IMG/VR virus record: IMGVR_UViG_3300033153_006492
Coordinates: 1 to 64,000 of that record
DNA: 64,000 nt
Reading direction: 5' to 3' (one strand)
Origin: a virus
Shown: positions 1 to 64,000 of the stretch, one piece after another
Layout: every line of letters begins with the position of its first letter
Position numbering within the stretch: position 1 is the first letter of the stretch
The notes under the pieces: generated by a model
The model's database searches: none
Seen by the model: only the letters and a program-made list of their open reading frames with translations
Told to the model about the DNA's origin: nothing
Made by a program: the position numbers and the translations under genes

Positions 1-4
1 AAAT

Positions 5-76
5 GCTCCCGAAGCTTTAATGGTGAAGCAACGGACTTTTAATCCGTAGAATCTGGATCGTTACCAGACGGGAGTA
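5..76 (+). tRNA. tRNA-Lys(TTT)
   Basis: Cloverleaf; acceptor GCTCCCG/CGGGAGT, anticodon arm ACGGA-CTTTTAA-TCCGT; atypical T loop ATCGTTA. Confidence 0.85.
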
Positions 77-82
77 CAAAAT

Positions 83-155
83 GCTTCCCTATCCCAATGG
101 CAGAGGAGTCCGGCTTAGACCCGGTTCAGTCTCGGTTCAAATCCGAGGGGAAGTA
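83..155 (+). tRNA. tRNA-Leu(TAG), short variable loop
   Basis: Acceptor GCTTCCC/GGGAAGT, loop CTTAGAC, T loop TTCAAAT. Confidence 0.85.
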
Positions 156-166
156 CAAAAATTTAT

Positions 167-240
167 AGGTGATTAGTGTAGTTGGCCTACCACGTCGGTC
201 TCCAAAATCGAAAACACGGGTTCGAATCCTGTATCACCTG
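167..240 (+). tRNA. tRNA-Trp(CCA)
   Basis: Acceptor AGGTGAT/ATCACCT, loop CTCCAAA, G73. Confidence 0.9.
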
Positions 241-242
241 CT

Positions 243-306
243 AACGAGCCGAATGAATAGGATTATCCCTGAATAGATAAAACTCCTATTTGATTATTTG
301 TTCGTT
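243..306 (+). ncRNA. Y RNA-like gene 1 (Ro60-binding, minimal)
   Basis: AACGAGC[C]GAA / TTTGTTCGTT bulged-C helix; GCCGAATG motif; upper stem GAATAGGA/TCCTATTT followed by TTATC; U tail. Confidence 0.75.
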
Positions 307-315
307 TTTATAAAT

Positions 316-389
316 ACTCTCGTAGCTCAACTGGATAGAGTTCCTGATTACGAATCAGGCGGTTGAAGGTTCGAATCCTTTCGAGAGTA
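316..389 (+). tRNA. tRNA-Arg(ACG)
   Basis: Acceptor ACTCTCG/CGAGAGT, loop TTACGAA. Confidence 0.92.
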
Positions 390-390
390 C

Positions 391-478
391 AAATGAGCCG
401 AATGGTAATGGTTATCCCCTTACATAGAGATGGCTTACGGGTTGTGCCGGAGTTCCCATTATCAAAATTTGTTCATTT
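391..478 (+). ncRNA. Y RNA-like gene 2
   Basis: AAATGAGC[C]GAA / TTTGTTCATTT; upper stem GGTAATGG/CCATTATC; TTATC motif. Confidence 0.78.
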
Positions 479-483
479 ATTTT

Positions 484-556
484 GCGTCATTGGTGTTAGT
501 GGCTAGCATTTCAGACTTCCAATCTGACGGGGTCGGTTCGAATCCGACATGATGCT
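484..556 (+). tRNA. tRNA-Gly(TCC)
   Basis: Acceptor GCGTCAT/ATGATGC, loop CTTCCAA, U73. Confidence 0.92.
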
Positions 557-561
557 CAAAT

Positions 562-649
562 ACGAGCCGCTGAGTAAGATTATCGGTTAAAATTGGTTCG
601 AGTCCAATAGTCTCTACGGAGATTATGTTCTTACTCACTATTTGTTCGT
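562..649 (+). ncRNA. Y RNA-like gene 3 with T-arm module (YrlA-like)
   Basis: ACGAGC[C]G / TTTGTTCGT; upper stem TGAGTAAGA/TCTTACTCA; TTATC; internal T-arm ATTGG-TTCGAGT-CCAAT, then hairpin AGTCTC-TACG-GAGATT. Confidence 0.78.
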
Positions 650-677
650 TTTATTTAATTAAAATAAAGGAGAGGTT

Positions 678-842
678 ATGGAAACAAATCTTGTAGATTT
701 AGAACTTGAACTCAATATGGAAACAATGGCTTCATTAATACAAGCGTCAATTGATTCTGGAAAAGATGTTAATACATTAATTGTTGAAGCATTAGAATAC
801 TTTGTAGAGAACGAAAAAATTGAAAAAGATTCATCGAAGTAA
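678..842 (+). CDS. small hypothetical protein (54 aa), possibly ribbon-helix-helix
   Basis: AAGGAG RBS; METNLVDLELELNMETMASLIQ...; below ORF-track cutoff. Confidence 0.6.
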   Translation: METNLVDLELELNMETMASLIQASIDSGKDVNTLIVEALEYFVENEKIEKDSSK

Positions 843-846
843 ATAT

Positions 847-918
847 CCGCGTATAATTCAATGGTAGAAGCCCTGTCTTATATGCAGGTCGCTGAAGGTT
901 CGAATCCTTCTACGCGGA
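847..918 (+). tRNA. tRNA-Ile(TAT)
   Basis: Acceptor CCGCGTA/TACGCGG, arm CCTGT-CTTATAT-GCAGG, T loop TTCGAAT. Confidence 0.82.
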
Positions 919-920
919 CT

Positions 921-1114
921 TCTTCTGTCGTTTAATTTGTAAGACACGATGTTTTTAGATCGCCTTTGCTGTTTAATCAGCCGAATCTAAAGAAGAAATA
1001 AGTTAGGCTGTCGTGAAAACTTGAAAGTAATTCGGCCGGTTAAATGTTAATGAAATCAAGTGAATATCGCTGGCAAACCTTATGCGGAAGTTGGTTCAAA
1101 TCCAACTGGAAGGA
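921..1114 (+). ncRNA. tRNA-like RNA with ~140-nt insertion replacing the anticodon arm
   Basis: D-arm GTTT-AATTTGT-AAGAC, T-arm GTTGG-TTCAAAT-CCAAC, wobble-rich acceptor TCTTCTG/TGGAAGG; insert has CGATGTT/AATATCG helix. Confidence 0.6.
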
Positions 1115-1165
1115 CAAATTTCATCGACACGTTATTTTGATATGTAGATAACAGCGACACGTTAC

Positions 1166-1238
1166 GGGGCTATGGTAGTAATGGGAACTACGAGAGACTT
1201 GCAATCTTTAGTTCAGGGTTCGAATCCCTGTAGCTCCA
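1166..1238 (+). tRNA. tRNA-Ala(TGC)
   Basis: GGGGCTA/TAGCTCC with G3:U70, loop CTTGCAA. Confidence 0.92.
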
Positions 1239-1252
1239 CAATAAAATTAATT

Positions 1253-1329
1253 GGGGCACGGGACTGCAGTGGGGTGGTCACCTGACTTGCAATCAGGAAA
1301 GCAGCCGGGATCGTTCTTCGGGTGCTCCA
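1253..1329 (+). tRNA. tRNA-Ala(TGC), divergent copy
   Basis: GGGGCAC/GTGCTCC with G3:U70, loop CTTGCAA, atypical T loop. Confidence 0.8.
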
Positions 1330-1345
1330 CAATTAAGGAGGGTAC

Positions 1346-1558
1346 ATGGAATATAAATGGCGAGGCATGACATATCCAAAAATATTCACTAATAAATTAG
1401 TTCATTTTTTATGGAAACGATATTTGTGTCCACAAGAAAAACATCTGTTTGATGAAGTTGAAAGTGGAATAGGTGGTGGTGATATTGAACATTATCTTCA
1501 TTGTGATGCATGTGGTTTAATGGTTTACATTGATAAGGTGGAGGAAGACGACGAATGA
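1346..1558 (+). CDS. hypothetical protein (CxxC)
   Basis: AAGGAGG RBS; ORF track. Confidence 0.7.
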   Translation: MEYKWRGMTYPKIFTNKLVHFLWKRYLCPQEKHLFDEVESGIGGGDIEHYLHCDACGLMVYIDKVEEDDE

Positions 1559-1788
1559 GTATAAAAGTAAAAATTAGTATTACTGATATTAGTGTTACTG
1601 ATAATGAAGGTGATATAATAATTGAAGACTTAGAAATAGTAAATACTGGTCATGTGAAAAATGGAGAATTATTATATAGAATAAAGGGTGATAAATACAA
1701 TCACTTAGAAATATATCATAATAGAAAAGAATCTTGGAGTATTTTAATAGAAAAAGTATTAAACAAAATAAATGGCGATATAGCTTAA
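1555..1788 (+). CDS. hypothetical protein
   Basis: ATGA overlap with previous ORF; 3' end overlaps tRNA. Confidence 0.65.
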   Translation: MSIKVKISITDISVTDNEGDIIIEDLEIVNTGHVKNGELLYRIKGDKYNHLEIYHNRKESWSILIEKVLNKINGDIA

Positions 1789-1845
1789 CGGCAGAGTGAA
1801 CGGTTCATATCCGTTTAGGTATTGGTTCGAATCCAATTATCGCTA
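1774..1845 (+). tRNA. tRNA-CAT (Ile2 or elongator Met)
   Basis: GGCGATA/TATCGCT, loop TTCATAT. Confidence 0.85.
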
Positions 1846-1862
1846 CAAGAAAGGAAACCAGT

Positions 1863-2054
1863 ATGTTTTATTATGAGTTAGAATACTCAAATGGTGATAT
1901 TGAAAAAGTAAGTTATGAAACTGAAGAGGAAGCCAATTGGGCTTTTCATAATGCTGGTGATCATTTACTTGTAATTACACCAATTGATAAAGATGGAAAC
2001 GAAATTGATAAATATGGGAGTGTAGCTCAGAATAACGGTAGAGCTCAGGGGTGA
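1863..2054 (+). CDS. hypothetical acidic protein
   Basis: AAAGGA RBS; last ~13 codons run into tRNA-Phe. Confidence 0.6.
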   Translation: MFYYELEYSNGDIEKVSYETEEEANWAFHNAGDHLLVITPIDKDGNEIDKYGSVAQNNGRAQG

Positions 2055-2093
2055 AGTCCCTGGTAGTCGTCGGTTCGATCCCGACTACTCCCA
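2016..2093 (+). tRNA. tRNA-Phe(GAA)
   Basis: GGGAGTG/TACTCCC, arm CAGGG-GTGAAGT-CCCTG. Confidence 0.88.
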
Positions 2094-2104
2094 CAAAACA
2101 AACA

Positions 2105-2278
2105 AGCGATGTAGTGATACGGAAAGTATTCTCATTAATCTGTTGCAACGGATTATGAAAAGGATAATGTTTTGAGATAGCGTTGGGTCGACACGACAAA
2201 ATCATGTTTAATTATTCTGAATGCGATCACGCTCCCGTGCAAGGGAGAAATAGCAGGTTCGACTCCTGGCCGTCGCAA
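2105..2278 (+). ncRNA. tRNA-like RNA with ~107-nt insertion in the D loop
   Basis: Acceptor GCGATG/CGTCGC; D stem GTGAT(2114)/ATCAC(2226); arm CTCCC-GTGCAA-GGGAG (6-nt loop); T loop TTCGACT. Confidence 0.7.
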
Positions 2279-2284
2279 CTAAAT

Positions 2285-2395
2285 GGTGATATAGCTGTAA
2301 AGTCAGAGCTTTAAGCGGATGACGAAATAAGGATAACATCTTATTTTAGGAATAACAGCATGTTTATGTAGGTTCGAGTCCTTCTATCACCGCCA
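2285..2395 (+). ncRNA. tRNA-like RNA with expanded anticodon arm, encoded CCA
   Basis: Perfect acceptor GGTGATA/TATCACC-G-CCA, D arm, T loop TTCGAGT; ~60-nt middle region with AAATAAG/CTTATTT hairpin. Confidence 0.7.
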
Positions 2396-2397
2396 AT

Positions 2398-2470
2398 GGG
2401 ATTGTCGTCTAATAGAGAAGACGCCACCGATTGCAGGTGGAAACGAAGGATCATATCCCTTCCAATCTCA
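2398..2470 (+). tRNA. atypical tRNA (loop GATTGCA, nominal anticodon TTG)
   Basis: Cloverleaf GGGATTG/CAATCTC, CCACC-GATTGCA-GGTGG; lacks U33, non-canonical T loop. Confidence 0.6.
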
Positions 2471-2476
2471 CAAAAT

Positions 2477-2553
2477 GGAGCTGTGGTGTAACTGGTTAGC
2501 ACATCGCCCTGTCACGGCGAAGGCATTTGCGGGTTCGATCCCCGTCAGCTCCG
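2477..2553 (+). tRNA. tRNA-Asp(GTC)
   Basis: GGAGCTG/CAGCTCC-G, loop CTGTCAC. Confidence 0.92.
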
Positions 2554-2577
2554 CAAAATTTTTCTGGAGGAAACGTC

Positions 2578-2805
2578 ATGTCTGCGACAAAATTAATTGA
2601 AGTGAAAGTTTTAATGGAACAAGAAATGCTTGATAAATTAAATGGATTGGCGTCAATGATAGGAAAGAATCGTGATAAGGCTGTAACAGAAGCTATTAGT
2701 ATAGCACATGATTTAGTAGAAACGACGAAAAAGGAAAAGGGTAAAATTTTATTAGAATATCCTAACCATCGGATTGTAGAATTAACTTTAACTTTTTTGG
2801 AATAA
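2578..2805 (+). CDS. hypothetical protein, possibly ribbon-helix-helix DNA-binding
   Basis: GGAGG RBS before ATG 2578; beta-helix-helix pattern. Confidence 0.6.
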   Translation: MSATKLIEVKVLMEQEMLDKLNGLASMIGKNRDKAVTEAISIAHDLVETTKKEKGKILLEYPNHRIVELTLTFLE

Positions 2806-2808
2806 AAC

Positions 2809-2837
2809 TTGACAAGTAACATATTATTTCGTATCTT
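2809..2837 (+). promoter_or_regulatory. sigma70-type promoter
   Basis: TTGACA-17-TATCTT. Confidence 0.7.
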
Positions 2838-2875
2838 TCTGTGTTGGTGAAATTAAATAATAGAAGGAAAATGTT

Positions 2876-3031
2876 ATGGCTAATTATCGTAGTAAAAGTG
2901 GTTTTAATGGTAATCGTAGAAATAAAGGTACTAAAAAACTACAGTGGGTTATGAAGAATAAAAAGGACAAAGAACAACAAACGTATTATATAAAAAGACA
3001 AACAATTTCTGGTAATCGTGAGGAAATTTAA
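2876..3031 (+). CDS. small basic hypothetical protein (51 aa)
   Basis: AAGGA RBS; MANYRSKSGFNGNRRNKG... Confidence 0.5.
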   Translation: MANYRSKSGFNGNRRNKGTKKLQWVMKNKKDKEQQTYYIKRQTISGNREEI

Positions 3032-3331
3032 ATGATAAACTTAACAGAAAAAGAAAATAAGGTTTTGAAATATTTAGTTGCTGAAGGTCTTGAATGTATG
3101 GGCGGAAAGCAACCTACAGATTTAATTGAAGAAAATATGAGTTGGTTTGGAATTAAGGATATTATGTCTTTAGGTTTCAATCGACATCAAGCAGCTGGAC
3201 TAATGAGTAGCTTAAATGAAAAAGAAATGGTAATGGATACTGAAGGTGGAGTACCTGATTTAGATGGTAGAGTAACTTGGATTGTAACAGAAGATGGTAT
3301 TAATATCATTCAAAATTTGAAGGAAATGTAA
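3032..3331 (+). CDS. hypothetical protein, winged-helix-like
   Basis: LTEKENKVLKYL...GLMSSLNEKEMV...WIVTEDG pattern. Confidence 0.65.
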   Translation: MINLTEKENKVLKYLVAEGLECMGGKQPTDLIEENMSWFGIKDIMSLGFNRHQAAGLMSSLNEKEMVMDTEGGVPDLDGRVTWIVTEDGINIIQNLKEM

Positions 3332-3489
3332 ATGAGGTTATCTCAATATTTAGACGCAATGATAGTAAAAGAATTTCCTTCTTCGGCTGATTGGAAGACA
3401 AGGTATTCACATATTTCGAATACAGAAGAACTTAAATCCAATCGTCGTAAGTTAAAAATGTATAAAGATACGACTAAGAAAAAATAATT

Positions 3490-3574
3490 GGTACGGTGGG
3501 AGAGTGGTTAAATCCAGGGGTCTGTAAAACCTCCGCCTTTTCAGGCTACGTTGGTTCAAATCCAACCTGTACCA
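3490..3574 (+). tRNA. tRNA-Tyr(GTA)
   Basis: GGTACGG/CTGTACC, loop CTGTAAA, long variable arm. Confidence 0.92.
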
Positions 3575-3587
3575 CAAAGGTTCAAAT

Positions 3588-3659
3588 AAGGAAGTAGTAT
3601 AAGTAGTACGGTAGAAGCCGAGTCGATGACAGGTATAGGTTCAAATCCTATCTTCCTTA
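3588..3659 (+). ncRNA. tRNA-like RNA without a proper anticodon stem
   Basis: Perfect acceptor AAGGAAG/CTTCCTT and T-arm ATAGG-TTCAAAT-CCTAT; short D arm; unpaired anticodon region. Confidence 0.6.
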
Positions 3660-3670
3660 CTATAACAAAA

Positions 3671-3683
3671 TGTTCTTTGACAA
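3671..3683 (+). promoter_or_regulatory. boxA antitermination element
   Basis: TGTTCTTTGACAA inside tRNA cluster; second copy before tmRNA. Confidence 0.6.
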
Positions 3684-3696
3684 TATAAATTTTTAT

Positions 3697-3782
3697 GGGG
3701 TGATGACTGAATTGGCTAAGGTACGCGGCTGTAACCCGTTAGTCTCGCTGGACGAGTCAAGGTTCGAATCCTTGTCGCCCCA
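3697..3782 (+). tRNA. tRNA-Tyr(GTA), second copy
   Basis: GGGGTGA/TCGCCCC, loop CTGTAAC, long variable arm. Confidence 0.82.
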
Positions 3783-3862
3783 CTTTTTGTTTTCACTTGG
3801 GTTTGTTTAGAAAAATCAAACCTCTGCACATCGGTACTTATTAGAAATAATAAGGCCGATAT

Positions 3863-3934
3863 GGGGCTGTAGCTTAATGGTAGAGCGTCTCCCTGTCGAG
3901 GAGGAAGGTGTCGGTTCAAGTCCGATGGGTCTCG
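3863..3934 (+). tRNA. tRNA-Asp(GTC), second copy
   Basis: Loop CTGTCGA; weak acceptor stem; G73. Confidence 0.75.
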
Positions 3935-3961
3935 CAATATGTTGTAACTAAACAATTTTAT

Positions 3962-4040
3962 GGGTCTGTAGCAAATTACTGGCTTTGCAACTGGCTTTTA
4001 ACCAGTATAAATGTAGGTTCAATTCCTATCAGGCCCACCA
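3962..4040 (+). tRNA. tRNA-Lys(TTT), second copy
   Basis: GGGTCTG/CAGGCCC-A-CCA, loop CTTTTAA. Confidence 0.9.
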
Positions 4041-4059
4041 TAAAAAAAAAGAAGTATAT

Positions 4060-4130
4060 TGGCCTGTGGTGTAATGGAAGCACACCGCCCTTTGAAGGCG
4101 TTAGACATGGTTCGAGTCCATGCAGGCTAG
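4060..4130 (+). tRNA. tRNA-Gln(TTG)
   Basis: TGGCCTG/CAGGCTA-G, loop CTTTGAA. Confidence 0.9.
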
Positions 4131-4142
4131 CAAATGAAAAAT

Positions 4143-4217
4143 TAGCCGATGGTGAAGTGGTTTAACACGCCGGGCTCTGAACCCGGTATTTCGTTGGTTC
4201 GAATCCAACTCGGCTGG
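4143..4217 (+). tRNA. tRNA-Gln(CTG)
   Basis: TAGCCGA/TCGGCTG-G, loop CTCTGAA. Confidence 0.9.
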
Positions 4218-4219
4218 CT

Positions 4220-4359
4220 TTATGGTGGTGTAATATCATATGTAAGTAATTTGATGAATTCTTGAGGGAACGCTTGATGAAAAATGATGAAAACATATGA
4301 CAACAACACATTGCCCGTGAAGGGGTAACGCTACAAGTGTAAATCTTGTCCATAATCCA
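4220..4359 (+). ncRNA. tRNA-like RNA with ~74-nt D-loop insertion, encoded CCA
   Basis: TTATGG/CCATAA-T-CCA; D stem GTGT/ACAC enclosing TCATATG/CATATGA helix; arm TTGCC-CGTGAAGG-GGTAA; T-like arm ACAAG-TGTAAAT-CTTGT. Confidence 0.65.
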
Positions 4360-4362
4360 TAT

Positions 4363-4461
4363 AAGCGATATGTGCAGGTAGTTACCGTATGAATAACGTT
4401 TAACATATGGATAAATTTACTATACAAATAAACTGGCATCCCTTGATCAGGGTCGTCGCTT
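4363..4461 (+). ncRNA. unknown structured RNA
   Basis: Closing helix AAGCGAT/GTCGCTT, inner CCGTATG/CATATGG and CCCT/AGGG hairpins, U tail. Confidence 0.45.
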
Positions 4462-4486
4462 TTTACTTAAAATGAAAGGTTATGTT

Positions 4487-4654
4487 ATGATGGGTCACAA
4501 AGGTCACATAAAGACTATTGATGAAGATGATGCCTTAACTCGTGTATGTCGTTTGGATTTGTATAAACCAGGACAACGTAAGGCTTATAAACAGGCTTAT
4601 AATCGTCGTATTCGTCGACAAATGAAACAAAAAGATTATGACTCAATGTCGTAA
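4487..4654 (+). CDS. small basic hypothetical protein
   Basis: AAAGG RBS; C-terminal RKAYKQAYNRRIRR. Confidence 0.65.
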   Translation: MMGHKGHIKTIDEDDALTRVCRLDLYKPGQRKAYKQAYNRRIRRQMKQKDYDSMS

Positions 4655-4660
4655 TTAAAT

Positions 4661-4733
4661 TCCAGCATAGCTCAGTTGGTAGAGCAGGTGACTGTTAATC
4701 ACTTTGTCGTAGGTTCAAGTCCTACTGCTGGAG
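4661..4733 (+). tRNA. tRNA-Asn(GTT)
   Basis: TCCAGCA/TGCTGGA-G, loop CTGTTAA. Confidence 0.95.
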
Positions 4734-4745
4734 CAAACAACAAAT

Positions 4746-4936
4746 ACCGATATAGCTCAGTTGGTAGAGCGCCACCGCGAAAGGTGGATTCACGAAGTAT
4801 TATGATGTTCCTGCAGGGATTGATTGATGATTAGTGATAGAGGATTTAATCCTGAACACATAATAATTGTACAATAAAAATGTTAGTATGGAGATAAAAA
4901 TCTGAAGAGTCGTAGGTTCAAGTCCTGCTGTCGGTA
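4746..4936 (+). ncRNA. tRNA-like RNA with ~120-nt variable-arm insertion
   Basis: ACCGATA/TGTCGGT; canonical D arm GCTCAGTTGGTAGAGC; CCACC-GCGAAA-GGTGG (6-nt loop); canonical T arm. Confidence 0.72.
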
Positions 4937-5044
4937 CTATACAATGAAAGCATAATTATATATGACCCGATGCCTTATCCGGGTGGAAGATTAATCATTC
5001 TGAGTAAGATGCATACGAAAGGAAATGGTAGATAAGGTAGATAT

Positions 5045-5118
5045 TCATGGGTAGTATTAATGGTTAAAACGTCGGTCTGTTAAACCGAGAGATCTCAGTT
5101 CGAATCTGAGCCCATGAG
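5045..5118 (+). tRNA. tRNA-Asn(GTT), second copy
   Basis: TCATGGG/CCCATGA-G, loop CTGTTAA. Confidence 0.85.
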
Positions 5119-5130
5119 CAAAAAATAAAT

Positions 5131-5202
5131 GGTCGCGTAACTCAATGGTAGATTATCCGTCTGATACGCGGAAGGTTGTTGGTTCGACTCCAACCGCGAC
5201 TA
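5131..5202 (+). tRNA. tRNA-Ile(GAT)
   Basis: GGTCGCG/CGCGACT, loop CTGATAC. Confidence 0.9.
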
Positions 5203-5225
5203 CAAAAAGAAATATGTCAATATAT

Positions 5226-5300
5226 GGCGAGAAAAACGAATGGTGAGTGAGCGGTGTTACATACCGCGTGTCCTCGGTTCGAATCCGAGTCTCGCTACCA
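5226..5300 (+). tRNA. tRNA-Val(TAC)
   Basis: GGCGAGA/TCTCGCT-A-CCA, loop GTTACAT. Confidence 0.85.
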
Positions 5301-5319
5301 ATTTTTAAGGAGCATCTAT

Positions 5320-5523
5320 ATGGGTGAATTATATAATCGCATATTTGTAGATAAAGATAATGGAATAAGTTCTATGTCACAAAGAGATAGAGATGTAACA
5401 AAAGCCTTTTCTTTAGTTTCACATGGAATTTTACGATTAAAGGGTTACATAATAACTAAAGATGAATTCCAAGATTTTGAATTTTGGTTTAATACATTAA
5501 AAAACCAAGTTAGTAAGGAGTAA
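5320..5523 (+). CDS. hypothetical protein
   Basis: AAGGAG RBS before ATG 5320. Confidence 0.65.
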   Translation: MGELYNRIFVDKDNGISSMSQRDRDVTKAFSLVSHGILRLKGYIITKDEFQDFEFWFNTLKNQVSKE

Positions 5524-5582
5524 CTATTTATGGGTATGGTAGAATATTTCCCTTAGTGTTAGTTTAACTAAGGAGAATCAAA

Positions 5583-5807
5583 ATGAAAGAAACATTAAAA
5601 ACTACCACTAATAATAGTGTATTCAAAAAACTTCGTACTCGACAAGGCAAATATATTTGTCTTATTTGTTTTAAGAGAAGTAATCGTGGTGATATATATG
5701 CAGGTTGTGCATATATGTTTAGACCTGACAGAACACGGAAAAGTTGGAAACATTATCGCAAAAATCAATATAAAACTGTGGAGAATACATATGGCGAAGA
5801 AACTTAA
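5583..5807 (+). CDS. small basic Cys-containing protein
   Basis: AAGGAG RBS; CxxC...C, RKSWKHYRKNQYK. Confidence 0.7.
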   Translation: MKETLKTTTNNSVFKKLRTRQGKYICLICFKRSNRGDIYAGCAYMFRPDRTRKSWKHYRKNQYKTVENTYGEET

Positions 5808-5937
5808 TGGATTTGTATGTGATGTATGTAGAAAATTTTTTAGAAGTGATGAACCAATTACTGGACAAGGAAGAAAACGCAATCTTCATTTTTGTACATT
5901 AAAATGTAAGGCGAAGTGGGTAAAGAAAACTGTTTGA
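5791..5937 (+). CDS. small zinc-finger protein (TRASH/MYM-like)
   Basis: GGAG RBS; CDVC...HFCTLKC. Confidence 0.65.
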   Translation: MAKKLNGFVCDVCRKFFRSDEPITGQGRKRNLHFCTLKCKAKWVKKTV

Positions 5938-5980
5938 AATATAAGGAACATATTTCAGTAATTAGCGTTATATATAATAT

Positions 5981-6053
5981 GGTGCGGTAACTCAATTGGT
6001 AGAGTGTCGGTGTGAAGTACCGATGGTAGTCAGTTCGATTCTGACCCGTACCA
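5981..6053 (+). tRNA. tRNA-Phe(GAA), second copy
   Basis: GGTGCGG/CCGTACC, loop GTGAAGT. Confidence 0.88.
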
Positions 6054-6054
6054 C

Positions 6055-6177
6055 AAAAATCGTTGACCGGATAGTAGAGCGAATCGTATGTCGGCTATCT
6101 ACCGTCCATAGTTCAAGAGAAAAGCGTATCTTTTCAATTCCTTCAAGAGTAAGACTACGTGAGAAGGAACGATTTTT
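6055..6177 (+). ncRNA. unknown structured RNA
   Basis: 10-bp closing helix AAAAATCGTT/AACGATTTTT with three internal hairpins; directly after tRNA-Phe. Confidence 0.45.
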
Positions 6178-6199
6178 ATTTTTAATATAAGGAGTTATA

Positions 6200-6463
6200 A
6201 TGAATCCTGATAGATCATATTTTGGAAAAATGTTTAAGCCTGAAGTATTTAATCTTACACCTGATAATTGTGATAACGATGAAGAATTTGTTGAACTTGT
6301 TACAGAGGAAACTTGGAATTTAGATGAGTGGACTCCTGAAGGTATAATGATGTTAAAACATTTTGTTTTTAAAACAGTAACAAAAGATGTACCGGAAAAA
6401 CATGATATAGATATTGATTATTTACTGATTTTAATTAAAGAACATTGGGATAAAATTAAATGA
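6200..6463 (+). CDS. hypothetical protein
   Basis: AAGGAG RBS; ORF track. Confidence 0.7.
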   Translation: MNPDRSYFGKMFKPEVFNLTPDNCDNDEEFVELVTEETWNLDEWTPEGIMMLKHFVFKTVTKDVPEKHDIDIDYLLILIKEHWDKIK

Positions 6464-6473
6464 TGGAGGTTAC

Positions 6474-6701
6474 ATGACTGGATTAACTGATTTTTTAAAA
6501 GATTTGAAAGGAAGTAAAATAGTTGGGCTTTTATTTGGTAGTGGTATTTTAGTATTTTTGTTTTTTGCGTTAGCTATCATATTATCATTATTTAAAGGTG
6601 GATTTTTTATTACACTCGCAGTTTTTATGATTATATCTGGTTGTGTATCACTTATATTCTTTTTTATTGCAATTGGAATGATATACGACGAAATGAATTG
6701 A
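6474..6701 (+). CDS. hypothetical membrane protein
   Basis: GGAGG RBS; two hydrophobic segments. Confidence 0.7.
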   Translation: MTGLTDFLKDLKGSKIVGLLFGSGILVFLFFALAIILSLFKGGFFITLAVFMIISGCVSLIFFFIAIGMIYDEMN

Positions 6702-6702
6702 T

Positions 6703-7032
6703 ATGAACACAATTACAGTAAATGGTCGTCGTTATTCTGGAGATACAATAGTGGTTGGTTCCGGTGAAATTCGTATTGATGGAAACACCATTAAAACTCC
6801 AGACGAAAAAGAAATTAACATTCATGTTGATGGTAATATGAAAAAATTAGATATTATGTCGTGTAACAATCTCACTATAAAGGGTGATGTTGATAATGTG
6901 GAATCTCAAAGTGGTGATATAAATGTTATAGGAAATGTAACTGGTGATGTTGAAACTATGTCTGGTGATGTTCATGTCTCCGGAGGTATAGGTGGTGGTG
7001 TTGAAACTATGACTGGTAACATTACACGTTAA
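6703..7032 (+). CDS. beta-solenoid repeat protein (xTxSGDV repeats)
   Basis: ESQSGDI/ETMSGDV/ETMTGNI repeats. Confidence 0.65.
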   Translation: MNTITVNGRRYSGDTIVVGSGEIRIDGNTIKTPDEKEINIHVDGNMKKLDIMSCNNLTIKGDVDNVESQSGDINVIGNVTGDVETMSGDVHVSGGIGGGVETMTGNITR

Positions 7033-7039
7033 AAAAATT

Positions 7040-7115
7040 GGGAGTATAGCAAATTATTGGTCTTGCAGTAGGCTCTTAACCTTCATAAATGTCGGTTCGA
7101 TTCCGACTGCTCCCA
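7040..7115 (+). tRNA. tRNA-Lys(CTT)
   Basis: GGGAGTA/TGCTCCC, loop CTCTTAA. Confidence 0.88.
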
Positions 7116-7225
7116 CAATCCTGTGGTGGATCGTTACCACCGTCCAGTTGTCAATCCTCGAGGTAGACTTTGGTGTGAAGCTGACAAAGAATATGGTATT
7201 CGCAGGTACTTTTTGTAAAATAAAT

Positions 7226-7254
7226 TTGACTTTCTATTTTAATTGGTTTATATT
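7226..7254 (+). promoter_or_regulatory. sigma70-type early promoter
   Basis: TTGACT-17-TATATT-CTG. Confidence 0.7.
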
Positions 7255-7282
7255 CTGGTAAAGAAATAATGAAAGGTTACAA

Positions 7283-8137
7283 ATGGAAGTTCAAAGTTTA
7301 TCAATTTTAATTCCCGCAGGATGCCCAAACAGGTGTCCTTTCTGTGTTTCTCACATGAATAAAGAAAACAAAAAATTTAGAACAAATGTAAATATTGATT
7401 TGGATTCTGTCAAACGAAGAATGGAATTTGCTCGCGACAATGGAACAAATACTTTAATGATTACATCAACTGGTGAAGCATTAGAAAATATGGATTATGT
7501 GATTCATATTCTCGATATAAATAAAAGATTGCCGTCTCCTTTTAAATGGATTGAATTACAGACAAGTGGTGTTGGTTTAATGGATTGTATAAATGAATAT
7601 GGTTATAGTATGAATAAGATTAATACGATTAGCATCAGTGTTGTCGACATATTCAGTTCTGAATATAATTCTAAATGGATGAAAATGCCTGCTGGTCGTG
7701 AAGTTGATTTGGATGAATTGGTTAAGTTTTTGAAAGAACGAAATTTTAATGTTCGTATATCAATTAATTTAACTAACATATATAATAATATTGCTGTTGA
7801 AGATCTGTATCAACGACTGGGAGAATTGGATGTTGACCAAGTAACATTTCGGAAATTATATTTGAATGGTAATGGAAGCAAACAAGATAACTGGATTGAA
7901 AAAAATAAACTTGATTATGAAACTTTCAATGATATAATTGAATATGTAGAAGATAATGGAAACGCTCTTGAATTATTACCATTTGGCGCAATGAAATATT
8001 CGTTGAATGGAATATCAACAGTAATTGATGACGACTGTATGAGTAAAGAAGTTAGAAATGTGTTGAAGTATTTAATTATCCGTGAGAATGGAAAATTATA
8101 TTCTCGTTGGGATGATAAAGGTTCTTTAATTTTTTAG
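7283..8137 (+). CDS. radical SAM protein
   Basis: CPNRCPFC (CxxxCxxC) and TGE motif; ends in TAG. Confidence 0.85.
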   Translation: MEVQSLSILIPAGCPNRCPFCVSHMNKENKKFRTNVNIDLDSVKRRMEFARDNGTNTLMITSTGEALENMDYVIHILDINKRLPSPFKWIELQTSGVGLMDCINEYGYSMNKINTISISVVDIFSSEYNSKWMKMPAGREVDLDELVKFLKERNFNVRISINLTNIYNNIAVEDLYQRLGELDVDQVTFRKLYLNGNGSKQDNWIEKNKLDYETFNDIIEYVEDNGNALELLPFGAMKYSLNGISTVIDDDCMSKEVRNVLKYLIIRENGKLYSRWDDKGSLIF

Positions 8138-8149
8138 AAAGGTTATGTT

Positions 8150-8353
8150 ATGAACGAATATAAAATAATTACTGCAAGTTCTGCAGGTGAATTAACAAAA
8201 AAAGTAAATAAAATCATGATGGAAGAACATTTTACGCCGAATGGTTCACATCATGTAATTGAAATACATCGTCAAAATCGTTATAGGGGAACTGAACTTA
8301 TTGATACGGTTATTACACGAGAGTATTCACAAACAATGAAATTGAAAATTTAA
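8150..8353 (+). CDS. small hypothetical protein (DUF1737-like)
   Basis: YKIITA...LTKKVN...YSQTM pattern. Confidence 0.6.
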   Translation: MNEYKIITASSAGELTKKVNKIMMEEHFTPNGSHHVIEIHRQNRYRGTELIDTVITREYSQTMKLKI

Positions 8354-8598
8354 AAGGAATGTGATGTGAAAACGGATAGTTTCTTGGTGGACGGGACACG
8401 GCCAGAACCCAATAACAAATGCTTCACCTGATAACTATTTGAGAAACTGGCGCATCGATCTGTCTTAGAATAATTTCATGTGAGGTTCACATAATATTAT
8501 TTGTAGAGTAGCTCTCAATAAAAGACAATTTAGTGGACAACCTTAATAACCACATTAAGATCGCTCTGGAAAGAAATTACTCTCACATCACATTTTTT
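8354..8598 (+). ncRNA. unknown ~245-nt multibranch RNA
   Basis: Perfect 12-bp closing helix AATGTGATGTGA/TCACATCACATT with nested helices; fills the whole intergenic gap. Confidence 0.6.
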
Positions 8599-8624
8599 AT
8601 TGATAACTAATTTAAAGGAATGAT

Positions 8625-9011
8625 ATGGATAATATTTTAACTGATTTGTACAAAGCACTTTTGTATAAAGATTATACATTAAAGGATGTTTTTATTGGTT
8701 TCAAAAATAGAACGACAAATACACATTATAGGTTTCCAAAACGAACTGATTATAAATATTTTAAACGTATAACATATGTGTATGATTGGTTTTTTGTGTG
8801 GGCTGCTGTATCCAAAGTATCATATGGAATTGTAATATCATTGAGTTTAATGGATATAGTTATGATATGTTTTGGGAACTGGTATTTTATGATATTTTTA
8901 GGAATGAAAGCTTTTTATTTATATGATCTTTATCGCTATGTTTGGTTAAATAAATTAGATGAAAATATTGCTCCTAATTTGTTACAAGATTGGGATGGAC
9001 AATTAATATAA
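8625..9011 (+). CDS. hypothetical membrane protein
   Basis: RBS; hydrophobic C-terminal half. Confidence 0.65.
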   Translation: MDNILTDLYKALLYKDYTLKDVFIGFKNRTTNTHYRFPKRTDYKYFKRITYVYDWFFVWAAVSKVSYGIVISLSLMDIVMICFGNWYFMIFLGMKAFYLYDLYRYVWLNKLDENIAPNLLQDWDGQLI

Positions 9012-9028
9012 ATTGAAGGGAAAAGGTT

Positions 9029-10189
9029 ATGATACATTCGATGTTAGATAATGATTTGTATAAGTTTTCAATGCAACAGGCAGTAATGAAATTATATCCC
9101 AGTGCAAAAGTGAAATATAAATTCATTGATCGAGGTGCTACGTATTTTCCTGAAAAAATGGTCGCTGAATTGAAACAGGCTGTTAAGGATATGGAAGGTT
9201 TGTATCTTACTTTTAATGAACGTAAGTTTTTAGAAGAAAAGGTATATTTCTTTAATCCTGTTTATGTTGATTTCTTAAATGGTTATCGTTATAAATCTGA
9301 TGAAGTTGATATTAACTGGGATTCTGGCGAACTACAAATTACCATTGAAGGATATTGGTTTCGTACAATCTTATGGGAAGTACCTTTAATGGCTTTGGTT
9401 TCTGAATTATATTTTAAACATACCGGTGCTTCAGTTATCTGGAGCGATTTAGATATTCGCAACGAACATAAGGCTGAAGATTTTAAGGAATTGGATGTTA
9501 AGATTGCTGATTTTGGAACTCGTCGTCGGTATTCATATAAAAGCCAACAAAGATTAGTTGAAGAATTTAATAAATGGAATTTCTTTGTTGGAACAAGTAA
9601 TATGCATTTCGCAGAAAAATACAACTTAACTCCAATTGGAACACAGGCTCACGAATGGTTTATGTTTCATGCTGCTAAGTATGGATTTCATCAAGCTAAT
9701 TCTATTTCGTTGGGTCGTTGGGTTGATGTATATAATGGTGATTTGGGGATTGCATTGTCTGATACTTTTACAACTGAATCATTTTTCAAATCGTTTGATA
9801 CATTGTATGCTAAATTATTTGATGGTGTTCGTCACGATTCAGGTGACGCTATCAAATTTGGAAATGAAGTTGAAAAACATTATGAAAAGTTAGGGATTCC
9901 ACCTACCAGCAAAACAATTGTATTTTCTGATGGATTGGACTTTGATGAAGTACAACGTATAGAATCATATGGCTGGAAAATAAAACGGTCATATGGTATT
10001 GGAACTTGGTTATCAAATGATATTCCTGACGTTCATCCGCTAAATATGGTAATTAAAATGGTAGCTGCTAAACCAAGTGGTGAAGACGAATGGATTAACA
10101 CAATAAAGTTAAGCGACGATGAAGGAAAACATACTGGAAATCGGAAAACAATTGAATTAGCAAAAAATGTACTTAATATAAAGGAGTAA
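9029..10189 (+). CDS. pncB: nicotinate phosphoribosyltransferase
   Basis: DNDLYKFSM, DFGTRRRYS, GTQAHEW, RHDSGD, VFSDGL, YGIGT motifs. Confidence 0.95.
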   Translation: MIHSMLDNDLYKFSMQQAVMKLYPSAKVKYKFIDRGATYFPEKMVAELKQAVKDMEGLYLTFNERKFLEEKVYFFNPVYVDFLNGYRYKSDEVDINWDSGELQITIEGYWFRTILWEVPLMALVSELYFKHTGASVIWSDLDIRNEHKAEDFKELDVKIADFGTRRRYSYKSQQRLVEEFNKWNFFVGTSNMHFAEKYNLTPIGTQAHEWFMFHAAKYGFHQANSISLGRWVDVYNGDLGIALSDTFTTESFFKSFDTLYAKLFDGVRHDSGDAIKFGNEVEKHYEKLGIPPTSKTIVFSDGLDFDEVQRIESYGWKIKRSYGIGTWLSNDIPDVHPLNMVIKMVAAKPSGEDEWINTIKLSDDEGKHTGNRKTIELAKNVLNIKE

Positions 10190-10193
10190 TTTA

Positions 10194-10397
10194 ATGAAAC
10201 TTGAAATGAGATCAATACTGGTTATTATTGTAATTGTATTAGTTTTTGTAATGTCGTGGGCGTCATTCAATCACATTGACAATTCATATATAATGAAAGA
10301 CGACATTGAACTTGAACGATTACAGTCAGAAAATGATAGTTTGAAAACTGTCATTAAAGATTTACAGCCTAAAGACAAAGGAGATACTGATGAGTAA
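10194..10397 (+). CDS. hypothetical membrane-anchored protein
   Basis: N-terminal TM segment, short coiled coil. Confidence 0.6.
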   Translation: MKLEMRSILVIIVIVLVFVMSWASFNHIDNSYIMKDDIELERLQSENDSLKTVIKDLQPKDKGDTDE

Positions 10398-11799
10398 TTT
10401 ACAGCAAATTGGTGAAAACATTGCCGACAAACTCGGTCATGAAGAAACCATTGTAATGAGAACTAACGATGCTCGCTATCGTTATTATCAGTGGTTACGA
10501 GATTGGTATGGTATGGGTCAACAAGAAGCAACGAATAAATGTCCATTCTATCAATTTATGTTTTGGGGTAGTTTAATAATGTTGGTTTCTATTATTCCAA
10601 TTATTTTATTGAAAATCACTGAATGGGTTGTTCTTAAACCGTTAACATGGGTTGTTCCTGATGTAATTGATGATATATACAAAAAAATAATTAATCCCAG
10701 TAAAATGATAGCGGCCTGGCTTTTAACGTTTGTTTTGTTTGTTGTTGCTGTGGTTATAACTCTATTTGTTTATGGCGAACTTCTTTACTGGATAGGATTT
10801 GGAATTCTTTTTGTTTATGCTATTCCGTATGCTATTATATGGGCGATTGGAACTGGGCTTGTGGTGGTTGTAACACTTGGATTACCTATGATGTTTACTG
10901 GTATTGGGATAGGATTCAGTTATTTGTTCAATGGTATCGGATTAGTTCCCTGGGGTCAAATGTTTATATATTTAGGGCTTGGGATAGCATTTTTATTTGT
11001 GTTTCTGGTTTTATTGGTATCAATATATCAACTTACTATTCTTTTATTTGAATCTAAATTTTCTAATTGGGTTATTAAAAAGTCATGTATTATTCGTGAA
11101 AATAGTATTGGAAAAAATAAAGAACGTAGAGAACGAATTATAGCTAATCAAGAATTAAAAGAACAAGCTCAATTAAAATGGAATTTGGAACATAAAGATG
11201 AACTTGAACTTGAAAGAATAGAAAGCGAAGCACGATGTAAGGAACGAGATGAATCTATTGAACAATGGGTAGAATCTATTATTGGATTGTTTGGGTTTGT
11301 TTGGTCTGGTTTGAAAATTTTTCCAGGTTACCCTTTTATTTGGGCTTGGTTACTCATTAAACAAATTGGACTTGGCATTTGGTGGGTTATGAAAAAAATT
11401 GGTGATTTTTGTGTTATCGTATGGTCACTTGCTACTGAGACTGTTAGCAATCATTGTCCTCCAATTGATTTTATATTTAATGTAAATGATGAAGGTTTAT
11501 TAATCGCACAACGTAAATACGATGGTTATGTATTTCTTTGTGAAAACGAAGAACGTACTATTGTTATTGAAGAATTACCAGACACATTTGATATTAAACC
11601 AGGATTGAAAGATGGTTTAAAGTGTCGTATCCAATGCACTATTTGTACTAAAGATGTTGAGACAGCGCAATATGATAAAGCTAATAACTGGAGTAGCGTA
11701 TATGAAAGTCTTATACATCCATCACCTGTGTATGAAATTCAATCGTTGGAATATGTTAAAGTACCAAAAAAACGAAAAAGTAAGAAGGTAACAAAATGA
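10390..11799 (+). CDS. polytopic membrane protein, unknown function
   Basis: 469 aa, multiple TM segments and a charged linker. Confidence 0.8.
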   Translation: MSNLQQIGENIADKLGHEETIVMRTNDARYRYYQWLRDWYGMGQQEATNKCPFYQFMFWGSLIMLVSIIPIILLKITEWVVLKPLTWVVPDVIDDIYKKIINPSKMIAAWLLTFVLFVVAVVITLFVYGELLYWIGFGILFVYAIPYAIIWAIGTGLVVVVTLGLPMMFTGIGIGFSYLFNGIGLVPWGQMFIYLGLGIAFLFVFLVLLVSIYQLTILLFESKFSNWVIKKSCIIRENSIGKNKERRERIIANQELKEQAQLKWNLEHKDELELERIESEARCKERDESIEQWVESIIGLFGFVWSGLKIFPGYPFIWAWLLIKQIGLGIWWVMKKIGDFCVIVWSLATETVSNHCPPIDFIFNVNDEGLLIAQRKYDGYVFLCENEERTIVIEELPDTFDIKPGLKDGLKCRIQCTICTKDVETAQYDKANNWSSVYESLIHPSPVYEIQSLEYVKVPKKRKSKKVTK

Positions 11800-12053
11800 T
11801 AAGATTTTTCAAAACATATATGGGTATCTTTAAGGTGCCCATATTTTGGGGTGTTGTTATATTCTTTTTCCTTACAGCGATATTGGGAAACGCTTCCGGC
11901 CCATTAATTTTACTTTTCATAAAATCTGTGGCGTTGGCAATGATAATGGCTTTTTTGGCTGTTGTGATGAAATTTCTTGAACAAAAATATGGAAAAGGTA
12001 ATAATTTTCTGGAACAAAAATATGGAAGAACAGGGAACAAAAATAAAAAATAA
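11796..12053 (+). CDS. hypothetical membrane protein
   Basis: Two TM segments; duplicated FLEQKYG tail. Confidence 0.6.
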   Translation: MIRFFKTYMGIFKVPIFWGVVIFFFLTAILGNASGPLILLFIKSVALAMIMAFLAVVMKFLEQKYGKGNNFLEQKYGRTGNKNKK

Positions 12054-12058
12054 TCGTT

Positions 12059-12070
12059 TATATATTTATA
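12059..12070 (+). promoter_or_regulatory. candidate phage late promoter
   Basis: TATATATTTATA, recurring in intergenic gaps. Confidence 0.55.
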
Positions 12071-12100
12071 AGTGTAATCTAAAAAAGAAAGGAAACCATT

Positions 12101-12163
12101 ATGTTTGAATATTGGTTAGGAAATTACGGTTAGGGTTTTCCGTAGATAAATAAACCTCCATAA
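12101..12163 (+). CDS. leader peptide MFEYWLGNYG*GFP*INKPP with two in-frame TAG codons
   Basis: AAAGGA RBS, ATG 12101, TAG at 12131 and 12143, CCT-CCA-TAA at 12155-12163. Confidence 0.65.
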
Positions 12164-12219
12164 TTTTTCTTTATTCTTAAATGTTATTAACTAATCGAAA
12201 TAAGAATAAAGGAGAATTA
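12161..12219 (+). promoter_or_regulatory. RBS-sequestering hairpin (translational attenuator)
   Basis: 19-bp stem 12161-12179/12201-12219 (17 Watson-Crick + 2 GU) covering the AAGGAG of ORF 12222. Confidence 0.75.
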
Positions 12220-12221
12220 AA

Positions 12222-12608
12222 ATGATGAATCATAAAGAATTTTATCAATCGAAAAAGTATTATCTTAAAGGTTTAGCACAACAACTTCATGATCTTAGAC
12301 TTGAATTCAAAGAATCACAGCGTAATAATCGAGGTGAAGGTGATTATAGATTATGGATGAACATTCAAAAAATAAGGTATGAATATCGGCATCAACATAT
12401 AGCGAATACATTAGCACGTAAACTTAACGCTAACACTCATACTGAAAATGGAGTTTTAACTGCTGAAGCTATTGAATGGTATAACAGAATTGAAGCAAAG
12501 GTAAAGGATGGAAATGAAGCGAATTTTGACTACATTGGACGACTTTCTGAAGAGTATCCCTCTTTACAGGAGGTATATGATGAAACGTCTGTATGTGTTG
12601 ACGCGTAA
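12222..12608 (+). CDS. hypothetical protein upstream of pth2
   Basis: AAGGAG RBS; YEYRHQHIA motif. Confidence 0.75.
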   Translation: MMNHKEFYQSKKYYLKGLAQQLHDLRLEFKESQRNNRGEGDYRLWMNIQKIRYEYRHQHIANTLARKLNANTHTENGVLTAEAIEWYNRIEAKVKDGNEANFDYIGRLSEEYPSLQEVYDETSVCVDA

Positions 12609-12939
12609 TGACTTAGGTGCGGTTTATCAATCAGTTCAAGGAGCACATGCAGTTGCACAATTTATGTTAGATTATCCTGATAATGAATGGAAGAATGGTT
12701 ATCTTATTTTTCTTGCCGTGGAAAATGAAAAAGAATTGTATGATTGGAAAGAACAAGTTGTATTTAAGAATTCAACAAAATCAATTCTGAAACAAACTCC
12801 CGTGTCAGGCTTTTTTGAACCTGATTTAGATAATCAATTAACTGCAGTTGCCGTGTATTCTACTGGTTCTAAATTCAGTAAGTTACCTATTGTTACTGCA
12901 CCAATTATGGATGATGCTGACAATGATGGTGCGGTGTGA
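12577..12939 (+). CDS. pth2: peptidyl-tRNA hydrolase 2-like protein
   Basis: LYVLTRNDL...QGAHA...IFLAV...FFEPDLDNQLTAVA; GGAGG RBS before ATG 12577. Confidence 0.8.
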   Translation: MMKRLYVLTRNDLGAVYQSVQGAHAVAQFMLDYPDNEWKNGYLIFLAVENEKELYDWKEQVVFKNSTKSILKQTPVSGFFEPDLDNQLTAVAVYSTGSKFSKLPIVTAPIMDDADNDGAV

Positions 12940-12946
12940 TATTAAT

Positions 12947-12972
12947 ATGGCGGCGGTAATGTCGCCATTTTT
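12947..12972 (+). terminator. intrinsic terminator-like hairpin between pth2 and suppressor tRNA
   Basis: ATGGCGGC-GGTAAT-GTCGCCAT plus T run. Confidence 0.6.
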
Positions 12973-12974
12973 AT

Positions 12975-13049
12975 CTGCTTGTAGCTCAGCCCGGTAGAGC
13001 GGAGAACTCTAAATTCTCGCCAGCGTCGGTTCGAATCCGACCAAGCGGA
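12975..13049 (+). tRNA. amber suppressor tRNA (CTA)
   Basis: Canonical cloverleaf: CTGCTTG/CAAGCGG-A, D arm GCTCAGCCCGGTAGAGC, GAGAA-CTCTAAA-TTCTC, GTCGG-TTCGAAT-CCGAC. Confidence 0.92.
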
Positions 13050-13074
13050 CGACAAGGATAGGAGAATAAATACA

Positions 13075-13344
13075 ATGATTAGTGAAGAAAAAAGAGCATT
13101 GGATGAAGCAAAACAACTGATTAAGACATATGGACAAAAGTATTTAATCAAGCATTTAATGGACATTGAAACTATTATAATGAAAATTGATACACCAGCC
13201 TCATTAGAATGTAATGGAATTGTTGTTTTACCAAAGCCGAAAATTAAAAAAGAATCTACTGATAAATTCAATAAAAATAATTTCCTATTTGGTATATTGA
13301 TTGGAATTTTATTTGGTATTGTATTTACAGTAGTGCTTATATAA
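13075..13344 (+). CDS. hypothetical protein, C-terminal TM
   Basis: AGGAG RBS. Confidence 0.65.
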   Translation: MISEEKRALDEAKQLIKTYGQKYLIKHLMDIETIIMKIDTPASLECNGIVVLPKPKIKKESTDKFNKNNFLFGILIGILFGIVFTVVLI

Positions 13345-13359
13345 CTAAGGAGAAATTAT

Positions 13360-13836
13360 GTGGACAACATAACATATTTTATATTATTTATTTTTATACT
13401 TGGAATTTTGAATAGATTGCGGGAATTTTCTGACAACACAGGTTTTGATTCGTGGTGGGAAAACAGTTGGTTCGCAAAAATTAAAAATCAATTTTGGTTC
13501 AAATGGTTTAGGTCTAATCCATCGGATAAACACAAGCGAATATATTTATTACGATGGATTGGATTTATTGAAAGATGGAATCTGAAATTTACTAAATCTG
13601 AAACGTGGAAACGAATAAAGAATTTTAGTATTCCAAATCATCCAGCATTTTATGATGGTTATCATAATTTTAAATCAATCACATTGTTAGTGATATCTGT
13701 TTATGCAGGTATTCAATTTGGTTGGTATTGGATATTTGTATCGTGGCTTGCTTGGTATGTTGGACAAAAATTAACATACGCTGCTTTATTACGAAGCACG
13801 TGGGATTGGATTAAAAAAGTTATGTGGTTCAAATAA
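13360..13836 (+). CDS. hypothetical Trp-rich membrane protein
   Basis: AAGGAG RBS; DGYHNFK motif. Confidence 0.65.
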   Translation: MDNITYFILFIFILGILNRLREFSDNTGFDSWWENSWFAKIKNQFWFKWFRSNPSDKHKRIYLLRWIGFIERWNLKFTKSETWKRIKNFSIPNHPAFYDGYHNFKSITLLVISVYAGIQFGWYWIFVSWLAWYVGQKLTYAALLRSTWDWIKKVMWFK

Positions 13837-13854
13837 AATAGTAAAGGAAATAAG

Positions 13855-14052
13855 ATGATTAATAAAATGACGCTTCATACTGGAGAAAGTGATAATATTA
13901 TTTACATTGATTGGGATGGAAAACAGAAAAAACAAAAAGATATGATGCGTGTTGAAATAAAAGTACATAAAAATCATACTGTTAGAGTACTTGAAATTAA
14001 CATAAATGATGAAAATATAGTAACATTATTAGATGAGGAAGAAGATGCCTAA
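13855..14052 (+). CDS. hypothetical protein
   Basis: ORF track, RBS. Confidence 0.55.
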   Translation: MINKMTLHTGESDNIIYIDWDGKQKKQKDMMRVEIKVHKNHTVRVLEININDENIVTLLDEEEDA

Positions 14053-14680
14053 AAAAATACAAAGATTAAATATAATTGATTTGGAGTCGACATGCTGGCC
14101 TGATCAAATTGCTCCAAATGGAGCACCTCAAAGATTCGCGTCTGAAATAATTGAAATAGGAATAGCTCAAGTAGATGTAAAGTCGCTTGAAATTTTAGAA
14201 AAGAAAAGTTATTTGGTTAAGCCAGTAACATATCCTAAATTGAGTAAGTATTGTACTGATTTAACAAGTATAACCAATGAAATGTTAGATGAAGAAGGAA
14301 CGACGTTAGCCTATGCTATTGCTCGAATGTTATCTGAATTTAAGACGATGAAGTATGAATGGGCTTCGTGGGGAGATTATGACAGAAGCCAATTCCAACG
14401 AGAATGTGAGCATAAGAATATACAATATCCTTTTCACAAGACACATCTTAACTTGAAATATATATTATCTACGTTAATAGGAAGCAAAGTACAACGGAAC
14501 ATGGATGGTATAATGGAATTCTTAGATATGAAATTTGAAGGAAGCGCTCACAGAGGTGTTGATGATGCTTATAATACAGCGAAGATATATATTAAGATTA
14601 TGGCTGCTATTGGTGAAACAGTTAATTCGAGAGTACTCTGTCAACTTTGGGGAGACGACTTCCACAAGGAAAATAGTTAG
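14045..14680 (+). CDS. DEDDh 3'-5' exonuclease (ERI1/KapD-like)
   Basis: IIDLESTC, EIIEIG, WGDYD, HRGVDDAYN. Confidence 0.9.
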   Translation: MPKKIQRLNIIDLESTCWPDQIAPNGAPQRFASEIIEIGIAQVDVKSLEILEKKSYLVKPVTYPKLSKYCTDLTSITNEMLDEEGTTLAYAIARMLSEFKTMKYEWASWGDYDRSQFQRECEHKNIQYPFHKTHLNLKYILSTLIGSKVQRNMDGIMEFLDMKFEGSAHRGVDDAYNTAKIYIKIMAAIGETVNSRVLCQLWGDDFHKENS

Positions 14681-14681
14681 A

Positions 14682-14805
14682 TGATATAATGACATCTTTT
14701 TATGATAATGATGTGACATAATGACACAACAATTTTCTATTCGCTATCTGTGAATTATGAAGTTCTTAAAAAACAATAGGTTACGACTTTGGTACGATAT
14801 TTGTA
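14682..14805 (+). promoter_or_regulatory. sigma54-type promoter with enhancer repeats and IHF-like site
   Basis: TGGTACG-ATAT-TTGTA (14790-14805); AAACAATAGGTTA (14771-14783); TGA(T/C)ATAATGACA at 14682 and 14714. Confidence 0.6.
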
Positions 14806-14853
14806 GTGTATTATAGTAATTAAATAATATTACTTACTATAAAGGAGAACACT

Positions 14854-15270
14854 ATGAATCATTTACGCAAATATCGTAACAATCCATTTTTATCAACTAC
14901 ATTATTCGATGAAATGTTGGGTGAATTATTTCAACCGCGCGTTTCATACGACGCAGCTAAAATTGATGTTAAGGAATATGATGATAAAGTTGAAGTTATT
15001 GCAGAAATTCCTGGGTTTACAAAAGAAGACGTTACACTCGAATATGAAAAAGGACATCTGACAATTACTGGCGAATTAAAAAAGGATGCTGCTGAAGAAA
15101 CTGGTAAATTTTTACACAAAGAAATTGGTAGCCGGTCATTCGCTCGCAAATTTAATCTTGGAGATTTATTTGATGTATCTAAAATTGATGCTACGTTCAA
15201 TGATGGTATACTAAGTATTACATTACCAAAGAGTGAAGACGAAAAGTCTCGCAAAATTACCATCAAATAA
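14854..15270 (+). CDS. small heat-shock protein Hsp20
   Basis: DVKE...AEIPG...SFARKF...ATFNDGILSITLPK. Confidence 0.95.
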   Translation: MNHLRKYRNNPFLSTTLFDEMLGELFQPRVSYDAAKIDVKEYDDKVEVIAEIPGFTKEDVTLEYEKGHLTITGELKKDAAEETGKFLHKEIGSRSFARKFNLGDLFDVSKIDATFNDGILSITLPKSEDEKSRKITIK

Positions 15271-15290
15271 CAACTGTAGGAGAAGTACCA

Positions 15291-15506
15291 ATGGACATTA
15301 TTGATTTTCAAGATAAACGATGGCAAGTAAAACATAGAGTCCGAGACGAAGGAATAACGTCTGAGGGATTAGAATGGTTTAAGTGGTACAAAGGAGCCAC
15401 AATGGTTTTGAAAAAAGATGGTGTCCTTCTTTTCGTTGACGAAATAGTTGACGCTGAATTTGAAGATTTTCCATATAAAAAAGATGAAAAAACACTTGAC
15501 AATTAA
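15291..15506 (+). CDS. hypothetical protein
   Basis: AGGAG RBS. Confidence 0.65.
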   Translation: MDIIDFQDKRWQVKHRVRDEGITSEGLEWFKWYKGATMVLKKDGVLLFVDEIVDAEFEDFPYKKDEKTLDN

Positions 15507-15524
15507 GTTTTTTATACTTATATT
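15496..15524 (+). promoter_or_regulatory. sigma70-type early promoter
   Basis: TTGACA-17-TATATT-CTG. Confidence 0.72.
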
Positions 15525-15548
15525 CTGGGTACTAATAAGGAGAAACTT

Positions 15549-15842
15549 ATGAATGGTGTTATTGAAATTGTATTAGTTAATGTTAGAGCAATGATGGAAG
15601 TTACTAATCGTATTCGAAAGGCAGAAGAATTTTTTGAAAAGGAAATGGCATTTATTGATGATATTGATGTGGATACATTTCATTCATATTCAGAAGAACT
15701 ATTTCATATAAAAGAAGCTTTCAATGAGTGTGAAATAAAATATGAAAAAGGCGAAAATGTTTTTCTTGAAGTATTGTCGATATATCGTGCTTCTTTTGGG
15801 GTCGAACATTACATTCAGAGTATGAGTAAAGAAGATTATTAA
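15549..15842 (+). CDS. hypothetical protein
   Basis: AAGGAG RBS. Confidence 0.7.
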   Translation: MNGVIEIVLVNVRAMMEVTNRIRKAEEFFEKEMAFIDDIDVDTFHSYSEELFHIKEAFNECEIKYEKGENVFLEVLSIYRASFGVEHYIQSMSKEDY

Positions 15843-16000
15843 AATAAATGGAACTTTATTGAAATTAAATCGTGTAATTAGGTATGTTTGAAAAAAATAT
15901 ATATACTTATACTTGTATATATAAAATTTAAGAAGAATAATAAAAATTTAAAAGAAGGGAGATTGTCATGAATATGTGAAACTAAGAAGGAGAACATATC

Positions 16001-16162
16001 ATGGCAAAATCTCGAAGTGGATACAAACACCGTAAGCATGGTCGCGATAAAGTGAACTGTGAACGGTATCGTCGTGAAGGTCGTCGCGAAAAGAACAAAG
16101 CGCGTCGCCAAGCGAAACGTGAACGTCGTTTAGAAAAACGTCGTATACGCAGAGGTCTTTAA
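16001..16162 (+). CDS. 53-aa Arg/Lys-rich peptide
   Basis: AAGGAG RBS; MAKSRSGYKHRKHGRDKVNCERYRREGRREKNKARRQAKRERRLEKRRIRRGL. Confidence 0.7.
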   Translation: MAKSRSGYKHRKHGRDKVNCERYRREGRREKNKARRQAKRERRLEKRRIRRGL

Positions 16163-16166
16163 CAAC

Positions 16167-16396
16167 TTTTAGGGTCGGAGATGCAACGTTACCTCAGACG
16201 AAGCTGAAGAGAAGGTGAGTTTTCATACTTTACTCACTAACCATTCTATAAAACGAAGCCGAAAGGTTAGAATGGTCAGTATAAGTGTCTTGATAATAAC
16301 AAACAAGTAAAAAGTCATTGATATAACAATGTAAATAAAAACGTGGAATAAACTACGGAATAAACAATTCTTCGTTGGTCATAATTTATCCTAAAG
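16167..16396 (+). ncRNA. Y RNA-like gene 4 (large cargo domain)
   Basis: TTTTAGGGT[C]GGA / TTTATCCTAAAG; upper stem GATGCAACG/CGTTGGTC; TTACC; ~170-nt internal domain. Confidence 0.68.
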
Positions 16397-16401
16397 CATT
16401 T

Positions 16402-16511
16402 TAAATGGGTCGCTGGTACAGGGTTACCTCAATCGAAAACTGCGGCGTTCGCGCCGTAGGTGAAGCAGGACGTGATGCTCGTCAATCTCCTTGTCCACTT
16501 TTATCCGTTTA
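16402..16511 (+). ncRNA. Y RNA-like gene 5
   Basis: TAAATGGGT[C]G / TTTATCCGTTTA; upper stem TGGTACAGGG/CCTTGTCCA; TTACC; internal CTGCGGCG-TTCG-CGCCGTAG hairpin. Confidence 0.72.
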
Positions 16512-16528
16512 TATTTTTAACATTACAT

Positions 16529-16602
16529 TGCGGGGTAGAGCAGTCTGGTAGCTTGCTTGGCTCATAACCAAGTGGTCGCTGGTTCAAATCCAGCCCCCGC
16601 AA
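16529..16602 (+). tRNA. tRNA-Met(CAT), initiator-like
   Basis: TGCGGGG/CCCCGCA, D arm GAGCAGTCTGGTAGCTT, loop CTCATAA. Confidence 0.88.
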
Positions 16603-16634
16603 CTTTATAGGTCTTTCACAATATAATAATACAA

Positions 16635-16958
16635 GTCCTCGTGGCCGAATAACACGTATAGGCGTGTAAGGCATTGTAGCCCCAGCTGAAAAGCTTGGGG
16701 AGCGAGTTACGAACTTGGTGCGGATAAGGTGGCGACGTTCTGGAAGTGAGATCAACTTTTGGGGTTGAAATAAACAGAAACGAGCGCACGATTGCAGAAA
16801 TCCCCTAATACTTGGCATATAGCTACTATCTGTGATTATGAAGGTACAATCAATCCTTCCACTATTTAAAGATAAATTTCGACGGAGATTTATTGGTGTG
16901 ACTGAAAAATCCAAGTCCAGGCGTACGTTTGTGGGTAGATGCGAATCCCACCGAGGCA
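16635..16958 (+). ncRNA. ~324-nt RNA with tRNA-like ends and ~250-nt structured insert
   Basis: CCTCG/CGAGG acceptor, Leu/Ser-type D arm GCC-GAAT...A-GGC, T stem GTGGG/CCCAC with enlarged loop; several internal hairpins. Confidence 0.62.
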
Positions 16959-16987
16959 TTTTTTTATTAAAGTAACAAAACATTATT

Positions 16988-17049
16988 ATTGGGTCGTGAA
17001 TGATGGTCATCGAGCATTCGTAAAAAACATCATTCAACATTTATCTGGT
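16988..17049 (+). ncRNA. Y RNA-like element 6 in the ro60 leader
   Basis: ATTGGGT[C]G / TTTATCTGGT; upper stem TGAATGATG/CATCATTCA; TCATC. Confidence 0.68.
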
Positions 17050-17064
17050 TAATATTTTTAAGTG

Positions 17065-17096
17065 AACCCGCCAGATATTTCTGTGCGGGTTTTTTT
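17065..17096 (+). terminator. intrinsic terminator upstream of ro60
   Basis: AACCCGCCAGA...TCTGTGCGGGTT plus T run. Confidence 0.75.
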
Positions 17097-17141
17097 GTTT
17101 ATAAATTAGAGTCATTAATTCTAAATCAGGAGGTACATATC

Positions 17142-18830
17142 ATGCAAAAGTATAACAAACATGTAAACACACAAAAGACTTCACAACAAGAAGCAATTTT
17201 AGGTCGTGAAAAAGAAATGGCAAAGAACTATGCTGGTGGTGTAGTTTTTAAATTAGACGATTGGAAGGTACTTGATAGGTTCTTAATTCTTGGAAGCGAC
17301 AAACCTACTTACTATGCGTCTGCTCAAAAATTGACTAAAGAACATGCTAAGAATGTAATGGGATTAATTCAGGAAGATGCTAAGCGTGTCGTAGACCGTG
17401 TAGTTGAAATTTCATTAGCTGGTCGCGCACCAAACAACGATCCAGCATTATTCATTCTTGCGATGGTTGCAGGATTGGCTGACGACGAAGGAAAGAAATA
17501 TGCACTTAGTGTTCTTTCTAAAGTAGCCCGTATTGGAACACACTTATTTCACTTTGCAGAATATGTACAAGGGTTTCGAGGTTGGGGTCGTGGATTAAGA
17601 AATGGAATTGCCAAATGGTATCTTGAAAAGGATATTGATAAATTGGCTCTTCAAGTTGTAAAATATCAATCTCGCGATGGATGGTCTCACCGAGACATTC
17701 TTCGTAAGACTCACGTACAAGCCTTCAACGATGATATGAACAAAATTTTCGCTTGGGTTACACATGGAATTGGCGGCGAAATGAAAGTTAAGGGTGGAGA
17801 AACTGTAGAGACATTTCCACATACTGTTAATGATGTAAAGGACATTAAATTGATCTATGCATTTGAAATGGCTAAGAAAGCAACGTCGGAAGATGAAATC
17901 GTTGCTTTGATTAAGGAATACAGATTGCCAAGAGAAGCTATTCCTACGAATTTCATGGGTAAGAAAGTTTACCGAGCTCTTTTACCAGGGATGCCTATGA
18001 CTGCGTTAATTCGGAATTTAGGTAACCTGTCGAAGAATGGAATTCTTGTTGCTGGAAATTTTGACGACATTAATATGGTTGTTGAAAAAATTACTAACGA
18101 AGAAAACCTTAAAAAAGCAAGAGTTCATCCTATGCAATTGTTGATGGCAATGAAAACTTACGGAGCTGGACACGGAATGCGTGGGAAAGGTGAATGGAAA
18201 GTTGTACCACAGATCGTTGATGCTTTGGATGAAGCATTCTACAAAGCATTCTCATTTATTGTACCATCTGGAAAACGAATTCTTATTGCGCTTGATATTT
18301 CCGGTTCAATGGGTATGGATTACGGTGTGGCTGGTATTACTGGATTTACACCAAGAGAAGCATCTGCTGCTATGGCAATGGTAACGATGAAGGCAGAAAA
18401 GAATTGGGCAATTGTAGGATTTTCTGGTGGATATGGTAATGGGAGTTGGAATAATAACCGTGATGAATTAATCACATTGGATTTATCACCGAACATGAGA
18501 TTGAATGATGTTGTTAGAAAGGTAAGCAATTTACCATTTGGGTCTACTGATTGTGCATTACCTGCTGTTTGGGCGAAAAAAAATAAACTGGACTTTGATG
18601 CGATCTACATTTATACAGACAGCGAAACTTGGGTTGGAAACATTCAACCGGTTCAAGCGATGAGAGATTATCGTAAAGCTGTTGGACATGATGTTAAACT
18701 TGTTGTGGTAGCAATGACCTCGACTGGATTCACAATTGCTGATCCAAAAGACGCCTCTATGCTTGACGTTGTAGGATTTGATAGTAATGCACCTGCAATA
18801 ATGTCAAGCTTTGTAGACGATAAATTATAA
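17142..18830 (+). CDS. rsr: Ro60/Rsr RNA-binding protein (TROVE + vWA)
   Basis: LDRFLILG, GWGRGLR, KYQSRDGWSHRDILR, MPMTALIRNLG, ALDISGSM (MIDAS), TDCALP, YTDSETW, MLDVVGFD. Confidence 0.96.
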   Translation: MQKYNKHVNTQKTSQQEAILGREKEMAKNYAGGVVFKLDDWKVLDRFLILGSDKPTYYASAQKLTKEHAKNVMGLIQEDAKRVVDRVVEISLAGRAPNNDPALFILAMVAGLADDEGKKYALSVLSKVARIGTHLFHFAEYVQGFRGWGRGLRNGIAKWYLEKDIDKLALQVVKYQSRDGWSHRDILRKTHVQAFNDDMNKIFAWVTHGIGGEMKVKGGETVETFPHTVNDVKDIKLIYAFEMAKKATSEDEIVALIKEYRLPREAIPTNFMGKKVYRALLPGMPMTALIRNLGNLSKNGILVAGNFDDINMVVEKITNEENLKKARVHPMQLLMAMKTYGAGHGMRGKGEWKVVPQIVDALDEAFYKAFSFIVPSGKRILIALDISGSMGMDYGVAGITGFTPREASAAMAMVTMKAEKNWAIVGFSGGYGNGSWNNNRDELITLDLSPNMRLNDVVRKVSNLPFGSTDCALPAVWAKKNKLDFDAIYIYTDSETWVGNIQPVQAMRDYRKAVGHDVKLVVVAMTSTGFTIADPKDASMLDVVGFDSNAPAIMSSFVDDKL

Positions 18831-18886
18831 TACAGAACGCCGGGTGACTAAGGAGAGCCAGGAGAGTTGTGTACACAACCACATAC

Positions 18887-18914
18887 GCCGCCCCATTTTA
18901 GTGGGCGGCTTTTT
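18887..18914 (+). terminator. intrinsic terminator
   Basis: GCCGCCC...GGGCGGC-TTTTT. Confidence 0.8.
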
Positions 18915-18939
18915 ATTCTAAAAAAATCTAAAAATAAAC

Positions 18940-18968
18940 TTGACTGTCGCTGCTAAATTTCGTATCTT
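18940..18968 (+). promoter_or_regulatory. sigma70-type early promoter
   Basis: TTGACT-17-TATCTT-CTG. Confidence 0.65.
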
Positions 18969-19001
18969 CTGTGATAGCCAAAAATTAATGGAGGATAAAT
19001 T

Positions 19002-19289
19002 GTGTTGAAAGATGTACATAGTCATTCGATTGATAATGCTAAAGAAATATTAGAAAGTGAATATTATGGCTGTTTTTCTTGTGTTGAAGTTCATACTGTT
19101 GATGAAGGTATGAAAGCACAAGCCGAATATAGTTTATTGCATCCTGTGACGAATCCGAGTGGGTTAATAGAATCAACGGTATTTTGCCCGAAATGTATGA
19201 TTGATTCAATCATAGGAGACGCTACGGGGTATAAGATTACTCATGAACTTATGAGTGAGTTAGAAAAACATTGGTTTGGTGAAAAATAA
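19002..19289 (+). CDS. zinc-binding hypothetical protein
   Basis: GGAGG RBS; GCFSC...TVFCPKCMIDSIIGD. Confidence 0.75.
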   Translation: MLKDVHSHSIDNAKEILESEYYGCFSCVEVHTVDEGMKAQAEYSLLHPVTNPSGLIESTVFCPKCMIDSIIGDATGYKITHELMSELEKHWFGEK

Positions 19290-19291
19290 AG

Positions 19292-19320
19292 TTGATTAGT
19301 AAGGTCAAATTTCGTATATT
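19292..19320 (+). promoter_or_regulatory. sigma70-type early promoter
   Basis: TTGATT-17-TATATT-CTG. Confidence 0.65.
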
Positions 19321-19350
19321 CTGTTATAATTAAAAAATAAAGGTTATGGA

Positions 19351-22044
19351 ATGGCTAAAAGTAAGAAACGTATTGAAGAAACTCGACGAGCTAAAGTTAT
19401 GAAATGGAAGTCGAAATTTAAAGCAAAACGAGTAGATAAATCTATCCATGAAAATCAAATATTATATGATATGGCTGGAACTGATCATTGGGAAGATCAT
19501 TTACAAGCCGGTCATACTCCCTGGTCTAAAGCTGGAGAATCTGTATTGAATGATAATAGATTGGTTGATAATCGAGCAAAAGAACATGATAGATCGGCTG
19601 CATCTATGCGACCTATGTTACAAGATGGAGCACCAAGATGGTCATATTCATTAACGGACAAAACAGGATATGCAATGTATCAAATGGATAATCAGCACTG
19701 GATACCTTATATGGAAAAACAAGGTTGGGTTGAGGTTACACGTAATGATAAAAATGTTGTTGAAACGGTTCAATTTAATGCAGCAATGTATAACGATGAA
19801 ATAGTATTTTTTGAAAAAGATCCGGATTATATTCCACCTGCTGATGATTCACCACACAAAAGAAGTTTGAAGTTGGCTGTATTTCCCGATGGTCATATGG
19901 AAGATCTTTCGGACAGAGAAAATTATGAAAAGATTTTATTTACTCCATTATTGACCTTTGCGATTGAAAGTCTTTTAAATGACAGTGAAGTACGACAAGA
20001 ATATTTACAAGATAGAGGTTCAAATAGAGCCGCGAAAAGAAAATATTTTAGAGTAATGTTAAAATATTTTGGTCGTAATGGAATAAAATTAAATAAACAA
20101 AGAGTAAATGAGTTGTGTTTTCTTTTGGGTATGACGACAGGTACCGGAAAAACTGAACAATTTATTAATTATGCTATATGGGCTACCCGTCATTTTGGAA
20201 TGCCGAATATCCATCTTATAGTGTCTCCATGGCCGGATACTTTGAAGGAATTTCAAGGTCGGGTAAATAAATGGCAAGATTTTATAGATGAATCTGTTGA
20301 ATACATTGATTCTAAAAAGTTTTCCAATAAAAGTAAAATTGAAATACTGAATTATGATAAGAACAAAATATATTTGATTGGTGTTTCGATGCAAGATATT
20401 AAAATGAAGATGGTTGATAAAAAGGGTGGAAAACAAATAGTTGAGATTAACGATGTAAATGAATTTGTAACTGAGGTTTTTGAGAAAAGATTTTCAAACT
20501 TAGCAGATTATAAATTTGGGTTGTTGGGGATTGATGAAGCCCACTTTGGGACTCGGACAACTCGCTGGCAAGAGGTTCAAACAAGAATTAATTATCAAGC
20601 GTCAGTTTTCATAACTGCTACACCACATGATTATCTCGCTGATTCATATTTTCCAGATGAATTTCGGTTTTTATATTCTTATGAAGATATAATGGCAGCT
20701 AAAATAAATGGCGAAAAATGGGCAGAAGTATTTCCTACAAGAGATCTTTATATGTTGAACATTGCTTCAGCAGTTTTAATGTATAGAGAACGTGGCTACT
20801 CATTACCAGAAGATTTTAACTTTGAAAAGTTGTTCGATTATGATAAAAATAATGTTGACAATGGACATTATGGGTTTAAATACGGATCTGTGTTGGTTGA
20901 ATTGTTTAAAGAAATGTTTAAAACTGGTGATGGTCAACTTACTATAACTGGATTAAATGGTTTGTGTGATTTTTCTAAAAATCATGGTATAATGTCTGTT
21001 CCAACAGGTGATAGTGACGCTGTGGTTCGCGCATTAAAGAATCTTTTAATAAGAGATATACATACAATATTTGGGAAAAATGCCGACGAATCGAAAAGAA
21101 CTAAAATCTTCACGAAGGCTGATAATAAAATCAGTGAAATACAAGATTTTACTGATAAAAATGCCATTGGTGGAACATGGAAGAGTTTGACATTAACTTG
21201 TAATCGTTGGTTAACTGGTGTAGATGTTCCGGCGTGGGGATATTTGGTACTTCTTAGGTCTATTAAGGACATCAAATTACAAGAACAATCATTTGGTCGC
21301 GTGAATCGTCCAGTTTGTGAAAAGGGTATAATTATGAAGCCCAATTGTGCGATTTTTATTGCTGATCCTGAATATACCATTTCATTATCAACAAAAGCGT
21401 GGAGTGATTCAATGAAACACGGGATTAGTATAGAAGCAATGGCGAGGGAAATGTATAGAACATATCCGGTATTTTATGGAGATGGTAATGGTTGGATAAA
21501 AGCCGATGAAGAATATGTATTGAAACTTATCGTTGATAGTGATCCATGTGGAATACGAACATTGAGAAATTTACATAAGTTTGATTTGACAAATAGAGAA
21601 ATACCTTCTGAAGAAGAAGAATTGATAAAATCTTTAACTTTAAAAGATAGCCAAAAATCAGTTTTCACAAAAAAGAAAAATAAAAATGGAACTGATAAAG
21701 CTAAGACTTTTGTTAATTTGGAAAGATTCCAAAAAGCTAATAAAAAGGAAAAAGATCCGAATAAAATGTACAAATTGTTGTTGAGGGAATTTATTATACG
21801 GATACCCGAATTACTTGAGCTAACTAATTGGAAAGTAAAATCAATTGGAGAGTTATTCAATTTAACTACGATTGAACAACATGGTATTGAAATGTCAATG
21901 GATGAAGCACTGGATTTTGATAGAATGATAATGGTAAGAGCTATTGAGCACCGAATTGTGGATGTTTTTGAGTATGATAGATGGATTGAAATATATATCC
22001 AAACAATGAAAAAAGATGAATTTTTTCGGAAATTACTTGAGTAA
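19351..22044 (+). CDS. SF2 helicase, restriction-subunit (ResIII)-like
   Basis: TGTGKT, IDEAH, TATP, TGVDVP, QSFGRVNR. Confidence 0.85.
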   Translation: MAKSKKRIEETRRAKVMKWKSKFKAKRVDKSIHENQILYDMAGTDHWEDHLQAGHTPWSKAGESVLNDNRLVDNRAKEHDRSAASMRPMLQDGAPRWSYSLTDKTGYAMYQMDNQHWIPYMEKQGWVEVTRNDKNVVETVQFNAAMYNDEIVFFEKDPDYIPPADDSPHKRSLKLAVFPDGHMEDLSDRENYEKILFTPLLTFAIESLLNDSEVRQEYLQDRGSNRAAKRKYFRVMLKYFGRNGIKLNKQRVNELCFLLGMTTGTGKTEQFINYAIWATRHFGMPNIHLIVSPWPDTLKEFQGRVNKWQDFIDESVEYIDSKKFSNKSKIEILNYDKNKIYLIGVSMQDIKMKMVDKKGGKQIVEINDVNEFVTEVFEKRFSNLADYKFGLLGIDEAHFGTRTTRWQEVQTRINYQASVFITATPHDYLADSYFPDEFRFLYSYEDIMAAKINGEKWAEVFPTRDLYMLNIASAVLMYRERGYSLPEDFNFEKLFDYDKNNVDNGHYGFKYGSVLVELFKEMFKTGDGQLTITGLNGLCDFSKNHGIMSVPTGDSDAVVRALKNLLIRDIHTIFGKNADESKRTKIFTKADNKISEIQDFTDKNAIGGTWKSLTLTCNRWLTGVDVPAWGYLVLLRSIKDIKLQEQSFGRVNRPVCEKGIIMKPNCAIFIADPEYTISLSTKAWSDSMKHGISIEAMAREMYRTYPVFYGDGNGWIKADEEYVLKLIVDSDPCGIRTLRNLHKFDLTNREIPSEEEELIKSLTLKDSQKSVFTKKKNKNGTDKAKTFVNLERFQKANKKEKDPNKMYKLLLREFIIRIPELLELTNWKVKSIGELFNLTTIEQHGIEMSMDEALDFDRMIMVRAIEHRIVDVFEYDRWIEIYIQTMKKDEFFRKLLE

Positions 22045-22085
22045 TACGAAAATTTTGTATATTATAGTATAAAAAAGGAATATTT

Positions 22086-23312
22086 ATGCAAGCATTATTA
22101 GATTTACGAGAAAGCCGGTATGCTGAAACATACACCAACAAAAAAGATGGATTGATTATGGATTCAGAAATTTTAATAGATGAATTTCGTGACGCAAAAG
22201 CTGCTGATGTATTATTTGATAAACTCGTATTAATGAACAATTTGCGTATAATTATTACTGAAAAAATGGGGAACTTTTCTCATTTTGTAATGTTAAACCT
22301 ATTGAAGAGAGGCTTGACAGAAAAACAAATTATTGAAGATATTCTTTATATTGAATGTCTTGAGAAAAGAGGAATTATATTAACTAAAAATCTTATAAAT
22401 CCACAAAATAAGTTTAGTGATAATATTGTATTATATGAAGGAAAATCAATGGAAAAAAAGGGGAGTATAGTGTTACAAAATCCACCCTATAACAAATCAA
22501 AGGGTGAACATTCAGGTATGGGTAATGCTCTTGCATGGACGAGTCATGTAGAGCAACGTAAAGCTGAAGTTATATCAGGTGGTTATTGTTTAAATGTACA
22601 TCCTGCTGGATTAAGAAAACCTGACAATAAGTTAGGTAGAGAAATGTTTGAAAATCAAATAGATTATATGGAAGTACATAATCTTGCTGATGGTCATAGA
22701 ACATTTCGTGCTGGGACTCGATATGATTGGTATATATGGCAAAATAGTATATGGAAAACTAAAACAGAATATCGTGATGAAGATGGTATAACTCATTTTA
22801 TTGATTTGAGAGAATGGCCATTTGTTCCAAATTGTTCGTTTGATTTAGTAAAACGAATTATTGATTTTGATGCTGTTGTAGATTTTAACGGTAGTTATAA
22901 CGGTAGAGTAATATTTAGTGAACATTATAAGCCAGGGAAAAATAATGTGTATTTGTCGGATGTGGAAACTGATGTGCATAAACATAAAGTGATTCATACT
23001 ATTTATGTCGGTGAAAAGAAAGAGCCTAAAGTTTATTTTAGTTCTACAAATGAATTGGGTGATTTTTGTACTAAAAAGGTTATTGTTGGGGAAAATGGTA
23101 ATGTGATGGCGGATTTTACCGGAAATTTGTTGTTGTCACAAAATGCGTTTGCCATTCCTACAAAAACTAATAAAGATACTGAAGATTTGGTCAAATTTTT
23201 TCATTCAAATGAGTGGAATGAAATAAGAAGAGCAACTTCTTGGAGTAATTTTAGAGTTGTATGGAGAATGTTTAAATATTGTAAACCTAATTTTTGGAGA
23301 GAGTTTATATAA
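22086..23312 (+). CDS. adenine DNA methyltransferase, catalytic/TRD part
   Basis: VLQNPPY, GGYCLNVHP; no clear SAM-binding motif I. Confidence 0.75.
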   Translation: MQALLDLRESRYAETYTNKKDGLIMDSEILIDEFRDAKAADVLFDKLVLMNNLRIIITEKMGNFSHFVMLNLLKRGLTEKQIIEDILYIECLEKRGIILTKNLINPQNKFSDNIVLYEGKSMEKKGSIVLQNPPYNKSKGEHSGMGNALAWTSHVEQRKAEVISGGYCLNVHPAGLRKPDNKLGREMFENQIDYMEVHNLADGHRTFRAGTRYDWYIWQNSIWKTKTEYRDEDGITHFIDLREWPFVPNCSFDLVKRIIDFDAVVDFNGSYNGRVIFSEHYKPGKNNVYLSDVETDVHKHKVIHTIYVGEKKEPKVYFSSTNELGDFCTKKVIVGENGNVMADFTGNLLLSQNAFAIPTKTNKDTEDLVKFFHSNEWNEIRRATSWSNFRVVWRMFKYCKPNFWREFI

Positions 23313-23863
23313 TGGGTATTACAATAGAAGAAAAAATACAAAAACACTTGGACGATAAATATAATACGATAGAAAAAGTAAAAACTTATGGTGAAGTTTT
23401 TACCCCGTTTTGGTTGATACGTGAAATGTTAGACAAAGTACCAAAAGATGTGTGGAAAAACCCACATGAAACATGGCTTGATCCATGTGCTGGACTTGGT
23501 AATTTCCATTGCATAGTATTGGAAAGATTATTAATTAGTTTGTCTGATTGGGAATCTGATATAGAAAAACGTTATAAACATATCATTGAGAAACAATTGT
23601 ATTTCATTGAATTAAATCCTAAATCTGTAAAATTTATAGAAGAAATATTTAATCCTGAAAAGAAGTATAAAATGAACCTTGTATGTGCTGATTCATTAGA
23701 TCCTGATCATCCTGGTTGGGATGAAGTTGGTTATATGTGGGATGAAGACGATAAAGAAATAATAAAAAGTCGTAGAGAATATAAAAAGGTATTTGAACGT
23801 AAACAGGTTAAAAAAATTGAAATAGAAGTAGACGAAGATACGGAATTATATAGGAAAGAATGA
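23312..23863 (+). CDS. DNA methyltransferase SAM-binding part
   Basis: GEVFTP, WLDPCAGLGNF, YFIELN, CADSL; no NPPY. Confidence 0.8.
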   Translation: MGITIEEKIQKHLDDKYNTIEKVKTYGEVFTPFWLIREMLDKVPKDVWKNPHETWLDPCAGLGNFHCIVLERLLISLSDWESDIEKRYKHIIEKQLYFIELNPKSVKFIEEIFNPEKKYKMNLVCADSLDPDHPGWDEVGYMWDEDDKEIIKSRREYKKVFERKQVKKIEIEVDEDTELYRKE

Positions 23864-23906
23864 ATTTTGATATTGAAAACCGTAAACTTATTAGAGAGGA
23901 CTACTC

Positions 23907-24470
23907 GTGAATTTATTTGAATATAGATTGGATTTTGTAGCGTTATTTTTAGTTCACTTCAACGAAAAACTGCGACAACTTATGGATGTGTTTGAAATAG
24001 ATAATTGGGAGGATTTTCTGGTTGAAGAGGACGAGAAACAACGGACATCGAAGAGGGCTTCATTTTTATCACCGATGGTAGATTTGTGTATACAGAAGGC
24101 TGCTAAGGAATTAAAATTAGATTGGAAATTTATTGCTGGTGATGGATTTGATAGTATTTTAGAAGGTGAACAAATAGAACATAAATTCTCATTATCGACT
24201 GGGAATTCTTGGACTGGTCATCCATATTCAAATAAAGTTCCAAAACACTTATTAATAAAAACAGAAATATCTAATAATATATTAGACAAATTATTTATCG
24301 GAGTGGTTGAATTGGGTGATATGAATTACAGATCATCGGCTAATGGTACAAGTAGTTTTTCAAGCATAAAGATACACAACGATGATTTGGAACGCTGTAA
24401 TTTGCTATATGGTGGTCTACAACCTAAGATAAAATGGTGTAATGTTATTCCTCATTGTGTTGGAACTTAA
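23907..24470 (+). CDS. putative PD-(D/E)xK restriction-like endonuclease
   Basis: GDGFDSILEGEQIEHK pattern; adjacent to MTases. Confidence 0.5.
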   Translation: MNLFEYRLDFVALFLVHFNEKLRQLMDVFEIDNWEDFLVEEDEKQRTSKRASFLSPMVDLCIQKAAKELKLDWKFIAGDGFDSILEGEQIEHKFSLSTGNSWTGHPYSNKVPKHLLIKTEISNNILDKLFIGVVELGDMNYRSSANGTSSFSSIKIHNDDLERCNLLYGGLQPKIKWCNVIPHCVGT

Positions 24471-24544
24471 TCGAGTTTCCAGCGTTTATATATTTATACT
24501 AAAGGGTTATTACCCAATCTATATTATCATAAGGAGATATATAA

Positions 24545-24727
24545 ATGCGATTAAAGAAGAATGTGTTAGAAATTACAGATAAAATGGAAACATTATTAGA
24601 GGCATCATCGGGTGCTATGAAAAAACATACCATTACACCTGATCAATTATATAAAAATCTTGTTCAATTACAGAAAGATTTAGAACGTGCGGTTGTTTTA
24701 ATTAAGCGTGAACCTTCTGAGCAATAA
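24545..24727 (+). CDS. hypothetical protein
   Basis: AAGGAG RBS; after TATATATTTATA motif at 24487. Confidence 0.65.
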   Translation: MRLKKNVLEITDKMETLLEASSGAMKKHTITPDQLYKNLVQLQKDLERAVVLIKREPSEQ

Positions 24728-24729
24728 TT

Positions 24730-26172
24730 ATGCCATTAATTAAAACAGAGAGTAGATTTTTTATATTTCTTGTCGCTATAGCCGCCACATCAGTTGCAAC
24801 GTGGGCTGCTATATTTTCGGTTACAGGATTATCAATGTTATATTCTGGAGCATTGGTATATGTAGCAATAGCGATGGGAGTATTAGAATTTGCCAAGATA
24901 ATAGTAGCATCATATTTATATCGTCATTGGGAAGATACAGCGAAGTGGTTAAGAGCATATTTAACGACTGCTTTAATTTTATTAATGTTGATTACGTCTG
25001 GTGGTATTTATGGGTATCTTACTAACAGCTATCAGGGTGCAACACTTGGTTTAGATAAGATAAATTCCCAAACACAAGTATTTGAACGAATGAAGGTAAA
25101 TTTAGTTGCTGAACGTGAACGATTAACTGGTGATATAGCAACATTAAGAAGCGAACGACAATCGACAATAGAAAATCGAAACGCTGAAATTGCTGCTAAC
25201 AATATGGCTACAGATTCTTCATCAGTAAAATATAGGGCTTGGAGAAATGGACAAGTTCACAAAAGGTATAATGTTGAATTAACGAATATAGATAGTAACG
25301 TTTCTAAGTATGTAACGAATTTGGATTCAACGAATGTGCGAATATCAAGAGCGGAACAGACGATATCTGATAAAAAATTAGAATTGATTGATACAGGAAT
25401 TGATGTTGGGCCTCTTGTGTATTTATCGAGAATGTTCAATACCAGTATGGATTCAGTTATGAAATGGTTTACTCTTGTGATTGTATTTGTATTCGATCCA
25501 TTGGCTATTGCTCTTGTGTTGGCTTTAAATGCTATCATTGTTCGTAAACAAGAAACACAATATACAATAGGAGTTGATCCAGCAATACCGGGAAGTGATA
25601 CTACTGCTATTGTAGTTGGTACTGTTGAAGAAGACGAAATCAAAGTAGCACTTGATTCAATCACATTGGAAGATGAAACTGATGATATATTTGAAGATGC
25701 AAAACCTGTCGAACAAGCATTTGAAGATATAAAGGAACGAATTGATGAACGACCAAGATTCAGTGAGCCGAATAAAAAAGTAGTATCAATACCAGACAAT
25801 GAATTGATTGGTATTTCGATGGTCAAAGAAGGTGGAGAACCTATAACAGAAGTTGAAACAATTGAACCATATGAATATTCTCAACGACCAGACATAGAAT
25901 CTCAAAGTATATTACAAGAATTTGTTGATGTACAACCTATGAAGGCTCCAACTGATGTTGAATTTAATACTGATTTTGGTGATCCTGAAGAACAATATAA
26001 CAAGGACATAGAACCAGAAGAAACAATAACAGAACAAGAAATAACAGATACATTTGAAGATTCTGCACGTGAAATGAGAAAGAAACAATTTGGACAAGTA
26101 TCAAATGTAGTTTATGAATCAGGTGGAACAGTAACAGTAGATCATTCTATTCAAGAAGATGGAGAGGTGTAA
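24730..26172 (+). CDS. membrane protein with coiled coil and acidic tail
   Basis: Three N-terminal TMs (LEFAK, TSGGIYGYL), coiled coil, VGPL...VFDPLA TM. Confidence 0.8.
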   Translation: MPLIKTESRFFIFLVAIAATSVATWAAIFSVTGLSMLYSGALVYVAIAMGVLEFAKIIVASYLYRHWEDTAKWLRAYLTTALILLMLITSGGIYGYLTNSYQGATLGLDKINSQTQVFERMKVNLVAERERLTGDIATLRSERQSTIENRNAEIAANNMATDSSSVKYRAWRNGQVHKRYNVELTNIDSNVSKYVTNLDSTNVRISRAEQTISDKKLELIDTGIDVGPLVYLSRMFNTSMDSVMKWFTLVIVFVFDPLAIALVLALNAIIVRKQETQYTIGVDPAIPGSDTTAIVVGTVEEDEIKVALDSITLEDETDDIFEDAKPVEQAFEDIKERIDERPRFSEPNKKVVSIPDNELIGISMVKEGGEPITEVETIEPYEYSQRPDIESQSILQEFVDVQPMKAPTDVEFNTDFGDPEEQYNKDIEPEETITEQEITDTFEDSAREMRKKQFGQVSNVVYESGGTVTVDHSIQEDGEV

Positions 26173-26173
26173 A

Positions 26174-26968
26174 ATGGCTATACCTAAAGATTTAACAGAA
26201 GGTATTGTATTAAAAAAAGATGGATTATATCGTTATAATTGGGATGATGGTCAGCATATACATACAGCTGATTCATTAGTTCGATGGTTGCGAGAACCAC
26301 TTTATATTGATGATGGTGTTACATTTGAAACATTTTTCGATCTGGTTATGCTTGAATCGGAAAAGATTTCTGATATTTTTCAATCACATTTGGGAGGGTA
26401 TGATTTGTCTGATTGGGCTGATGAATGGAATCAACCAGATAAAACTCTTGATGATGCTGAAGAAGAACAAATTGATCATGTTGAATTGCGGTGGTCTGTT
26501 GAATATCATTCTGATAATCCTGAATACGGTTTAGATGATTGGGTTGATTTTGGTGGTCGTGGGCGTATGAAGAGTAAGGAAGCATTTGGAGATGATGAAT
26601 GGCATGATACTAATTTTGGATTTTCTTTTACTCCAATCAATGAAATAAAACATTATCCATTTAAGATACGGGATGAATGGAGAATTTTTGATTGGAATTT
26701 TGATGCTAATTTAGAGTTACCATCTGAAGAACGGTATGAAGCTGGTTTTATTTTTAATAGCACAAAAGTAATGACAGTGTATGATGTAATTGGCGCTATT
26801 TTATTTGATATTTCATTTTATGGTCCTCCAACAGAACGACAAGATAAGAGTGATGAATTAACAGAACAAGTGGAACATATCAAAGAACATCCTGAAGAAT
26901 GTATAACAATGGATGTTGATGAATTCATAAAGAAAGTGGAGGAGGAGGATTTAGATGAGGAAGTATAA
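26174..26968 (+). CDS. acidic hypothetical protein
   Basis: GAGG RBS; long ORF. Confidence 0.75.
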   Translation: MAIPKDLTEGIVLKKDGLYRYNWDDGQHIHTADSLVRWLREPLYIDDGVTFETFFDLVMLESEKISDIFQSHLGGYDLSDWADEWNQPDKTLDDAEEEQIDHVELRWSVEYHSDNPEYGLDDWVDFGGRGRMKSKEAFGDDEWHDTNFGFSFTPINEIKHYPFKIRDEWRIFDWNFDANLELPSEERYEAGFIFNSTKVMTVYDVIGAILFDISFYGPPTERQDKSDELTEQVEHIKEHPEECITMDVDEFIKKVEEEDLDEEV

Positions 26969-27134
26969 CAGATATAGTGCTGATGAATTGAGAAACTGGA
27001 CTTGTGATGCTGAGATAGGTGGTAAATGGGTAGCAGCAAGACCGGTTGTTTTATGGGGATTTTTTCGTAGATTATCTATGGCATGGGAAGTATTCACAGG
27101 AAAATCTGATGTATTAACTTGGTACAAACAATAA
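26955..27134 (+). CDS. small hypothetical protein (59 aa)
   Basis: GGAGG RBS; WVAARP...RRLSMAWEVFTGKSDVLTW. Confidence 0.65.
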   Translation: MRKYNRYSADELRNWTCDAEIGGKWVAARPVVLWGFFRRLSMAWEVFTGKSDVLTWYKQ

Positions 27135-27390
27135 AGCTTGTTCGCGAATTTCGCTTGTTCGTGTTTTCCATACAAGAGTGAAAAGCGAACACTAAAAAAT
27201 AATTTTTATATATTTATATACAAATAGATAGATAATTCACATTCATTGGTCAAGAGCCTGTTGAAGGCTTTAGAATGTTTTGGACGAAACTTAATATCTG
27301 ACATCCTATACTCTGACTGTATAGGAGTTTCGTTTAAGACATAAATTGATTGGTGGATATTTTATTAACATAAAATAGAGGAGAATTGCT

Positions 27391-28194
27391 ATGAGAAAAA
27401 GAGCAAGAACCCGCCGTCTCAATACTGAGACATCACATCCTGACGTATTTTTAACAATTAACAAAAACCGTCTAAAAATTTACAATGGAAATTCCATTTT
27501 TCTTAAACATGGAGACGAGTTTGAATTAGAATTTGATAATAGAACTCGTACTAAGTGGTTAGCGAAGATTAAACTTAATGGAGAATGGGTATCTAATTCA
27601 GGGCTTGTACTTCGTCCTGGGGAACATATTTTTTTAGATACACCTAATTTAGATTCTCACGACAAACATCGGTTTAGTTTCGAAACATATGAAATAGAAA
27701 GTGGTCGAAGTCATCTTGTTCAAGAGAATGGTCGAGTTGAAGTATTTTTCCATAAACAACAACAGTTAATAGATTGGTGTGGGAGTTATACTTATACATC
27801 TCATATAGACAATACAACACTTCCTCCATTTAATTGGAGAAGTTCTGGTACTCATCATTATGATTCGAATAATGGAGATGGAGTTTCTATTAGTAATACA
27901 AGTGGACTTACATCTAATTCTGACTCTATATTGTATTGTTCTACTCCTGTTGCTGCTGCTGGTCCTCCAATGGAAGAAACAGGTAGAATTGAACAAGGTT
28001 CAGAATCTAACCAAGATTTTGTTAATTCACAAGACTCATTTGAGAGTTTTCATTCTCATTCAGTGGAATATATAATTCTTCCTGTGTCGAAGAAGTCTAC
28101 AACGATTCAGGACATCAAGCAGTATTGTTCTGGATGTGGAAAACGTCGCAAAAAGAATGATAATTTCTGCCCGAGTTGTGGAACTAAGTTTTAA
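27391..28194 (+). CDS. hypothetical protein with C-terminal double zinc ribbon
   Basis: GAGGAG RBS; CSGC...FCPSCG. Confidence 0.8.
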   Translation: MRKRARTRRLNTETSHPDVFLTINKNRLKIYNGNSIFLKHGDEFELEFDNRTRTKWLAKIKLNGEWVSNSGLVLRPGEHIFLDTPNLDSHDKHRFSFETYEIESGRSHLVQENGRVEVFFHKQQQLIDWCGSYTYTSHIDNTTLPPFNWRSSGTHHYDSNNGDGVSISNTSGLTSNSDSILYCSTPVAAAGPPMEETGRIEQGSESNQDFVNSQDSFESFHSHSVEYIILPVSKKSTTIQDIKQYCSGCGKRRKKNDNFCPSCGTKF

Positions 28195-28262
28195 TAGTGT
28201 TGTATAATTATATATAGAAACTATTAAAAGGTTATGTTCATAATGCCTCCGAGGTTACATTT

Positions 28263-28295
28263 AGGGCGATTTGTGATGAACAAGTCGCCTTTTTT
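28263..28295 (+). terminator. intrinsic terminator
   Basis: GGCGATTTGT/ACAAGTCGCC plus T run. Confidence 0.75.
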
Positions 28296-28297
28296 AT

Positions 28298-28326
28298 TTG
28301 ACATTGAGTTGTGGATTTAGTATATT
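28298..28326 (+). promoter_or_regulatory. sigma70-type early promoter
   Basis: TTGACA-17-TATATT-CTG. Confidence 0.75.
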
Positions 28327-28354
28327 CTGTAAAACTAACATAAGGGAAAATGTA

Positions 28355-29116
28355 ATGACTGATAGTTTAGGTGATCGGATGAAGAAATATGAAAAACAAG
28401 CATCTAATCAAATTGATGCTAATCTTCCTGTATTTGTACGATTGGATGGTAAAGCCTTCCATACATGGGTAAAAATTATGGGATGTGAGAAACCATTTGA
28501 TGAATCACTTTCATATCTTTTTCAAACAGCAACAGTTAATACTTGTCAAGATATTGGACAAGTGATTATGGCTTATAGTCAATCGGACGAAGTGACATTT
28601 TTATTAAGTGGTTGGCAGCATCTTGATTCCCAGATTTATTTTGGTGGGAAGAGTCAAAAGATTACGTCTGTTATTGCATCTATATTTACTGGTCATTTTA
28701 TCAGGACTTTGTTAGGTATGAATGAATATGCTGTATTGGCTGATGGTGAAATCAAATTACCTTCATTTGATGCTCGTGTATTTAATGTGCCTGTACATGA
28801 AATTGAAAATGTTTTTATTTGGCGACAGATGGATGCTAAGAGAAATTCTATTCAATCAATAGCCCGTTCATTGTATAGTCATAAAGAATTAAATGGAAAA
28901 TCATCTAAGATTATGTTAGATATGATTAAAGCTAAAGATTTAGATTGGAACGATTTACCTATTATTCAAAAGCTTGGATTTGTTGTTAAAAAGGATGAAT
29001 ACATTGTTCCGTCTGATACTGGTAATGTTGTTCGTACTCGTTGGATAATTGATAATGATATTCCATTTTTTGTAGATGAATCTGAATATATTACTGATTT
29101 AATTTCAGCAGAATAA
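28355..29116 (+). CDS. thg1: tRNA(His) guanylyltransferase Thg1-like (3'-5' polymerase)
   Basis: RLDGKAFH, YSQSDEVTF, FDARVF, WRQMDAKRNS. Confidence 0.93.
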   Translation: MTDSLGDRMKKYEKQASNQIDANLPVFVRLDGKAFHTWVKIMGCEKPFDESLSYLFQTATVNTCQDIGQVIMAYSQSDEVTFLLSGWQHLDSQIYFGGKSQKITSVIASIFTGHFIRTLLGMNEYAVLADGEIKLPSFDARVFNVPVHEIENVFIWRQMDAKRNSIQSIARSLYSHKELNGKSSKIMLDMIKAKDLDWNDLPIIQKLGFVVKKDEYIVPSDTGNVVRTRWIIDNDIPFFVDESEYITDLISAE

Positions 29117-29126
29117 AGGAAAGGAA

Positions 29127-29447
29127 ATGAAAATAATAAATAAAACTATTGGAATTTTATTGTTATTAGTTTGTTTAGGATTTGCTCAAACTGATAGATG
29201 GCGTTTAGCTATTTATCAAGATTCAGAACCTGGTATAGAGTTGTATCGAGTTTATAATACAGAAGCGCCAATATCAACACCTGAAATAATGGATAGTATT
29301 TATCATTTTATTGAAGATGATTCCTTATTGGAGTATATACATTTACTCGATAGTTGCGATGTATTGAATTATTATAGAATTACTGAGGTTAATAGAACAT
29401 CAGCTGTAGTGAATATGGGAAGTGATTTAATAAAAATGAAGGTATAA
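29127..29447 (+). CDS. hypothetical secreted protein
   Basis: Signal-peptide-like N-terminus. Confidence 0.55.
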   Translation: MKIINKTIGILLLLVCLGFAQTDRWRLAIYQDSEPGIELYRVYNTEAPISTPEIMDSIYHFIEDDSLLEYIHLLDSCDVLNYYRITEVNRTSAVVNMGSDLIKMKV

Positions 29448-29737
29448 CGATATTAGCTTATGGTGATATATTCGAAGATAATTCATTGGATACTTTAATT
29501 GGTTATATTGTAGAAACTGTTGATGTGCAAGTTGAAATAAATAGTTTGGGGTATGTATTTGTTTCTGGTACTAACCCAGGATTTTTAGAAAATGGAACCT
29601 TTAAATTAGTTGTAACTGATACTGGTGGTTTTTATGATAGTATTTTTATGACGGTTGCGCTTAATGACCCATTATTATTTTTTCCACTTTCACCAGCAAG
29701 ATTACGAATAAAATAAGTAGAATAAAGGGAGTATTAT

Positions 29738-30094
29738 ATGGGAAACACAAAAGTAACATTTCACACTCCGAAAACAACTGGGAAATCAATGTGGCAAATT
29801 TTTGTTCCAGTGACTGGTATTGATGGTTACGACATACAATTAAGTCATCATCAGAAGTGGGATCGACAGGTGAGAAAACTTGCAGGTGGTTTAACTATTA
29901 ACAAAAAGGCTCGTGGGATATGGCAAAATCCAATGACAGGGAAATTATTTGAAGAAAAGATGATACCTGTTTTAATCGGGTGTTCGTTTGAAGAAATGGA
30001 AACTATATTAGAATTTACATTAGAGCATTACATTCAAGAGGCTGTAATGTGTTACAAAGTGAGTGACACAATAGTAATAATGGAAAGGACATGA
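29738..30094 (+). CDS. hypothetical protein
   Basis: RBS; GGLTI...GIW...HYIQEAV. Confidence 0.7.
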   Translation: MGNTKVTFHTPKTTGKSMWQIFVPVTGIDGYDIQLSHHQKWDRQVRKLAGGLTINKKARGIWQNPMTGKLFEEKMIPVLIGCSFEEMETILEFTLEHYIQEAVMCYKVSDTIVIMERT

Positions 30095-30255
30095 TATGAG
30101 TTTTTTATGGCGAAGAACATATGATGATAATGGTATAATTGGTCCTGGTTATAGTCGTTGGTGTACATCAAAAGAATTAAATACAGGTAACATTGCATTG
30201 GTTATATCAATTATAGTATTAATTTTGGTAGTGGTTTTTATTGTGTGGAGGTGAG

Positions 30256-30669
30256 ATGGGAATTGGTAAATCGGCTGGATTGGCAATAGTATGTGGTGAT
30301 GAAATTTTATTAGTTCATCCTACGAATGCGCCTTGGACTGGAACATATTCAATACCAAAAGGGTTGATAGAAGATTTTGAAACAGCGTTTGAAGCTGCTA
30401 TTCGTGAGACGAAAGAAGAAATAGGATTAGATATTACTGTAGATATGATTGAATCACCCGGTGATATTATATATTATAGAAAGGCTAATAATAAAATATA
30501 TAAAAAGGTTTTTTATTTTATAGTTCGATTGGATAAAAAACCTGAAATTAAAAAAGAGAATCTCCAATTGGATGAAGTTGACTGGGCAGGTTTTGTTCAT
30601 AAAGATGAAGTTGAAGAAAAAATTTTCTGGAGATTTTTACCAATTTTGGAAAAGGTGTTTGAACGATAA
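30256..30669 (+). CDS. NUDIX hydrolase
   Basis: PKGLIEDFETAFEAAIRETKEEIG Nudix box. Confidence 0.92.
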   Translation: MGIGKSAGLAIVCGDEILLVHPTNAPWTGTYSIPKGLIEDFETAFEAAIRETKEEIGLDITVDMIESPGDIIYYRKANNKIYKKVFYFIVRLDKKPEIKKENLQLDEVDWAGFVHKDEVEEKIFWRFLPILEKVFER

Positions 30670-32654
30670 TGGCTAATTTTGATAAACATTATGTAGTTAA
30701 TTTTGCTCGCTTAGTATTAGAGTATGAAACTAAAGGTAAGATACTGGGTATAGCGTCGTCTGATAAAATGCTTCTTAGTCATGTGATGCGGGGTAAAATA
30801 AAAGAGTACGACGTTGTAAAGTTGATTGATAAAGCTTTATGTAAGTATGTAACTTTATTTTCATCTTATGGGATAAACTATAAGTCCTTAGCAATATCGA
30901 ATGATGATATAACTGCTGGAAAACGGGTATTTGATAAGTTAAGTATTTATGTTGATTTACAAAGCAACATGTTAGAAATACGATTACCGTGGTTGACGCG
31001 AAATAAATTTGATCCTTTGATACAATTCTTCAGAGAAGATTTGAACATGGAATTTGAAAAGCGTCAAGATAAGGATCCTGTTTGGTTTACTCTTGTACGA
31101 GATGAAGGAGTATTTGATGAAATAAAAAACAATCCATTAGTACAAGAAATTGGTTATGAAATGGATGACAGACAGATATTAGATTCGATTGCAAAGGCTA
31201 GAGTTGACAAGGAAAAACAAAAGAAGTTATTTGGGCTTTCAATGACAGCCAATCTTGGAATAGAATCCGGCGAATTCAAAGGATTATTTGCTAAGTTATA
31301 TCCATTCCAACAAGTTGCTATTGAGTATTCTAAATTTAGAAATGGTATATTAATTGCTGACGAAATGGGATTAGGGAAGACGCTTCAAGCTCTTGCTATC
31401 ACAGAATATCATCAGTTATATCCTGCTGTGATTGTAGTTCCTGCGATGTTACGACAGAATTGGAAACGCGAAATTGAATTATGGTTACCTCATAAGAAGG
31501 TGTCTGTGATTACTTCAAAAAAGGTTATACCTCCTGGAGAAATATATGTAGTTAGTTATGGAATGGTATCAGATTTGGGTAGTCGATTTTATATTAAGAA
31601 ACCAAAAGTTATTATATGTGATGAATCTCATTATTTGAAAAATCCTGACGCTGCTCGTACAGAATTTGTATTGAAGTATTTTAAGGATGTACCATTTAAG
31701 ATATTAACTACTGGAACACCGATATTAAATAAAACTCTTGAATTAGTACCTCAATTGGATTTGATTGGAGTTTTGGATTCACACTTTGGTGGTCGTAGAA
31801 AATTTATTAAACGATATGCTCCACCTCAATTTAATGGATATGGAACAACATACGGAAGCGCTAACGAAGAAGAATTACAAGTAGAATTACGAAAATCGTG
31901 TATGCTTCGTCGATTGAAAAAAGATGTATTAACTGAATTACCAGATAAGATTCGTCAAATTGTTTTATTGCCATTATCTGATAGAGCGGCTTATGAAAAG
32001 GTAGAACAGGATTCAATTAATTGGTATGAAACAAAACTTAAACGACAAGATTTATCTAAAGAAGAAGTTGATAAACAAGTTCAACAAAAATTGGCAACTC
32101 GTAGTTCTTTTGCTGAAAGAATGATTCGTGTAGAATATTTACGACAAGCCGCTGTTGATTACAAAATGAAGGCTGTATTTGAATGGATTGATGATACATT
32201 AGAACAAGTTGATAAATTAGTAGTATTTGCTTATCATAGAAACACTGTTGAACAATTATATAAACGATATGAAAAAATGTCTGTTATGTTATATGGTGGT
32301 ATGAGTGGTCAAGTTGATAGTATTGTAAATAAGTTTGTGACTGATAAACAAACTCGGTTATTTATAGGTTCAATGAAATCGGCTGGAATTGGTATTGATG
32401 GACTTCAGGAAGTGTGTGATAGAGCCGTATTTGTTGAATTAGATTGGACACCAGCAATAATGGCTCAGGCTGAAGATAGATTACATAGGATAAAGCAAAA
32501 GAATACTGTACACATATATTATTTGATTGGTGAAGGAACGATTGAAGAATATGTACATAGCATAGTTGTTGAGAAGGAAGAAATTTTCGAAAAGGCGACG
32601 AACATAAGCAAGTTATTTACTTGGATGAAGAAACGCAAGGCAGCGAAAGAATGA
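30669..32654 (+). CDS. SNF2-family helicase (SMARCAL1/HARP-like)
   Basis: ADEMGLGKT, DESH, TGTP, QAEDRLHRI. Confidence 0.93.
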   Translation: MANFDKHYVVNFARLVLEYETKGKILGIASSDKMLLSHVMRGKIKEYDVVKLIDKALCKYVTLFSSYGINYKSLAISNDDITAGKRVFDKLSIYVDLQSNMLEIRLPWLTRNKFDPLIQFFREDLNMEFEKRQDKDPVWFTLVRDEGVFDEIKNNPLVQEIGYEMDDRQILDSIAKARVDKEKQKKLFGLSMTANLGIESGEFKGLFAKLYPFQQVAIEYSKFRNGILIADEMGLGKTLQALAITEYHQLYPAVIVVPAMLRQNWKREIELWLPHKKVSVITSKKVIPPGEIYVVSYGMVSDLGSRFYIKKPKVIICDESHYLKNPDAARTEFVLKYFKDVPFKILTTGTPILNKTLELVPQLDLIGVLDSHFGGRRKFIKRYAPPQFNGYGTTYGSANEEELQVELRKSCMLRRLKKDVLTELPDKIRQIVLLPLSDRAAYEKVEQDSINWYETKLKRQDLSKEEVDKQVQQKLATRSSFAERMIRVEYLRQAAVDYKMKAVFEWIDDTLEQVDKLVVFAYHRNTVEQLYKRYEKMSVMLYGGMSGQVDSIVNKFVTDKQTRLFIGSMKSAGIGIDGLQEVCDRAVFVELDWTPAIMAQAEDRLHRIKQKNTVHIYYLIGEGTIEEYVHSIVVEKEEIFEKATNISKLFTWMKKRKAAKE

Positions 32655-33187
32655 AAATCATATTTTTAGATTTTGATGGAGTGGTTTGTATATGGAATTC
32701 AATACATAGCGCTCGTAAATTATTTAAGGATAGTATAAATATCTCAGACAGGGATGCTTGTCATATACAAATGATTGATCCTACTTTAGTTGAAAATCTT
32801 AATAAAGTTATAGAACAAACTGATGCTAAGGTGGTAATATCTTCGTCGTGGAGATATGGAAATACGACTGATGAATTATTATTATATTTACAAAAACAAG
32901 GATTTACAGGAGAAGTTATAGACAGAACTCCTGTGTGGAAGGAATATAAAGATGAATTGGGTTCACTTACAGCGAATGAATTCATCCGATTTTGGGAATA
33001 TACTCGTGGAAATGAAATACATATGTGGTTAGAAAAACATGATGTTGAGTCTTTTGTTATACTTGATGATGAGGTTTCTGACATATTTCCTGTATTTCCC
33101 GATAATTATATACGGACGGATATGGAACGCGGATTTCACAGCGAACTTATTCAAGAGGCTATAGATAAATTAAACAAGGAGGCATAA
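32651..33187 (+). CDS. HAD phosphatase (Swiss-Army-knife RNA repair-like)
   Basis: IFLDFDGV, VISSSWR, RGNEI, FVILDD. Confidence 0.85.
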   Translation: MKIIFLDFDGVVCIWNSIHSARKLFKDSINISDRDACHIQMIDPTLVENLNKVIEQTDAKVVISSSWRYGNTTDELLLYLQKQGFTGEVIDRTPVWKEYKDELGSLTANEFIRFWEYTRGNEIHMWLEKHDVESFVILDDEVSDIFPVFPDNYIRTDMERGFHSELIQEAIDKLNKEA

Positions 33188-33189
33188 CA

Positions 33190-33630
33190 ATGGGTACTGG
33201 AGTTAAAAAAATAAAAAAATCAAAAAGCGAACAAAAGGAAGCTATACTTCCTGTTGAACCAACTATAATTGCTGACGAACCAAAGCGTAAATCACAAAAG
33301 GTAAATGTATTGGTTTCTATATTTCGTTATGGTGATAAAATTGTTTCACATTTAGGTATTCCTCATCCTACACATGAAATAGAACATAGAATACCAAAGA
33401 AGAATCTGAAACCAGAAGAAATTTTTAATATCATTAGTGCTTTGACTAATGAACCATATTATAAGAATTCAAATGATGGTCGTTGGGAAACGACTGTTAA
33501 ATGTGCTCTTGATCAAAATTTTCCTGAAATTCCGATTCCTAAACAAAAAGCATCTATTCTCAGTTCACGACCAATAGGTAAATTGGTTCATGAAATTTTG
33601 AATGTGGAAATTGAATTATTCTTAAAATAA
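33190..33630 (+). CDS. hypothetical protein
   Basis: GGAGG RBS. Confidence 0.65.
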   Translation: MGTGVKKIKKSKSEQKEAILPVEPTIIADEPKRKSQKVNVLVSIFRYGDKIVSHLGIPHPTHEIEHRIPKKNLKPEEIFNIISALTNEPYYKNSNDGRWETTVKCALDQNFPEIPIPKQKASILSSRPIGKLVHEILNVEIELFLK

Positions 33631-33644
33631 CGAAAGAGTGAATA

Positions 33645-33827
33645 ATGGCTAAAAAATCAAAATTTGATACAGACCCTGATGTAATTAAAAAGGGATTCAA
33701 TTATTATTGTTTTGCGTGTAAAGAATCGTACAGGTGGGGTAAATTGGTTGCGAAAGAAATGGGCGTGTTTGAAATGATGACATGTCCGGAATGTGGTGAA
33801 ATGGTGACTGATCTTAAAAGAAAGTAG
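33645..33827 (+). CDS. small zinc-ribbon protein
   Basis: CFAC...CPECG. Confidence 0.65.
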   Translation: MAKKSKFDTDPDVIKKGFNYYCFACKESYRWGKLVAKEMGVFEMMTCPECGEMVTDLKRK

Positions 33828-33835
33828 GCTTATTA

Positions 33836-34021
33836 ATGGATGGAGTACTAATTCCAGAAGTTTTTTTCAAAGGTGTTGAAGGTAAAACAATAATAAAATA
33901 TCGTTTAGCATTTGAGTGGAAAGGCACTGGTATATTAGTATGTATTCCAGCAAATGGCGATAAACCATATGCAAAGACAATTAAGATGGATGAATTATCA
34001 AGTGTGCGGTATTATCGGTAG
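33836..34021 (+). CDS. hypothetical protein
   Basis: ORF track; ends in TAG. Confidence 0.55.
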   Translation: MDGVLIPEVFFKGVEGKTIIKYRLAFEWKGTGILVCIPANGDKPYAKTIKMDELSSVRYYR

Positions 34022-34036
34022 GAGAAATAACACAGG

Positions 34037-34267
34037 ATGTATAAAGCAGGAGAGTTTGATTTTGAATTCAAGTTACCATTTAAATCTAATAATTTCAATG
34101 TTGTAATTTATAAATGGAAAATAATAGACACAAAAAGATATGGTCGTAAAGTAGTTGTACAAGGCTATGGAAATGATGGCGAATTGTATGATGGACAAGC
34201 GAGCATAACTGCTAAGGGTGTCATAAAGAATGTTCATGTAGATATTAACAGTGGGAGGTGGGAATAG
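34037..34267 (+). CDS. hypothetical protein
   Basis: ORF track; TAG directly followed by in-frame ATG. Confidence 0.6.
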   Translation: MYKAGEFDFEFKLPFKSNNFNVVIYKWKIIDTKRYGRKVVVQGYGNDGELYDGQASITAKGVIKNVHVDINSGRWE

Positions 34268-34597
34268 ATGCTTGTTCAAGAATGTTACAGAATAGTTGAA
34301 GTAAAGAATGGTGATTATTATAGTTTATTTCATGGAACGAAAAGGTCACGAAAATTAGAACGTGGTAAATGGTTATCAGCCGACAAGAAAATTGTAAATG
34401 ATGGTTCGTGTGCTACGAAGTATGAATCTGGTTGGCATGTCTTAAAATCTAAAGAAGAAACAGAACAATTTTTAGAAAAAATGTTTCGTGTAAAAAAGGA
34501 TCGAAGAGTTATACCTGTTTTAGTCATGGGGCTTCGCCCAAAATCACACAGTCGACATGAAGTATATTTAGCAGACGAAATGTTTATATTTGAATGA
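34268..34597 (+). CDS. hypothetical protein
   Basis: GGAGG RBS; SLFHG...YESGWH. Confidence 0.7.
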   Translation: MLVQECYRIVEVKNGDYYSLFHGTKRSRKLERGKWLSADKKIVNDGSCATKYESGWHVLKSKEETEQFLEKMFRVKKDRRVIPVLVMGLRPKSHSRHEVYLADEMFIFE

Positions 34598-34860
34598 AAG
34601 TAGGAGGTTGCATGAAAACAATTCATATTACTGTAAGTTCCGCTGCTGGTAGCGGAAAATCAAGAGTGCTTTATTTAATTAAAGAAACGTTGCGTAATCG
34701 AGGATTTGATGTTAAATTTAATGGAGGTATGGATTTTTCAACTGAAAAATCTTTTGATGAACAGATGCATGAAAACATTTATGAAGTGATTGATTCAATT
34801 GCTGATATGTCAGAAATTGTTATAGAAGAAAAACAACTTAATAGAAATGTGAAGGAATAA
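34594..34860 (+). CDS. hypothetical protein with P-loop-like motif
   Basis: SAAGSGKS; start may be ATG 34612. Confidence 0.6.
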   Translation: MKVGGCMKTIHITVSSAAGSGKSRVLYLIKETLRNRGFDVKFNGGMDFSTEKSFDEQMHENIYEVIDSIADMSEIVIEEKQLNRNVKE

Positions 34861-34877
34861 AATAGAAGGGAAAATTA

Positions 34878-35084
34878 ATGGACGTTAGGAAGAATCAATT
34901 AGTTAAATTCACACCGCCAGTTGGATATGAGGATGAATATCCATTTGAAAAAGATGAAGTGGTTTTGTTTCTGGGTGAAATTGAATTAATGAGTGGACAT
35001 TGTATTGTAGTTAAAAAAACTGGGCAAGTATTGTGGGGATACCACACTGATAATTTTATACCGATCACAGAGGAGGAAATATGA
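34878..35084 (+). CDS. hypothetical protein
   Basis: FLGEIELMSGHCIV...GYHTDNF. Confidence 0.65.
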   Translation: MDVRKNQLVKFTPPVGYEDEYPFEKDEVVLFLGEIELMSGHCIVVKKTGQVLWGYHTDNFIPITEEEI

Positions 35085-35560
35085 TAAATTGGGAACGAGA
35101 AACAGATACACACATATATTTTTGGAATGGTATTTTTTCCAACTTTCATTCAGTGGAATTTGAATATAAGGATCACATATTTCAAAATACTGAACAGGCT
35201 TTTATGTGGGAAAAGGCTATGTATTTTAATGATATGGTAATGGCAAACAAAATACTTAATACTCCAATACCTGGGAAAGCAAAGGCATTAGGGCGGAAGG
35301 TGAAGAATTTTGATGATAAAAAATGGACTCTTATTTCATATCAAATTATGTGTAATGTCAATCGGGCGAAATATGGTCAACATTCTGATTTACAAAAAGT
35401 GTTATTATCTACAGGCTCCAAAATTATTGTTGAAGCATCTCCTTATGATAAAATTTGGGGAGTTGGATTACATTGGTCTGACGACAAACTTCTTAATGAA
35501 TCAAATTGGGATGGATTAAATTTATTAGGAAAATGTTTAATGGAAGTAAGAAATGGATAA
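35081..35560 (+). CDS. NADAR (YbiA-like) protein
   Basis: FSNF, EQAFMWEKA, KALGR, EASPYDKIWGVG, GLNLLGKCLM. Confidence 0.93.
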   Translation: MINWERETDTHIYFWNGIFSNFHSVEFEYKDHIFQNTEQAFMWEKAMYFNDMVMANKILNTPIPGKAKALGRKVKNFDDKKWTLISYQIMCNVNRAKYGQHSDLQKVLLSTGSKIIVEASPYDKIWGVGLHWSDDKLLNESNWDGLNLLGKCLMEVRNG

Positions 35561-35831
35561 ATGTGAATTATGTGGACGAGAAGTAGAAGTTATTACGAGA
35601 CATCATTTAAAGCCTAAGAGTCGCGGTGGAAGTAAAGGCGACGTTGCTATGTTTTGTTTATCGTGTAAGGATATGGTTCATCGTTTGATACCAAACAAGG
35701 ACTTGGATAGAAAGTATGATACTGTAAAAAAACTACTTGACAATCATGGTATTATTCATTATATTGCCTGGGTAAAGAAACAAAAGAAAGAACATATAAC
35801 AATCGCAACCAAAAAGAAGAGAAACAGATGA
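35553..35831 (+). CDS. HNH endonuclease-like protein
   Basis: CELC...TRHHLKPK...CLSC...H. Confidence 0.8.
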   Translation: MDKCELCGREVEVITRHHLKPKSRGGSKGDVAMFCLSCKDMVHRLIPNKDLDRKYDTVKKLLDNHGIIHYIAWVKKQKKEHITIATKKKRNR

Positions 35832-36277
35832 ACCAAGAATTTAAAGAACTATATCAGGAAATTATTTTAGAACACAATCGTTCTCCCAGAAATTTTGGTA
35901 AACTTGAAAATGCTACTCACACGATGGAAGGTATAAATCCACTCTGTGGAGATCAGTATACGATTTATCTTAACATCGAAGATAACATTATTAAAGAAGT
36001 GGGATTTGAGGGATCGGGTTGTGCTATCTCAAAGGCGTCTGCTTCAGTGATGACGACTACAATAAAAGGGAAAACCCTGGAACAAGCAGAAGAGTATTTT
36101 GCTGTATTCCGTAAAATTGTTACAGGTGAAGCGGGTACAGAGGAAACTTTCGATAACGTGGGTAAAATTGCTGCCTTTACCGGAGTCGCAGAATTTCCGG
36201 TGCGTGTGAAATGTGCTTCTTTGGCTTGGCACACAATGCTTAACGCTTTCAACGACAAAAATAAAACAACTATCTAA
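35828..36277 (+). CDS. sufU: SUF-system NifU-family Fe-S assembly protein
   Basis: LYQEIILEH, NPLCGD, GCAISKASAS, RVKCASLAW. Confidence 0.95.
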   Translation: MNQEFKELYQEIILEHNRSPRNFGKLENATHTMEGINPLCGDQYTIYLNIEDNIIKEVGFEGSGCAISKASASVMTTTIKGKTLEQAEEYFAVFRKIVTGEAGTEETFDNVGKIAAFTGVAEFPVRVKCASLAWHTMLNAFNDKNKTTI

Positions 36278-36286
36278 AAAATAAAG

Positions 36287-36315
36287 TTGACTTCATATAA
36301 AAAATGTTGTATATT
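36287..36315 (+). promoter_or_regulatory. sigma70-type early promoter
   Basis: TTGACT-17-TATATT. Confidence 0.65.
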
Positions 36316-36357
36316 GCCTGTGAGTTAAGGATAAAACTAAACTTTTTGGAGCATATA

Positions 36358-37005
36358 ATGACAAAGGTTATGGAACTTAGAAATAAAATCAATGAAAACG
36401 GTGTATCAGAAGACGGGATATGGCAATCTATTCTCGACATAGGTTACGATGAATGGGTAAATCATCAAAAGTGGTCATATGATGATATGCTTAAATGGAT
36501 GAATAAAAATTATGGTGATTTCGCTACTATGGCTATTTTGATTGGTAAATACAATCAACAAGTTTGTAACGGTGGACATCTTCAATATTTTGATAATGGG
36601 TATGCTACAAGTGGTGGTGGAATGTTTAACCTCCATTCAGAAGATATTCATTTACATAATGAGATGATGGAATTGATGGAAAAATTTGAATTGAATACAA
36701 TGGACGAATTAACCGTTGCTGTTTTTAATATTATGATTGATTTTAATGTCCAATTGGATGAAGAACAATATTGTTACGACCATTGTTCAGAATGTGGTGG
36801 TAGAGGAACTATAAATAGTATTGATGAAGAGGAAGAAGAATGTCCTGATTGTGATGGTGGTGAAATAGAATATGAAAATCCTGACTTTAATCATCCTACG
36901 AATCAAGATGATTGGAATAAGCTTGACACTCGTTATTATGAAGTGTCTGACAAATGGGAAGATTGGTTTGAATTGTTTGTAGAAAAAACGGTGTTTGGAA
37001 AATGA
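36358..37005 (+). CDS. DUF4375/DMP19-like protein with DnaJ-type zinc finger
   Basis: QVCNGGHLQYFDN; CSECGGRG...CPDCDGG. Confidence 0.65.
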   Translation: MTKVMELRNKINENGVSEDGIWQSILDIGYDEWVNHQKWSYDDMLKWMNKNYGDFATMAILIGKYNQQVCNGGHLQYFDNGYATSGGGMFNLHSEDIHLHNEMMELMEKFELNTMDELTVAVFNIMIDFNVQLDEEQYCYDHCSECGGRGTINSIDEEEEECPDCDGGEIEYENPDFNHPTNQDDWNKLDTRYYEVSDKWEDWFELFVEKTVFGK

Positions 37006-37028
37006 TATTAAAAATATGAGGGTCATTT

Positions 37029-37577
37029 ATGGAAACAAAACACGGACTTAGCGAACAAGAAATTAAAGATGCATTTGATAAGATGTCTGAGCAGATTAAA
37101 ACTGCTGCAGCACGTCCTACAGGTGCATCTACTCCAGAATATACTCCTCCTATCATATCAAGATTTATGGATGATCAACCAATAGATGAACCAGATCCAC
37201 TCAGTTCAATCAATTCACAACCAACAGCGTCATTGAACGATAATCCTGTTCACCAAATTAATATAGAATATGGTTCACAGGCATTTGGTTCAACTATGCA
37301 TACTGGAACTAATTATTCAGGTCGTCCAGACATAGAAGATTATCGTTTGCGTACAATACGGAACGAAATTCAAGCACGACAATCTAAACAATCCAATATG
37401 GAACAAAATGAACTTAGAAACGTTAAAACTGTTAATCGTAGTGTACAAATTCTAAAGGTGGTAACAAACTTAAATAAGTTATTCTTATTCTGTATTACTA
37501 AAATCAAACATTTTTCTATCATTACATATAAAGGTTTTTATGGTTGGATAACATATGAAGAAATAACGAACAAATAA
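37029..37577 (+). CDS. hypothetical protein
   Basis: ORF track. Confidence 0.6.
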   Translation: METKHGLSEQEIKDAFDKMSEQIKTAAARPTGASTPEYTPPIISRFMDDQPIDEPDPLSSINSQPTASLNDNPVHQINIEYGSQAFGSTMHTGTNYSGRPDIEDYRLRTIRNEIQARQSKQSNMEQNELRNVKTVNRSVQILKVVTNLNKLFLFCITKIKHFSIITYKGFYGWITYEEITNK

Positions 37578-37593
37578 ATAGGAGGACAAGGCT

Positions 37594-37806
37594 ATGTATT
37601 CATTTTCAGGCTTTATGGTATTGTTGGTTTGTCTGGGTTTAGCGTATTATTATATCATGAAATGGTATGATATTAGGCAGGCAGAAATCGAAGAAAAGAT
37701 AAACGATGCTAAAGAAATTGGTGAATTAGATGACAAAGTTAAAAAGGTTAATGTTGATAAACTTAAAAAACAGAAAGGGAATATAAAGAAATTTGAAAAT
37801 AGTTAA
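37594..37806 (+). CDS. small membrane protein upstream of SPFH gene
   Basis: GGAGG RBS; N-terminal TM. Confidence 0.7.
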   Translation: MYSFSGFMVLLVCLGLAYYYIMKWYDIRQAEIEEKINDAKEIGELDDKVKKVNVDKLKKQKGNIKKFENS

Positions 37807-37841
37807 TTAATTATTCATTAAACAAAAAGGGAGGTCTTTTT

Positions 37842-39047
37842 ATGAAGATCAGTAAATCCAAAATTGGATTAGTTTTTATTGGAATAGCAATTGTTATAGT
37901 TGCTGTTTTATTCGGCCGGTTGGCTGAAACAAATGATGCAGGGTTTTTCCGGATTAAACAAGCGGCTTTTACAGGTGACATGACTGTAAGAATTTTACCT
38001 GGAATGTATGGACAATGGTTCGGGGATATTTTTATTTACAAAGAAGTGGCTACTATTGGTATTGGAGATCAAGAAGGTGAAGGTTCAGCAGATTTACCTG
38101 CTGTGAGGGTTATTTTTAATGATGGTTCTATGGCTGATATTAGTGCTTTAGTTCGTGTTCAATTACCTCGAACAGTGGAACAAATTAAAAACTTAAAGAA
38201 AGAATTTTCTGGCGGTTATGACCATTTCATCAGGTCAGGAGTTGTTCCTATTGTAGAAAATGCTATTAAATTATCTGCTAACTTACGTTCTGCACAAGAT
38301 GCTTATACTACATTAGCTTTATTCCAGCAAGCTATTGAAGATCAATTGCGTAATGGAATTTATGTTACGAAAAGTGATAAAGTTATAGTTACTCGTAGCA
38401 CAGGTGATACTGAGGAACAAAAAATTACTGCTGTGGTATATCATCCAATGGACAGCGATAAACTTGATGTTAATGGTCTTCCTTTAGCTGGAAAACCAAT
38501 GCGGATGCAAAATCGTTTTGCTGAACTTGGTTGTGAAGTTAAGGAATGTGTAATCAGCAAACCTCAATTTGATCCTAAAGTTGATGAAATGATTGCAGCT
38601 CGTAAAGACGAAGCGATGAAGACTGAATTAGCTAAACAAGAAGCTATTCGTGCGAAACAGGATGCTATTACAGCCGAAGAAAAAGGTAAGGCGAATGTAG
38701 CTACTGCTAAATACGAAAAGGAAGTTGAACTTGTTAAGGCTACGACTAAAGCTCGCGAAAAATTTGAAGTTGCGCAGTTTGGTGCAAAGGAAGCTCTTGA
38801 AGCAAAGAAAAAGAAGATTTCCATTGCTCAAGGTGTGAAACAAGAATTGCTTATTGCTGATGGATTGTCTGCTCGTGCAAAGTTTCAAATTGAAAAAGAT
38901 GTAGAACGCGACATTGGTGTGGCTCAACATATGTCTAAGTGGGTTGGACCTCAAATTGTTATGACTGGTGGTTCTGATGGTAAAGGTGGGTCTGGAATTG
39001 AAAATGCGTTAATGATTCAAATGATGAAAGAAATCATTAAAAAGTAG
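37842..39047 (+). CDS. SPFH/band-7 domain membrane protein
   Basis: N-terminal TM, SPFH-like core, Ala/Glu/Lys coiled coil. Confidence 0.8.
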   Translation: MKISKSKIGLVFIGIAIVIVAVLFGRLAETNDAGFFRIKQAAFTGDMTVRILPGMYGQWFGDIFIYKEVATIGIGDQEGEGSADLPAVRVIFNDGSMADISALVRVQLPRTVEQIKNLKKEFSGGYDHFIRSGVVPIVENAIKLSANLRSAQDAYTTLALFQQAIEDQLRNGIYVTKSDKVIVTRSTGDTEEQKITAVVYHPMDSDKLDVNGLPLAGKPMRMQNRFAELGCEVKECVISKPQFDPKVDEMIAARKDEAMKTELAKQEAIRAKQDAITAEEKGKANVATAKYEKEVELVKATTKAREKFEVAQFGAKEALEAKKKKISIAQGVKQELLIADGLSARAKFQIEKDVERDIGVAQHMSKWVGPQIVMTGGSDGKGGSGIENALMIQMMKEIIKK

Positions 39048-39274
39048 AAGATATTAATTCGTGGGGAGGGTGAAATTCCCTTCCCTTTATTATTATGAGG
39101 AAAGTTATGAAAGAAGTTACAATATCTCTATATGTTAAATCTTTATTTTTTAAAATAGTAATGGCTATATTGATATTTGCTGTTGCTATGTTATTATATA
39201 GAATTTATTATCCTGTCGAAAAAGAAGAAACAATAATACAACGAACATATTTTGTGGATAGAGGAGAACATTAA

Positions 39275-39622
39275 ATGCCAACTTTTGAAATTTTACGAGA
39301 CGATGATGTAGTTGTATTTCAAGAAGCATTAACTCGACAAGAATTAGAATCTGATTACTTATTAGAACTTCGTTCAGAAAATAAAGAAAATTCTTATACT
39401 GTATTTAAGCTGGACGATGATTTGGTTCGAATAGGAACATCGAAAAACTATATTCCATATTCAGAAGATAAGGATATTCCTATAAAATCTGTTTTTCATA
39501 ATAATCTTTTTTCAGATTTATTAAACACATTTAATATGAGGGGATTACATGGATTATCTGGATTATCTGATGGTGAATTACCTGAATTGATTGATGAATT
39601 TGGAGGAGATGAAGATGAGTAA
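39275..39622 (+). CDS. hypothetical protein
   Basis: GAGGAG RBS. Confidence 0.65.
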   Translation: MPTFEILRDDDVVVFQEALTRQELESDYLLELRSENKENSYTVFKLDDDLVRIGTSKNYIPYSEDKDIPIKSVFHNNLFSDLLNTFNMRGLHGLSGLSDGELPELIDEFGGDEDE

Positions 39623-40097
39623 TGGTATTATAGAAGTTAAGAAAAAGAAATCATTCCGTCAATCTACAGATAAATATGTTTTTTGTAGGAAATGCGGAAT
39701 TAAAGAAGTTAAAATATCAGAAGAAGCCATTAGTGGAATTTGTTGGTTGTGTGTATTAAAAGGAGTTGACCCTCCAATTCAACTTATGTTAGAGCGAAAG
39801 AGACTTGAACGAGAAAAACATCCACCTAAACAACGTGGTTGGCAGTTTATGAAGGAATATGTTGATGAAGAAGGGAATGTGTATCATAAGGGAGTAGAAC
39901 AGCCTGATTTGAAGGACACATTACCGTCGACACCAAAAAAAGAATCAAAGAAGAAGTCCTTTGAAGAAAAACAAATTCACGAAGAAAAGAAACATTCCAA
40001 GTTAATCAAACGTTTTGAGAAGGCGAAAAAAGAAAAAAAGAAAAAGCAAAAAAATAAATTTACGAATAAACCGTTACGAACAAGAAACAAAAAATAG
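39609..40097 (+). CDS. zinc-finger basic hypothetical protein
   Basis: CRKC...CWLC; RGWQFMKEYVDEEGNVYHKGVEQP. Confidence 0.7.
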   Translation: MKMSNGIIEVKKKKSFRQSTDKYVFCRKCGIKEVKISEEAISGICWLCVLKGVDPPIQLMLERKRLEREKHPPKQRGWQFMKEYVDEEGNVYHKGVEQPDLKDTLPSTPKKESKKKSFEEKQIHEEKKHSKLIKRFEKAKKEKKKKQKNKFTNKPLRTRNKK

Positions 40098-40107
40098 GAG
40101 GTGTATT

Positions 40108-40867
40108 ATGAATGTACATTTATTAATTATCGATCCACAGAATGATTTTAGTAATCCACAAGGTTCATTATTTGTTCCTGGTGCTGATGATGATATGAAA
40201 CGTTTAGCGACAATGCGTTACGCTTGATTCACATCGTACCGTTGATATTGCTCACCCTGTTTTCTGGAAAGATTCAGCTGGGAAACATCCAAATCCTTTC
40301 ACAATCATAACGTTACAAGATGTAGAAAATGGAACATGGCAAGCTACGAATCCTGGATTCTCTGCTCGTGCATTAGATTATGTGAAACAATTGGAAACCA
40401 ATGGTCGTTATCCATTGTGTATTTGGCCTGAACATTGTATAATTGGTACCTGGGGTCATTCAATTTATCCTGAACTTTCTGATTCTTTACTTGATTGGGA
40501 ACGTGACAGATTTGCGATTGTTGATTATGTAACAAAGGGTAGCAACGTATTTACTGAACATTATTCTGCTGTTCAAGCTGATGTACCTGATCAGGCTGAT
40601 CCTTCAACGATGTTAAACAGTCGTTTGATTGATATTTTACAGGATGCTGATTTGGTTGCTATTACAGGTGAAGCATTGAGTCATTGTGTGGCTAACACAG
40701 TTGGCGACATCATTGATAATTTTGGTGCTGAAAATGTTAAGAAACTTGTTTTGTTGGAAGATACGACAAGCAACGTCACTGGATTTGAAAATCTTGGTGA
40801 AAATTTTGTAAAGGATGCTGTTGCTAAGGGAATGCAGGTTTCTACATCTACGGATTTTTTGAAATAA
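40108..40867 (+). pseudogene. pncA: nicotinamidase/isochorismatase, frameshifted by an apparent short deletion
   Basis: IIDPQNDF...LFVPGA in one frame; VTLDSH, IWPEHC, GEALSHCV in another frame from 40217. Confidence 0.85.
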
Positions 40868-40881
40868 ATGGAGAATAAACA

Positions 40882-41112
40882 ATGTCAGATTATCTTAACT
40901 ATGTACCGGGACTTCCGATAAAATGTAATAGTCCATCACGCGATCCGCAACAATCACAGATACCGCATATTGTAGGTGTTATTAATATTATTACGGGTGA
41001 TGATGGAAAACAACGGTATGTTGGTGATACATATGAAGTAAATGAAGAATATTATTCAGAATATTCATATTTGATAAAATTATTTATGAAAGAACATGGA
41101 TTAATTAAATGA
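40882..41112 (+). CDS. hypothetical protein
   Basis: GGAG RBS. Confidence 0.6.
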   Translation: MSDYLNYVPGLPIKCNSPSRDPQQSQIPHIVGVINIITGDDGKQRYVGDTYEVNEEYYSEYSYLIKLFMKEHGLIK

Positions 41113-41124
41113 GGAGGATAAGTT

Positions 41125-41862
41125 ATGCCTTTATTAATGGATGAAACTCAGGAACAAATAAAATCCGGCTCGAATTATAAGTTCAGTGCGGTGAAATTAG
41201 ATTCACTTGGAGCCAGTGAATATACATTGGTTACAATTGTCGTAGACCGTTCGTCTTCTCTATATGGTTATGACAGGGATCTTGAAAAGATGATTAAAGA
41301 ATCAGTAGATTCATGTAAAAAAAGTGGTCGTGTGGAAAATCTTCTTATTAGATTAGTATCATTTAATCAGCAGGAATCTGAAGAACATGGATTTAAGTTA
41401 TTGAATACGATTGATTTAGTTGATTATGATAACTTAATTAAAACATCTGGTTCAACTCGTTTGTTTGATTCGGCATATCATGCTATTGAAGCGACAGCCG
41501 AATATGCAAAGATTATGGCTAAACAGGATTATTTCTCTAATGCCATTATATTTGTTATAACTGATGGTGATGATAATTCGTCAACATATGGGCCTGGACA
41601 AATAAAGACGCTTCTTGAAAAGGTTCGTCAATCAGAGGATTTGGAATCTATTGCTGTTGTACTTGTTGGTATGAATGGAGAAGCATATGTTCAACAATAT
41701 CTTGACGACTTCAAAAAGGATGCTGAACTTGATGAATATATTGATATGGGTGATGTATCGGCTTCTAAACTTGCCAAACTTGCCGGTTATATTAGTAGAA
41801 GTATAAGTTCAACTTCTCAGGCACTTGGTGGTGGTGGAAAATCAACATCATTGTCATTTTAA
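41125..41862 (+). CDS. vWA domain protein (TerY-like)
   Basis: VVDRSSS MIDAS, TRLFD, VITDGDDNSS. Confidence 0.88.
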   Translation: MPLLMDETQEQIKSGSNYKFSAVKLDSLGASEYTLVTIVVDRSSSLYGYDRDLEKMIKESVDSCKKSGRVENLLIRLVSFNQQESEEHGFKLLNTIDLVDYDNLIKTSGSTRLFDSAYHAIEATAEYAKIMAKQDYFSNAIIFVITDGDDNSSTYGPGQIKTLLEKVRQSEDLESIAVVLVGMNGEAYVQQYLDDFKKDAELDEYIDMGDVSASKLAKLAGYISRSISSTSQALGGGGKSTSLSF

Positions 41863-41874
41863 GGAGGTTAAAAA

Positions 41875-42231
41875 ATGGGATGTTTTAGTTATGTGTGCCA
41901 AATATGTGGAGACCCAGTAAATTCTGATAGTTTTTCTGGTGAACATGTTAAGTTATTTCTGTTAAAAGAGGGAAAGGTCATTGAAAAACTAAGTGGACAA
42001 TATGATAGTTACGGTAGAGTATTTGATGAAAATATGAAATCTATTGAATGGAAAATGGATTGGACTGATGTATGTGATTTAGAATTTAGCAAAGATAAAT
42101 CAAATGGTATCGCTGCTATTCATACAGATTGTTTTGATGGTACTATTCCAATAGAAAGATCAGAATCCGATCCTGATCAGGGATGGGGCGAATATAAACA
42201 TTCTACGGATGGTACAAATAACGAAGGGTGA
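41875..42231 (+). CDS. hypothetical protein
   Basis: MGCFSYVCQIC...GQYDSYG...PDQGW. Confidence 0.7.
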   Translation: MGCFSYVCQICGDPVNSDSFSGEHVKLFLLKEGKVIEKLSGQYDSYGRVFDENMKSIEWKMDWTDVCDLEFSKDKSNGIAAIHTDCFDGTIPIERSESDPDQGWGEYKHSTDGTNNEG

Positions 42232-42235
42232 ATAT

Positions 42236-43039
42236 ATGAATTCAGATAGTCATTTCTTAATAGGGCATAGTCATAATGTATGTGAAGATTATGCCCTTTC
42301 AGGTAAACATGATGATTTACATTATGCTATTGTATCAGATGGTTGTTCGGCGTCAAAGGATGTAGATATTGGTGCTCGAATTTTAGCGAAGACGGCTGAA
42401 TCTGTTATTAAAGCTGTGTATACACATCCGTATCAACCTCATTACTATTGGAATATCATAGGTAGCATGATTATATCAAATGCTCAGAGGACTATTCGTA
42501 GTCTCGGGATAGCAGATACAGCACTTGATGCTACGTTATTATTTGCAGTTGGATATGAAGATAGAGAATCTTTTTCTCTCTTTGCTTATGGTGATGGTTC
42601 ATTTTCGTATTATGACATTGATAATAAATTACATATCATTGATATTGAATATGAAAGTGGTGCTCCATATTATCTGTCTTATCGGCTCGACAAACAAAGA
42701 CAAGAGGGTTACCGTGAGAATTTTCCTGGGAAAGTTAATATAAATCATTATTATGAAAATGATGATGGAAAATTAGATATTAAGGTTGGAAGTGTTGAAC
42801 ATTATGATTTTGAATTTTGTTTAGATGTTCCAGTTGGGTCATATATATCTGTTTTTTCAGATGGAACACACACATTTTCTGGATTAAAATTTACTGAAAC
42901 AGCGAAAGAATTTATGAACTTCAAAAATCACACAGGTGATTTTGTAAAACGGCGAATGAATGTTATTAAACGACGATGTGATAAAGAAGGGATTAAATAT
43001 TCTGACGATGTTTCAATGGCAAGTATTTATGTAGGATAG
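42236..43039 (+). CDS. PP2C-like protein phosphatase
   Basis: GHSHNVCEDY, VSDGCS, GDG, FSDG, DDVS. Confidence 0.88.
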   Translation: MNSDSHFLIGHSHNVCEDYALSGKHDDLHYAIVSDGCSASKDVDIGARILAKTAESVIKAVYTHPYQPHYYWNIIGSMIISNAQRTIRSLGIADTALDATLLFAVGYEDRESFSLFAYGDGSFSYYDIDNKLHIIDIEYESGAPYYLSYRLDKQRQEGYRENFPGKVNINHYYENDDGKLDIKVGSVEHYDFEFCLDVPVGSYISVFSDGTHTFSGLKFTETAKEFMNFKNHTGDFVKRRMNVIKRRCDKEGIKYSDDVSMASIYVG

Positions 43040-43043
43040 TATT

Positions 43044-43253
43044 ATGAATAAAAATAAAAAAATAGTTTTATATCCAATCGAAGTACCAAAAGGAATGTAT
43101 TGTATGGAACATAAAGCACCATTTGCTATATGTGAACATTTGGATAATGAAGGTGGTGTTTCAATATGTAATCTCAATTTTCCATTTCTTAATGATACTG
43201 AATATGGAATTACAAAATCTCCCATTTGTGTGAATTTAAAGGATAAAAAATGA
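43044..43253 (+). CDS. small Cys-rich protein
   Basis: ORF track. Confidence 0.55.
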   Translation: MNKNKKIVLYPIEVPKGMYCMEHKAPFAICEHLDNEGGVSICNLNFPFLNDTEYGITKSPICVNLKDKK

Positions 43254-44947
43254 AAAAACAAGTTCATATCGAAAATGTTGGGAATGTAGCTCTTACTGAT
43301 AAAAATTATATTGGTGCTGGTGGTGAAGCGTCTGTTTATCAGTCCGGTAAATTGGCTGTAAAGATTTATCATGATTCAGTCAAAGCAATACCTAAAGATA
43401 AAATGTTAGAACTTGGGAAGATACAGGCTGTTAATGTTCTAAAACCATTGCATGTAGTTTACGACTTAAAGAATAAAGATGTAATTGGATATGCTATGCA
43501 GTATATAAAAAACACTGAAGCATTATGTAAATTATTTACAAAGTCATTTAAGCAACAACATAATTTAACTCCACAAATTATTATGGGGTTGATTCAAAAG
43601 ATGCAAGAAACTGTTGCTCAAGTTCATTATGATGATTGTCTTATTGTAGATTTGAATGAAATGAATTTATTGACTTCAAATGATTTTAAGATACCATATT
43701 TTATAGATACAGACAGTTATCAAACTCCAAACTATAAAGCTACGGCTATAATGGATTCGATTAGAGATAGAACGACTTCACATGGTTCATTTAGTAATTT
43801 AACTGATTGGTATGCTTTTGCTATCATTGCTTTTCAGTTATATATTGGTATTCATCCTTACAAGGGTAAACATCCAAACTATAAGCCGAATCAATGGCAA
43901 CAGCGAATGGACGATGGAATATCTGTTTTTGATAAAGCAGTATCTCTTCCACCAGTGTGTAATGATTTCAGTGTTATTCCGCATCGCCATCGTACATGGA
44001 TGGAAGATTTATTTTTACATAACAATAGAAGTGAACCACCTCAAATTAGTGTCAGTGCTCCAATAGCATTTGTTCCTAAGATAGTTATCATTAATTCATC
44101 TGATACAGTAAATGTTGATTTAGTTGTAGATTTGGATTCAAAGAAATATGGTATTCAAAGTGTGTATAGTTTTATGGGTACAAAGTATTATCTTACTAAC
44201 GACTCTATTTACAAAAATAATAAATTGGTGGTTACAAGAGGATTTCGTTCATACGATAAAATTTTATTATGCGAAACGAATGCTATGACTCCTGTCATAT
44301 GTAAATTAATACATAAGACATTAACATTTGAAAGTGGTAGAGATGAAATAGGGAAACTTCAAACCGATGGTATGATGTATAAGCATGGAAAAATTTATAC
44401 AATGTCTGGTGGTAATTTATATAGAAATTCATTTCGTGAGATTAATAATAAGACATTGCATCAAATAGATTTTATTTCTCAAGTAAGCGAACATTCATCA
44501 AGAATGTTTGAAGGATTTGTATATCAAGATTTATTAGGTAAGCCATATTTTACCATTCCACTTGACGACAAATGTAAAAATTATTACATAAAGGAATTAG
44601 AAGGACATAGAATACTGGATGCTAAGGTGGAACGTAATGTATGTGTGGTAATGGCAGAACGTAAAGGGAAGTATCACAGATTTGTAATTATATTTGATTA
44701 CGACAAAGATACATATAATGTAAGAAAAACAGAAGATGTGTCGTATGATACGGTTAATTTTACTGTCATACAAAAAGGAGTTTGTATTTTGGCTATTGAA
44801 AACAAACAGGCTGAACTATTTATAGATAATGTAAAAATTAAAGTCATTGATAATACTCCATTTGACACATCAACGAAATTGATAAGTTTTGATAATGGTG
44901 TTTATTTTATTCATGACGATAAATTATTTGCAATTACAATGAAATAA
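43250..44947 (+). CDS. Ser/Thr protein kinase-like protein
   Basis: IGAGGEASVY, AVKIY, DLNEMNLL, FIDTDS, DWYAFA, HPYKG. Confidence 0.88.
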   Translation: MKKQVHIENVGNVALTDKNYIGAGGEASVYQSGKLAVKIYHDSVKAIPKDKMLELGKIQAVNVLKPLHVVYDLKNKDVIGYAMQYIKNTEALCKLFTKSFKQQHNLTPQIIMGLIQKMQETVAQVHYDDCLIVDLNEMNLLTSNDFKIPYFIDTDSYQTPNYKATAIMDSIRDRTTSHGSFSNLTDWYAFAIIAFQLYIGIHPYKGKHPNYKPNQWQQRMDDGISVFDKAVSLPPVCNDFSVIPHRHRTWMEDLFLHNNRSEPPQISVSAPIAFVPKIVIINSSDTVNVDLVVDLDSKKYGIQSVYSFMGTKYYLTNDSIYKNNKLVVTRGFRSYDKILLCETNAMTPVICKLIHKTLTFESGRDEIGKLQTDGMMYKHGKIYTMSGGNLYRNSFREINNKTLHQIDFISQVSEHSSRMFEGFVYQDLLGKPYFTIPLDDKCKNYYIKELEGHRILDAKVERNVCVVMAERKGKYHRFVIIFDYDKDTYNVRKTEDVSYDTVNFTVIQKGVCILAIENKQAELFIDNVKIKVIDNTPFDTSTKLISFDNGVYFIHDDKLFAITMK

Positions 44948-44991
44948 ATACTCACCTGCCATTCGTAAGATGTAAGAGCCGAAGCGAGATG

Positions 44992-45017
44992 GCTCCGCCT
45001 TTGAGCGGAGCTTTTTT
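44992..45017 (+). terminator. intrinsic terminator
   Basis: GCTCCGC-CTTTGA-GCGGAGC-TTTTTT. Confidence 0.8.
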
Positions 45018-45019
45018 AT

Positions 45020-45048
45020 TTGACAAGCATATTTAATTTGTGTATATT
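45020..45048 (+). promoter_or_regulatory. sigma70-type early promoter
   Basis: TTGACA-17-TATATT-CTG. Confidence 0.75.
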
Positions 45049-45074
45049 CTGGTATTAAAAAATAAAAGGAAATA

Positions 45075-45704
45075 ATGATAATACAAGATGAAAAATTTTT
45101 ACGACAAATAAGCGTACCCGCGACATTAGATGAAGCGAAAGAAATAGCTGAAAAATTATTTGTAGAATTATTACAATGTAAGGATACTGACGTTGGTTTA
45201 GCTGCTCCTCAGATTGGGATATTGAAACAAGTTTGTGTTATTAGAGCGATGAAACCGATAGTATTAGTTAATCCTCGTATTGTTAGTGCCGAAGGTGAAA
45301 CATGGTATCAGGAAGGGTGTTTATCCTTCCCAGGAGCGTCCGTGAGGACACGTAGGCACACCGATATAGTTGTGAAGGTAGATTATTTAGGCGTTGGTAC
45401 AGAGGTCATACAGGAATGGAAAGAAGATGTAGAATTAGCATTTTCTGGTGATGGATTTCATCAAATTGAAGAAGATATGGCTTTACTTGAATGTGTAGCC
45501 GTGCAGCATGAAGTGGATCATTTATCAGGAGTTTTATTTTTTGATAGAGAATGGAAGAATGAACCTGTGAAGGCGAAAAAGAAATATAGTCCAAATGAAA
45601 GAATTGATATTATTCATCTTGGAACAAAAGATAGACTTGAGCGTATAAAATATAAAAAGTACGTTAAAGATTACGAACCAGGAGGGTGGAAAATAGATGG
45701 ATAG
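45075..45704 (+). CDS. def: peptide deformylase
   Basis: GLAAPQIG, EGCLS, QHEVDHL. Confidence 0.95.
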   Translation: MIIQDEKFLRQISVPATLDEAKEIAEKLFVELLQCKDTDVGLAAPQIGILKQVCVIRAMKPIVLVNPRIVSAEGETWYQEGCLSFPGASVRTRRHTDIVVKVDYLGVGTEVIQEWKEDVELAFSGDGFHQIEEDMALLECVAVQHEVDHLSGVLFFDREWKNEPVKAKKKYSPNERIDIIHLGTKDRLERIKYKKYVKDYEPGGWKIDG

Positions 45705-46026
45705 GATAATTTACGAATATGATTTCGATGATGAATTTGGTCACTTGGATGAATTGGATGAAGAAAGAGAACCAACCAGAATTATATATGAATATGAAAA
45801 TGATTTTAACATATTTGAATTTAAGTTATTATGTATTAAATTGGCTGGGAGTATTGGATACAGTCCAGATTCAATCAATGAAGCGTTTGGGAAGGATTCA
45901 CTTCCGTTAGAAAAGGAAGCATTACGACAAGCTCAAATAAAAGATTTAATATGGAACACAACTTGGCCGGAGGAGAAGTCTGGTATACCATTACATAGAT
46001 CAGCGAGCGAAGATGAGCGAAGATGA
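45697..46026 (+). CDS. hypothetical protein
   Basis: ORF track. Confidence 0.65.
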   Translation: MDRIIYEYDFDDEFGHLDELDEEREPTRIIYEYENDFNIFEFKLLCIKLAGSIGYSPDSINEAFGKDSLPLEKEALRQAQIKDLIWNTTWPEEKSGIPLHRSASEDERR

Positions 46027-46058
46027 AGGTGTTTAATTTAATTTTATATATTTATATG

Positions 46059-46070
46059 TGTTCTTTGAAA
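46059..46070 (+). promoter_or_regulatory. boxA antitermination element
   Basis: TGTTCTTTGAAA just after the TATATATTTATA motif, ~100 nt before tmRNA. Confidence 0.6.
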
Positions 46071-46168
46071 TAATTTGTGTTGAATATAAAGCCTTAAAAC
46101 ATAACAGAAAGGTTTTGAGTTATGCTAATGCCGATGTGCAGGTATCCTTATTTAACACACAACTTTAT

Positions 46169-46504
46169 GGGAGCGTTCATGGATTCGATCAGAGGATAAA
46201 AGTAAATGACAGCAATACGTTGGGAAACGTAAAATCTAATAAAGAATAATTAACAACTCATATCAACTTGCTGCGTAATTAATTGCGTAGTCGTCAATCC
46301 ATCTTTTGTCGAGAGGTGGAAATTGACGCCGTATTCGACAAGAACTTTTGGTGGTAGGTCAAAACAAAAATATCTACTCGTGGGTAATAAATTTTCTTGT
46401 TTATTTTTAGTTTATTTTACACGTTAAAATTTAAGAATAAACTATTATTGTAGAAGTCATTTAAGTTTGCTTTTGAGACGCGGGCTCGATTCCCGCCGCT
46501 TCCA
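46169..46504 (+). ncRNA. ssrA: tmRNA
   Basis: GGGAGCG/CGCTTCC-A with G3:U70, GGATTCGA, T arm GCGGG-CTCGATT-CCCGC; tag frame (A)NNSYQLAA* at 46252-46278. Confidence 0.93.
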
Positions 46505-46532
46505 CTTTTAATTTAATACAAAGGAGAATTGA

Positions 46533-46745
46533 ATGGGATTTTTTTCAAACATTTTTAGTTCAAATGATACTTCAAACGCAGCACGTAATGAGCGTACAAG
46601 TAATGATCATAAGACTGCTTGGATGACGAATAAACAAACTTATGGAAAATGGTTATCTGCCGCTGATTATGAAGCCAAGACTGGTCGGAGAGGTATACTC
46701 GATTCAAACAGTTTAGCCGAAAAACTAGCCAGCTTGGATGATTAA
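46533..46745 (+). CDS. hypothetical protein
   Basis: AAGGAG RBS. Confidence 0.65.
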   Translation: MGFFSNIFSSNDTSNAARNERTSNDHKTAWMTNKQTYGKWLSAADYEAKTGRRGILDSNSLAEKLASLDD

Positions 46746-47053
46746 TGAGATTAAAACCAAAGGAAAAAGCTAAGTTAGATACACGACGAAAAATGTGGAA
46801 GTTGTTTGATTGGCATTGGGCTCATCAGAGAACTGATGGTGGATATTACAAAACAGATTATACGTCCAATGAAGATGAATGTAAAGGTTATGGATATTTT
46901 AAACATAATCATTCTTTATCTTGTACTGATCATGCGACTTGTAGAATGCAATTATCAGAAAAACGGCGGGAAAGAAAAAGAGACCGCCGATTAAATAAAA
47001 AAGAAGATCGTAATTTAATGAAGGTTATTAACTGTCACGGTGAAATCGAATAA
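46745..47053 (+). CDS. basic hypothetical protein
   Basis: Translationally coupled to previous ORF. Confidence 0.65.
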   Translation: MRLKPKEKAKLDTRRKMWKLFDWHWAHQRTDGGYYKTDYTSNEDECKGYGYFKHNHSLSCTDHATCRMQLSEKRRERKRDRRLNKKEDRNLMKVINCHGEIE

Positions 47054-47072
47054 TTAAATAAAATTTATAGAA

Positions 47073-47144
47073 GTGCCATAGGTGTTACTGGAAGCACGCC
47101 ACGTTGCCAACGTGGAGGAACGAGTTCAAGCCTCGTATGGCGCT
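47073..47144 (+). tRNA. tRNA-Gly(GCC)
   Basis: GTGCCAT/ATGGCGC-T, CCACG-TTGCCAA-CGTGG. Confidence 0.88.
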
Positions 47145-47181
47145 CTTTTTTTATTATACTCAAAAACGAAGGAGAATTAAG

Positions 47182-47922
47182 ATGAACTTATTTACTAAAA
47201 CGAAGTATGCTATTTTAAGCAGACTGGTTTTTGTTAGAGTGTGGTATGAAAATTTAACAAAGGTAAACATAATGGCATTTGCAATTAGTGTTCTTATGCT
47301 GTTACTTGTTAATGTAGCATTTCATACACAAACTATAAAGTGGGAAGTTTATAAACAAGAAAAACACATCAGTAGATTAACTGATGATATTTATAGATTA
47401 AATAATGATGTTCAACATAAAGATTCGGTAATAGTTGCTGTAAATACTGAACATCAACAAATGAAAGATTTTATTAAGGATGTATTTACCACTGATTATT
47501 ATACAACCAGTTTAACAGGTTACCATCCAGTAGTTGAACAATGTGATTCAACTCCTGATATTACTGCTGATGGAACAAAGATTGACATAAATAGAGCTGG
47601 AGAATATAAATATGTTGCTCTTAGTCGTGATTTGTTAACTCACTTTAATAGTCGTGGTGCGAAAATACGATTTGGTGATTATATCATGGTTAAAGGAACT
47701 ACAAACAATGATGGTATTTATCAAGTTAGAGATACGATGAATGCTCGACATACTGAATGGATTGATATTTTATTGACACCTGGAGAAAAATCGTTTTATT
47801 ATAGAAATATCTTAATGACGAAAATAACGAATCCAATATATATTAGTATGTTACAAGATGTGTATAATTTTCCAACACATGCTCCATTAGCTATGGGTGA
47901 ACCTGAAGTAAAAATAAATTAA
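47182..47922 (+). CDS. membrane-anchored 3D-domain (MltA-like) protein
   Basis: TM, coiled coil, TGYHP..QCDSTPDITADG, VALSRD, VRDTMN...IDIL. Confidence 0.8.
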   Translation: MNLFTKTKYAILSRLVFVRVWYENLTKVNIMAFAISVLMLLLVNVAFHTQTIKWEVYKQEKHISRLTDDIYRLNNDVQHKDSVIVAVNTEHQQMKDFIKDVFTTDYYTTSLTGYHPVVEQCDSTPDITADGTKIDINRAGEYKYVALSRDLLTHFNSRGAKIRFGDYIMVKGTTNNDGIYQVRDTMNARHTEWIDILLTPGEKSFYYRNILMTKITNPIYISMLQDVYNFPTHAPLAMGEPEVKIN

Positions 47923-47982
47923 ATTTGACTTTTAACGCTCCATTCATTATATTATCTGTATACAAAATGAATGGAGCTTTAA

Positions 47983-48774
47983 ATGAAAAAGAATTATCTG
48001 CACGAACATCAATCAAAGGGGAAGTCAATTGTTTCTCGTCGTTGGAAACTTGATGTACGAGATGTAGTTAATAATTATGATTTTGGTTTTATTGATGCAC
48101 ATGCTAAAGGTGGAAAATGTGAATTGTGTGGTAATAGTTTAACTTATGTTGCTGTTATTGGTGGTAATCATTTACATGAATCTAATAATTACAAAAAATA
48201 TTCTGTAGGATTTGATTGTTTACAATTAGTATTTGGTCGTGATTGGAATGATTATCGTAAAGCCAAATATGCCATTGACCAATTGAAAAAAGAAGCGGCT
48301 CGTCAACGGCGAATTGTTGATTATGCTGTGCGTTATGATGATATAATTGATTGGTTAAATGAATGGTCTGAGTATGTCGAAAGCAATTGGTTTCTTAGAA
48401 GTATGAAAGATGTTTTGCTTTCTGGTTCGAAAGTTTTTACTGTGAACATGGAAGGTTCTGTTCGTACTCAAATGGAAAAAAGTGTTTATTCAGCTGATGA
48501 ATATACAAAAAAATTAAAACATCACAAAGAACATGTTTTACCTCGTTTGAAGTTACTGTATGATTTGGTTTGCCGTGTTGATAAAATTACTCCTGGAACA
48601 TTGACTGAATTTAACGACAAAAGTAATTATGCTTTTGTTAATAGTGTTTATTACAAAGCAAAGAAATATAATAAAATATCACCTTCTCAGTTAGAATGGA
48701 TGAATAAACTATATGACCGATATACAGAACGTGAACAAAATGTAGTTGTCGATACATCAGACATTCCATTCTAA
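47983..48774 (+). CDS. hypothetical protein (CxxC...VGFDC)
   Basis: Own promoter TTGACT-17-TATATT at 47925-47953. Confidence 0.75.
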   Translation: MKKNYLHEHQSKGKSIVSRRWKLDVRDVVNNYDFGFIDAHAKGGKCELCGNSLTYVAVIGGNHLHESNNYKKYSVGFDCLQLVFGRDWNDYRKAKYAIDQLKKEAARQRRIVDYAVRYDDIIDWLNEWSEYVESNWFLRSMKDVLLSGSKVFTVNMEGSVRTQMEKSVYSADEYTKKLKHHKEHVLPRLKLLYDLVCRVDKITPGTLTEFNDKSNYAFVNSVYYKAKKYNKISPSQLEWMNKLYDRYTEREQNVVVDTSDIPF

Positions 48775-48918
48775 AATAACAAATCTGTTTACAAATTAAC
48801 CCGACCAGTAAGGTTCACCTGAAAGTTGGGTTTTTTTATTTAAAATGGAACTTAAATACAATAGAATAAGTATAATAAAGGTAATGAATAAAAACTTTAC
48901 TATATTTAAGGAGAAAGT

Positions 48919-49737
48919 ATGATTGATGAAAAACAAATAGAAACTAATTGGAACAATTTAATTACCTTTATTGAGAATTCGTTTGAAGGAGAACGTGAAG
49001 AACGGTTACTTAAATTATATACGGAATACGCTGATAGAATTGCTACATCACCAGCTTCTGGTAAAATCAATTATCATTCTTGTTATACTGGTGGGTATGT
49101 ACAACATGTATTAAATGTAATTGAATATGTAAACAAGGTATCAAAACTTTGGCAGGGTATTGGTGGGAAAGCGACATATACAGAAGAAGAATTAAATTTT
49201 GCTGCCCTTAATCATGATTTAGGAAAAATTGGTGACCTCAATTATGAGTATTATGTTCAAACAGATGAACAATGGAAAATTAAACGCGGACAATTATATG
49301 ACTTTCATCCACTGTTACCTTATATGGGTGTTCCTGACAGGTCGATTTTTTGGTTACAACATTATGGGATAACAATTACTCACACAGAATATCTTGGTAT
49401 TAAACTTCATGATGGGCTTTACGAAGAAGGCAATAAAAGTTATTATATGACATATGATCCTCGATTTGGATTGAGAACTATGTTACCATTTGTTATGCAT
49501 TGGGGTGATATGATGGCGTCCAAACTTGAGTATGAACAATGGTTAGCTACATCAGATGGTATTCGTTTTATGGAAAGTGGAGGAAGCAATGCAGGAGGTA
49601 TTGTTGCTCCGAAAAGGAAGGCTAAGAAAACACCGTTTACACTTGAACCTGGAGTGGCTACAGAGGGAGTTGATATAAAGTCATTTGAAGAGTTATTTGA
49701 AGCCATTGATATGAAAAGCGAGAAGAAAAATGATTGA
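48919..49737 (+). CDS. HD-domain phosphohydrolase
   Basis: PAS...YH...GGYVQHVL, LNHDLGK, HDG, HWGD. Confidence 0.85.
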   Translation: MIDEKQIETNWNNLITFIENSFEGEREERLLKLYTEYADRIATSPASGKINYHSCYTGGYVQHVLNVIEYVNKVSKLWQGIGGKATYTEEELNFAALNHDLGKIGDLNYEYYVQTDEQWKIKRGQLYDFHPLLPYMGVPDRSIFWLQHYGITITHTEYLGIKLHDGLYEEGNKSYYMTYDPRFGLRTMLPFVMHWGDMMASKLEYEQWLATSDGIRFMESGGSNAGGIVAPKRKAKKTPFTLEPGVATEGVDIKSFEELFEAIDMKSEKKND

Positions 49738-50143
49738 AATAATAATTATAGCTGTTTTAGTGAGTATGGTCATTGCCGAAGGAATTATTATTCGGCGTAA
49801 AATGGCACAAAACAATAGATACCAAAATGTTCTTACTTCATATGAAACTTGGATAGAAAATTTTACATTAACTATAGCATCAATTGATTCTGAATTAGAT
49901 CGATTGGATGATGCTGGAACATTTCGTTCTGATGATGAAATAGGTTTCTTTTTTCAAGCGATATATTCAGTGTTAAAAAAATTATCAGAGTATGGTTTAA
50001 TTGACGATCCAGACGAAAAGCCACAAGAACCAGTAGAATATCCAAATGAAATTACTGAAAAGGATAAAACATATAATAGAGTAAAAGAAAGAAATAGATT
50101 AGGCATAGATATGTCTGATGTACAGAATTTGTTGAAAAAATAA
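49730..50143 (+). CDS. hypothetical membrane-anchored protein
   Basis: N-terminal TM; GTFRSDDEIGFFF. Confidence 0.7.
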   Translation: MIEIIIIAVLVSMVIAEGIIIRRKMAQNNRYQNVLTSYETWIENFTLTIASIDSELDRLDDAGTFRSDDEIGFFFQAIYSVLKKLSEYGLIDDPDEKPQEPVEYPNEITEKDKTYNRVKERNRLGIDMSDVQNLLKK

Positions 50144-50174
50144 TGTTAATATTGGATAGCAATGGAGAAGATTA

Positions 50175-50885
50175 ATGGCGAGGAATAAAATTTATTTTAC
50201 GAAGGATGCTGAGAATGCAATTGTTCAATTTAATGGAATGGATGATCAAGTAGCGAAGTCAAAGTTATATCGGGAAAAAATAGAAAAGCCTATAAATAAA
50301 TTGGTTGAAAATATAATAAATCGTTTTAAGTTTCCATACTTTCAAGGTGTATCAGAAAATTTACAAGCTGAAGTTGTTTCATTTTTAGTTTTGAATATGC
50401 ATAAGTATCAACAAGATAAGGGTAAAGCGTTTTCTTATTTTTCTATTTTGGCAAAGAATCATTTAATCTTAAATAACACTGACGAATATAAATACAAGAA
50501 GACAAAACAACGAATTGATGTAGGTGAAAGCGAATATGTATTTGACATTGTTGATGAGGATCAAGAAAGAAAATTTAATGATGATGTTCCTGAATTTATA
50601 GTATTAATGATTGAGTATTGGGAAAAAAATCTATCATGTATATTTACGAAACGGCAAGAAATTATGATAGCTGATGCCATTATTACTTTATTTAGACGAT
50701 CACAATCAATAGAAAATCATAATAAAAAATCTCTTTATTTGATGATTCGTGAAATGACTGGATTACGAACTCAGTACATTACTGCTGTTGTTAATAAAAT
50801 GAGGGAACACATAGTTGCCTTACAAAAATCGTATGCTAATACAGGTTATTTCAATACGAATGAATATTTTGATGAATTTATTTGA
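50175..50885 (+). CDS. phage late sigma factor (T4 gp55-like)
   Basis: IINRFKF..., KYQQDKGKAFSYFSILAKN sigma region-2 pattern; sits at the start of the structural module. Confidence 0.65.
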   Translation: MARNKIYFTKDAENAIVQFNGMDDQVAKSKLYREKIEKPINKLVENIINRFKFPYFQGVSENLQAEVVSFLVLNMHKYQQDKGKAFSYFSILAKNHLILNNTDEYKYKKTKQRIDVGESEYVFDIVDEDQERKFNDDVPEFIVLMIEYWEKNLSCIFTKRQEIMIADAIITLFRRSQSIENHNKKSLYLMIREMTGLRTQYITAVVNKMREHIVALQKSYANTGYFNTNEYFDEFI

Positions 50886-50910
50886 GTTAATTAATTAAAA
50901 ATAAACAACG

Positions 50911-50943
50911 AGGTCTCGCCTATTTAGGTTGAGACCTTTTTTT
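50911..50943 (+). terminator. intrinsic terminator
   Basis: AGGTCTC...GAGACCT plus T run. Confidence 0.75.
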
Positions 50944-50994
50944 GTTTACTTTTATATTTATATATGATGAAATATGATTACAATGGAGATTATT

Positions 50995-51429
50995 ATGGAC
51001 GACAAAAAAGGATACGAAATATTTGAAGGAAAAACGCTTTCTAATTTATTTGAAGATATTTATAATAATTCTAGCACTACACGGAGCCGAGTTGATACTC
51101 TTATAGAACAATTAAAGAAATTTGTTACTAATATTGATAGTGCAATAGTTGTTGTTCCTCTTATTAAGGAATATCTTGATATAAAAGTAAAGAGCGACGA
51201 ACATTTGGTTAAATTATCTGATACTATACAACGAATGTTGCGCAATGAAAAATCATCTGATGAAGATGGAACTCTTATATCAGAAGATGAAAAAAGACAA
51301 ATACTTGAAAAGGTGCCAACATATGAAGAGGTTAGAATAAAAGAACAAAAACGATTATCTGAATTAGGTAATCAATTTGATGAGATTAAAACTAAATTAG
51401 ATGTTGATGTTACTGTGGAGAAAAATTAA
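50995..51429 (+). CDS. conserved phage protein (late module)
   Basis: After ATATTTATA motif; VPLIKEYLDIKVKSDEHLVKL. Confidence 0.7.
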   Translation: MDDKKGYEIFEGKTLSNLFEDIYNNSSTTRSRVDTLIEQLKKFVTNIDSAIVVVPLIKEYLDIKVKSDEHLVKLSDTIQRMLRNEKSSDEDGTLISEDEKRQILEKVPTYEEVRIKEQKRLSELGNQFDEIKTKLDVDVTVEKN

Positions 51430-52637
51430 TGGCATTTAGTATAGATAAAAGTTCGGGAGGTAGTCGTTATGGTAATAAACAGGGGATAGCCACACAAGGA
51501 ACAGATCCTTCTCGAGGAATTGGAGCTCCTAATTATGAATTTTATGAACTTGAATCAGCTGAAGTTATTGATGTTATTTTAAATGAAGAACATCCTGATT
51601 TTGAAACATATGAAGATATTGGAAAAGCCAAAATTCGTTTTATTACAAGTGAAGTTGGGAAGGAAGAATCATTATTATCTTGGGCTAAACCGATTGATCC
51701 TAATATAAAAGTTTATCCACTTTTACATGAAATTGTAATTGGGGCTGTATTATTTTCAGATTTATATTATACTCAACGACTTAATATATTTAACAATCCC
51801 AATGAAAATTCTTATCCCGGTGCGAGTTTGCCTGATTTGTCCAGAGAATATAAATCTAAAAGAAAAGCAAATGACTATGAAGATGTGTCTAATTCTGGTT
51901 CTCCAAACAAGAAACCCAAAGCTGGAGATGTTAAGTTAGGAAAAACATTTAAAGTTGGTGATGTTAAGCCAATGCTTCCAATGGAAGGCGATTTAATAAT
52001 TGAAGGTAGATTTGGACAGTCAATTCGGTTTGGTTCTAATCCTGAAACACAATTGCCAAATTTTAAATTAAAGGTTGGGCAACCAGACGAAATTTCTGAT
52101 GAACCACTTCAACTTATAGAGGAAAATATAAATGATGATCCGAATTCCATATGGATTAGTTCAACAGATGAAGTAATTGAGCTTTTACCAGCGACGGCTG
52201 AATCAAAGGTACACTTACAATTTTACGACGACAAACCAAATGAATTTATTGGAAATCAGATATTTATCAATAGTGATAGACTTGTTTTTAATTCAAAGGC
52301 ATTTGAAACCATGATGTTTGCGAAGAAGGCAATAAATTTAGTCACTGAAGGAGTATTTACTGTTGATGCTGATCGTGATATGACTTTGAATACACCAGCA
52401 CAAATGATATTGAATAGTCCTAAGATTTATTTGGGTAGTGAAGATGCTACTGAACCTGTAGTATTGGGTGAAGCATTGAAGACATTATTAGAGGAAGTAA
52501 TTGATATGTTATTAAAACATATACATTTAACTGGAACAGGACCATCCAGCATGATGATACCGCCGGAACAAGCTCAAATAAATCAATGGAAAAGCAAACT
52601 TAGTTCTGCTCTTTCAAAACAAAATTTTAGCTTGTAA
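51429..52637 (+). CDS. baseplate hub/spike (gp5-like) protein
   Basis: YPLLHEIV, EGRFGQSIRF, INSDRLVFN, EPVVLGE, HIHLTGTGPS tip motif. Confidence 0.75.
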   Translation: MAFSIDKSSGGSRYGNKQGIATQGTDPSRGIGAPNYEFYELESAEVIDVILNEEHPDFETYEDIGKAKIRFITSEVGKEESLLSWAKPIDPNIKVYPLLHEIVIGAVLFSDLYYTQRLNIFNNPNENSYPGASLPDLSREYKSKRKANDYEDVSNSGSPNKKPKAGDVKLGKTFKVGDVKPMLPMEGDLIIEGRFGQSIRFGSNPETQLPNFKLKVGQPDEISDEPLQLIEENINDDPNSIWISSTDEVIELLPATAESKVHLQFYDDKPNEFIGNQIFINSDRLVFNSKAFETMMFAKKAINLVTEGVFTVDADRDMTLNTPAQMILNSPKIYLGSEDATEPVVLGEALKTLLEEVIDMLLKHIHLTGTGPSSMMIPPEQAQINQWKSKLSSALSKQNFSL

Positions 52638-52646
52638 GGAAACAAT

Positions 52647-53201
52647 ATGCCAATAAATTGGACGATTTTTAAACAAAATATAACAAGATACTTTGATGAT
52701 AATATGCGAGGTGAGGATAAGGAAAATCCAACAGCGAAGGATGTTTCAACGAAAATCGCCAATGAATATGAAACTGCTGTGAAGTTAGGTGGAGATTTAA
52801 TGTATAAGAATCCAGTGACTACATATAATAAACCTGGATTACAGATAAGTATACAAAATGCATTTGACATTGGACAAACTACTCCGTCGACCAGCGTCAT
52901 CCCGACATTATTTGGTGGTTGGTTTTCGACTGGGTTGATTCAATTTTGGACTGGAGCGCAGTTGGGGATGTTAATTCCGCCTCCTGGTTCGGTTAGTATA
53001 ATTTCAAATGTAGTATTGAGCCCTGGTGTTCCAGTACCTGTTATGAATATAAAAAATACAGAAAATAAGAATGAATTTGTAGATAGTATGATAGATTTAT
53101 TCAAATTACATTTACAATCAGTGAGTGGATTAACAACAGCATTTTTACCAACTGTTCCGGCACCAACACCCACTCCTTTCCCGTGGACGGGATATGGTTA
53201 A
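52647..53201 (+). CDS. virion structural protein
   Basis: Position in baseplate module; Pro-rich C-terminus PFPWTGY. Confidence 0.65.
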   Translation: MPINWTIFKQNITRYFDDNMRGEDKENPTAKDVSTKIANEYETAVKLGGDLMYKNPVTTYNKPGLQISIQNAFDIGQTTPSTSVIPTLFGGWFSTGLIQFWTGAQLGMLIPPPGSVSIISNVVLSPGVPVPVMNIKNTENKNEFVDSMIDLFKLHLQSVSGLTTAFLPTVPAPTPTPFPWTGYG

Positions 53202-53218
53202 TATAGGAGATATTTGAT

Positions 53219-53875
53219 ATGGCTTTAACAAAAAAAGATTTACGACTTATGATAAGCGAGGCTGTTAGGGATACAATTATTAAGGAAATAAAGCCTTTAA
53301 TAAAAAAGACAATCAAGCAAGAATTTTATAAGATATTAGAAGAAGCGGAAACTGTGCGTCCAACTAAACCAACAGCTAAACCAGTGATTGCTGAATCAGA
53401 TGATTTGAGTTTAACTCAATTATTAGATTCTCCACTTGAAGAAGATGAAACTCGACAAGCTGTTCAAGAAAAAATCTTTAGTGGTGGTCGTGGTGGTAAA
53501 TTTGCTGACATACTTAATCAAACAGCGACGGAAGTATCAACAGGTCAAACATTAACTTCTCCAGGTACAGGTGGACAACGAGAAATTGTATTAAATGAAT
53601 CTCAACCAGAGAAGGCATTTGACTCGGCTAAACTTACTGAACAGTTAGGATATGGAGATGGATTTACTAAAGTTGGGGCTGGTTCAAGGATACCCGGAAC
53701 TGAAGCAAGGTCGAAGGGTTCACTTGACAAGGTATCATTACCGACGACAAATCCAAATGGTTCTCCAATAGATTTTAGTAAAGTACCTGTAGACATAGTA
53801 AAAAATATGATGAGAGATTATAGTGGATTATTGAAAAAAACAGATCAAAAAGTAAGTAGAACGAGAGGTAATTAA
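53219..53875 (+). CDS. conserved phage structural-module protein
   Basis: DILNQTA, MRDYSGLLK. Confidence 0.65.
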   Translation: MALTKKDLRLMISEAVRDTIIKEIKPLIKKTIKQEFYKILEEAETVRPTKPTAKPVIAESDDLSLTQLLDSPLEEDETRQAVQEKIFSGGRGGKFADILNQTATEVSTGQTLTSPGTGGQREIVLNESQPEKAFDSAKLTEQLGYGDGFTKVGAGSRIPGTEARSKGSLDKVSLPTTNPNGSPIDFSKVPVDIVKNMMRDYSGLLKKTDQKVSRTRGN

Positions 53876-54262
53876 ATGGCTGAACCAATTGGAGTTGTAG
53901 TGCCTATACAACTTGGCAATACAGGATATTTTAATCAGACTTTCACTTCTATTGATGAAGCAAAGGCGAACATGTATAATTTATTATTGACTCAGAAGGG
54001 TGAACGACCAATGCAGCCTAATTTTGGAACAAGCATATATGGTCGTCTTTTTGAACCGATAACAAGGGATTTAAAGGCTACAATAGAAAGCGAAATCCAA
54101 GAAGCAATAGAAATGTGGTTGCCGTATGTTGAGGTAGTTGATTTAGAGGTTGATATATCAGACGTAAACATTGATAATAACCGTATAGATATTAAATTAG
54201 GTTTTGGATTAAAGCGTAATATAAAAGAATATGCTGAAATAATAGTAACATTTGCACCATAA
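53876..54262 (+). CDS. baseplate gp25-like protein
   Basis: NLLLTQKGERPMQPNFGT...LFEP. Confidence 0.92.
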   Translation: MAEPIGVVVPIQLGNTGYFNQTFTSIDEAKANMYNLLLTQKGERPMQPNFGTSIYGRLFEPITRDLKATIESEIQEAIEMWLPYVEVVDLEVDISDVNIDNNRIDIKLGFGLKRNIKEYAEIIVTFAP

Positions 54263-54275
54263 ACGGAGATAAATA

Positions 54276-56165
54276 ATGCCAAAAAAAGAGGTGAGATATT
54301 TAGGTCGTGATTTCTCAGGATTAAGAGATGATTTAATGAACTTTTCTAAAGTTTATTTTCCTCATACATATAAAAATTTCAATGAAAGTTCGGTTGGAAT
54401 GATGTTTATAGAAATGGCGTCCTATGTTGGGGATGTACTTTCTTATTATACTGACAATGCATTGAAAGAAAGTTTGTTATTATACGCTGAAGAAGAACAA
54501 AATATATATGCTTTAGCTCATACATTAGGATATAAACCATCTTTATCAGTTCCAGCATATACTGATATTGATGTATATCAAATTGTTCCTGCTGTTGGAA
54601 CTGGGGCTGATGCTGTACCTAATTATCAATATGCTTTAATTCTTAATTCTGGAATGCAAGTACAAAGTGAAGCTGAATCGAATGTAATTTTTAGAACATT
54701 AGAAGATGTGAATTTTTCTGTATCAAGTTCTGATAATCCTACAGCAACATCAATATTTGAAACTGATGATAATGGGAATGTTACATTTTTTGTATTAAAG
54801 AAACCTGTGAGGGTGTCGGCTGGTGAAATTAAGAGTGTATCCTTTGCTTTCGGTGAACCAACAAGATTTGAAAAGAAGATATTAACTGAACCAAATATAA
54901 TTGAAATACTCGATGCGACTGATTCTGATGGTAATACATGGCATCATGTTCCATTTCTTGCACAAGATACTGTATTTGTTCAACTACGAAACATCGCTGC
55001 TAATGATAAAGATTTAGCGCAATATAATGATACGGCTCCGTATTTATTGAAATTACAAAAAACGGCTCGACGATTTACTTCAAGAATTCGTGGTGATAAG
55101 TCAATGGAATTACAATTTGGTGCTGGTGTATCTGATGATGCTGATGAATTATTAATTCCAAATCCAGCCAATGTAGGTTCAAATGTATTTGGAAGTGTTA
55201 CCTTTACAGATAATCCAATTGATCCAGCGAACTTTTTACATACGAGAACATATGGACAAGCGCCTCATAACACATCACTTACTGTAAATTATGTTGTTGG
55301 TGGTGGGTTTCCTTCAAATGTAAATCAAAATGATTTAACTAAAATTACTTTGGTTGATCATACGATTGATGATGATGCATTAGATACTGATATTTTACAA
55401 CAAGTTAAAGATTCCGTTGCTTGTAATAATCCAACAGCTGCCAATGGTGGTCGTGATGGTGAAACAGTTGAAGAAGTTAGACAAAATGCCTTAGCACATT
55501 TTCCTACTCAACTTCGTGCTGTTACGAAAGAAGATTATATTGTTCGTGCTTATTCGATGTCTCCTCGATATGGAGCAATTGCTAAAGCATATATTTTACC
55601 GGATGATCAATTGTCTGAGTCACCTGATACAGCGCCATTAGAAGGAATTGACAGAACACGAGTTCCAAATCCATTAGCATTGAATATGTATTTATTGGGG
55701 TATGATAACAACAAACGACTTACAGTATTGAATAAAGCGATAAAGGAAAATCTTAAAGTTTATCTTGGGCAGTATAGAATGTTGACAGATGCAATTAATA
55801 TTAAGAATGGATTTATAGTTAATATAGGACTTCAATTTTCGGTTGTCGCATTCAAGAATTACAATAAACGAGAAGTGATATTGAATTGTGTTGATAAATT
55901 GAAAGATATGTTTTCTATTGACAAATGGCAATTTAATCAGCCAATTATTCTCGCTGATATTCAAACAGAATTATTTAGTGTTGAAGGAGTTCAATCTGTT
56001 GTTAATGTTGAAGTGACTAATAAATGGCAAACGAGTGATGGGTATTCAGGATATATTTATGATATTAAGGCTGCGACGAAAGAAGGAGTAATTTATCCAT
56101 CATTAGATCCTTGTATTTTTGAAATTAAATATCCAAATCAAGACATTGAAGGGAGAGCGATATAA
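54276..56165 (+). CDS. baseplate wedge subunit (gp6/J-like)
   Basis: YLGRDF, EMASYVGDVLSYY, FGAG, GGRDGETVEEVR, RAVTKEDY. Confidence 0.9.
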   Translation: MPKKEVRYLGRDFSGLRDDLMNFSKVYFPHTYKNFNESSVGMMFIEMASYVGDVLSYYTDNALKESLLLYAEEEQNIYALAHTLGYKPSLSVPAYTDIDVYQIVPAVGTGADAVPNYQYALILNSGMQVQSEAESNVIFRTLEDVNFSVSSSDNPTATSIFETDDNGNVTFFVLKKPVRVSAGEIKSVSFAFGEPTRFEKKILTEPNIIEILDATDSDGNTWHHVPFLAQDTVFVQLRNIAANDKDLAQYNDTAPYLLKLQKTARRFTSRIRGDKSMELQFGAGVSDDADELLIPNPANVGSNVFGSVTFTDNPIDPANFLHTRTYGQAPHNTSLTVNYVVGGGFPSNVNQNDLTKITLVDHTIDDDALDTDILQQVKDSVACNNPTAANGGRDGETVEEVRQNALAHFPTQLRAVTKEDYIVRAYSMSPRYGAIAKAYILPDDQLSESPDTAPLEGIDRTRVPNPLALNMYLLGYDNNKRLTVLNKAIKENLKVYLGQYRMLTDAINIKNGFIVNIGLQFSVVAFKNYNKREVILNCVDKLKDMFSIDKWQFNQPIILADIQTELFSVEGVQSVVNVEVTNKWQTSDGYSGYIYDIKAATKEGVIYPSLDPCIFEIKYPNQDIEGRAI

Positions 56166-56716
56166 TGATTAGATTAAAAGAATTATTAACAGAGAAAACA
56201 GTTAAAGTAAAAGGATATTTCAAAAACGAAAAGGCTATACAAGATTTTATGGCTAAACTTGGTGCTAATGATAAAGTAGGTGATGATGTTATTGATGGTG
56301 AAACTGGCGAAGTAATAATGAATAAAGGCGAAACCAAAACGAAATTAGCTAAACGTGACAGAAAAAGTTTAGAAAAGTATGGTAACTGGGATAAATGGGA
56401 TTCATTTACATTTATCAATGATAGAAATTCACATAAAGAGGACTTTGAAGAATATTTCAATGTAATTTATCGAGACAATGCTAAAGGTATGAGCGATGAC
56501 GAAAAAGAAATGTTTCGTCAAGGTGATTATGAGTATGATTTTCAACTTCCAAGTAAAATAAAAAGAAAAGATGGAAAACCTTTTACTGATAATGACAAAC
56601 AAAATATAGAAAATTTTGGTGAATGGTATGGTCAGTATGTTTTATCTGGTGGTAACATTCATATTAGTGTGGGTATTGGCAAAAAGGTCGCTGATGGCGA
56701 ACCGCAATATATATAA
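56165..56716 (+). CDS. hypothetical virion protein
   Basis: N-terminal MIRLKELLTE. Confidence 0.7.
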   Translation: MIRLKELLTEKTVKVKGYFKNEKAIQDFMAKLGANDKVGDDVIDGETGEVIMNKGETKTKLAKRDRKSLEKYGNWDKWDSFTFINDRNSHKEDFEEYFNVIYRDNAKGMSDDEKEMFRQGDYEYDFQLPSKIKRKDGKPFTDNDKQNIENFGEWYGQYVLSGGNIHISVGIGKKVADGEPQYI

Positions 56717-56729
56717 TGGAGAATAAATA

Positions 56730-58340
56730 ATGCATTACTTTCTTTTCCCAGAAAAAGATAGCACAATATATGAAGATTCAGTAACACAGAATGCTGGGCT
56801 TGATCAGATATTAGAATTAGAAAAACGATTGGTTCATGAATTGGGTGATGTTCCGTGGAATTCGAGGATGTTAATTAAATTTGATTTAGATACCTTTTCT
56901 GCATCCCTTGATTCCGGTGAATTGGGTGGAACTGACATGAGATATTATCTTAATCTTTATACTTCTGAAGCTGTAGAAATCCCATTGTCGTATACTGTTT
57001 ATGCTTATCCTGTATCTCAATCGTGGGAAATGGGTACTGGTAAACGGGGAGACAGTCCCATATCAACAATAGGTGTTAGTTGGGAGTTGCGTGATGGTAT
57101 AACTCTTGCTGGTACGAGTGGTAGTACATGGGAAGCAACGGGAAGTGATTTCATAAGTGGTAGTGGATATGAAGCGAGCCAATCATTTGATTTTCAGACA
57201 ACTGATCTTCATTTGGATGTTACGACTATGGTTGAATCGTGGTTAGATGGTACACTTGATAATCACGGATTTTTAATTAAACGAAGTGATGCTGATGAAC
57301 GCAGTGTTCTTAATCATGGGAATCTTCAATTTTTCTCTAATGAAACTCACACGATTTATCGCCCAAGATTAGAAGCTATTTGGAAAGATTTTACATATTC
57401 TCCATATACAATAACGACAACGAGTCAAACCGGGACAAGCTCAATTGATGTTGATAGTAAAACGACAACTCCAATAATATCTTATACAACACTAACATCA
57501 TATACTGGAAGTGGAATAAGTGTAAACACTGGATATTTTACTCAGAGTGCTAATATCAACACTTGGTATAGCGAAAGTTATTCGTGGATAACTTCTTCAC
57601 TTTATTCGTATACATCGAGTTTGGGATTATATCACAGTTCCAGTGCGATTTATACATATACGACTGCTTCATCTAATATATATGTGAGTGCAAGTAATAC
57701 ATGGATCAGTAGTAGTTTTAATCGACCAGCTACTGTAAGTGATTTTTATACAGCGAGTCTTGGTCCTGAATATGAAAGCGGTAGTGTATATTTTAGTAGT
57801 GGTTCAATAACATCGAGTGATGCTGTATGGACATATAACTCTACAACTGGAGTATATAGCAGTCAAAGTTTAGTTGCTGTGAATGCAAATTATATATGGA
57901 CGAGTTCGAGTTTATCGAGTTCGATTATAGAATCAAGCACGACGACACAGATGATGTATCCGATAACATCAGAAGGTTTTGTATCATGGATACCAAATAT
58001 ATATGATGAATATCGTCAAAATACAAAAGCACGCTTTAGAGTGAATGGTAGAGAATTGTATCCAAGAAAAACATATGTGACTGAAAGTTGGGATTATTCA
58101 AGGAATACACAATTTTTGCCTACTCAATCGTATTATTCTATACGGGATGCTTGGACTGAAACTGAATGGATACCATTTTCATCTTATACACAACTTTCGG
58201 TTGATACGTCTGGTAGTTATTTTGATTTACGATTGCAAGGATTAGAACCTGAAAATGTTTATAGAATTATGTTTAAGATTATACAAGATGGAATAGAAAA
58301 AATAATTGACAATGACAATATGTTTAGGATAATTAGATAA
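56730..58340 (+). CDS. virion structural protein with Ser/Thr-rich insert
   Basis: KDSTIY...GLDQILEL, FFSNETHTIYRPRL; S/T-rich middle segment. Confidence 0.75.
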   Translation: MHYFLFPEKDSTIYEDSVTQNAGLDQILELEKRLVHELGDVPWNSRMLIKFDLDTFSASLDSGELGGTDMRYYLNLYTSEAVEIPLSYTVYAYPVSQSWEMGTGKRGDSPISTIGVSWELRDGITLAGTSGSTWEATGSDFISGSGYEASQSFDFQTTDLHLDVTTMVESWLDGTLDNHGFLIKRSDADERSVLNHGNLQFFSNETHTIYRPRLEAIWKDFTYSPYTITTTSQTGTSSIDVDSKTTTPIISYTTLTSYTGSGISVNTGYFTQSANINTWYSESYSWITSSLYSYTSSLGLYHSSSAIYTYTTASSNIYVSASNTWISSSFNRPATVSDFYTASLGPEYESGSVYFSSGSITSSDAVWTYNSTTGVYSSQSLVAVNANYIWTSSSLSSSIIESSTTTQMMYPITSEGFVSWIPNIYDEYRQNTKARFRVNGRELYPRKTYVTESWDYSRNTQFLPTQSYYSIRDAWTETEWIPFSSYTQLSVDTSGSYFDLRLQGLEPENVYRIMFKIIQDGIEKIIDNDNMFRIIR

Positions 58341-59830
58341 TGGCTACTACATTAAAAAAAGCATTGGATGTTCAAGATCAACAAGTTTGGATAACTGACA
58401 AGAAACGTTCTCTTGATGGAGCACAGATACGTTCTCTTGATGAACGGTTGAAAGCTCAATTAGATACTCAAGCATCTGGAGGTATTGTTCCGACGAAACG
58501 GGATGAAATAGGAAACATTCTTTTGTATGAAGATCCAGTATTTGAAAATTCACAATTACAACGGACAGACCAATATATTTCTATTGGTTTAGTGAAACCT
58601 GATTATGATGACGAACAAGTAAAAGAAGTTTTGGACTTAGACATAAAAGAATTATTTACGACGGCTGATTTAAGTGAAATTGAACGTTTGAGAAAAGAAT
58701 TGGAAGACGCTCGGAAAGATTTGAGGGATGCTAATGCACGAATTATTATTAATGAAACAATTATCCCAACTGCACCAACAGAAGAACGGCCTGGAGAACC
58801 TACTGGTTCATTTTCTGGAGAGTTTCCAAAAATCGTTCATATATTACCTGATTTAGAATCTGGGTTGCCATCTGCAAGCGATTTGAAATTTGGTGTTAAT
58901 ACATCAATTTTTAATGACGAAACATATACATTAGAAAATATGGGTTCTCCAAATCCAGTTAGTATTAAATGGTGGGTCATTGATCATATGTCAGAAATCG
59001 TATTTGCTAAAGGAGTTTCAGATACGTTATATGATGTAGAACAAGATATTAATGGATTTTCGTTTTTGGAATATTCAATAGATTTAGATGTTGTTCTTAT
59101 GTTAGAAAACATTCCATCAAATTTTAATGGTTGGTATGTAAATGATCAATCTCAAGGAGTTCTTGAAGAATATACTAAATTTTCTGATGTACCTGAGGTA
59201 AGATTTAGATTTATGAGAAGGAAGGGTACTGGTATTCCTTTCATTGATGAACATAGAAATTTTTATTATATTTTAGCAACATTTCTACGTGAACCTCCAG
59301 TTATTCCATCGGGTGATATTACTAAAGTCAATGTTACGACAGCAAAAATGTTGGATGGTTTTGTGGGAGTGAAAAGTAGCTTTAATGTGGAAATGAGTGT
59401 AACAGAATTTGATGCTGTAGGAAATAGAGTTGGTGGAGAATCCATAACAGTTCCGTATATAATTGTTGGACAAACCGGTAATACAGTTATGATCACGACT
59501 GACCCTGTTGTTAGCGACGCGTATATTACTGGAAGAATTGGCGAAGAAAATAGATACCGATTTGATGGTTGGTATGGTTCTCCAAATCATGTAACTGGTG
59601 TTAGTGCTAAATTAGGAAATGATCTTTCTATAACTGTTGAATTGAAAGGTGTCTACACAAACATTGTTGCTGGATATGTGATTGATGATACAGTACCAAC
59701 ATATCCACCATTAGATGATCCACCTTCATATGAACCACCAATGCCTGATCCTCCTGACGAACCATTACCTCCTGACGAACCAGTTGATGACCCTCGACGA
59801 GGAGATTGGAATTTTGATCCATCACCATAA
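58340..59830 (+). CDS. putative virion protein with beta-rich domains and Pro/Asp tail
   Basis: FNGWY/FDGWY repeats, PPxD tail. Confidence 0.7.
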   Translation: MATTLKKALDVQDQQVWITDKKRSLDGAQIRSLDERLKAQLDTQASGGIVPTKRDEIGNILLYEDPVFENSQLQRTDQYISIGLVKPDYDDEQVKEVLDLDIKELFTTADLSEIERLRKELEDARKDLRDANARIIINETIIPTAPTEERPGEPTGSFSGEFPKIVHILPDLESGLPSASDLKFGVNTSIFNDETYTLENMGSPNPVSIKWWVIDHMSEIVFAKGVSDTLYDVEQDINGFSFLEYSIDLDVVLMLENIPSNFNGWYVNDQSQGVLEEYTKFSDVPEVRFRFMRRKGTGIPFIDEHRNFYYILATFLREPPVIPSGDITKVNVTTAKMLDGFVGVKSSFNVEMSVTEFDAVGNRVGGESITVPYIIVGQTGNTVMITTDPVVSDAYITGRIGEENRYRFDGWYGSPNHVTGVSAKLGNDLSITVELKGVYTNIVAGYVIDDTVPTYPPLDDPPSYEPPMPDPPDEPLPPDEPVDDPRRGDWNFDPSP

Positions 59831-59844
59831 AGGAAGGTGAATTA

Positions 59845-60345
59845 ATGTGGAAATATAATGAAGTAATTGAAACGGAAAAAAAACCAAATACTCCCACACT
59901 AAAAAAATATCATATGTGGAAGGACATATTTTTATCATTTAATAATATTGATAAATATAAAGTTTGGTTATGTGGAAAATTTTTAGATGGCAATGATACA
60001 AAAGACATTGATATTGTATTAACAGACAGCGATGATATAAATTATACTGAAATTGAAAAGATATTAATTGATGGTATACGATTAGGATTAGATAAATTTA
60101 ATATGTTTGTAGATGTTCAATATCAGCATGTTCCTCCATTTTATGATGGCGAAAAAACATTTGTAACAAAAAAATTAATAGCGACGAATAAAGTAATACA
60201 AGATAACAAAGTTTTAGTTGATTGGGAAGATGGAAAACAAGTTAGTGATAATTTGTGGGAATATGAACGGACGTTACCGTCTGAAAAACAATTAAAAAGA
60301 ATACGTGGCGGATATGTATATAAGACACCGATTTTATTAAATTAG
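59845..60345 (+). CDS. nucleotidyltransferase-like protein
   Basis: WLCGKF...TKDIDIVL...VD pol-beta-like motif. Confidence 0.5.
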   Translation: MWKYNEVIETEKKPNTPTLKKYHMWKDIFLSFNNIDKYKVWLCGKFLDGNDTKDIDIVLTDSDDINYTEIEKILIDGIRLGLDKFNMFVDVQYQHVPPFYDGEKTFVTKKLIATNKVIQDNKVLVDWEDGKQVSDNLWEYERTLPSEKQLKRIRGGYVYKTPILLN

Positions 60346-60353
60346 AGAGACTG

Positions 60354-63300
60354 ATGGATATAAAAACATATAAAAATTTTGATGAAATAAAAGCTGCTAC
60401 TGATCAAATTAGAGGTGAAGTATTTAAGCAAGAAGATTTAGATTTAATTTGGTTAGGCGGAGCAGAATCATATATTTTGGAAACATATGGAACGATAAAC
60501 ACTGATACGGTAGAATTATCTGTATATGATATGGATGATAATTTACTTTCATGGAATGTATTGCGTGAACCTCCACAGATATATAATAAAAACATTGTAT
60601 TGTCTCCAGGTAAATCTCTTAGAGACTTAGAATTCAGAAGAGGACAGTATAGAATATCATATAATCTTTTTAGAAATATGCTTGGTTCATCTGAAGGAAG
60701 TAAATTATATATTGAAGAAATATCACCTTCGAGAAAAGAAGTTCGAGTTCGTCCAGTCAAAACAGCAAGTCCTGAAAGAAATATAATATTTAATGGGCAA
60801 GTAGAAAATTTTTCTGACAAGGGTATTGAAGCAGATCAATTTAAAATATTTTTTAATAGACAACTTAATTCTTTACAAGCCCATGAAGTAATTCAAGACA
60901 GATCATCGTATGAATACAAATTATTAGAAAATGATATATTAGTATTGAAGAAATCAACAATAAAATATTTATCTAATACTCTTTCTAAATATCATATGAA
61001 GATATTAAATATTGGACATCAACGACGATTGATCTCTAAAGCCGTAACACTCGCTATGACTGAAACATTTGGTGTTGGTTGGAATAAAACGGCAATTGCA
61101 CATGTATTAATTCCATTTAAAGCAGTATTAAGTACATTTGTAACTGTTACTGATTATAGTGGAAATATCAATTATTATTTAAATTTTGGTAATAATAATC
61201 AGGCTGTTGTAACGAATTGGGTTAGAGATGACATAAAATATCCAGATTCACCATATTCAATTGTATTCAAATTATATGAATCATTACCAAAGGACATAAA
61301 AGAAAAACAGCAATTATGGATTTCTTATTTAATTAATCGTCCAGTAATTGAAAAAGTTTTTATGCTTGGATTAGAAAATGAAATTGAAAATGGATTCATA
61401 ATAAGACCAGCAAATTTTGATGTTAATGTAGGTGGAATGACTGGTCGTGACACAGGTTATCAAACATGGACGGATTTAGTATCTACTCAGCCGACGACTA
61501 CAGAAGCTGTTCTTGATTATTACATGAGCGCTTCCGATTCTGGTGATATTGAACTTAACATTGATTATTCTGATTACGCTAATTTCATTCATTTTGGTTC
61601 AGCTGAAGAACGATTGAAAAATTTTAAATATAAGCTTGAATTAATTGAATCTTATAATGCTAACATTGCAACAATAGAATCATATACAGTCAGTTTATAT
61701 ACGTCTCAAAGTGTTGCTGGGTTTCAAACAAAAATACGACAAGTAAAGAATGGATTTGATTCGTATGATAGGCATTTATATTATACATCTGGCTCACAAT
61801 ATTCTGGTTCATTAGTATCAAATGAAACATATTTATTTAATGCTATAAATGAGTGGCCTAAGAATAATACAAAATATCCATATACTTTATATGGAACAAC
61901 AGCATCTGAAGCTACTGACTGGTATGCTAATCAATTGGCTATCACTCAACGATTTGATACTGACAATATCCATAATTTTAGAAATAATTTACCAGCGTAC
62001 ATAACGACCGACGAAAACAATGAAGATTACTTGAATTTCACATATATGATTGGTCAACATTTTGATACGACGTACACATATATAAAACAATTAACATTAA
62101 CATCAAATCGTGATGAATCCTTGTATGAAGGATTGGCTAAAGATTTAACGTATCATGTAGCATCGTCTCAAGGTTTTGATATGTTTAATGGCAATGATAA
62201 TGCTGATCTTTGGAGATGGGCATTTGGATATAATGAATATGGAACATATCATACAGGAAGTGTGAGTGGCTCAAATGAAGATTGGTTGCCATATAGTGAT
62301 GTATCAAAAGAGATATGGTTAAGGATTCTTAATAATTTACCATATATTTTAAAGACGAAGGGTACTGAACGTTCAATTAAGGCTCTGTTGGCTTGTTATG
62401 GAATACCAACATCAATGATGACTATTCGCGAATATGGAGGACCTGATCCAAGAGATTATCCAGATATTCAAGATAAGTCGGCTTATATATTTGAAGATTT
62501 TGTTTATGGAGCTGATTTTGAAGGAAGCCAAAGTGTTGATTTTACTTGGGGGAATATATCAGGTAGTCATATACCTTATTCAACAGAAATTAGATTTGCT
62601 GCTGCTCCGACGACAAAACCAACTCAATCAATTTTTGGAACGACGACATGGGGAGTAACGCTTCATAATAATCAAGATGGAACGGGATATTTACAAATAC
62701 AAGATGGTTCCTCTGCAGCAAGAACGGAAGATTATAGATATTTTGATAATGAATTTAATAGTATATTAGTTAGAATGAGTGGAAGCGACTTTGATGATGT
62801 TCAACTTCTTACGAAAAAAGCTGAATATGATAGAATCATTTGGCATTCATCGGCAAGTATTACTGGTGATATAACAACTGGTGGAACATTTTATATTGGT
62901 GGGAATGCGGCTTATACATTTGGTCAACAATTTACTGGTTCAATTCAAGAATTTCGTTGTTATTATAGTGCGCTATCAGAATCTACATGGAATAATCATG
63001 TGAGGTGGCCTAAGGCTTATAATGCTAATGACCCTAAAAGAACTTATTATGATTTGATATTACGATATTCATTTGATGATCCAAAAAATCATTCGTCTGA
63101 TACTTCTGTAAGTGACATAAAAGCGAATCAAGGATTTACTACTCCTGGAACAGCAGTTAATTTTGATGATTGGGTGAATTACACACCGAGAACTGAAGAA
63201 TTCGCTGCATTAACTCCTAACATCGGCGGTGGACGCTTTATAAAGAATAAAATACGACTTGAAAATAATGAATTGATTGGTGATTTAAGTCCTCGCCAAC

Positions 63301-64000
63301 GTTCGGAATTAAGTTCATATGATAGAGCCCCAAATGATTCTGCTAAGTTAGGAATTTATTTTAGCCCATTAGATGCTATAAATAAAGATATAATAGCGAC
63401 ATTTGCTGGAATTGATTTGGCTGGCGAAATGGGTGATCCAAGAGATAGATACGAAGAAACATATAGAGATCTCGTAGAATTACAAACAGAATATTGGAAG
63501 AAATATACTGATAGACCTCAGGTTAATGATTTTATTAGAGTAATACGACAATTTGACCAATCATTTTTCAATCAATTGAGATCATTGATTCCTGCTCGTG
63601 CTAAACCTGTTATTGGTGTATTAATTGAACCAACTATACTTGAACGTGATAAAATAAAATGGCAAGCTCCAAGCTATGAACGAAATGATTATGAAGGAGA
63701 TCCAATAAATGTTGAACATCAATTAACTCAGAGTTGGGATTACATTAAGTATGAAGGTAATTTATCATTTTCATATGCAAGTTCGTCTGAATATATATTA
63801 TATGAAGGATTGCGTGATCTTGGATTATGGGCAACATCAAGTTATTATGTGGGTGAACAACAATATATTCCAATGGTTAAACCTATTCAAGATACTCAAA
63901 CAGGTTCATTTACCATACGACAAGTTTATGCTTATATAACATCGTCAATTGATGCTGGTGGGGCTGTTACATATAGTCGTTTATCATCAAGGACTCTTTC
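60354..64000 (+). CDS. large baseplate/virion protein (partial, runs off window)
   Basis: Frame from ATG 60354 with EISPSRKEVR, FGSAEERLKNF, MIGQHFD, LKTKGTERS and LamG-like FTGSIQEFR; absent from ORF track because no stop lies in the window. Confidence 0.85.
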   Translation, partial: MDIKTYKNFDEIKAATDQIRGEVFKQEDLDLIWLGGAESYILETYGTINTDTVELSVYDMDDNLLSWNVLREPPQIYNKNIVLSPGKSLRDLEFRRGQYRISYNLFRNMLGSSEGSKLYIEEISPSRKEVRVRPVKTASPERNIIFNGQVENFSDKGIEADQFKIFFNRQLNSLQAHEVIQDRSSYEYKLLENDILVLKKSTIKYLSNTLSKYHMKILNIGHQRRLISKAVTLAMTETFGVGWNKTAIAHVLIPFKAVLSTFVTVTDYSGNINYYLNFGNNNQAVVTNWVRDDIKYPDSPYSIVFKLYESLPKDIKEKQQLWISYLINRPVIEKVFMLGLENEIENGFIIRPANFDVNVGGMTGRDTGYQTWTDLVSTQPTTTEAVLDYYMSASDSGDIELNIDYSDYANFIHFGSAEERLKNFKYKLELIESYNANIATIESYTVSLYTSQSVAGFQTKIRQVKNGFDSYDRHLYYTSGSQYSGSLVSNETYLFNAINEWPKNNTKYPYTLYGTTASEATDWYANQLAITQRFDTDNIHNFRNNLPAYITTDENNEDYLNFTYMIGQHFDTTYTYIKQLTLTSNRDESLYEGLAKDLTYHVASSQGFDMFNGNDNADLWRWAFGYNEYGTYHTGSVSGSNEDWLPYSDVSKEIWLRILNNLPYILKTKGTERSIKALLACYGIPTSMMTIREYGGPDPRDYPDIQDKSAYIFEDFVYGADFEGSQSVDFTWGNISGSHIPYSTEIRFAAAPTTKPTQSIFGTTTWGVTLHNNQDGTGYLQIQDGSSAARTEDYRYFDNEFNSILVRMSGSDFDDVQLLTKKAEYDRIIWHSSASITGDITTGGTFYIGGNAAYTFGQQFTGSIQEFRCYYSALSESTWNNHVRWPKAYNANDPKRTYYDLILRYSFDDPKNHSSDTSVSDIKANQGFTTPGTAVNFDDWVNYTPRTEEFAALTPNIGGGRFIKNKIRLENNELIGDLSPRQRSELSSYDRAPNDSAKLGIYFSPLDAINKDIIATFAGIDLAGEMGDPRDRYEETYRDLVELQTEYWKKYTDRPQVNDFIRVIRQFDQSFFNQLRSLIPARAKPVIGVLIEPTILERDKIKWQAPSYERNDYEGDPINVEHQLTQSWDYIKYEGNLSFSYASSSEYILYEGLRDLGLWATSSYYVGEQQYIPMVKPIQDTQTGSFTIRQVYAYITSSIDAGGAVTYSRLSSRTL

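Follow-up and report, generated by a model that had tools for sequence, protein, structure and literature searches.

Five tRNA-like genes in a large-phage tRNA array keep their tRNA stems, carry extra sequence and lack a usable anticodon loop

The window analysed here, a 64,000-nt stretch from an uncultured large phage, carries a tRNA array at positions 1-7200 that holds five unusual elements, c1 to c5, all on the + strand (Table 1). Each keeps the stems of a tRNA, carries 35-125 extra bases and lacks a usable anticodon loop. The gap from the preceding gene to each element is 0-11 nt, which is also the spacing among ordinary tRNA genes. At least five normal-sized odd members lie beside the five expanded ones in 7 kb. 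Members of the class neighbour a suppressor tRNA, a phage tmRNA (46169-46507), separate Y-like RNAs in the array spacers (243-652) and a Ro60 gene (17142-18830).

Table 1. Coordinates of the five tRNA-like elements and their parts
Feature	Span	Strand	Details	Evidence
c1 tRNA-like gene, 195 nt	921-1115	+	acceptor 921-927/1107-1113; A73 at 1114; D arm 930-945	fold, orthologue, closure P 4e-4
c1 hairpin A, 41 nt	953-993	+	anticodon-arm position	orthologue comparison
c1 helix B	999-1082	+	variable-arm position; 999-1013 with 1068-1082	
c1 T arm	1089-1107	+	GUUGG-UUCAAAU-CCAAC	
c2 tRNA-like gene, 173 nt	2106-2278	+	acceptor 2106-2112/2270-2276, 6/7 pairs; D stem 2114-2118/2226-2230; T arm 2253-2269, loop UUCGACU	sequence, fold, T arm, closure P 2e-4
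c2 insert, 107 nt	2119-2225	+	in place of D loop, inside D stem GUGAU/AUCAC	
c2 anticodon-position hairpin	2232-2247	+	CUCCC-GUGCAA-GGGAG, 6-nt loop	
c3 tRNA-like gene, 111 nt	2285-2395	+	acceptor 2285-2291/2385-2391, 7/7 pairs; G73, then CCA 2393-2395; T arm 2368-2384; middle 2310-2367 stands in for anticodon arm	Rfam tRNA 31.4 bits, fold, closure P 6e-4
c4 tRNA-like gene, ~140 nt	4219-4359	+	acceptor 4220-4225/4350-4355, 6 Watson-Crick pairs; U-U at 4219/4356; D stem 4228-4231/4306-4309; T-like arm 4333-4349, loop UGUAAAU (non-canonical)	fold, tRNA-Gln identity, closure P 4e-4
c4 insert, 74 nt	4232-4305	+	in place of D loop, inside D stem GUGU/ACAC	
c4 anticodon-position hairpin	4311-4328	+	UUGCCC-GUGAAG-GGGUAA, 6-nt loop	
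c5 tRNA-like gene, 192 nt	4746-4937	+	acceptor 4746-4752/4929-4935, 7/7 pairs; canonical D arm 4755-4770; T arm 4912-4928	fold, tRNA-Asn identity, closure P 6.5e-4
c5 anticodon-position hairpin	4772-4787	+	CCACC-GCGAAA-GGUGG, 6-nt loop	
c5 insert, 124 nt	4788-4911	+	in variable loop	

The tRNA frame is real in all five elements and not a product of chance, as judged from closure probabilities, the clustering of orphan T arms, gene-like spacing and the 3' context of c1. With the 3' half of each element held fixed, an acceptor and D-stem strand of the observed quality was sought within 16 offsets of the expected start, and the probability of chance closure at that start was 2.0e-4 to 6.5e-4 per element. 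A strict T arm (GG-TTCRA-NN-CC) is present in four of the five, c4 being the one that deviates; by arithmetic, chance alone is estimated to place ~0.3 of these motifs on each strand of the window; the shuffles used a looser motif. Canonical orphan T arms cluster in the array, and they occur in every related dense tRNA array examined. Furthermore, c1 shares the 3' context A73-C-AAA with canonical tRNAs. An earlier note on this DNA held that acceptor and T arms are kept throughout; the frame does close in 5/5 elements, but the T arm of c4 is non-canonical, its loop lacking U55 and C56. The remaining frame defects are small (acceptor 6/7 and T stem 4/5 in c2, D stem 3/4 in c3). Encoded CCA, proposed for two genes, follows G73 unambiguously in c3 but is one base out of register in c4, where the 7-bp tRNA register sets the start at 4219 and leaves a U-U mismatch at 1:72.

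A 7-nt anticodon loop is present in none of the five elements, and c1-c5 cannot decode. Six-nucleotide loops occupy the anticodon position in c2, c4 and c5, and c1 and c3 are without an anticodon hairpin. The expectation of non-7-nt loops in the three elements that retain the hairpin was thus borne out, with GUGCAA in c2, GUGAAG in c4 and GCGAAA in c5; all three follow the pattern G-Y-G-M-A-R, as does an element in the related phage G004. For c4, the 6-nt loop has one pair more than a previous 8-nt reading. Scanners overlook or mislabel such genes, as the earlier note had predicted. ARAGORN in default mode called 0/5, and its intron/low-threshold mode returned arbitrary labels (Val-AAC for c3, Leu-TAG for c5, Lys-TTT for c1). 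The Rfam tRNA model RF00005 matched c3 alone (31.4 bits; gathering threshold 29 bits), with no match at E<=1 for c1, c2, c4 or c5.

The extra sequence occupies different arms. Inserts assigned to the D loop in c2 and c4 and to the variable arm in c5 were located there. The c3 insert had been placed in the anticodon arm, and the region is correct, as that arm has collapsed to a remnant, AAC-AGCAU-GUU; the extra sequence actually lies between the remnant and the D arm. The inserts of the five elements have no sequence in common, which makes the set a class and not the sequence family it had been called. In c2-c5 they share the AT-rich composition of the whole genome and show no folding advantage over shuffled sequence (GC content and fold z of 36% and -1.3 in c2, 28% and -1.3 in c4, 31% and +0.2 in c5). 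No homologue of the c2 insert was found in G001-G004, nor of the c4 and c5 inserts in the nearest relatives. Orthologues of the elements c2-c5 themselves were likewise absent from the three nearest relatives and from G001-G004, so c2-c5 give no sign of age beyond the present lineage. The class as such does recur, with four genes in G001 and one in G004.

Comparison within the array shows that c3, c4 and c5 are remodelled copies of its tRNA-Met, tRNA-Gln and tRNA-Asn, respectively, whose altered stems still pair. Identity of c3 to tRNA-Met 1774 is 47/61. For c4 and tRNA-Gln 4060 it is 47/70, and the two agree in GUGGUGUAAU, in the D stem and over most of the anticodon arm; at least four of the five T-stem pairs differ, yet the c4 stem is fully Watson-Crick. 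The adjoining tRNA-Asn (4661-4734) matches c5 at 53/75 positions and is identical in the D arm and T-arm region. Four of seven acceptor pairs differ between these two, three of them on both sides, and 7/7 still pair in c5.

An orthologue of c1 is present in G001, the phage most closely related to this one (L018:8825-9018, - strand), at 82% mean column identity, and c1 is as conserved as real tRNAs, which range from 75 to 87% between the window and G001. Hairpin A is nearly invariant between the two phages, AUCAGCCGAAUCU included, and gives a z of -2.9 when folded alone. Helix B has four pairs altered on both sides between the window and G001, and its cap (1014-1067) is a non-conserved domain. 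A 40-pair consensus is paired at 40/40 positions in both sequences with seven double changes, a covariation signal that comes from two sequences from which the structure was also derived; slid controls gave 29-52% paired and 0-2 double changes. Overall, the inserted domain itself appears to be under selection. The earlier note had read c1 as carrying one insert in the anticodon arm: the 41-nt hairpin is indeed there, but it is not the only insert, as a second expansion occupies the variable-arm position. ARAGORN assigns different anticodons to the two orthologues, Lys-UUU versus Ile-UAU, and the presumed anticodon loop is not kept between them.

Compensatory changes in c1 relative to its orthologue, and in c4 and c5 relative to their parent tRNAs, argue that the tRNA frame is maintained by selection and is not decaying. 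The notion of a tRNA chassis for cargo RNAs divides along this line, as frame upkeep gains support from these changes and cargo does so in c1 alone. Since conservation of the insert is confined to c1, a functional cargo is indicated for c1 only. The proposed homologue search and covariation comparison split likewise, with c1 kept through its double changes but the c2-c5 inserts matched by nothing in the nearest relatives. For c2-c5 the cargo idea is weak: upkeep is demonstrable for the frame alone, and the inserts may act like fast-evolving expansion segments.

The reading we consider probable, with real room for doubt, is that the five elements originated from tRNA genes, yield RNAs that do not decode and are kin in build to T4 species 1 RNA and T5 RNA1, RNA2 and RNA3. 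Each would have begun as a copy of an array tRNA gene, the step shown for c3, c4 and c5. Its anticodon loop would then have ceased to work and one of its loops would have acquired an expansion, with all frame helices still paired. The RNAs would be co-transcribed with the neighbouring tRNAs from the + strand. RNase P and the enzymes that form tRNA 3' ends would excise them, since these enzymes recognise a 7-bp acceptor stacked on a 5-bp T stem, and this portion is intact. The tRNA frame would then provide a stable, defined RNA, acting most likely via its protein-recognisable tRNA "top half" and not on the ribosome.

That the elements are instead decaying tRNA pseudogenes, duplicates with junk insertions and loop deletions that are still excised and have no role, seems to us unlikely. 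Neutral decay should break helices, yet at least 20 Watson-Crick pairs survive in c4 and c5 though most stem positions differ from the parents; c1 is conserved with seven double compensatory changes, and a G-Y-G-M-A-R loop in three elements and in G004 is unlike random decay. Decay would nonetheless accommodate the missing orthologues of c2-c5 in G001-G004, their AT-rich inserts with folding energy near random, and the small defects (the c4 T loop, the c2 acceptor mismatch, the weak D stem and collapsed anticodon arm of c3), as well as inserts that are non-homologous between phages and therefore indicate high turnover. Ordinary intron-bearing tRNA genes, spliced to give working tRNAs, are highly improbable. 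ARAGORN's intron mode can force c1, c3 and c5 into such tRNAs, and "enigmatic introns" have been reported in Lak megaphage tRNAs (PMC6784885), but removal of the insert restores a decoder in 0/5 elements. The D loop houses the c2 and c4 inserts, and in c2, c4 and c5 the anticodon-position loop stays at 6 nt with or without the insert. The c3 anticodon arm is collapsed, and the presumed c1 anticodon loop differs between orthologues. Moreover, an Rfam search of 1-12000 gave no match at E<=1 to group I, group II or other ribozyme families.

We regard as quite unlikely a role as tRNA mimics that serve as decoys or sponges, the acceptor/T-arm half binding a toxin, a defence nuclease of the host or some other protein with affinity for tRNA, or possibly the phage Ro60 system. 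The kept part is the one most tRNA-binding proteins read, and tRNAs for Asn, Gln and Met are among the parents. Phage tRNAs are also known to counteract defences that cleave tRNA, and overexpression of a phage tRNA gave host tRNA partial protection (PMC13096335). The phage encodes Ro60, with Y-like RNAs in the same array. In contrast, the Ro60-binding motif GNCGAAN0-1G is found on the 5' strand of the terminal stem in 0/5 elements, and the Rfam YrlA model (RF02553) matches none of them; c1 has GCCGAAUC, though inside an internal hairpin and on its 3' strand. Anticodon nucleases, for their part, recognise the anticodon loop, the very part lost here, so the decoy idea fits these enzymes poorly. 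The lone YrlA match, at 4704-4771 (23.2 bits against a cut-off of 69), spans two adjacent tRNAs and is a known artefact (PMC4201824). A bolder reading would make c1-c5 and their counterparts in relatives selected "top-half" mimics, each from a working-tRNA copy with a disabled anticodon loop, marked by the G-Y-G-M-A-R hexaloop, and a lineage-specific loop expansion. Their targets, as decoys or adaptors, would be defence proteins of the host that bind tRNA, or a Ro60/RNA-surveillance module of the phage itself. We put this reading forward tentatively and think it improbable as a whole; if true, it would at last give a function to tRNA-like stable RNAs of the T4/T5 type.

Several known RNAs share parts of this build. 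In tmRNA, as in c1-c5, an acceptor stem and T arm are kept and a very large stretch takes the place of everything else. A tmRNA identity was rejected for these elements, with no Rfam match to RF00023 in 1-12000, no reading frame in c1-c5 and no G3-U70 pair (read from the sequence, pair 3:70 is U-A, G-C, U-A, U-A and C-G in c1 to c5). YrlA and other Y RNAs with a tRNA-like domain are likewise non-decoding tRNA mimics, and the present phage encodes Ro60, but c1-c5 do not have the terminal stem for Ro60 binding by which Y RNAs are defined. YrlA RNA, unlike c1-c5, ends at the anticodon side, so its tRNA is permuted. In the drawn structure of D. radiodurans Yrn1, a 5-bp "anticodon" stem closes a 6-nt loop, and RNase P cleaves M. 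smegmatis YrlA, to which CCA is added (Chen et al. 2014, PMC4201824). Lak megaphages carry oversized tRNA genes with "enigmatic introns" (Devoto et al. 2019, PMC6784885), which, as here, lie in huge-phage tRNA clusters and were found by relaxed prediction only. The Lak inserts are kept within a lineage and unexplained. Those cases were read as introns in typable tRNAs, whereas here insert removal yields no decoder.

The closest parallels are in T4 and T5, so that the class is already known and the chassis idea is not new. T5 RNA1, RNA2 and RNA3 (AY543070, misc_RNA), annotated as "tRNA-like stable RNA with unknown functions", resemble c1-c5 in sharing a strand with the tRNA genes and small ORFs around them. 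They have an acceptor-like terminal stem and a D arm, and their T arm is canonical (GAAGG-UUCAACU-CCUUC, GCAGG-UUCGAAU-CCUGU). RNA1 (144 nt) and RNA2 (125 nt) have an expanded middle, as do c1-c5, and RNA3 (73 nt) shows a 6-nt loop and encoded CCA, features also seen here. The T5 expansions fall in the anticodon/variable region, those of c2 and c4 in the D loop (74-107 nt) and that of c5 in the variable loop (124 nt); the T5 RNAs are annotated as stable, whereas c1-c5 are predicted from sequence. T4 species 1 RNA (rnaC, AF158101 70908-71046, 139 nt) lies where the T4 tRNA cluster ends and, like c1-c5, has a terminal stem and a T arm, the latter canonical (CCGGG-UUCGAAU-CCCGG), with two long hairpins between. 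Its terminal stem contains two U-U mismatches, unlike those of c1-c5, and the adjoining rnaD folds without a T arm. In keeping with these RNAs, c1-c5 lie within a tRNA cluster, on the same strand and abutting tRNA genes, and they combine a terminal stem and T arm (deviant in the c4 T loop) with an altered interior and no usable anticodon. No sequence homology to the T4 or T5 RNAs was seen, matches being limited to 13-25 nt in generic T and D arms. The tRNA-like stable RNA class is defined by build, not descent.

The T4 and T5 RNAs, long annotated as of "unknown function", are skipped by tRNA finders and are without an Rfam family, none of T4 species 1 RNA and T5 RNA1-3 being found there. A function, if one were found, would account for phage genes that are widespread yet have been ignored. 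In one uncultured large phage the class is abundant, with members born from neighbouring tRNA genes, helices that compensatory change keeps while loops expand, and in c1 one conserved member with a testable structure. Alongside the T4 and T5 RNAs, the present case adds a further, well-documented instance and establishes no new principle.

An IMG/VR virus record of 78.7 kb (estimated completeness 37%), whose first 64 kb are the window, holds a tRNA array at bases 1-7200 (+ strand). ARAGORN identifies 20 tRNA genes in it, and the Rfam tRNA model a further three odd tRNAs of normal size and one oversized gene. Folding and direct reading revealed a common build for five oversized tRNA-like genes, c1 to c5. 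Each begins with an acceptor stem followed two bases downstream by a D stem of 4-5 bp, and ends with a 5-bp T stem and 7-nt loop immediately before the 3′ acceptor strand. A closure test held the 3′ half fixed and asked sequence of local composition to supply acceptor and D-stem strands as good as those observed, no more than 16 offsets from where the gene should start; the probability was 2.0e-4 to 6.5e-4 for each element. The strict GG-TTCRA-NN-CC T arm is found in c1, c2, c3 and c5, while the c4 T loop reads UGUAAAU. Gaps of 0-11 nt separate the elements from the preceding gene, as for real tRNAs, and the 3′ context of c1 (A73-C-AAA) is that of real array tRNAs.

Folds, direct reading and closure values confirm the earlier note's central observation of tRNA frames carrying large inserts, and its expectation that scanners miss or mislabel such genes holds for all five (ARAGORN, including intron mode, and the Rfam tRNA model). 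Some of its details require revision. The anticodon-arm insert assigned to c1 is there, but a second expansion sits in the variable-arm position; the extra bases of c3, also placed in the anticodon arm, precede a collapsed version of that arm. Two genes had been credited with an encoded CCA: c3 does encode G73-CCA, and the c4 CCA lies one base out of register given the usual 7-pair acceptor.

Positions and characteristics of the tRNA-like elements and associated features (window coordinates unless a locus of a related phage is named)
Feature	Position	Strand	Characteristics
c1	921-1115	+	41-nt hairpin in anticodon-arm position; long helix with variable cap in variable-arm position
c1 hairpin A	953-993	+	anticodon-arm position
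c1 helix B	999-1013/1068-1082	+	variable-arm position
c1 orthologue in G001	L018:8825-9018	-	
c2	2106-2278	+	107 extra bases exactly at D-loop position
c2 hairpin	2232-2247	+	6-nt loop GUGCAA
c3	2285-2395	+	~36 extra bases between D arm and collapsed anticodon arm
c4	4219-4359	+	74 extra bases exactly at D-loop position
c4 hairpin	4312-4327	+	6-nt loop GUGAAG
c5	4746-4937	+	124 extra bases in variable loop
c5 hairpin	4772-4787	+	6-nt loop GCGAAA
G004 element hairpin	L019 near 5666	-	6-nt loop GUGAAG
Odd tRNA-like gene	1253-1330		G3-U70 kept, UGC loop, abnormal T loop
Odd tRNA-like gene	2016-2094		GAA loop, 12-13-nt D loop; ~84% conserved in G001
Odd tRNA-like gene	2398-2472		UUG without U33, abnormal T loop
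Odd tRNA-like gene	3588-3660		Rfam tRNA 43.2 bits; Arg (ccg) by ARAGORN only at lowered threshold
Odd tRNA-like gene	5226-5300		resembles tRNA-Val (UAC), odd D arm, CCA encoded
Amber-suppressor tRNA	12975-13050		anticodon CTA
Ro60 orthologue	17142-18830		TROVE and vWA domains
tmRNA	46169-46507		Rfam 110.8 bits

Anticodon function has been lost from c1-c5. The three anticodon hairpins reported to have non-7-nt loops (c2, c4 and c5) do carry 6-nt loops, and together with an element of the related phage G004 all four hexaloops fit the pattern G-Y-G-M-A-R. No other hairpin of this pattern with a comparably G+C-rich stem or in a tRNA-like frame occurs in the window or the related phage loci. In three of them the sequence is G-Y-GAA-R, with a Phe-type GAA triplet in a loop short by one base.

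The origin of the frames was traced by comparison with tRNAs of the same array after the inserts were taken out. Between c5 and the neighbouring tRNA-Asn (4661-4734), 53 of 75 positions agree, the D arm and T-arm region being identical; of the seven acceptor pairs, four differ, three by a change on each side, and every one of the seven remains paired. c4 and the tRNA-Gln at 4060 have GUGGUGUAAU in common, along with the D stem (GUGU/ACAC) and the greater part of the anticodon arm, the c4 loop being the Gln loop minus one base. At least four of the five T-stem pairs of c4 are different, and the whole stem is still Watson-Crick. Similarly, c3 matches the tRNA-Met at 1774 at 47 of 61 positions and keeps CAU inside the collapsed arm AAC-AGCAU-GUU. 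These elements therefore arose by remodelling of local duplicates, on a tRNA-derived frame whose helices were preserved, a pattern that neutral decay of duplicated tRNA genes does not readily explain. The stems of c4 and c5 thus stay paired as previously claimed, and so do those of c1 (40/40 pairs).

The virus is a tailed phage, as baseplate genes indicate, and farther along the same contig are genes for a radical SAM enzyme, a nicotinate phosphoribosyltransferase and an RNase T-like exonuclease; a 469-aa neighbour ORF (10390-11799) matched no recognisable family. Using the radical SAM gene beside the array as query, we recovered 16 loci, of which only G001 (IMGVR_UViG_3300017971_000200, the nearest record; 62% protein identity, ~40 tRNA genes in its array) and G004 were close. 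A protein homologue search placed the identical enzyme on five contigs, the longest of 137,876 bp, with about fifteen relatives at 60-68% identity. Other routes yielded little: an array-internal ORF retrieved one distant locus, megablast against INPHARED phages gave generic tRNA matches only, viral-contig scans with patterns for c1, c5 and the 2016-2094 element returned only G001 or chance matches in GC-rich coding DNA, and the single metagenome scan, with an overly loose pattern, produced 120 chance matches and no homologue.

Among the five elements, only c1 has an orthologue in G001, with a mean column identity of 82% (75-87% for orthologous tRNAs). The RNAalifold consensus comprises 40 pairs, all paired in both sequences, and seven pairs (two acceptor, one in hairpin A, four in helix B) differ by double changes, in a comparison of two sequences from which the structure itself was derived. 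When the 3′ partners were slid by 1-3 columns as a control, 29-52% of cells paired and 0-2 double changes were left. Homology and covariation, which the earlier note had named as a check on the inserts, favor c1; for c2-c5, no homologue was found in G001, G002, G003 or G004. G001 and G004 possess four and one insert-bearing tRNA-like genes of their own, respectively, with inserts unrelated to those in the window, and orphan canonical T arms occur in every fetched related array with a dense tRNA array, which together point to a recurrent class with fast member turnover. G001 also encodes a 91-nt tRNA-Cys (GCA; L020, minus strand, reverse-complement 5042-5132) with a long type-II-like variable arm, unusual for tRNA-Cys; c2 is not related to it.

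Several explanations for the inserts were considered. Ordinary introns, which would have refuted the earlier note's reading, are not borne out: Rfam revealed no ribozyme family, two inserts (c2, c4) sit in the D loop, the c2, c4 and c5 loops stay at 6 nt after any excision, and the two c1 orthologues would carry different anticodons. A repeated mobile element is rejected given no similarity among inserts and no copies elsewhere, as are antisense regulators of phage genes (window matches were chance 12-15-mers only) and embedded promoters or terminators (motif counts no higher than in shuffles). A Y RNA identity fares no better, as the Ro60-site motif GNCGAAN0-1G (Chen et al. 2014, PMC4201824) occurs in 0/5 elements, and the c1 word AGCCGAAU is frequent in the window, where its pairing in c1 differs from that of the Y-like stems. 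The one YrlA match is weak and runs across two genes, from the T arm of the first into the D arm of the second, an artefact of adjacent tRNA genes warned of in PMC4201824. The Y-like RNAs are separate from c1-c5 and lie in the spacers at 243-652 and also upstream of ro60. Nor are c1-c5 tmRNAs, judging by the Rfam search.

The proposal that the tRNA frame is a chassis for cargo RNAs, or a decoy, is partly supported: the frame is tRNA-derived, with helices kept and without anticodon function. The cargo reading is weakened for c2-c5, whose inserts are AT-rich (28-36% G+C; window 33%), fold within 1.4 sd of dinucleotide shuffles, and have neither homologue nor matching Rfam family; only c1 hairpin A stands out in folding (z -2.9). 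What is preserved is the half of a tRNA that processing enzymes, EF-Tu, many toxins and surveillance proteins recognise, and protein binding as a tRNA mimic is therefore the most plausible putative activity. The elements would be co-transcribed with the array and, because the acceptor/T-stem stack is intact, are predicted to be excised by RNase P and 3′-end enzymes; CCA would be added where it is not encoded, and the RNA would persist as a stable product. A search for sequencing runs covering 800-5300 returned none.

Further unusual features accompany the array. After most of its tRNA genes stands N73-C-A-A-A rather than an encoded CCA, which is in register only at 2285-2395, 3962-4040 and 5226-5300. 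Small ORFs 1555-1788 and 1863-2054 overlap the following tRNA gene (1774-1846) and tRNA-like gene (2016-2094) by 15 and 39 nt, respectively, and several others stop 2-4 nt short of a tRNA; this arrangement suggests that tRNA processing may set mRNA 3′ ends. Five normal-sized non-canonical tRNA-like genes were missed by ARAGORN in default mode. Spacer RNAs between tRNA genes (243-312, 392-480, 559-652) have in common a terminal helix with a bulged C, 5′-A(A/C)GAG(C)CGAA paired with UUUGUUCGUU; GCCGAAUG, present in the first two, fits the Ro60-site motif, a canonical T arm (ATTGG-TTCGAGT-CCAAT) is found within the third, and homologues lie in G001 (L018 near 11261, 11028 and 10494, minus strand). 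Finally, ~320 nt at 16635-16958, between the tRNA-Met at 16529 and the last Y-like element, have no Rfam match. They are closed by CCUCG/CGAGG in the manner of an acceptor stem, contain GUGGG...CCCAC resembling a T arm and GGCCGAAU...GGC resembling a D arm with a hairpin inserted, and may represent a much larger member of the c1-c5 class.

Comparable RNAs are annotated in well-studied phages. The tRNA cluster of the T4 record ends with rnaC (species 1 RNA, 139 nt) and rnaD, and the rnaC fold places two long hairpins between a terminal stem and a canonical T arm. In the T5 record, RNA1 (144 nt) and RNA2 (125 nt) are 'tRNA-like stable RNA with unknown functions' and RNA3 (73 nt) a 'putative tRNA-like RNA'; they lie among tRNA genes and small ORFs, and the folds have an acceptor stem, D arm, expanded middle and canonical T arm, RNA3 having a 6-nt loop and an encoded CCA. 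The T4 and T5 RNAs matched no Rfam family and have only generic arm sequence in common with c1-c5. Oversized tRNAs with 'enigmatic introns' have also been described in Lak megaphages (Devoto et al. 2019, PMC6784885). Overall, c1-c5 are new members of a known, unexplained class of phage RNAs.

What the first reader, a model, noticed from the sequence alone, without database searches (positions are those of the whole stretch)
12059..13049. Amber-readthrough-gated switch: TAG-containing leader peptide, RBS-hiding hairpin, orf-pth2 and suppressor tRNA
Seen: after a TATATATTTATA motif, a uORF with its own RBS reads MFEYWLGNYG-TAG-GFP-TAG-INKPP-TAA (12101-12163). Its final TAA is the first three bases of a 19-bp hairpin (12161-12179/12201-12219) that buries the AAGGAG RBS of ORF 12222. 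That ORF overlaps a Pth2-like gene, which is followed by a canonical tRNA with anticodon CTA. Established: ribosome position on leader peptides controls RBS-sequestering hairpins, Pro-Pro-stop slows termination, and Pth recycles peptidyl-tRNA. Inference: ribosomes stopping at either TAG stay about 16-28 nt short of the stem. Only those reading through both ambers reach PP-TAA and open it. The operon would then sense UAG suppression or RF1 depletion and induce Pth2. I know of no described stop-codon-readthrough attenuator of this layout.
Basis: partly seen in the sequence, partly recalled or inferred. Interest (0 to 1): 0.95.

Follow-up and report, generated by a model that had tools for sequence, protein, structure and literature searches.

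The report
Stop-readthrough sensor gating phage operon
A phage operon starts with a tiny leader gene holding two UAG stop codons; only if the phage's own UAG-reading tRNA reads through them can a ribosome reach the spot where it opens a hairpin hiding the start of two downstream genes. The same design recurs in dozens of distant phages, and I found no published description.

Summary
Comparison with other phages shows it is not chance.

- **Module:** I fetched 160 loci using the Pth2-like protein alone. 136 carry a suppressor tRNA within 3 kb.
- **Leader:** Of 88 non-redundant loci, 51 have, upstream of the gene pair, ATG, 1-11 codons, TAG (once or twice), at least 5 codons, Pro-Pro-stop. All other fetched sequence (874 kb) gives one TAG match.
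- **Coding signal:** Third positions of the Pro codons vary freely. The final stop is never TAG. TAG is always followed by a purine.
- **Anticodon match:** The leader's internal stop matches the nearest suppressor anticodon: CUA/TAG 59, UCA/TGA 3, UUA/TAA 4, no mismatch.
- **Hairpin:** The segment at the leader's end pairs with its own downstream start region far better than with other loci's (-14.4 versus -6.9 kcal/mol; 0 of 10,000 permutations).
- **Conservation:** Against a relative, leader and hairpin are 98-100% identical; the genes are 75-82%.

The best reading is a translational attenuator that senses stop-codon suppression. There is no expression or bench evidence, and what the two gated proteins do is unknown. 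This scan has noted the same design in at least 38 other genomes. I found no paper describing it.

The parts
12057..12070 (+). Promoter-like 14-mer TTTATATATTTATA, directly after the stop of the upstream gene
   Evidence: There are four exact copies in the window, all on the + strand (12057, 24485, 27205, 46043). With up to 2 mismatches there are 16 matches against 7.5 expected; no shuffle out of 100 reaches 16. A similar motif sits at the same place in L081, L094, L082 and L084. Promoter function is inferred.
12087..12093 (+). Shine-Dalgarno-like GAAAGGA of the leader (core AGGA 12090-12093, 7 nt before the ATG)
   Evidence: Sequence. The relative L081 has AAGGAG at the same place.
12101..12163 (+). 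Leader ORF of 20 codons: in-frame TAG at 12131-12133 and 12143-12145, Pro-Pro at 12155-12160, terminal TAA at 12161-12163
   Evidence: Sequence. It is 63/63 nt identical in L081, whereas the neighbouring genes are 75-82% identical. The same architecture occurs in 51 of 88 non-redundant loci, against 1 TAG-type match in 874 kb of control sequence.
12161..12219 (+). Hairpin whose 5' arm (12161-12179) starts with the leader's TAA and whose 3' arm (12201-12219) holds the SD AAGGAG (12209-12214) of ORF 12222
   Evidence: Present in the MFE and centroid folds; -16.4 kcal/mol with 13 of 13 SD-zone bases paired. It ranks 1 of 39 in the swap control. No U-run follows it, so it is not an intrinsic terminator.
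12222..12608 (+). orfA, 128 aa, unknown function. It is predicted as a long helical hairpin plus short helices, and is always the gene just upstream of, and mostly overlapping, the Pth2-like gene
   Evidence: tblastn finds homologues upstream of the Pth2-like gene in 22 loci. Alignment A2 shows the conserved YE[FY]RHxHIAYC motif. The AF2 model has pLDDT 85. There is no Pfam, PHROG, PDB-fold or Atlas match.
12580..12939 (+). Pth2-like protein, 119 aa (small peptidyl-tRNA-hydrolase-2 fold)
   Evidence: It has 49 homologues, the weakest carrying PF01981. The profile hits PDB 2zv3 at E=4.7e-4. Foldseek's top hits are all Pth2 or Bit1 (probability 1.0, TM 0.63-0.68). It also matches phrog_3668 'hydrolase'.
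12947..12974 (+). G+C-rich hairpin (12947-12968) followed by TTTTTAT, between the Pth2-like stop codon and the tRNA
   Evidence: The terminator scan finds it: 9 pairs, 5 of them G-C. A hairpin at this place is kept in structure but not in sequence in 9 relatives. In L082, L084, L090 and L001 it straddles the Pth2-like stop codon. Its role is inferred.
12975..13050 (+). Suppressor tRNA, anticodon CUA. It has a 7-bp acceptor stem, A73, a short variable loop and no encoded CCA
   Evidence: ARAGORN. Relatives' tRNAs differ by compensatory stem changes. Amino-acid identity is unknown: the best non-suppressor tRNA match is only 55 of 76.

Best explanation
The locus is a read-through-gated translational attenuator. 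It lets a phage translate two genes (orfA and a Pth2-like protein) only while UAG is being read as sense by the phage's own tRNA(CUA).

**Proposed steps**
1. A phage promoter-like motif starts a transcript that carries leader, hairpin, orfA, the Pth2-like gene and probably the tRNA.
2. Ribosomes start on the leader.
3. Without suppression they terminate at UAG codon 11, or at UAG codon 15. Their leading edge then stays short of the hairpin, so the hairpin keeps orfA's Shine-Dalgarno paired: OFF.
4. If tRNA(CUA) outcompetes RF1 at both UAGs, the ribosome reaches Pro-Pro-UAA, a context where termination is slow.
5. There its mRNA channel covers about 12161-12172, exactly the bases that pair with AAGGAG. 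The SD is freed, and orfA plus the overlapping Pth2-like gene are translated: ON.
6. Two UAGs make the output depend roughly on the square of suppression efficiency.

**Shown here:** the anatomy, its conservation, the coding-type constraint through the stops, the match between leader stop and anticodon, and the co-variation of the two hairpin arms.

**Inferred:** translation of the leader, stalling at Pro-Pro-stop, the ON/OFF logic, and the role of the two proteins.
For: **Anatomy and geometry**
- The last UAG lies 16 nt before the stem.
- With UAA in the A site, the P-site codon starts at 12158. Positions +9 to +14 from it are 12166-12171, the partners of the SD at 12209-12214.

**Conservation**
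- Leader 63/63 nt and hairpin region 98.5% identical to L081. By comparison orfA is 75%, Pth2-like 81%, tRNA 82% and the flanks 53-60%.

**Strict pattern scan**
- 51 of 88 non-redundant loci carry ATG, 1-11 codons, TAG, ..., Pro-Pro-stop in the 600 nt ahead of the gene pair. All 51 are of TAG type.
- The control of 873,818 nt gives TAG 1, TAA 5, TGA 2.

**Coding signature in 38 distinct leaders**
- Both Pro codons use all four third bases.
- The final stop is TAA 33, TGA 5, TAG 0.
- TAG is followed by G 36 times and A 14 times.
- There are always at least 5 sense codons between the last TAG and the final stop.

**Stop and anticodon match (relaxed scan)**
- CUA with TAG in 59 loci, UCA with TGA in 3 of 3, UUA with TAA in 4 of 4, no mismatch.
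- In the UCA and UUA clades the peptide after the stop is conserved through synonymous changes, for example Arg AGA versus CGT.

**Hairpin**
- The MFE fold pairs at least 6 of 13 SD-zone bases with the 30 nt at the leader's end in 31 of 39 loci: mean 8.8, against 3.6 after shuffling.
- The cognate duplex averages -14.4 kcal/mol, non-cognate -6.9. The cognate partner ranks first in 20 of 39 loci and top three in 29. None of 10,000 permutations matches the observed mean.

**Linkage**
- 136 of 160 loci fetched by the Pth2-like protein alone hold a suppressor tRNA within 3 kb.

**Established background**
- Poly-Pro C-termini give the slowest termination, the base 3' of UAG affects RF1 efficiency, and multiple UAGs raise switch gain (PMC6412442 sections 5.3 and 5.6).
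- C-terminal proline induces SsrA tagging at termination (Hayes, Bose and Sauer 2002, listed as ref. 2 of PMC12856214).
Against: - There is no expression or functional data. The one RNA run found laid no contig on the locus.
- The hairpin is A+U-rich, and the local fold z-score is only -2.0.
- The leader's own SD in this window is weak (AGGA).
- Loci are related by descent, so counts are not independent events. The UCA and UUA matches rest on one clade each.
- The relaxed arrest motif was defined after I had looked at the data.
- 7 of 66 loci whose nearest suppressor is CUA show no recognised leader.
- The tRNA's amino-acid identity, and whether it is charged in the host, are unknown.
- The contig is an incomplete genome of 78.7 kb with no terminal repeat. 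Its 106 genes use TAG as an ordinary stop 13 times, so why this phage needs a suppressor is unexplained.
Confidence: 0.72

Rival explanations
1. The input is the same (read-through of the UAGs is required), but the output works by termination-reinitiation coupling rather than arrest. The ribosome that terminates at UAA at the foot of the helix opens it in passing. It, or its 30S subunit, then restarts at the AUG that the helix brings next to the stop codon. A prolonged stall is not needed.
For: In many loci the helix pairs the last Pro codon and stop directly with the downstream AUG, for example CCAUAA with UUAUGG in L003, L012, L019, L137 and L151. These loci show no visible SD, so stop and start are juxtaposed.
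Against: The near-universal Pro-Pro before the stop suggests a selected pause, as do the RGP, RGSP and IRGPD ends in leaders without an immediate stop. In some of those leaders the arrest-like motif is not followed by a stop at all.
Confidence: 0.13
2. The TAGs are ordinary stops and the tRNA is irrelevant. The leader is a minigene, or the conserved stretch is a protein- or RNA-binding site. The hairpin is a constitutive translational damper or an mRNA-stabilising element.
For: In this window's subfamily the nucleotides TAGGGNTTYNNNTAG are themselves strongly conserved, which could be a binding site. No expression data exist.
Against: Outside the subfamily only four things are kept: the frame, the stop, the purine after it, and Pro-Pro-stop. 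The third positions of Gly, Phe and Pro codons vary. The internal stop changes to TGA or TAA together with the anticodon. The final stop is never TAG.
Confidence: 0.07
3. The leader reports release-factor-1 availability (host RF1 depleted or inhibited during infection) rather than the amount of suppressor tRNA. The tRNA only supplies the decoding needed to pass the stop.
For: Read-through depends on the ratio of tRNA(CUA) to RF1, so both inputs are sensed in principle.
Against: The tight physical linkage to the suppressor tRNA and the stop-anticodon match point to the tRNA as the variable partner. TGA-type leaders would need RF2 and TAA-type leaders both factors, which makes a factor-centred design less economical. 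No RF gene or RF inhibitor was identified here.
Confidence: 0.06

Closest known systems
Leader-peptide translational attenuation with an SD-sequestering hairpin (ErmCL/ermC, cat and cmlA leaders)
   Same: A short uORF with its own RBS. A ribosome paused at a defined codon of the leader covers the 5' arm of a hairpin and frees the SD of the next gene. The geometry here fits.
   Different: The input there is an antibiotic bound in the exit tunnel. Here the ribosome can only reach the pause site by reading through one or two in-frame stop codons, so the sensed quantity is suppressor tRNA activity.
Regulatory arrest peptides ending in RAPP, RGPP or RAGP (SecM, ApdA, ApdP, ApcA; PMC7897499, PMC10987492, PMC10951233, PMC12992588, listed)
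   Same: A Pro-rich C-terminal arrest-type end sits upstream of a hairpin that masks the next gene's start. Relatives of this leader end in RGPP, RRPP, RGSP, RASP or IRGPD.
   Different: This window's leader ends in NKPP-stop, not RAPP or RGPP. The known peptides monitor protein export and lie upstream of Sec or YidC genes, and none is interrupted by stop codons. I took the papers' content from titles and abstracts only.
prfB (RF2) autoregulation by an in-frame UGA
   Same: A natural circuit in which competition at an in-frame stop codon, early in a reading frame, sets the expression of a translation factor.
   Different: prfB uses a +1 frameshift within the gene itself and senses the release factor (my own knowledge, not tested here). 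Here there is no frameshift. A separate leader and hairpin are used, and the competitor is a suppressor tRNA.
TnaC/tna operon, and the engineered 'Uaa transcriptional switch' with TAG placed in a leader peptide (PMC6412442 section 6 and Fig. 8)
   Same: The engineered switch uses the same idea: downstream genes are expressed only if a suppressor tRNA reads a UAG placed in a leader peptide. TnaC also stalls at Pro-stop.
   Different: That switch is man-made and acts on Rho-dependent transcription termination. The present module is natural, widespread, and appears to act on translation initiation through an anti-SD hairpin.
Stop-codon-recoded phages with suppressor tRNAs (crAss-like, Lak and others; bioRxiv 10.1101/2021.08.26.457843; PMC9523058)
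   Same: Phage-encoded suppressor tRNAs. Many relatives of this module lie on large gut-phage contigs. The Lak-A1 and Lak-B7 records carry the UUA/TAA form.
   Different: That preprint's text has no mention of 'leader', 'hydrolase' or 'attenuat'. This contig shows no in-frame TAG in its genes, so the leader is the only conserved target of the tRNA seen here.

Membership tests
Leader-peptide translational attenuators (erm/cat type) | Short upstream ORF with its own ribosome-binding site | tested here: met
   AGGA lies 7 nt before the ATG at 12101. Relatives have AAGGAG or AGGAG there.
Leader-peptide translational attenuators (erm/cat type) | Hairpin that pairs the downstream SD or AUG with sequence at the pause site of the leader | tested here: met
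   The 19-bp helix 12161-12179/12201-12219 is in the MFE fold. The swap control gives -14.4 versus -6.9 kcal/mol, with 0 of 10,000 permutations reaching the observed mean.
Leader-peptide translational attenuators (erm/cat type) | Ribosome pause that is conditional on a ligand (antibiotic) | tested here: not met
   No ligand logic is evident. Access to the pause site is gated by in-frame stop codons instead.
RAPP/RGPP-type arrest peptides | C-terminal R-A/G-P-P motif | tested here: not met
   The window's leader ends in N-K-P-P-stop. Among 38 distinct leaders, residue -3 is K in 14, V in 7, I in 5 and R in 3. Only some relatives carry RGPP or RRPP.
RAPP/RGPP-type arrest peptides | Translation arrest demonstrated on the ribosome | not testable with these tools
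   This needs toeprinting, profiling or in vitro translation.
Pth2 (PF01981, archaeal/eukaryotic-type peptidyl-tRNA hydrolase) | Match to the family's sequence model above its cut-off | tested here: not met
   There is no Pfam hit even at E<=10. Only the weakest of 49 homologues carries PF01981.
Pth2 (PF01981, archaeal/eukaryotic-type peptidyl-tRNA hydrolase) | Pth2 fold | tested here: met
   The profile hits 2zv3 at E=4.7e-4. The AF2 model has pLDDT 90. Foldseek's top hits are 2zv3, 1wn2, 1q7s, 1xty and 3erj, at probability 1.0 and TM 0.63-0.68.
Pth2 (PF01981, archaeal/eukaryotic-type peptidyl-tRNA hydrolase) | Catalytic residues and hydrolase activity on peptidyl-tRNA | tested here: inconclusive
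   VQGAHA aligns with AQGGHA of 2zv3, and the invariant E80 aligns with the Asp of RDAG. The GKGK loop of 2zv3 falls in a gap of the family. Which residues are catalytic is from memory. Activity was not tested.
Nonsense suppressor tRNA | Canonical cloverleaf with an anticodon complementary to a stop codon | tested here: met
   ARAGORN finds 76 nt with anticodon CTA. Relatives keep the stems through compensatory changes.
Nonsense suppressor tRNA | Aminoacylated and active in suppression | not testable with these tools
   The tRNA's identity is unknown. The nearest non-suppressor tRNA matches 55 of 76 positions.
Stop-codon-recoded phage genome (code 15-like) | Many genes interrupted by in-frame TAG | tested here: not met
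   Code 11 gives long ORFs throughout the 78.7-kb contig. The 106 + strand genes end in TAA 71, TGA 22 and TAG 13 times. Two possible read-through extensions are not supported by Pfam or PHROGs. The genome is incomplete.
prfB-type autoregulatory recoding | Programmed +1 frameshift at the in-frame stop | tested here: not met
   The conserved frame continues in phase through the stop to Pro-Pro-stop.

The most novel reading that the evidence does not exclude
The module may be a self-reinforcing code switch.

- **Sensing:** The leader senses suppression of one stop codon.
- **Feedback:** Ribosomes translating the Pth2-like gene to its stop codon then disrupt the terminator-like hairpin that sits on, or just after, that stop. 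RNA polymerase runs on into the suppressor tRNA gene, so the tRNA would induce itself.
- **Outputs:** orfA and the Pth2-like protein would act on the suppressor tRNA, on dropped-off peptidyl-tRNA, or on release-factor competition, to set or cap the new decoding state.

This would be a natural bistable controller of genetic-code state in phages.
Probability: 0.2. Interest if true: 0.95.

Novelty: new variant of a known kind. Interest (0 to 1): 0.88.

Why it matters
- **A cis target for phage suppressor tRNAs:** These tRNAs are widespread, including in phages that keep the standard code, and their regulation and targets there are not described in the papers I could search. This module gives the tRNA a conserved target in cis and a plausible control circuit.
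- **A new sensing input:** If it works as proposed, it is a natural sensor of how a stop codon is being decoded, an input not described for leader-peptide attenuators.
- **A testable handle on code switching:** It would show how recoded phages (crAss-like, Lak) time or stabilise their switch of genetic code.
- **Two unstudied proteins:** It points to a small Pth2-fold protein and an unknown helical protein as factors tied specifically to suppression.
- **A ready-made part for synthetic biology:** It is a compact, evolution-tuned amber-, opal- or ochre-responsive switch. Engineered versions already exist (PMC6412442).

Tried and rejected
The 97%-identical relative P0001 on a 63.6-kb contig could therefore not be fetched.
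- **Near-identity DNA search** in GenBank phages found no match.
- **Single-protein scans of IMG/VR** with either protein found no relatives. The alignment-based scans worked.
- **Pfam, PHROGs, Foldseek-PDB and the ESM Atlas** gave nothing usable for orfA.
- **tblastn of orfA** against GenBank phages found no match.
- **Cultured phages with a Pth2-like match** (Stenotrophomonas Moby, RAS14; Xanthomonas XacN1) hold it in another context or fused. I saw no leader or adjacent suppressor tRNA there, so I identified no cultured carrier of the module.
- **Complex prediction of orfA with the Pth2-like protein** gave no verdict, with a score under the mark.
- **Sequencing runs:** only small shares were found. 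The DNA contigs from salt-lake metagenomes belong to an L081-like relative. The one RNA run laid nothing, so there is no expression evidence either way.
- **RNAalifold on a MAFFT alignment of 11 hairpin regions** predicted no consensus. The arms are misaligned because the loops differ in length, so I used per-locus folds and a swap control instead.
- **TAG recoding of the genome** was rejected for the 78.7 kb held. Two TAG-ending genes have long same-frame extensions (7283-8137 and 34037-34267), but Pfam and PHROGs give no support for a fusion.
- **The hairpin as an intrinsic terminator** was rejected because no U-run follows it.
- **The tRNA's amino-acid identity** could not be assigned from similarity to 483 other phage tRNAs.
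Full report
**1. What is in the window**

The window is the first 64 kb of a 78.7-kb contig. It has 33% G+C. All long ORFs lie on the + strand, and there are 23 tRNA genes. I found no terminal repeat, so the genome is probably incomplete.

- TTTATATATTTATA at 12057-12070.
- AGGA at 12090-12093, then ATG at 12101.
- A 20-codon leader reading MFEYWLGNYG-TAG-GFP-TAG-INKPP-TAA, with the TAGs at 12131 and 12143, Pro-Pro at 12155-12160 and TAA at 12161-12163.
- A 19-bp helix (12161-12179 with 12201-12219; 17 Watson-Crick and 2 G-U pairs). Its 5' arm begins with the TAA. Its 3' arm contains AAGGAG (12209-12214), 7 nt before the ATG at 12222.

The helix is in both the MFE and the centroid structure. 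Folded alone it gives -16.4 kcal/mol. The z-score of the 156-nt region is only -2.0, so the fold by itself proves little.

Downstream:
- ORF 12222-12608 (orfA, 128 aa) overlaps by 29 nt a 119-aa gene at 12580-12939.
- A G+C-rich hairpin with a U-run follows at 12947-12974.
- A tRNA with anticodon CTA lies at 12975-13050.

**2. The genes**

*The 119-aa protein.* It has no Pfam hit but matches phrog_3668 'hydrolase'.
- It has 49 homologues, and the most distant carries PF01981. Their alignment confirms the start MKRLYVLTRNDLG.
- A profile of the family hits Pth2 structure 2zv3 at E=4.7e-4.
- An AlphaFold model (pLDDT 90) matches only Pth2 or Bit1 structures at probability 1.0 and TM 0.63-0.68.
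- The fold is therefore Pth2. Activity is open: the family keeps VQGAHA and an invariant Glu where 2zv3 has the Asp of RDAG, but it has a gap at the GKGK loop.

*orfA.* It has no family. It is predicted (pLDDT 85) as a long helical hairpin plus short helices, and it matches no solved fold.

*The genome's code.* The contig uses the standard code. Its 106 + strand genes end in TAA 71 times, TGA 22 times and TAG 13 times. I found no supported in-frame TAG in any gene.

**3. The module recurs**

I fetched 160 loci from IMG/VR and public metagenomes using only the Pth2-like alignment.
- 136 of them carry a suppressor tRNA within 3 kb. Most are CUA, usually 20-650 nt downstream on the same strand. 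A few are UCA or UUA.
- tblastn finds an orfA homologue just upstream of the Pth2-like gene in 22 loci. More distant loci have a gene of similar size and motif in that place.

**4. The leader is conserved, with a coding signature that runs through the stops**

*In the window's subfamily.* Every locus has, at one place only, SD-ATG-(1-10 codons)-TAG-GGN-TTY-NNN-TAG-(5-7 codons)-CCN-CCN-TAA/TGA.

*Strict scan.* Across 88 non-redundant loci I looked for ATG, 1-11 sense codons, a stop X, read-through of X only, then Pro-Pro-stop.
- 51 loci have such a leader in the 600 nt ahead of the gene pair, and all have X = TAG.
- All the remaining fetched sequence, both strands (873,818 nt), gives 1 TAG, 5 TAA and 2 TGA matches.

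*In 38 distinct leaders.*
- The two Pro codons use all four third bases: CCT 22, CCA 11, CCG 4, CCC 1; and CCA 12, CCT 12, CCG 11, CCC 3.
- The terminal stop is TAA 33 times, TGA 5 times and never TAG.
- Every one of the 50 TAGs is followed by G (36) or A (14).
- 26 leaders have one TAG and 12 have two.
- There are 5-15 sense codons between the last TAG and the terminal stop, never fewer than five.

This is the pattern of a peptide read in frame through the TAG, not of a nucleotide motif.

*Against the nearest fetched relative (L081).* The leader is 63/63 identical and the hairpin-to-ATG stretch is 98.5% identical. orfA is 75%, the Pth2-like gene 81%, the tRNA 82% and the flanks 53-60%.

The contig has only this one true instance.

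**5. The internal stop follows the anticodon**

- Three loci whose linked tRNA has anticodon UCA have the leader MKR[I/L]-TGA-TRN[K/R]GPDN. It shows synonymous changes: ACT/ACA, AAC/AAT, CCA/CCG.
- Loci with a UUA tRNA have M[K/E]LQHW-TAA-VT...RG(S)P. Arg is coded AGA in one branch and CGT in the other.
- The public records of Prevotella phages Lak-A1 and Lak-B7 show this UUA/TAA form.

I then ran a relaxed scan, with the arrest-like end defined as Pro-Pro-stop or [RK][AGS]1-2P. This definition was chosen after seeing the data. The nearest suppressor anticodon and the leader's first stop agree in every case:

| Nearest anticodon | Leader's first stop | Loci |
|---|---|---|
| CUA | TAG | 59 |
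| CUA | no leader found | 7 |
| UCA | TGA | 3 of 3 |
| UUA | TAA | 4 of 4 |
| no tRNA in the fetched piece | TAG | 10 |
| no tRNA in the fetched piece | no leader found | 5 |

The control sequence gives 18 TAA, 18 TGA and 8 TAG matches in 874 kb. The UCA and UUA cases are one clade each, so they count as two independent confirmations, not seven.

**6. The hairpin co-varies**

- I folded the stretch from the last Pro codon to the orfA ATG in 39 loci. In 31 of them the MFE structure pairs at least 6 of the 13 bases of the SD zone with the first 30 nt at the leader's end. The mean is 8.8, against 3.6 when that segment is shuffled.
- In a swap control, the duplex between a locus's leader end and its own start region averages -14.4 kcal/mol, against -6.9 for non-cognate combinations. 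The cognate partner is the best of 39 in 20 loci and in the top three in 29. None of 10,000 permutations reaches the observed mean.
- Compensatory examples, 5' arm / 3' arm: AAUU/AAUU (window), AGUU/AACU (L002), UGAUGAUU/AAUCAUUA (L096), GAUAC/GUAUC (L022).
- Where no SD is visible, the helix instead pairs the last Pro codon and the stop with the downstream AUG (for example L003, L012, L137).
- RNAalifold on a MAFFT alignment gave no consensus because loop lengths differ.

**7. How it most likely works**

This step draws on my own knowledge: a ribosome unwinds mRNA to roughly +11 to +15 from the first base of the P-site codon.
- With UAG-15 in the A site, that edge lies near 12152-12154, short of the helix at 12161.
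- With UAA in the A site, the P-site codon starts at 12158. The edge then covers about 12161-12172, which includes 12166-12171, the partners of AAGGAG.

So only a ribosome that has passed both UAGs can free the SD.

Termination after Pro-Pro is slow (PMC6412442 section 5.6; Hayes et al. 2002 as listed). This would hold the ribosome in place. The requirement of at least five codons after the last TAG fits the need to keep a ribosome waiting at UAG away from the helix. Two UAGs should sharpen the response (PMC6412442 section 5.3). The helix is not followed by a U-run, so it is not an intrinsic terminator. Rho-dependent polarity after early termination could add a transcriptional layer, but I did not test that.

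**8. What remains unknown**

No data show that the leader is translated or that the switch operates.

The functions of orfA and the Pth2-like protein are unknown. Three candidates are plausible, and none was tested:
- recycling of peptidyl-tRNA that drops off when ribosomes read through stops;
- a cap on the suppressor, by hydrolysing its acylated form;
- help against RF1.

The complex prediction for the two proteins gave no verdict. It is also unexplained why a phage whose genes use TAG as a stop keeps a suppressor at all.

**9. A second element noticed**

A G+C-rich hairpin, mostly followed by a U-run, lies between the Pth2-like stop and the tRNA in the window and in nine relatives. Its sequence differs between them. 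In four (L082, L084, L090, L001) it straddles the stop codon. A ribosome finishing the Pth2-like gene would disrupt it. If it terminates transcription, translation of the operon would raise tRNA synthesis, which is a positive feedback. This is a hypothesis only.

**10. Comparison with what is known, and novelty**

The mechanics resemble erm/cat-type attenuation and SecM/RAPP-type arrest leaders. The logic resembles prfB autoregulation and an engineered switch with UAG in a leader peptide (PMC6412442 section 6).

It is not a member of any of these:
- no ligand is involved;
- the window's end is NKPP-stop rather than RAPP or RGPP;
- there is no frameshift;
- it is natural.

Full-text searches found no description. 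The main preprint on phage stop-codon recoding does not mention a leader, a hydrolase or attenuation. The searched library omits most subscription journals.

This scan's earlier notes report the same design in at least 38 other genomes. I re-derived the main points independently here. I rate it a new variant of a known kind (leader-peptide attenuation with a new input), of high interest, and resting on comparative evidence only.

Noticed in passing
window 12947-12974; L081, L082, L084, L085, L086, L090, L093, L094, L001 at the same place: A G+C-rich hairpin, mostly followed by a U-run, lies between the Pth2-like stop codon and the suppressor tRNA. Its structure is kept but its sequence is not. 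In four relatives it straddles the stop codon. It might couple tRNA transcription to translation of the operon, or stabilise the mRNA 3' end after tRNA processing.
   Followed up: partly
window 12057, 24485, 27205, 46043 (+ strand): The exact 14-mer TTTATATATTTATA occurs four times, all on the + strand. It is probably a phage-specific promoter element. The copy at 12057 lies just ahead of the leader's ribosome-binding site.
   Followed up: partly
window 5-7116: There is a dense array of 20 tRNA genes in the first 7.1 kb, including duplicated Tyr, Asp, Asn, Gln, Lys and Ile genes. The contig starts inside this array, so the genome is cut here.
   Followed up: no
window 7283-8350 and 34037-34594: Two genes end in TAG-A and could be extended in the same frame by 71 and 109 codons, into or through the next ORF. 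The first is a radical-SAM protein. No family match spans either junction, so read-through products are possible but unsupported.
   Followed up: partly
L056, L060, L069, L076, L072 (metagenome and IMG/VR loci): This leader variant has two TAGs (one in L072) and ends in ...LIRGPD rather than Pro-Pro-stop. That recalls the SecM-type IRAGP arrest motif. In L072 and L076 the frame runs on without a stop into the start of the orfA-like gene.
   Followed up: no
L006, L109, L126, L129 (gut-phage loci), start of the orfA-like gene: Relative to L004, the frame that runs on into the orfA-like gene appears shifted by one base just after its ATG (ATGGCAACAATTTAAACAAG...). This leaves a TAA in the ATG frame. 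It could be an indel variant, an assembly error or a programmed shift.
   Followed up: no
L164 (MK250026.1, Lak-B7) and L165 (MK250016.1, Lak-A1): The public Lak megaphage records carry the module in the order tRNA(UUA), TAA-containing leader, orfA-like gene, Pth2-like gene. The records have no annotation.
   Followed up: partly
window 14033-14680: A DEDD-type exonuclease (phrog_192, DNA polymerase exonuclease subunit, E=4.5e-11) lies about 1 kb downstream. It is syntenic in 11 related loci.
   Followed up: no

What the first reader, a model, noticed from the sequence alone, without database searches (positions are those of the whole stretch)
12937..13049. Terminator 7 nt after the pth2 stop gates the suppressor tRNA: possible positive feedback
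Seen: an 8-bp GC-rich hairpin plus T5 (12947-12972) lies between the pth2 TGA (12937-12939) and the suppressor tRNA (12975), with no room for a separate intergenic promoter. Inference: a ribosome at the pth2 stop would cover the hairpin 5' arm and allow transcription into the tRNA. Amber readthrough of the leader would then raise suppressor tRNA levels, giving a self-amplifying, timed change in UAG meaning.
Basis: inference. Interest (0 to 1): 0.7.

Follow-up and report, generated by a model that had tools for sequence, protein, structure and literature searches.

The report
Leaky terminator before phage suppressor tRNA
A small hairpin-plus-T-run that looks like a transcription stop signal sits directly in front of a phage amber-suppressor tRNA gene and is kept in related giant phages, inside a previously undescribed operon that appears to sense amber readthrough, so it may help control how much "stop-codon-reading" tRNA the phage makes.

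Summary
A 9-bp hairpin (12947-12968) plus T5 lies 7 nt after the TGA of a Pth2-fold gene and 2 nt before a canonical tRNA-CUA (12975-13049). Alone it is statistically marginal. Relatives with 40-79% identical Pth2-like proteins carry unrelated GC stems plus T-runs at the same junction. Their stop codon is always 9 nt or less before the stem, or inside it.

No match to either promoter class of this phage lies between 12070 and 15496, so tRNA-CUA needs readthrough.

The element sits in a conserved, apparently undescribed module: late-type promoter, mini-ORF with two in-frame TAGs ending Pro-Pro-stop, an SD-hiding stem, orfX, Pth2-like gene, then tRNA-CUA. A suppressor tRNA accompanies the Pth2-like gene in 52 of 67 distinct loci.

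Another clade has the same leader and module but no hairpin, with the tRNA 4-7 nt after the stop. The terminator is therefore a clade-specific add-on, not the core logic.

Ribosome occlusion fits the geometry and has E. coli precedent, but it is untested and the host is unknown. Neither this fragment nor a 91%-complete relative shows TAG-recoded genes, so a "timed change in UAG meaning" is not supported.

Verdict: a real, conserved, probably leaky attenuator. The positive-feedback loop is plausible but unproven (about 0.25).

The parts
12056..12070 (+). Promoter-like motif GTTTATATATTTATA, the second (late-like) promoter class of this phage and the probable start of the module's transcript
   Evidence: TATATTTATA occurs 5 times in the window against 1.4 expected, and 7 times in the record. 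All copies are on the + strand and intergenic, including sites upstream of structural genes. The motif is conserved upstream of the leader in relatives. Promoter function is inferred.
12101..12163 (+). Leader mini-ORF M-F-E-Y-W-L-G-N-Y-G-TAG-G-F-P-TAG-I-N-K-P-P-TAA. The in-frame TAGs are at 12131-12133 and 12143-12145; Pro-Pro-TAA is at 12155-12163.
   Evidence: The pattern x-G-F-(T/P/R)-x ... (K)PP-stop is kept in 7 close relatives, with variants (ISGFT, IGYT, ITDT) in 6 distant ones. Changes are synonymous third-position changes and indels in multiples of 3. The motif occurs once per genome.
12161..12219 (+). Long stem that starts at the leader stop codon and buries the AAGGAG SD of orfX
   Evidence: An equivalent SD-sequestering stem is predicted in most of the relatives folded: all 7 close relatives and L010, L014, L060, L062 and L033 among 6 distant ones, but not L013 (-3.3 kcal/mol). 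Arm sequences differ between relatives.
12222..12608 (+). orfX, a 128-aa helical protein of unknown function that overlaps the start of the Pth2-like gene
   Evidence: It is conserved upstream of the Pth2-like gene in both the hairpin and no-hairpin clades. It has no Pfam, PHROG, PDB or Atlas match.
12577..12939 (+). Pth2-fold (peptidyl-tRNA hydrolase 2-like) gene, stop TGA at 12937-12939
   Evidence: PHROG 3668 'hydrolase', E = 1e-9. The profile's only PDB hit is Pth2 2zv3, E = 0.003. The AF2 model has pLDDT 88, and the top Foldseek hits are all archaeal or human Pth2, TM 0.63-0.69. No Pfam hit.
12947..12972 (+). Terminator-like hairpin (12947-12968, 9 bp, GUAA loop, about -12.6 kcal/mol) plus T-run (12968-12972)
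   Evidence: Structure, not sequence, is conserved in L036, L037, L038, L040, L041, L045/L002, L046, L047, L067, L018, L019 and L024.
12975..13049 (+). tRNA with anticodon CUA (amber suppressor type). No encoded CCA. Amino-acid identity undetermined.
   Evidence: ARAGORN. Rfam tRNA 56.3 bits. The 7-nt loop is CUCUAAA. Its nearest tRNA in the phage is only 67% identical.
13075..13344 (+). First downstream ORF. Its SD (GGAGAA) follows about 13 nt after the tRNA, with no terminator between, so the tRNA lies inside an operon.
   Evidence: Relatives have the same layout, with an SD and ATG 15-25 nt after the tRNA. The next strong promoter is at 15496.

Best explanation
The hairpin plus T-run at 12947-12972 is a genuine, evolutionarily maintained intrinsic-terminator-type element. 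It acts as a leaky attenuator inside an operon.

Inferred layout: transcription starts at the late-type promoter near 12056-12070. It runs through the amber-containing leader, orfX and the Pth2-like gene, and meets the hairpin 2 nt before tRNA-CUA.

Nothing resembling either promoter class of this phage lies between 12070 and 15496. So tRNA-CUA and the ORFs up to about 15.5 kb are made only by polymerases that read through. The element therefore throttles the dose of suppressor tRNA.

The element looks weaker than the phage's operon-end terminators. It has about -12.6 kcal/mol and four U after the stem before the tRNA sequence begins. The others have -14 to -17 kcal/mol and T5-T7. Partial readthrough is therefore expected.

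The stop codon lies 7 nt before the stem. A ribosome finishing the Pth2-like ORF directly behind the polymerase would block closure of the stem base and raise readthrough. This step is inferred. Its size depends on transcription-translation coupling in an unknown host.

After RNase P cuts at tRNA +1, the same hairpin would also cap the 3' end of the upstream mRNA.
For: Sequence anatomy.

Same class as the phage's other terminators. Strong GC hairpins with T-runs are nearly all on the gene strand at gene ends, and each is followed by a TTGACA-17-TATATTCTG promoter.

Structure is conserved with complete sequence turnover at the Pth2-stop/tRNA junction.
- The relatives span 40-79% protein identity.
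- Fold z-scores run from -2.1 to -8.4, except L067 at -1.3.
- L019 and L024 differ by a compensatory T-A to A-T change.
- T-runs accompany the hairpins but not the hairpin-less junctions.

Of 14 distinct loci with a stop-to-tRNA gap of 10 nt or more, 12 have a GC hairpin plus T-run.

The feature is enriched before tRNA-CUA: 11 of 40, against 5 of 113 other tRNAs. It also precedes tRNA-CUA in L015 and L016, where the Pth2-like gene is elsewhere. It is absent after pth2 in L009, where the tRNA has moved away. So it belongs to the tRNA junction.

No promoter match lies between. The weak cTGACA-17-TATTAA match is not conserved in L036.

The tRNA is followed by the next gene's SD with no terminator, here and in relatives.

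Stop-to-stem distance:
- It is 9 nt or less, or the two overlap, at the 13 hairpin junctions that directly follow a Pth2-like ORF. L015 also has it, at 8 nt after another ORF's TAG.
- The window's six other strong terminators lie 23-89 nt after their stops.
- The E. coli precedent for ribosome repression of stop-proximal terminators is PMC4824070.
Against: - There is no transcript data of any kind.
- Taken alone, the window's hairpin is not statistically exceptional (z = -1.4 to -2.4).
- A sister clade (L006, L010, L012-L014, L060, L062, L084) and L009 do without the hairpin. It is therefore dispensable for the module.
- The tight stop-hairpin spacing could simply reflect compaction. The ancestral gap between ORF and tRNA is 4-7 nt.
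- In L016 the nearest standard-code stop is about 94 nt upstream of the hairpin.
- Translation of orfX and pth2 starts only after leader readthrough, so the lead ribosome may trail the polymerase too far to matter.
- Phage promoters that do not fit the two recognised motifs cannot be excluded.
Confidence: 0.6

Rival explanations
1. Amber suppression lets ribosomes pass both leader TAGs. They reach the Pro-Pro-stop and open the SD-hiding stem. orfX and the Pth2-like ORF are then translated. The ribosome terminating at 12937 blocks the terminator hairpin, so more tRNA-CUA is transcribed. This extends the best explanation rather than excluding it.
For: - The leader and the SD-sequestering stem are conserved with synonymous and compensatory variation in about a dozen divergent relatives.
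- The stop is 9 nt or less from the hairpin, or inside it, at the 13 junctions that follow a Pth2-like ORF.
- Ribosome repression of a terminator 5 bp after a stop has been shown in E. coli (PMC4824070).
- In L018, L019, L024, L029 and L058 the Pth2-like ORF itself carries an in-frame TAG. Pth2 synthesis therefore depends on suppression by a second route.
Against: - The hairpin-less clade keeps the leader, orfX, Pth2-like gene and tRNA. The conserved logic is 'suppression switches on orfX/Pth2', not 'translation switches on the tRNA'.
- Co-transcriptional occlusion needs a ribosome right behind the polymerase about 880 nt after the start. Here translation initiation is delayed by two suppression events and a Pro-Pro-stop.
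- The host is unknown. The only hint is that the NAPRTase is nearest to Ignavibacteriales and Bacteroidales.
- No recoded target genes were found that would profit from a switch.
Confidence: 0.25
2. The hairpin is mainly an RNA-level element rather than a terminator. RNase P cleavage at tRNA +1 would leave the orfX-pth2 mRNA ending in hairpin-UUUUAU. That end would be protected from 3' exonucleases. The hairpin could also insulate tRNA folding from the translated mRNA.
For: - The hairpin ends within 0-7 nt of tRNA +1 in most relatives.
- It tracks the tRNA junction rather than the end of pth2.
- The tRNA is internal to an operon and must be excised.
Against: - A protective hairpin needs no U-run, yet T-runs accompany the hairpins and are absent from the hairpin-less leaders.
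- In L019 and L024 the hairpin lies about 20 nt from the tRNA.
- The hairpin-less clade has no such protection.
- This role is compatible with termination and may coexist with it.
Confidence: 0.2
3. The hairpin is a full operon-end terminator, and the tRNA is transcribed from its own promoter inside or overlapping the end of pth2. One candidate is cTGACA (12917) - 17 nt - TATTAA (12940), which would start transcription inside the hairpin.
For: A weak sigma70-like match can be read in the sequence.
Against: - The consensus scan does not report it.
- It does not fit either promoter class of the phage.
- It is not conserved in the closest relative L036 or in others.
- The downstream ORFs also lack promoters until 15496.
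Confidence: 0.05
4. The hairpin is a chance inverted repeat with no function.
For: The fold z-scores in the window alone are -1.4 to -2.4. The lenient scan count is not above the shuffles.
Against: Hairpins plus T-runs recur at the same junction with unrelated sequences in many relatives. They are enriched relative to other tRNAs.
Confidence: 0.03

Closest known systems
Ribosome repression of stop-codon-proximal intrinsic terminators (tR2 position series in E. coli; Li et al. 2016, PMC4824070)
   Same: A hairpin plus U-run lies a few nt after a stop codon. A terminating ribosome covers the stem base. Readthrough then depends on translation of the upstream ORF.
   Different: That system is an engineered reporter. 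Here the arrangement is natural and conserved, it gates a tRNA gene, and translation of the upstream ORF is itself conditional on amber readthrough. Nothing has been measured here.
Leader-peptide transcription attenuators (trp, his, pyrBI, tna)
   Same: Ribosome position on a short or upstream ORF decides whether a terminator acts.
   Different: No alternative antiterminator hairpin was found. The ORF involved is a full-length gene, not the leader. In this module the leader controls an SD-sequestering stem, which is translational control as in ermC or cat leaders.
Synthetic 'Uaa transcriptional switch': UAG codons placed in trp or tna leader peptides so that downstream expression needs an amber suppressor (review PMC6412442, section 6)
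   Same: In-frame UAG in a leader peptide converts suppressor activity into expression of downstream genes.
   Different: That system is man-made. The one here is natural, uses two UAGs plus a Pro-Pro-stop, and has the suppressor tRNA gene in the same operon.
Phage 'code change modules' and suppressor tRNAs of recoded phages (Borges et al. preprint 10.1101/2021.08.26.457843; jumbo phage survey PMC13037316)
   Same: A phage-encoded tRNA-CUA is clustered with translation-related genes. How its expression is timed is an open question.
   Different: Those modules hold an aaRS and a release factor next to recoded lysis genes. Here the partners are a Pth2-fold protein and orfX, and no recoded genes were found. 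Term searches of the Borges preprint found no mention of a hydrolase, terminator, leader or feedback; a search of PMC13037316 found no mention of a hydrolase.
Theta (HDV-like) ribozymes flanking phage suppressor tRNAs (PMC10879173)
   Same: A cis-acting RNA element abuts a phage suppressor tRNA and is proposed to control its maturation or timing.
   Different: The ribozyme lies on the 3' side and self-cleaves. The element here lies on the 5' side, is terminator-like, and gave no Rfam hit other than the tRNA.
PTH2 of jumbo phages (Iyer et al. 2021, PMC7824862)
   Same: Archaeo-eukaryotic-type Pth2 fold encoded by jumbo phages, proposed to act in ribosome rescue.
   Different: A term search of that paper found the word 'suppressor' nowhere in its text. 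The family here falls below Pfam's threshold, and the archaeal catalytic Lys position is not conserved in the profile alignment.

Membership tests
Intrinsic (Rho-independent) transcription terminator | GC-rich stem of about 5-14 bp with a loop of 3-8 nt | tested here: met
   9 bp with 5 G-C pairs, loop GUAA, about -12.6 kcal/mol
Intrinsic (Rho-independent) transcription terminator | U-run immediately 3' of the stem | tested here: met
   T at 12968-12972, then AT. This is shorter than the T5-T7 of the phage's other terminators.
Intrinsic (Rho-independent) transcription terminator | Structure conserved, not sequence, at the orthologous place | tested here: met
   Unrelated stems plus T-runs at the same junction in at least 12 distinct relatives
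Intrinsic (Rho-independent) transcription terminator | RNA 3' ends 7-9 nt after the stem, in vitro or in vivo | not testable with these tools
   No sequencing run was listed
Translation-sensitive (ribosome-occluded) terminator | Stop codon within about 10-15 nt of the stem base | tested here: met
   7 nt here. In relatives it ranges from 9 nt before the stem to inside it. The criterion comes from PMC4824070.
Translation-sensitive (ribosome-occluded) terminator | The downstream gene has no promoter of its own | tested here: met
   No match to either promoter class between 12070 and 15496. Non-consensus promoters cannot be excluded.
Translation-sensitive (ribosome-occluded) terminator | Ribosome closely coupled to RNA polymerase in the host | not testable with these tools
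   Host unknown. The only hint is a weak one from the NAPRTase homologues.
Pth2 peptidyl-tRNA hydrolase (PF01981) | Match to the Pfam model above its gathering score | tested here: not met
   No Pfam family at E <= 0.01
Pth2 peptidyl-tRNA hydrolase (PF01981) | Pth2 fold | tested here: met
   AF2 pLDDT 88. The top Foldseek hits are 2zv3, 3erj, 1wn2, 1xty and 1q7s, TM 0.63-0.69. The profile's only PDB hit is 2zv3, E = 0.003.
Pth2 peptidyl-tRNA hydrolase (PF01981) | Catalytic residues of archaeal or human Pth2 | tested here: inconclusive
   R-x-D-L and Q-G-x-H-A align with 2zv3. The GKGK lysines are not conserved. An invariant E81 and T89 align near the DAG...T region.
Amber suppressor tRNA | Canonical cloverleaf and a 7-nt anticodon loop with U33, CUA and purine 37 | tested here: met
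   RF00005 56.3 bits. ARAGORN CUA. Loop CUCUAAA.
Amber suppressor tRNA | Decodes UAG in vivo | not testable with these tools
   The only indirect support is the conserved two-TAG leader in the same operon
Phage code-change module / TAG-recoded phage (code 15) | In-frame TAG inside conserved (late) genes | tested here: not met
   Code-11 ORFs cover the record. The baseplate gene and its homologues have no internal stops. In G002 (91% complete), ORF coverage is 0.87 under code 11 and 0.90 with TAG read as sense, and no Pfam domain spans a TAG.

The most novel reading that the evidence does not exclude
The module is a natural, self-reinforcing amber-readthrough switch.
- A two-UAG, Pro-Pro-stop leader measures suppressor activity.
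- It unlocks translation of orfX and the Pth2-like gene.
- The ribosome finishing the Pth2-like ORF (or relief of polarity in the hairpin-less clade) lets RNA polymerase run into the suppressor tRNA gene.
- UAG readthrough would then flip from off to on at a set time in infection.
Probability: 0.22. Interest if true: 0.85.

Novelty: new variant of a known kind. Interest (0 to 1): 0.6.

Why it matters
How phages time and dose their suppressor tRNAs is an acknowledged open question. PMC10879173 states that what triggers the code switch is poorly understood.

This locus offers a compact, testable cis-regulatory arrangement of about 1 kb. It holds a promoter, an amber-sensing leader, orfX, a Pth2-fold gene, a terminator-like hairpin and tRNA-CUA. 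It recurs in jumbo-phage contigs from many samples.

If the hairpin is a translation-sensitive attenuator, it would be a natural case of tRNA transcription gated by decoding of the codon that the tRNA reads.

Two findings stand even if it is only a leaky terminator:
- the tight linkage of a Pth2-fold gene with suppressor tRNAs (52 of 67 loci);
- the conserved two-UAG leader.

I did not find either in the papers searched. Both suggest that phages couple amber suppression to peptidyl-tRNA or ribosome-rescue housekeeping.

Tried and rejected
Contexts of the 60-80% identical metagenome homologues came from the search for related loci instead.
- Sequencing runs: none was listed for 11800-14000, and no RNA holder was listed.
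- Promoter inside pth2: the weak cTGACA-17-TATTAA match was rejected. It is not reported by the scan and is not conserved.
- Antiterminator: no upstream segment complementary to the 5' arm was seen in the sequence.
- TAG recoding was looked for in the 78.7-kb record and in the 292.7-kb relative G002 and was not found. Two TAG-ending genes with long in-frame extensions remain undecided.
- Amino-acid identity of the tRNA: no close parent among the phage's 22 other tRNAs, at most 67% identity.
- Function of orfX and of ORF 10390-11799: Pfam, PHROGs, Atlas, a PDB profile search and (for orfX) an AF2 model with Foldseek all gave nothing usable.
- Counting independent origins of the hairpin on a Pth2 tree: the tree is too poorly resolved. 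It gives 6 changes, but one origin is not excluded.
- Host: only a weak hint, from NAPRTase homologues in Ignavibacteriales and Bacteroidales. Cultured phages with the protein (XacN1, Moby) have no adjacent suppressor tRNA.

Full report
**Context.** The window is the first 64 kb of a 78.7-kb IMG/VR virus record. CheckV puts its completeness at 37% and its GC is 33%. It carries 23 tRNA genes. One has anticodon CUA at 12975-13049 (Rfam tRNA, 56.3 bits).

**Observation.** The sequence shows the following layout.
- The TGA of an ORF (12577-12939) is at 12937-12939.
- A 7-nt spacer follows.
- The stem pairs 12947-12955 with 12960-12968. It has 9 pairs: 5 G-C, 2 A-U and 2 G-U, around a GUAA loop.
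- T runs from 12968 to 12972, then AT, then tRNA +1 at 12975.

The pattern scan ranks this as the best terminator-like site in 9-17 kb. On its own it is weak evidence.
- The folding z-score is -2.4 for 51 nt and -1.4 for 45 nt.
- The lenient scan count equals the shuffle expectation.

**The 'pth2' label.**
- Pfam gives nothing.
- PHROGs gives 'hydrolase' at E = 1e-9.
- A profile of 36 homologues hits only the archaeal Pth2 structure 2zv3 in the PDB, at E = 0.003.
- An AlphaFold model (pLDDT 88) matches only Pth2 structures at the top of a Foldseek search, with TM 0.63-0.69.

The fold is therefore Pth2-like. The catalytic equivalence is unresolved.

**How this phage terminates and initiates.** A genome-wide scan finds about nine strong GC hairpins with T-runs, nearly all on the gene strand.
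- Six clear ones lie 23-89 nt after stop codons.
- Each is followed by a strong promoter of the form TTGACA-17-TATATTCTG.
- A second motif, TATATTTATA, occurs 7 times. All copies are on the + strand and intergenic, including sites before structural genes. One lies at 12056-12070.
- Neither motif occurs between 12070 and 15496.

The tRNA and the ORFs from 13075 to about 15500 therefore depend on readthrough of the 12947 hairpin. This hairpin is weaker than the operon-end terminators (-12.6 kcal/mol, with four U after the stem) and unusually close to its stop codon.

**Comparative evidence.** Scans of viral and metagenome contigs gave 70 distinct loci that encode the Pth2-like protein. Of the 67 with usable flanks:
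- 52 have a suppressor tRNA in the locus, nearly all CUA and a few UUA;
- 36 have one within 500 nt downstream;
- 23 have one within 60 nt downstream.

Lak megaphages have a tRNA-UUA about 600 nt upstream.

At the junction itself there are two designs.

*Hairpin design.* In the window's clade and in some others, an unrelated GC stem plus a T-run lies between, or overlaps, the stop and the tRNA. These loci are L036, L037, L038, L040, L041, L045/L002, L046, L047, L067, L018 and L019/L024/L029.
- Fold z-scores run from -2.1 to -8.4, except L067 at -1.3.
- L019 and L024 differ by a compensatory change.
- The stop codon is 7-9 nt before the stem, in the loop, or in the 3' arm.

*Hairpin-less design.* In another clade (L006, L010, L012-L014, L060, L062, L084) the tRNA starts 4-7 nt after the stop, with no hairpin and no T-run.

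Further points on the junction:
- Hairpins directly 5' of the tRNA occur in 11 of 40 distinct tRNA-CUA genes, against 5 of 113 other tRNAs in the same loci.
- They also precede tRNA-CUA in L015 and L016, where the Pth2-like gene lies elsewhere.
- They are missing after pth2 in L009, where three ORFs separate it from the tRNA.
- In all relatives the tRNA is followed at once by the next gene's SD.

The hairpin therefore belongs to the tRNA junction, lies inside an operon, and is under selection. It is not universal.

**The leader.** The window's mini-ORF runs from 12101 to 12163, with in-frame TAGs at 12131 and 12143 and CCT-CCA-TAA at its end.
- Seven close relatives keep it as M..x-G-F-(T/P/R)-x-..-(K)PP-stop. 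They show synonymous third-position changes (GGT/GGC/GGA, TTT/TTC, CCT/CCG) and length differences in whole codons.
- Six members of the hairpin-less and other distant clades keep it too, for example MLxISGFTxIRVFKPP-stop.
- In all seven close relatives and in five of the six distant ones (not L013), the leader's last codons or the bases just after its stop form the 5' arm of a stem. That stem pairs with the SD of the next gene, orfX. The arm sequences differ between relatives.
- The motif is unique in each genome.
- orfX is a conserved helical protein with no known relatives.
- In several distant relatives the Pth2-like ORF itself holds an in-frame TAG.

The well-supported core logic is that amber suppression switches on synthesis of orfX and Pth2.

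**Mechanism.** What is shown by sequence and comparison:
- terminator-type anatomy;
- conservation of structure;
- no promoter-consensus match downstream;
- a position inside an operon;
- a stop codon within the ribosome footprint.

What is established elsewhere: a ribosome at a stop 5 bp before terminator tR2 lowers termination from about 90% to under 10% in E. coli, and removing translation restores it (PMC4824070).

What is inferred: the same happens here. With the leader gate, this would give positive feedback on tRNA-CUA.

Reasons for caution:
- The host is unknown, so coupling is unknown.
- Translation of orfX and pth2 starts late, after two suppression events and a Pro-Pro-stop.
- The hairpin-less clade shows that the module works without this gate.
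- The spacing may reflect compaction.

RNase P cleavage at tRNA +1 would also leave the upstream mRNA capped by this hairpin. This is a non-exclusive alternative role.

**UAG meaning.**
- The record uses TAG as a stop for about 14 of 112 called genes.
- Its baseplate gene and the homologues in relatives have no internal stops.
- The 91%-complete relative G002 shows no TAG-recoded region, and no Pfam domain spans a TAG there.

A genome-wide code switch is therefore not supported. The suppressor's visible targets are ordinary TAG stops and the leader itself.

A reasonable inferred rationale for the Pth2 link is clean-up of peptidyl-tRNA or stalled ribosomes produced by readthrough. One relative has a tmRNA gene just downstream (L052).

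**Literature.** The stop-codon recoding preprint and the theta-ribozyme paper do not mention a hydrolase, terminator or leader; the preprint was also searched for 'feedback', without a hit. Iyer et al. noted PTH2 in jumbo phages; a term search found 'suppressor' nowhere in that paper. Synthetic UAG-in-leader switches exist (PMC6412442).

**Verdict.**
- The element is a real, conserved, probably leaky attenuator in front of the suppressor tRNA (0.6).
- The translation-gated positive-feedback loop is plausible but unproven (about 0.25).
- It is a new variant of known attenuation principles, set in a module that appears undescribed.

Noticed in passing
window 12577-13049; loci L002-L089: The Pth2-fold gene is linked to a suppressor tRNA across jumbo-phage contigs. 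Of 67 distinct loci, 52 have a tRNA-CUA (rarely UUA) in the locus, and 23 have one within 60 nt downstream. Lak megaphages have a tRNA-UUA about 600 nt upstream. I did not find this in the papers searched.
   Followed up: yes
window 12101-12219; L010:2114-2164, L014:2156-2206, L060:1122-1169, L062:1124-1171, L033:2057-2107: The two-TAG, Pro-Pro-stop leader and its SD-hiding stem are conserved even in the distant hairpin-less clade. This looks like an ancient natural sensor of amber suppression.
   Followed up: yes
L018:2603, L019/L024/L029:2594, L058:679: In these relatives the Pth2-like ORF itself contains an in-frame TAG. Its synthesis would then need the adjacent suppressor tRNA.
   Followed up: partly
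L052:2100-2506; L054:1018-1091; L047:454-528; L032:3094-3249: Variants at the same position downstream of the Pth2-like gene: a tmRNA gene (L052), a tRNA-UUA (L054), a tRNA called Arg-CCT whose loop reads CUCCUAG (L047), and two tandem tRNA-CUA genes (L032).
   Followed up: no
L012:1200-1273: ARAGORN reports a tRNA with a four-base anticodon (cttg) about 1.5 kb upstream of the Pth2-like gene. It could be a quadruplet or frameshift-suppressor tRNA, or an artefact.
   Followed up: no
window 7226, 15496, 18940, 19292, 28298, 35737, 36287, 45020, 47925 and 12061, 24489, 27209, 46047, 50953 (also 64243 and 73040 in the record): There are two promoter-like motif classes, all on the + strand and intergenic. 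TTGACA-17-TATATTCTG often follows directly after a terminator. TATATTTATA is reminiscent of T4 late promoters.
   Followed up: partly
window 7283-8353 and 34037-34597: Two genes end in TAG but continue in frame, for 72 and 110 codons. The first is a radical-SAM protein. They may be readthrough targets of the suppressor, or simply adjacent ORFs in the same frame.
   Followed up: partly
window 11818-11848: A strong hairpin (-14.3 kcal/mol) plus TTTT lies 18 nt after the stop of ORF 10390-11799, but inside the overlapping membrane-protein ORF 11796-12053, just upstream of the module's promoter.
   Followed up: no
window 9029-10189: The phage NAPRTase has its nearest cellular homologues (about 60% identity) in Ignavibacteriales, Melioribacteraceae and Bacteroidales MAGs. 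This is a weak host hint that sits oddly with the phage's strong SD sites and sigma70-type promoters.
   Followed up: partly
L119:17409-19211 (G002 97406-99211, minus strand): In the relative G002, a T4-type RNA ligase domain and an HD domain lie in one frame separated by a single TAG. They are either two genes or a readthrough fusion.
   Followed up: no
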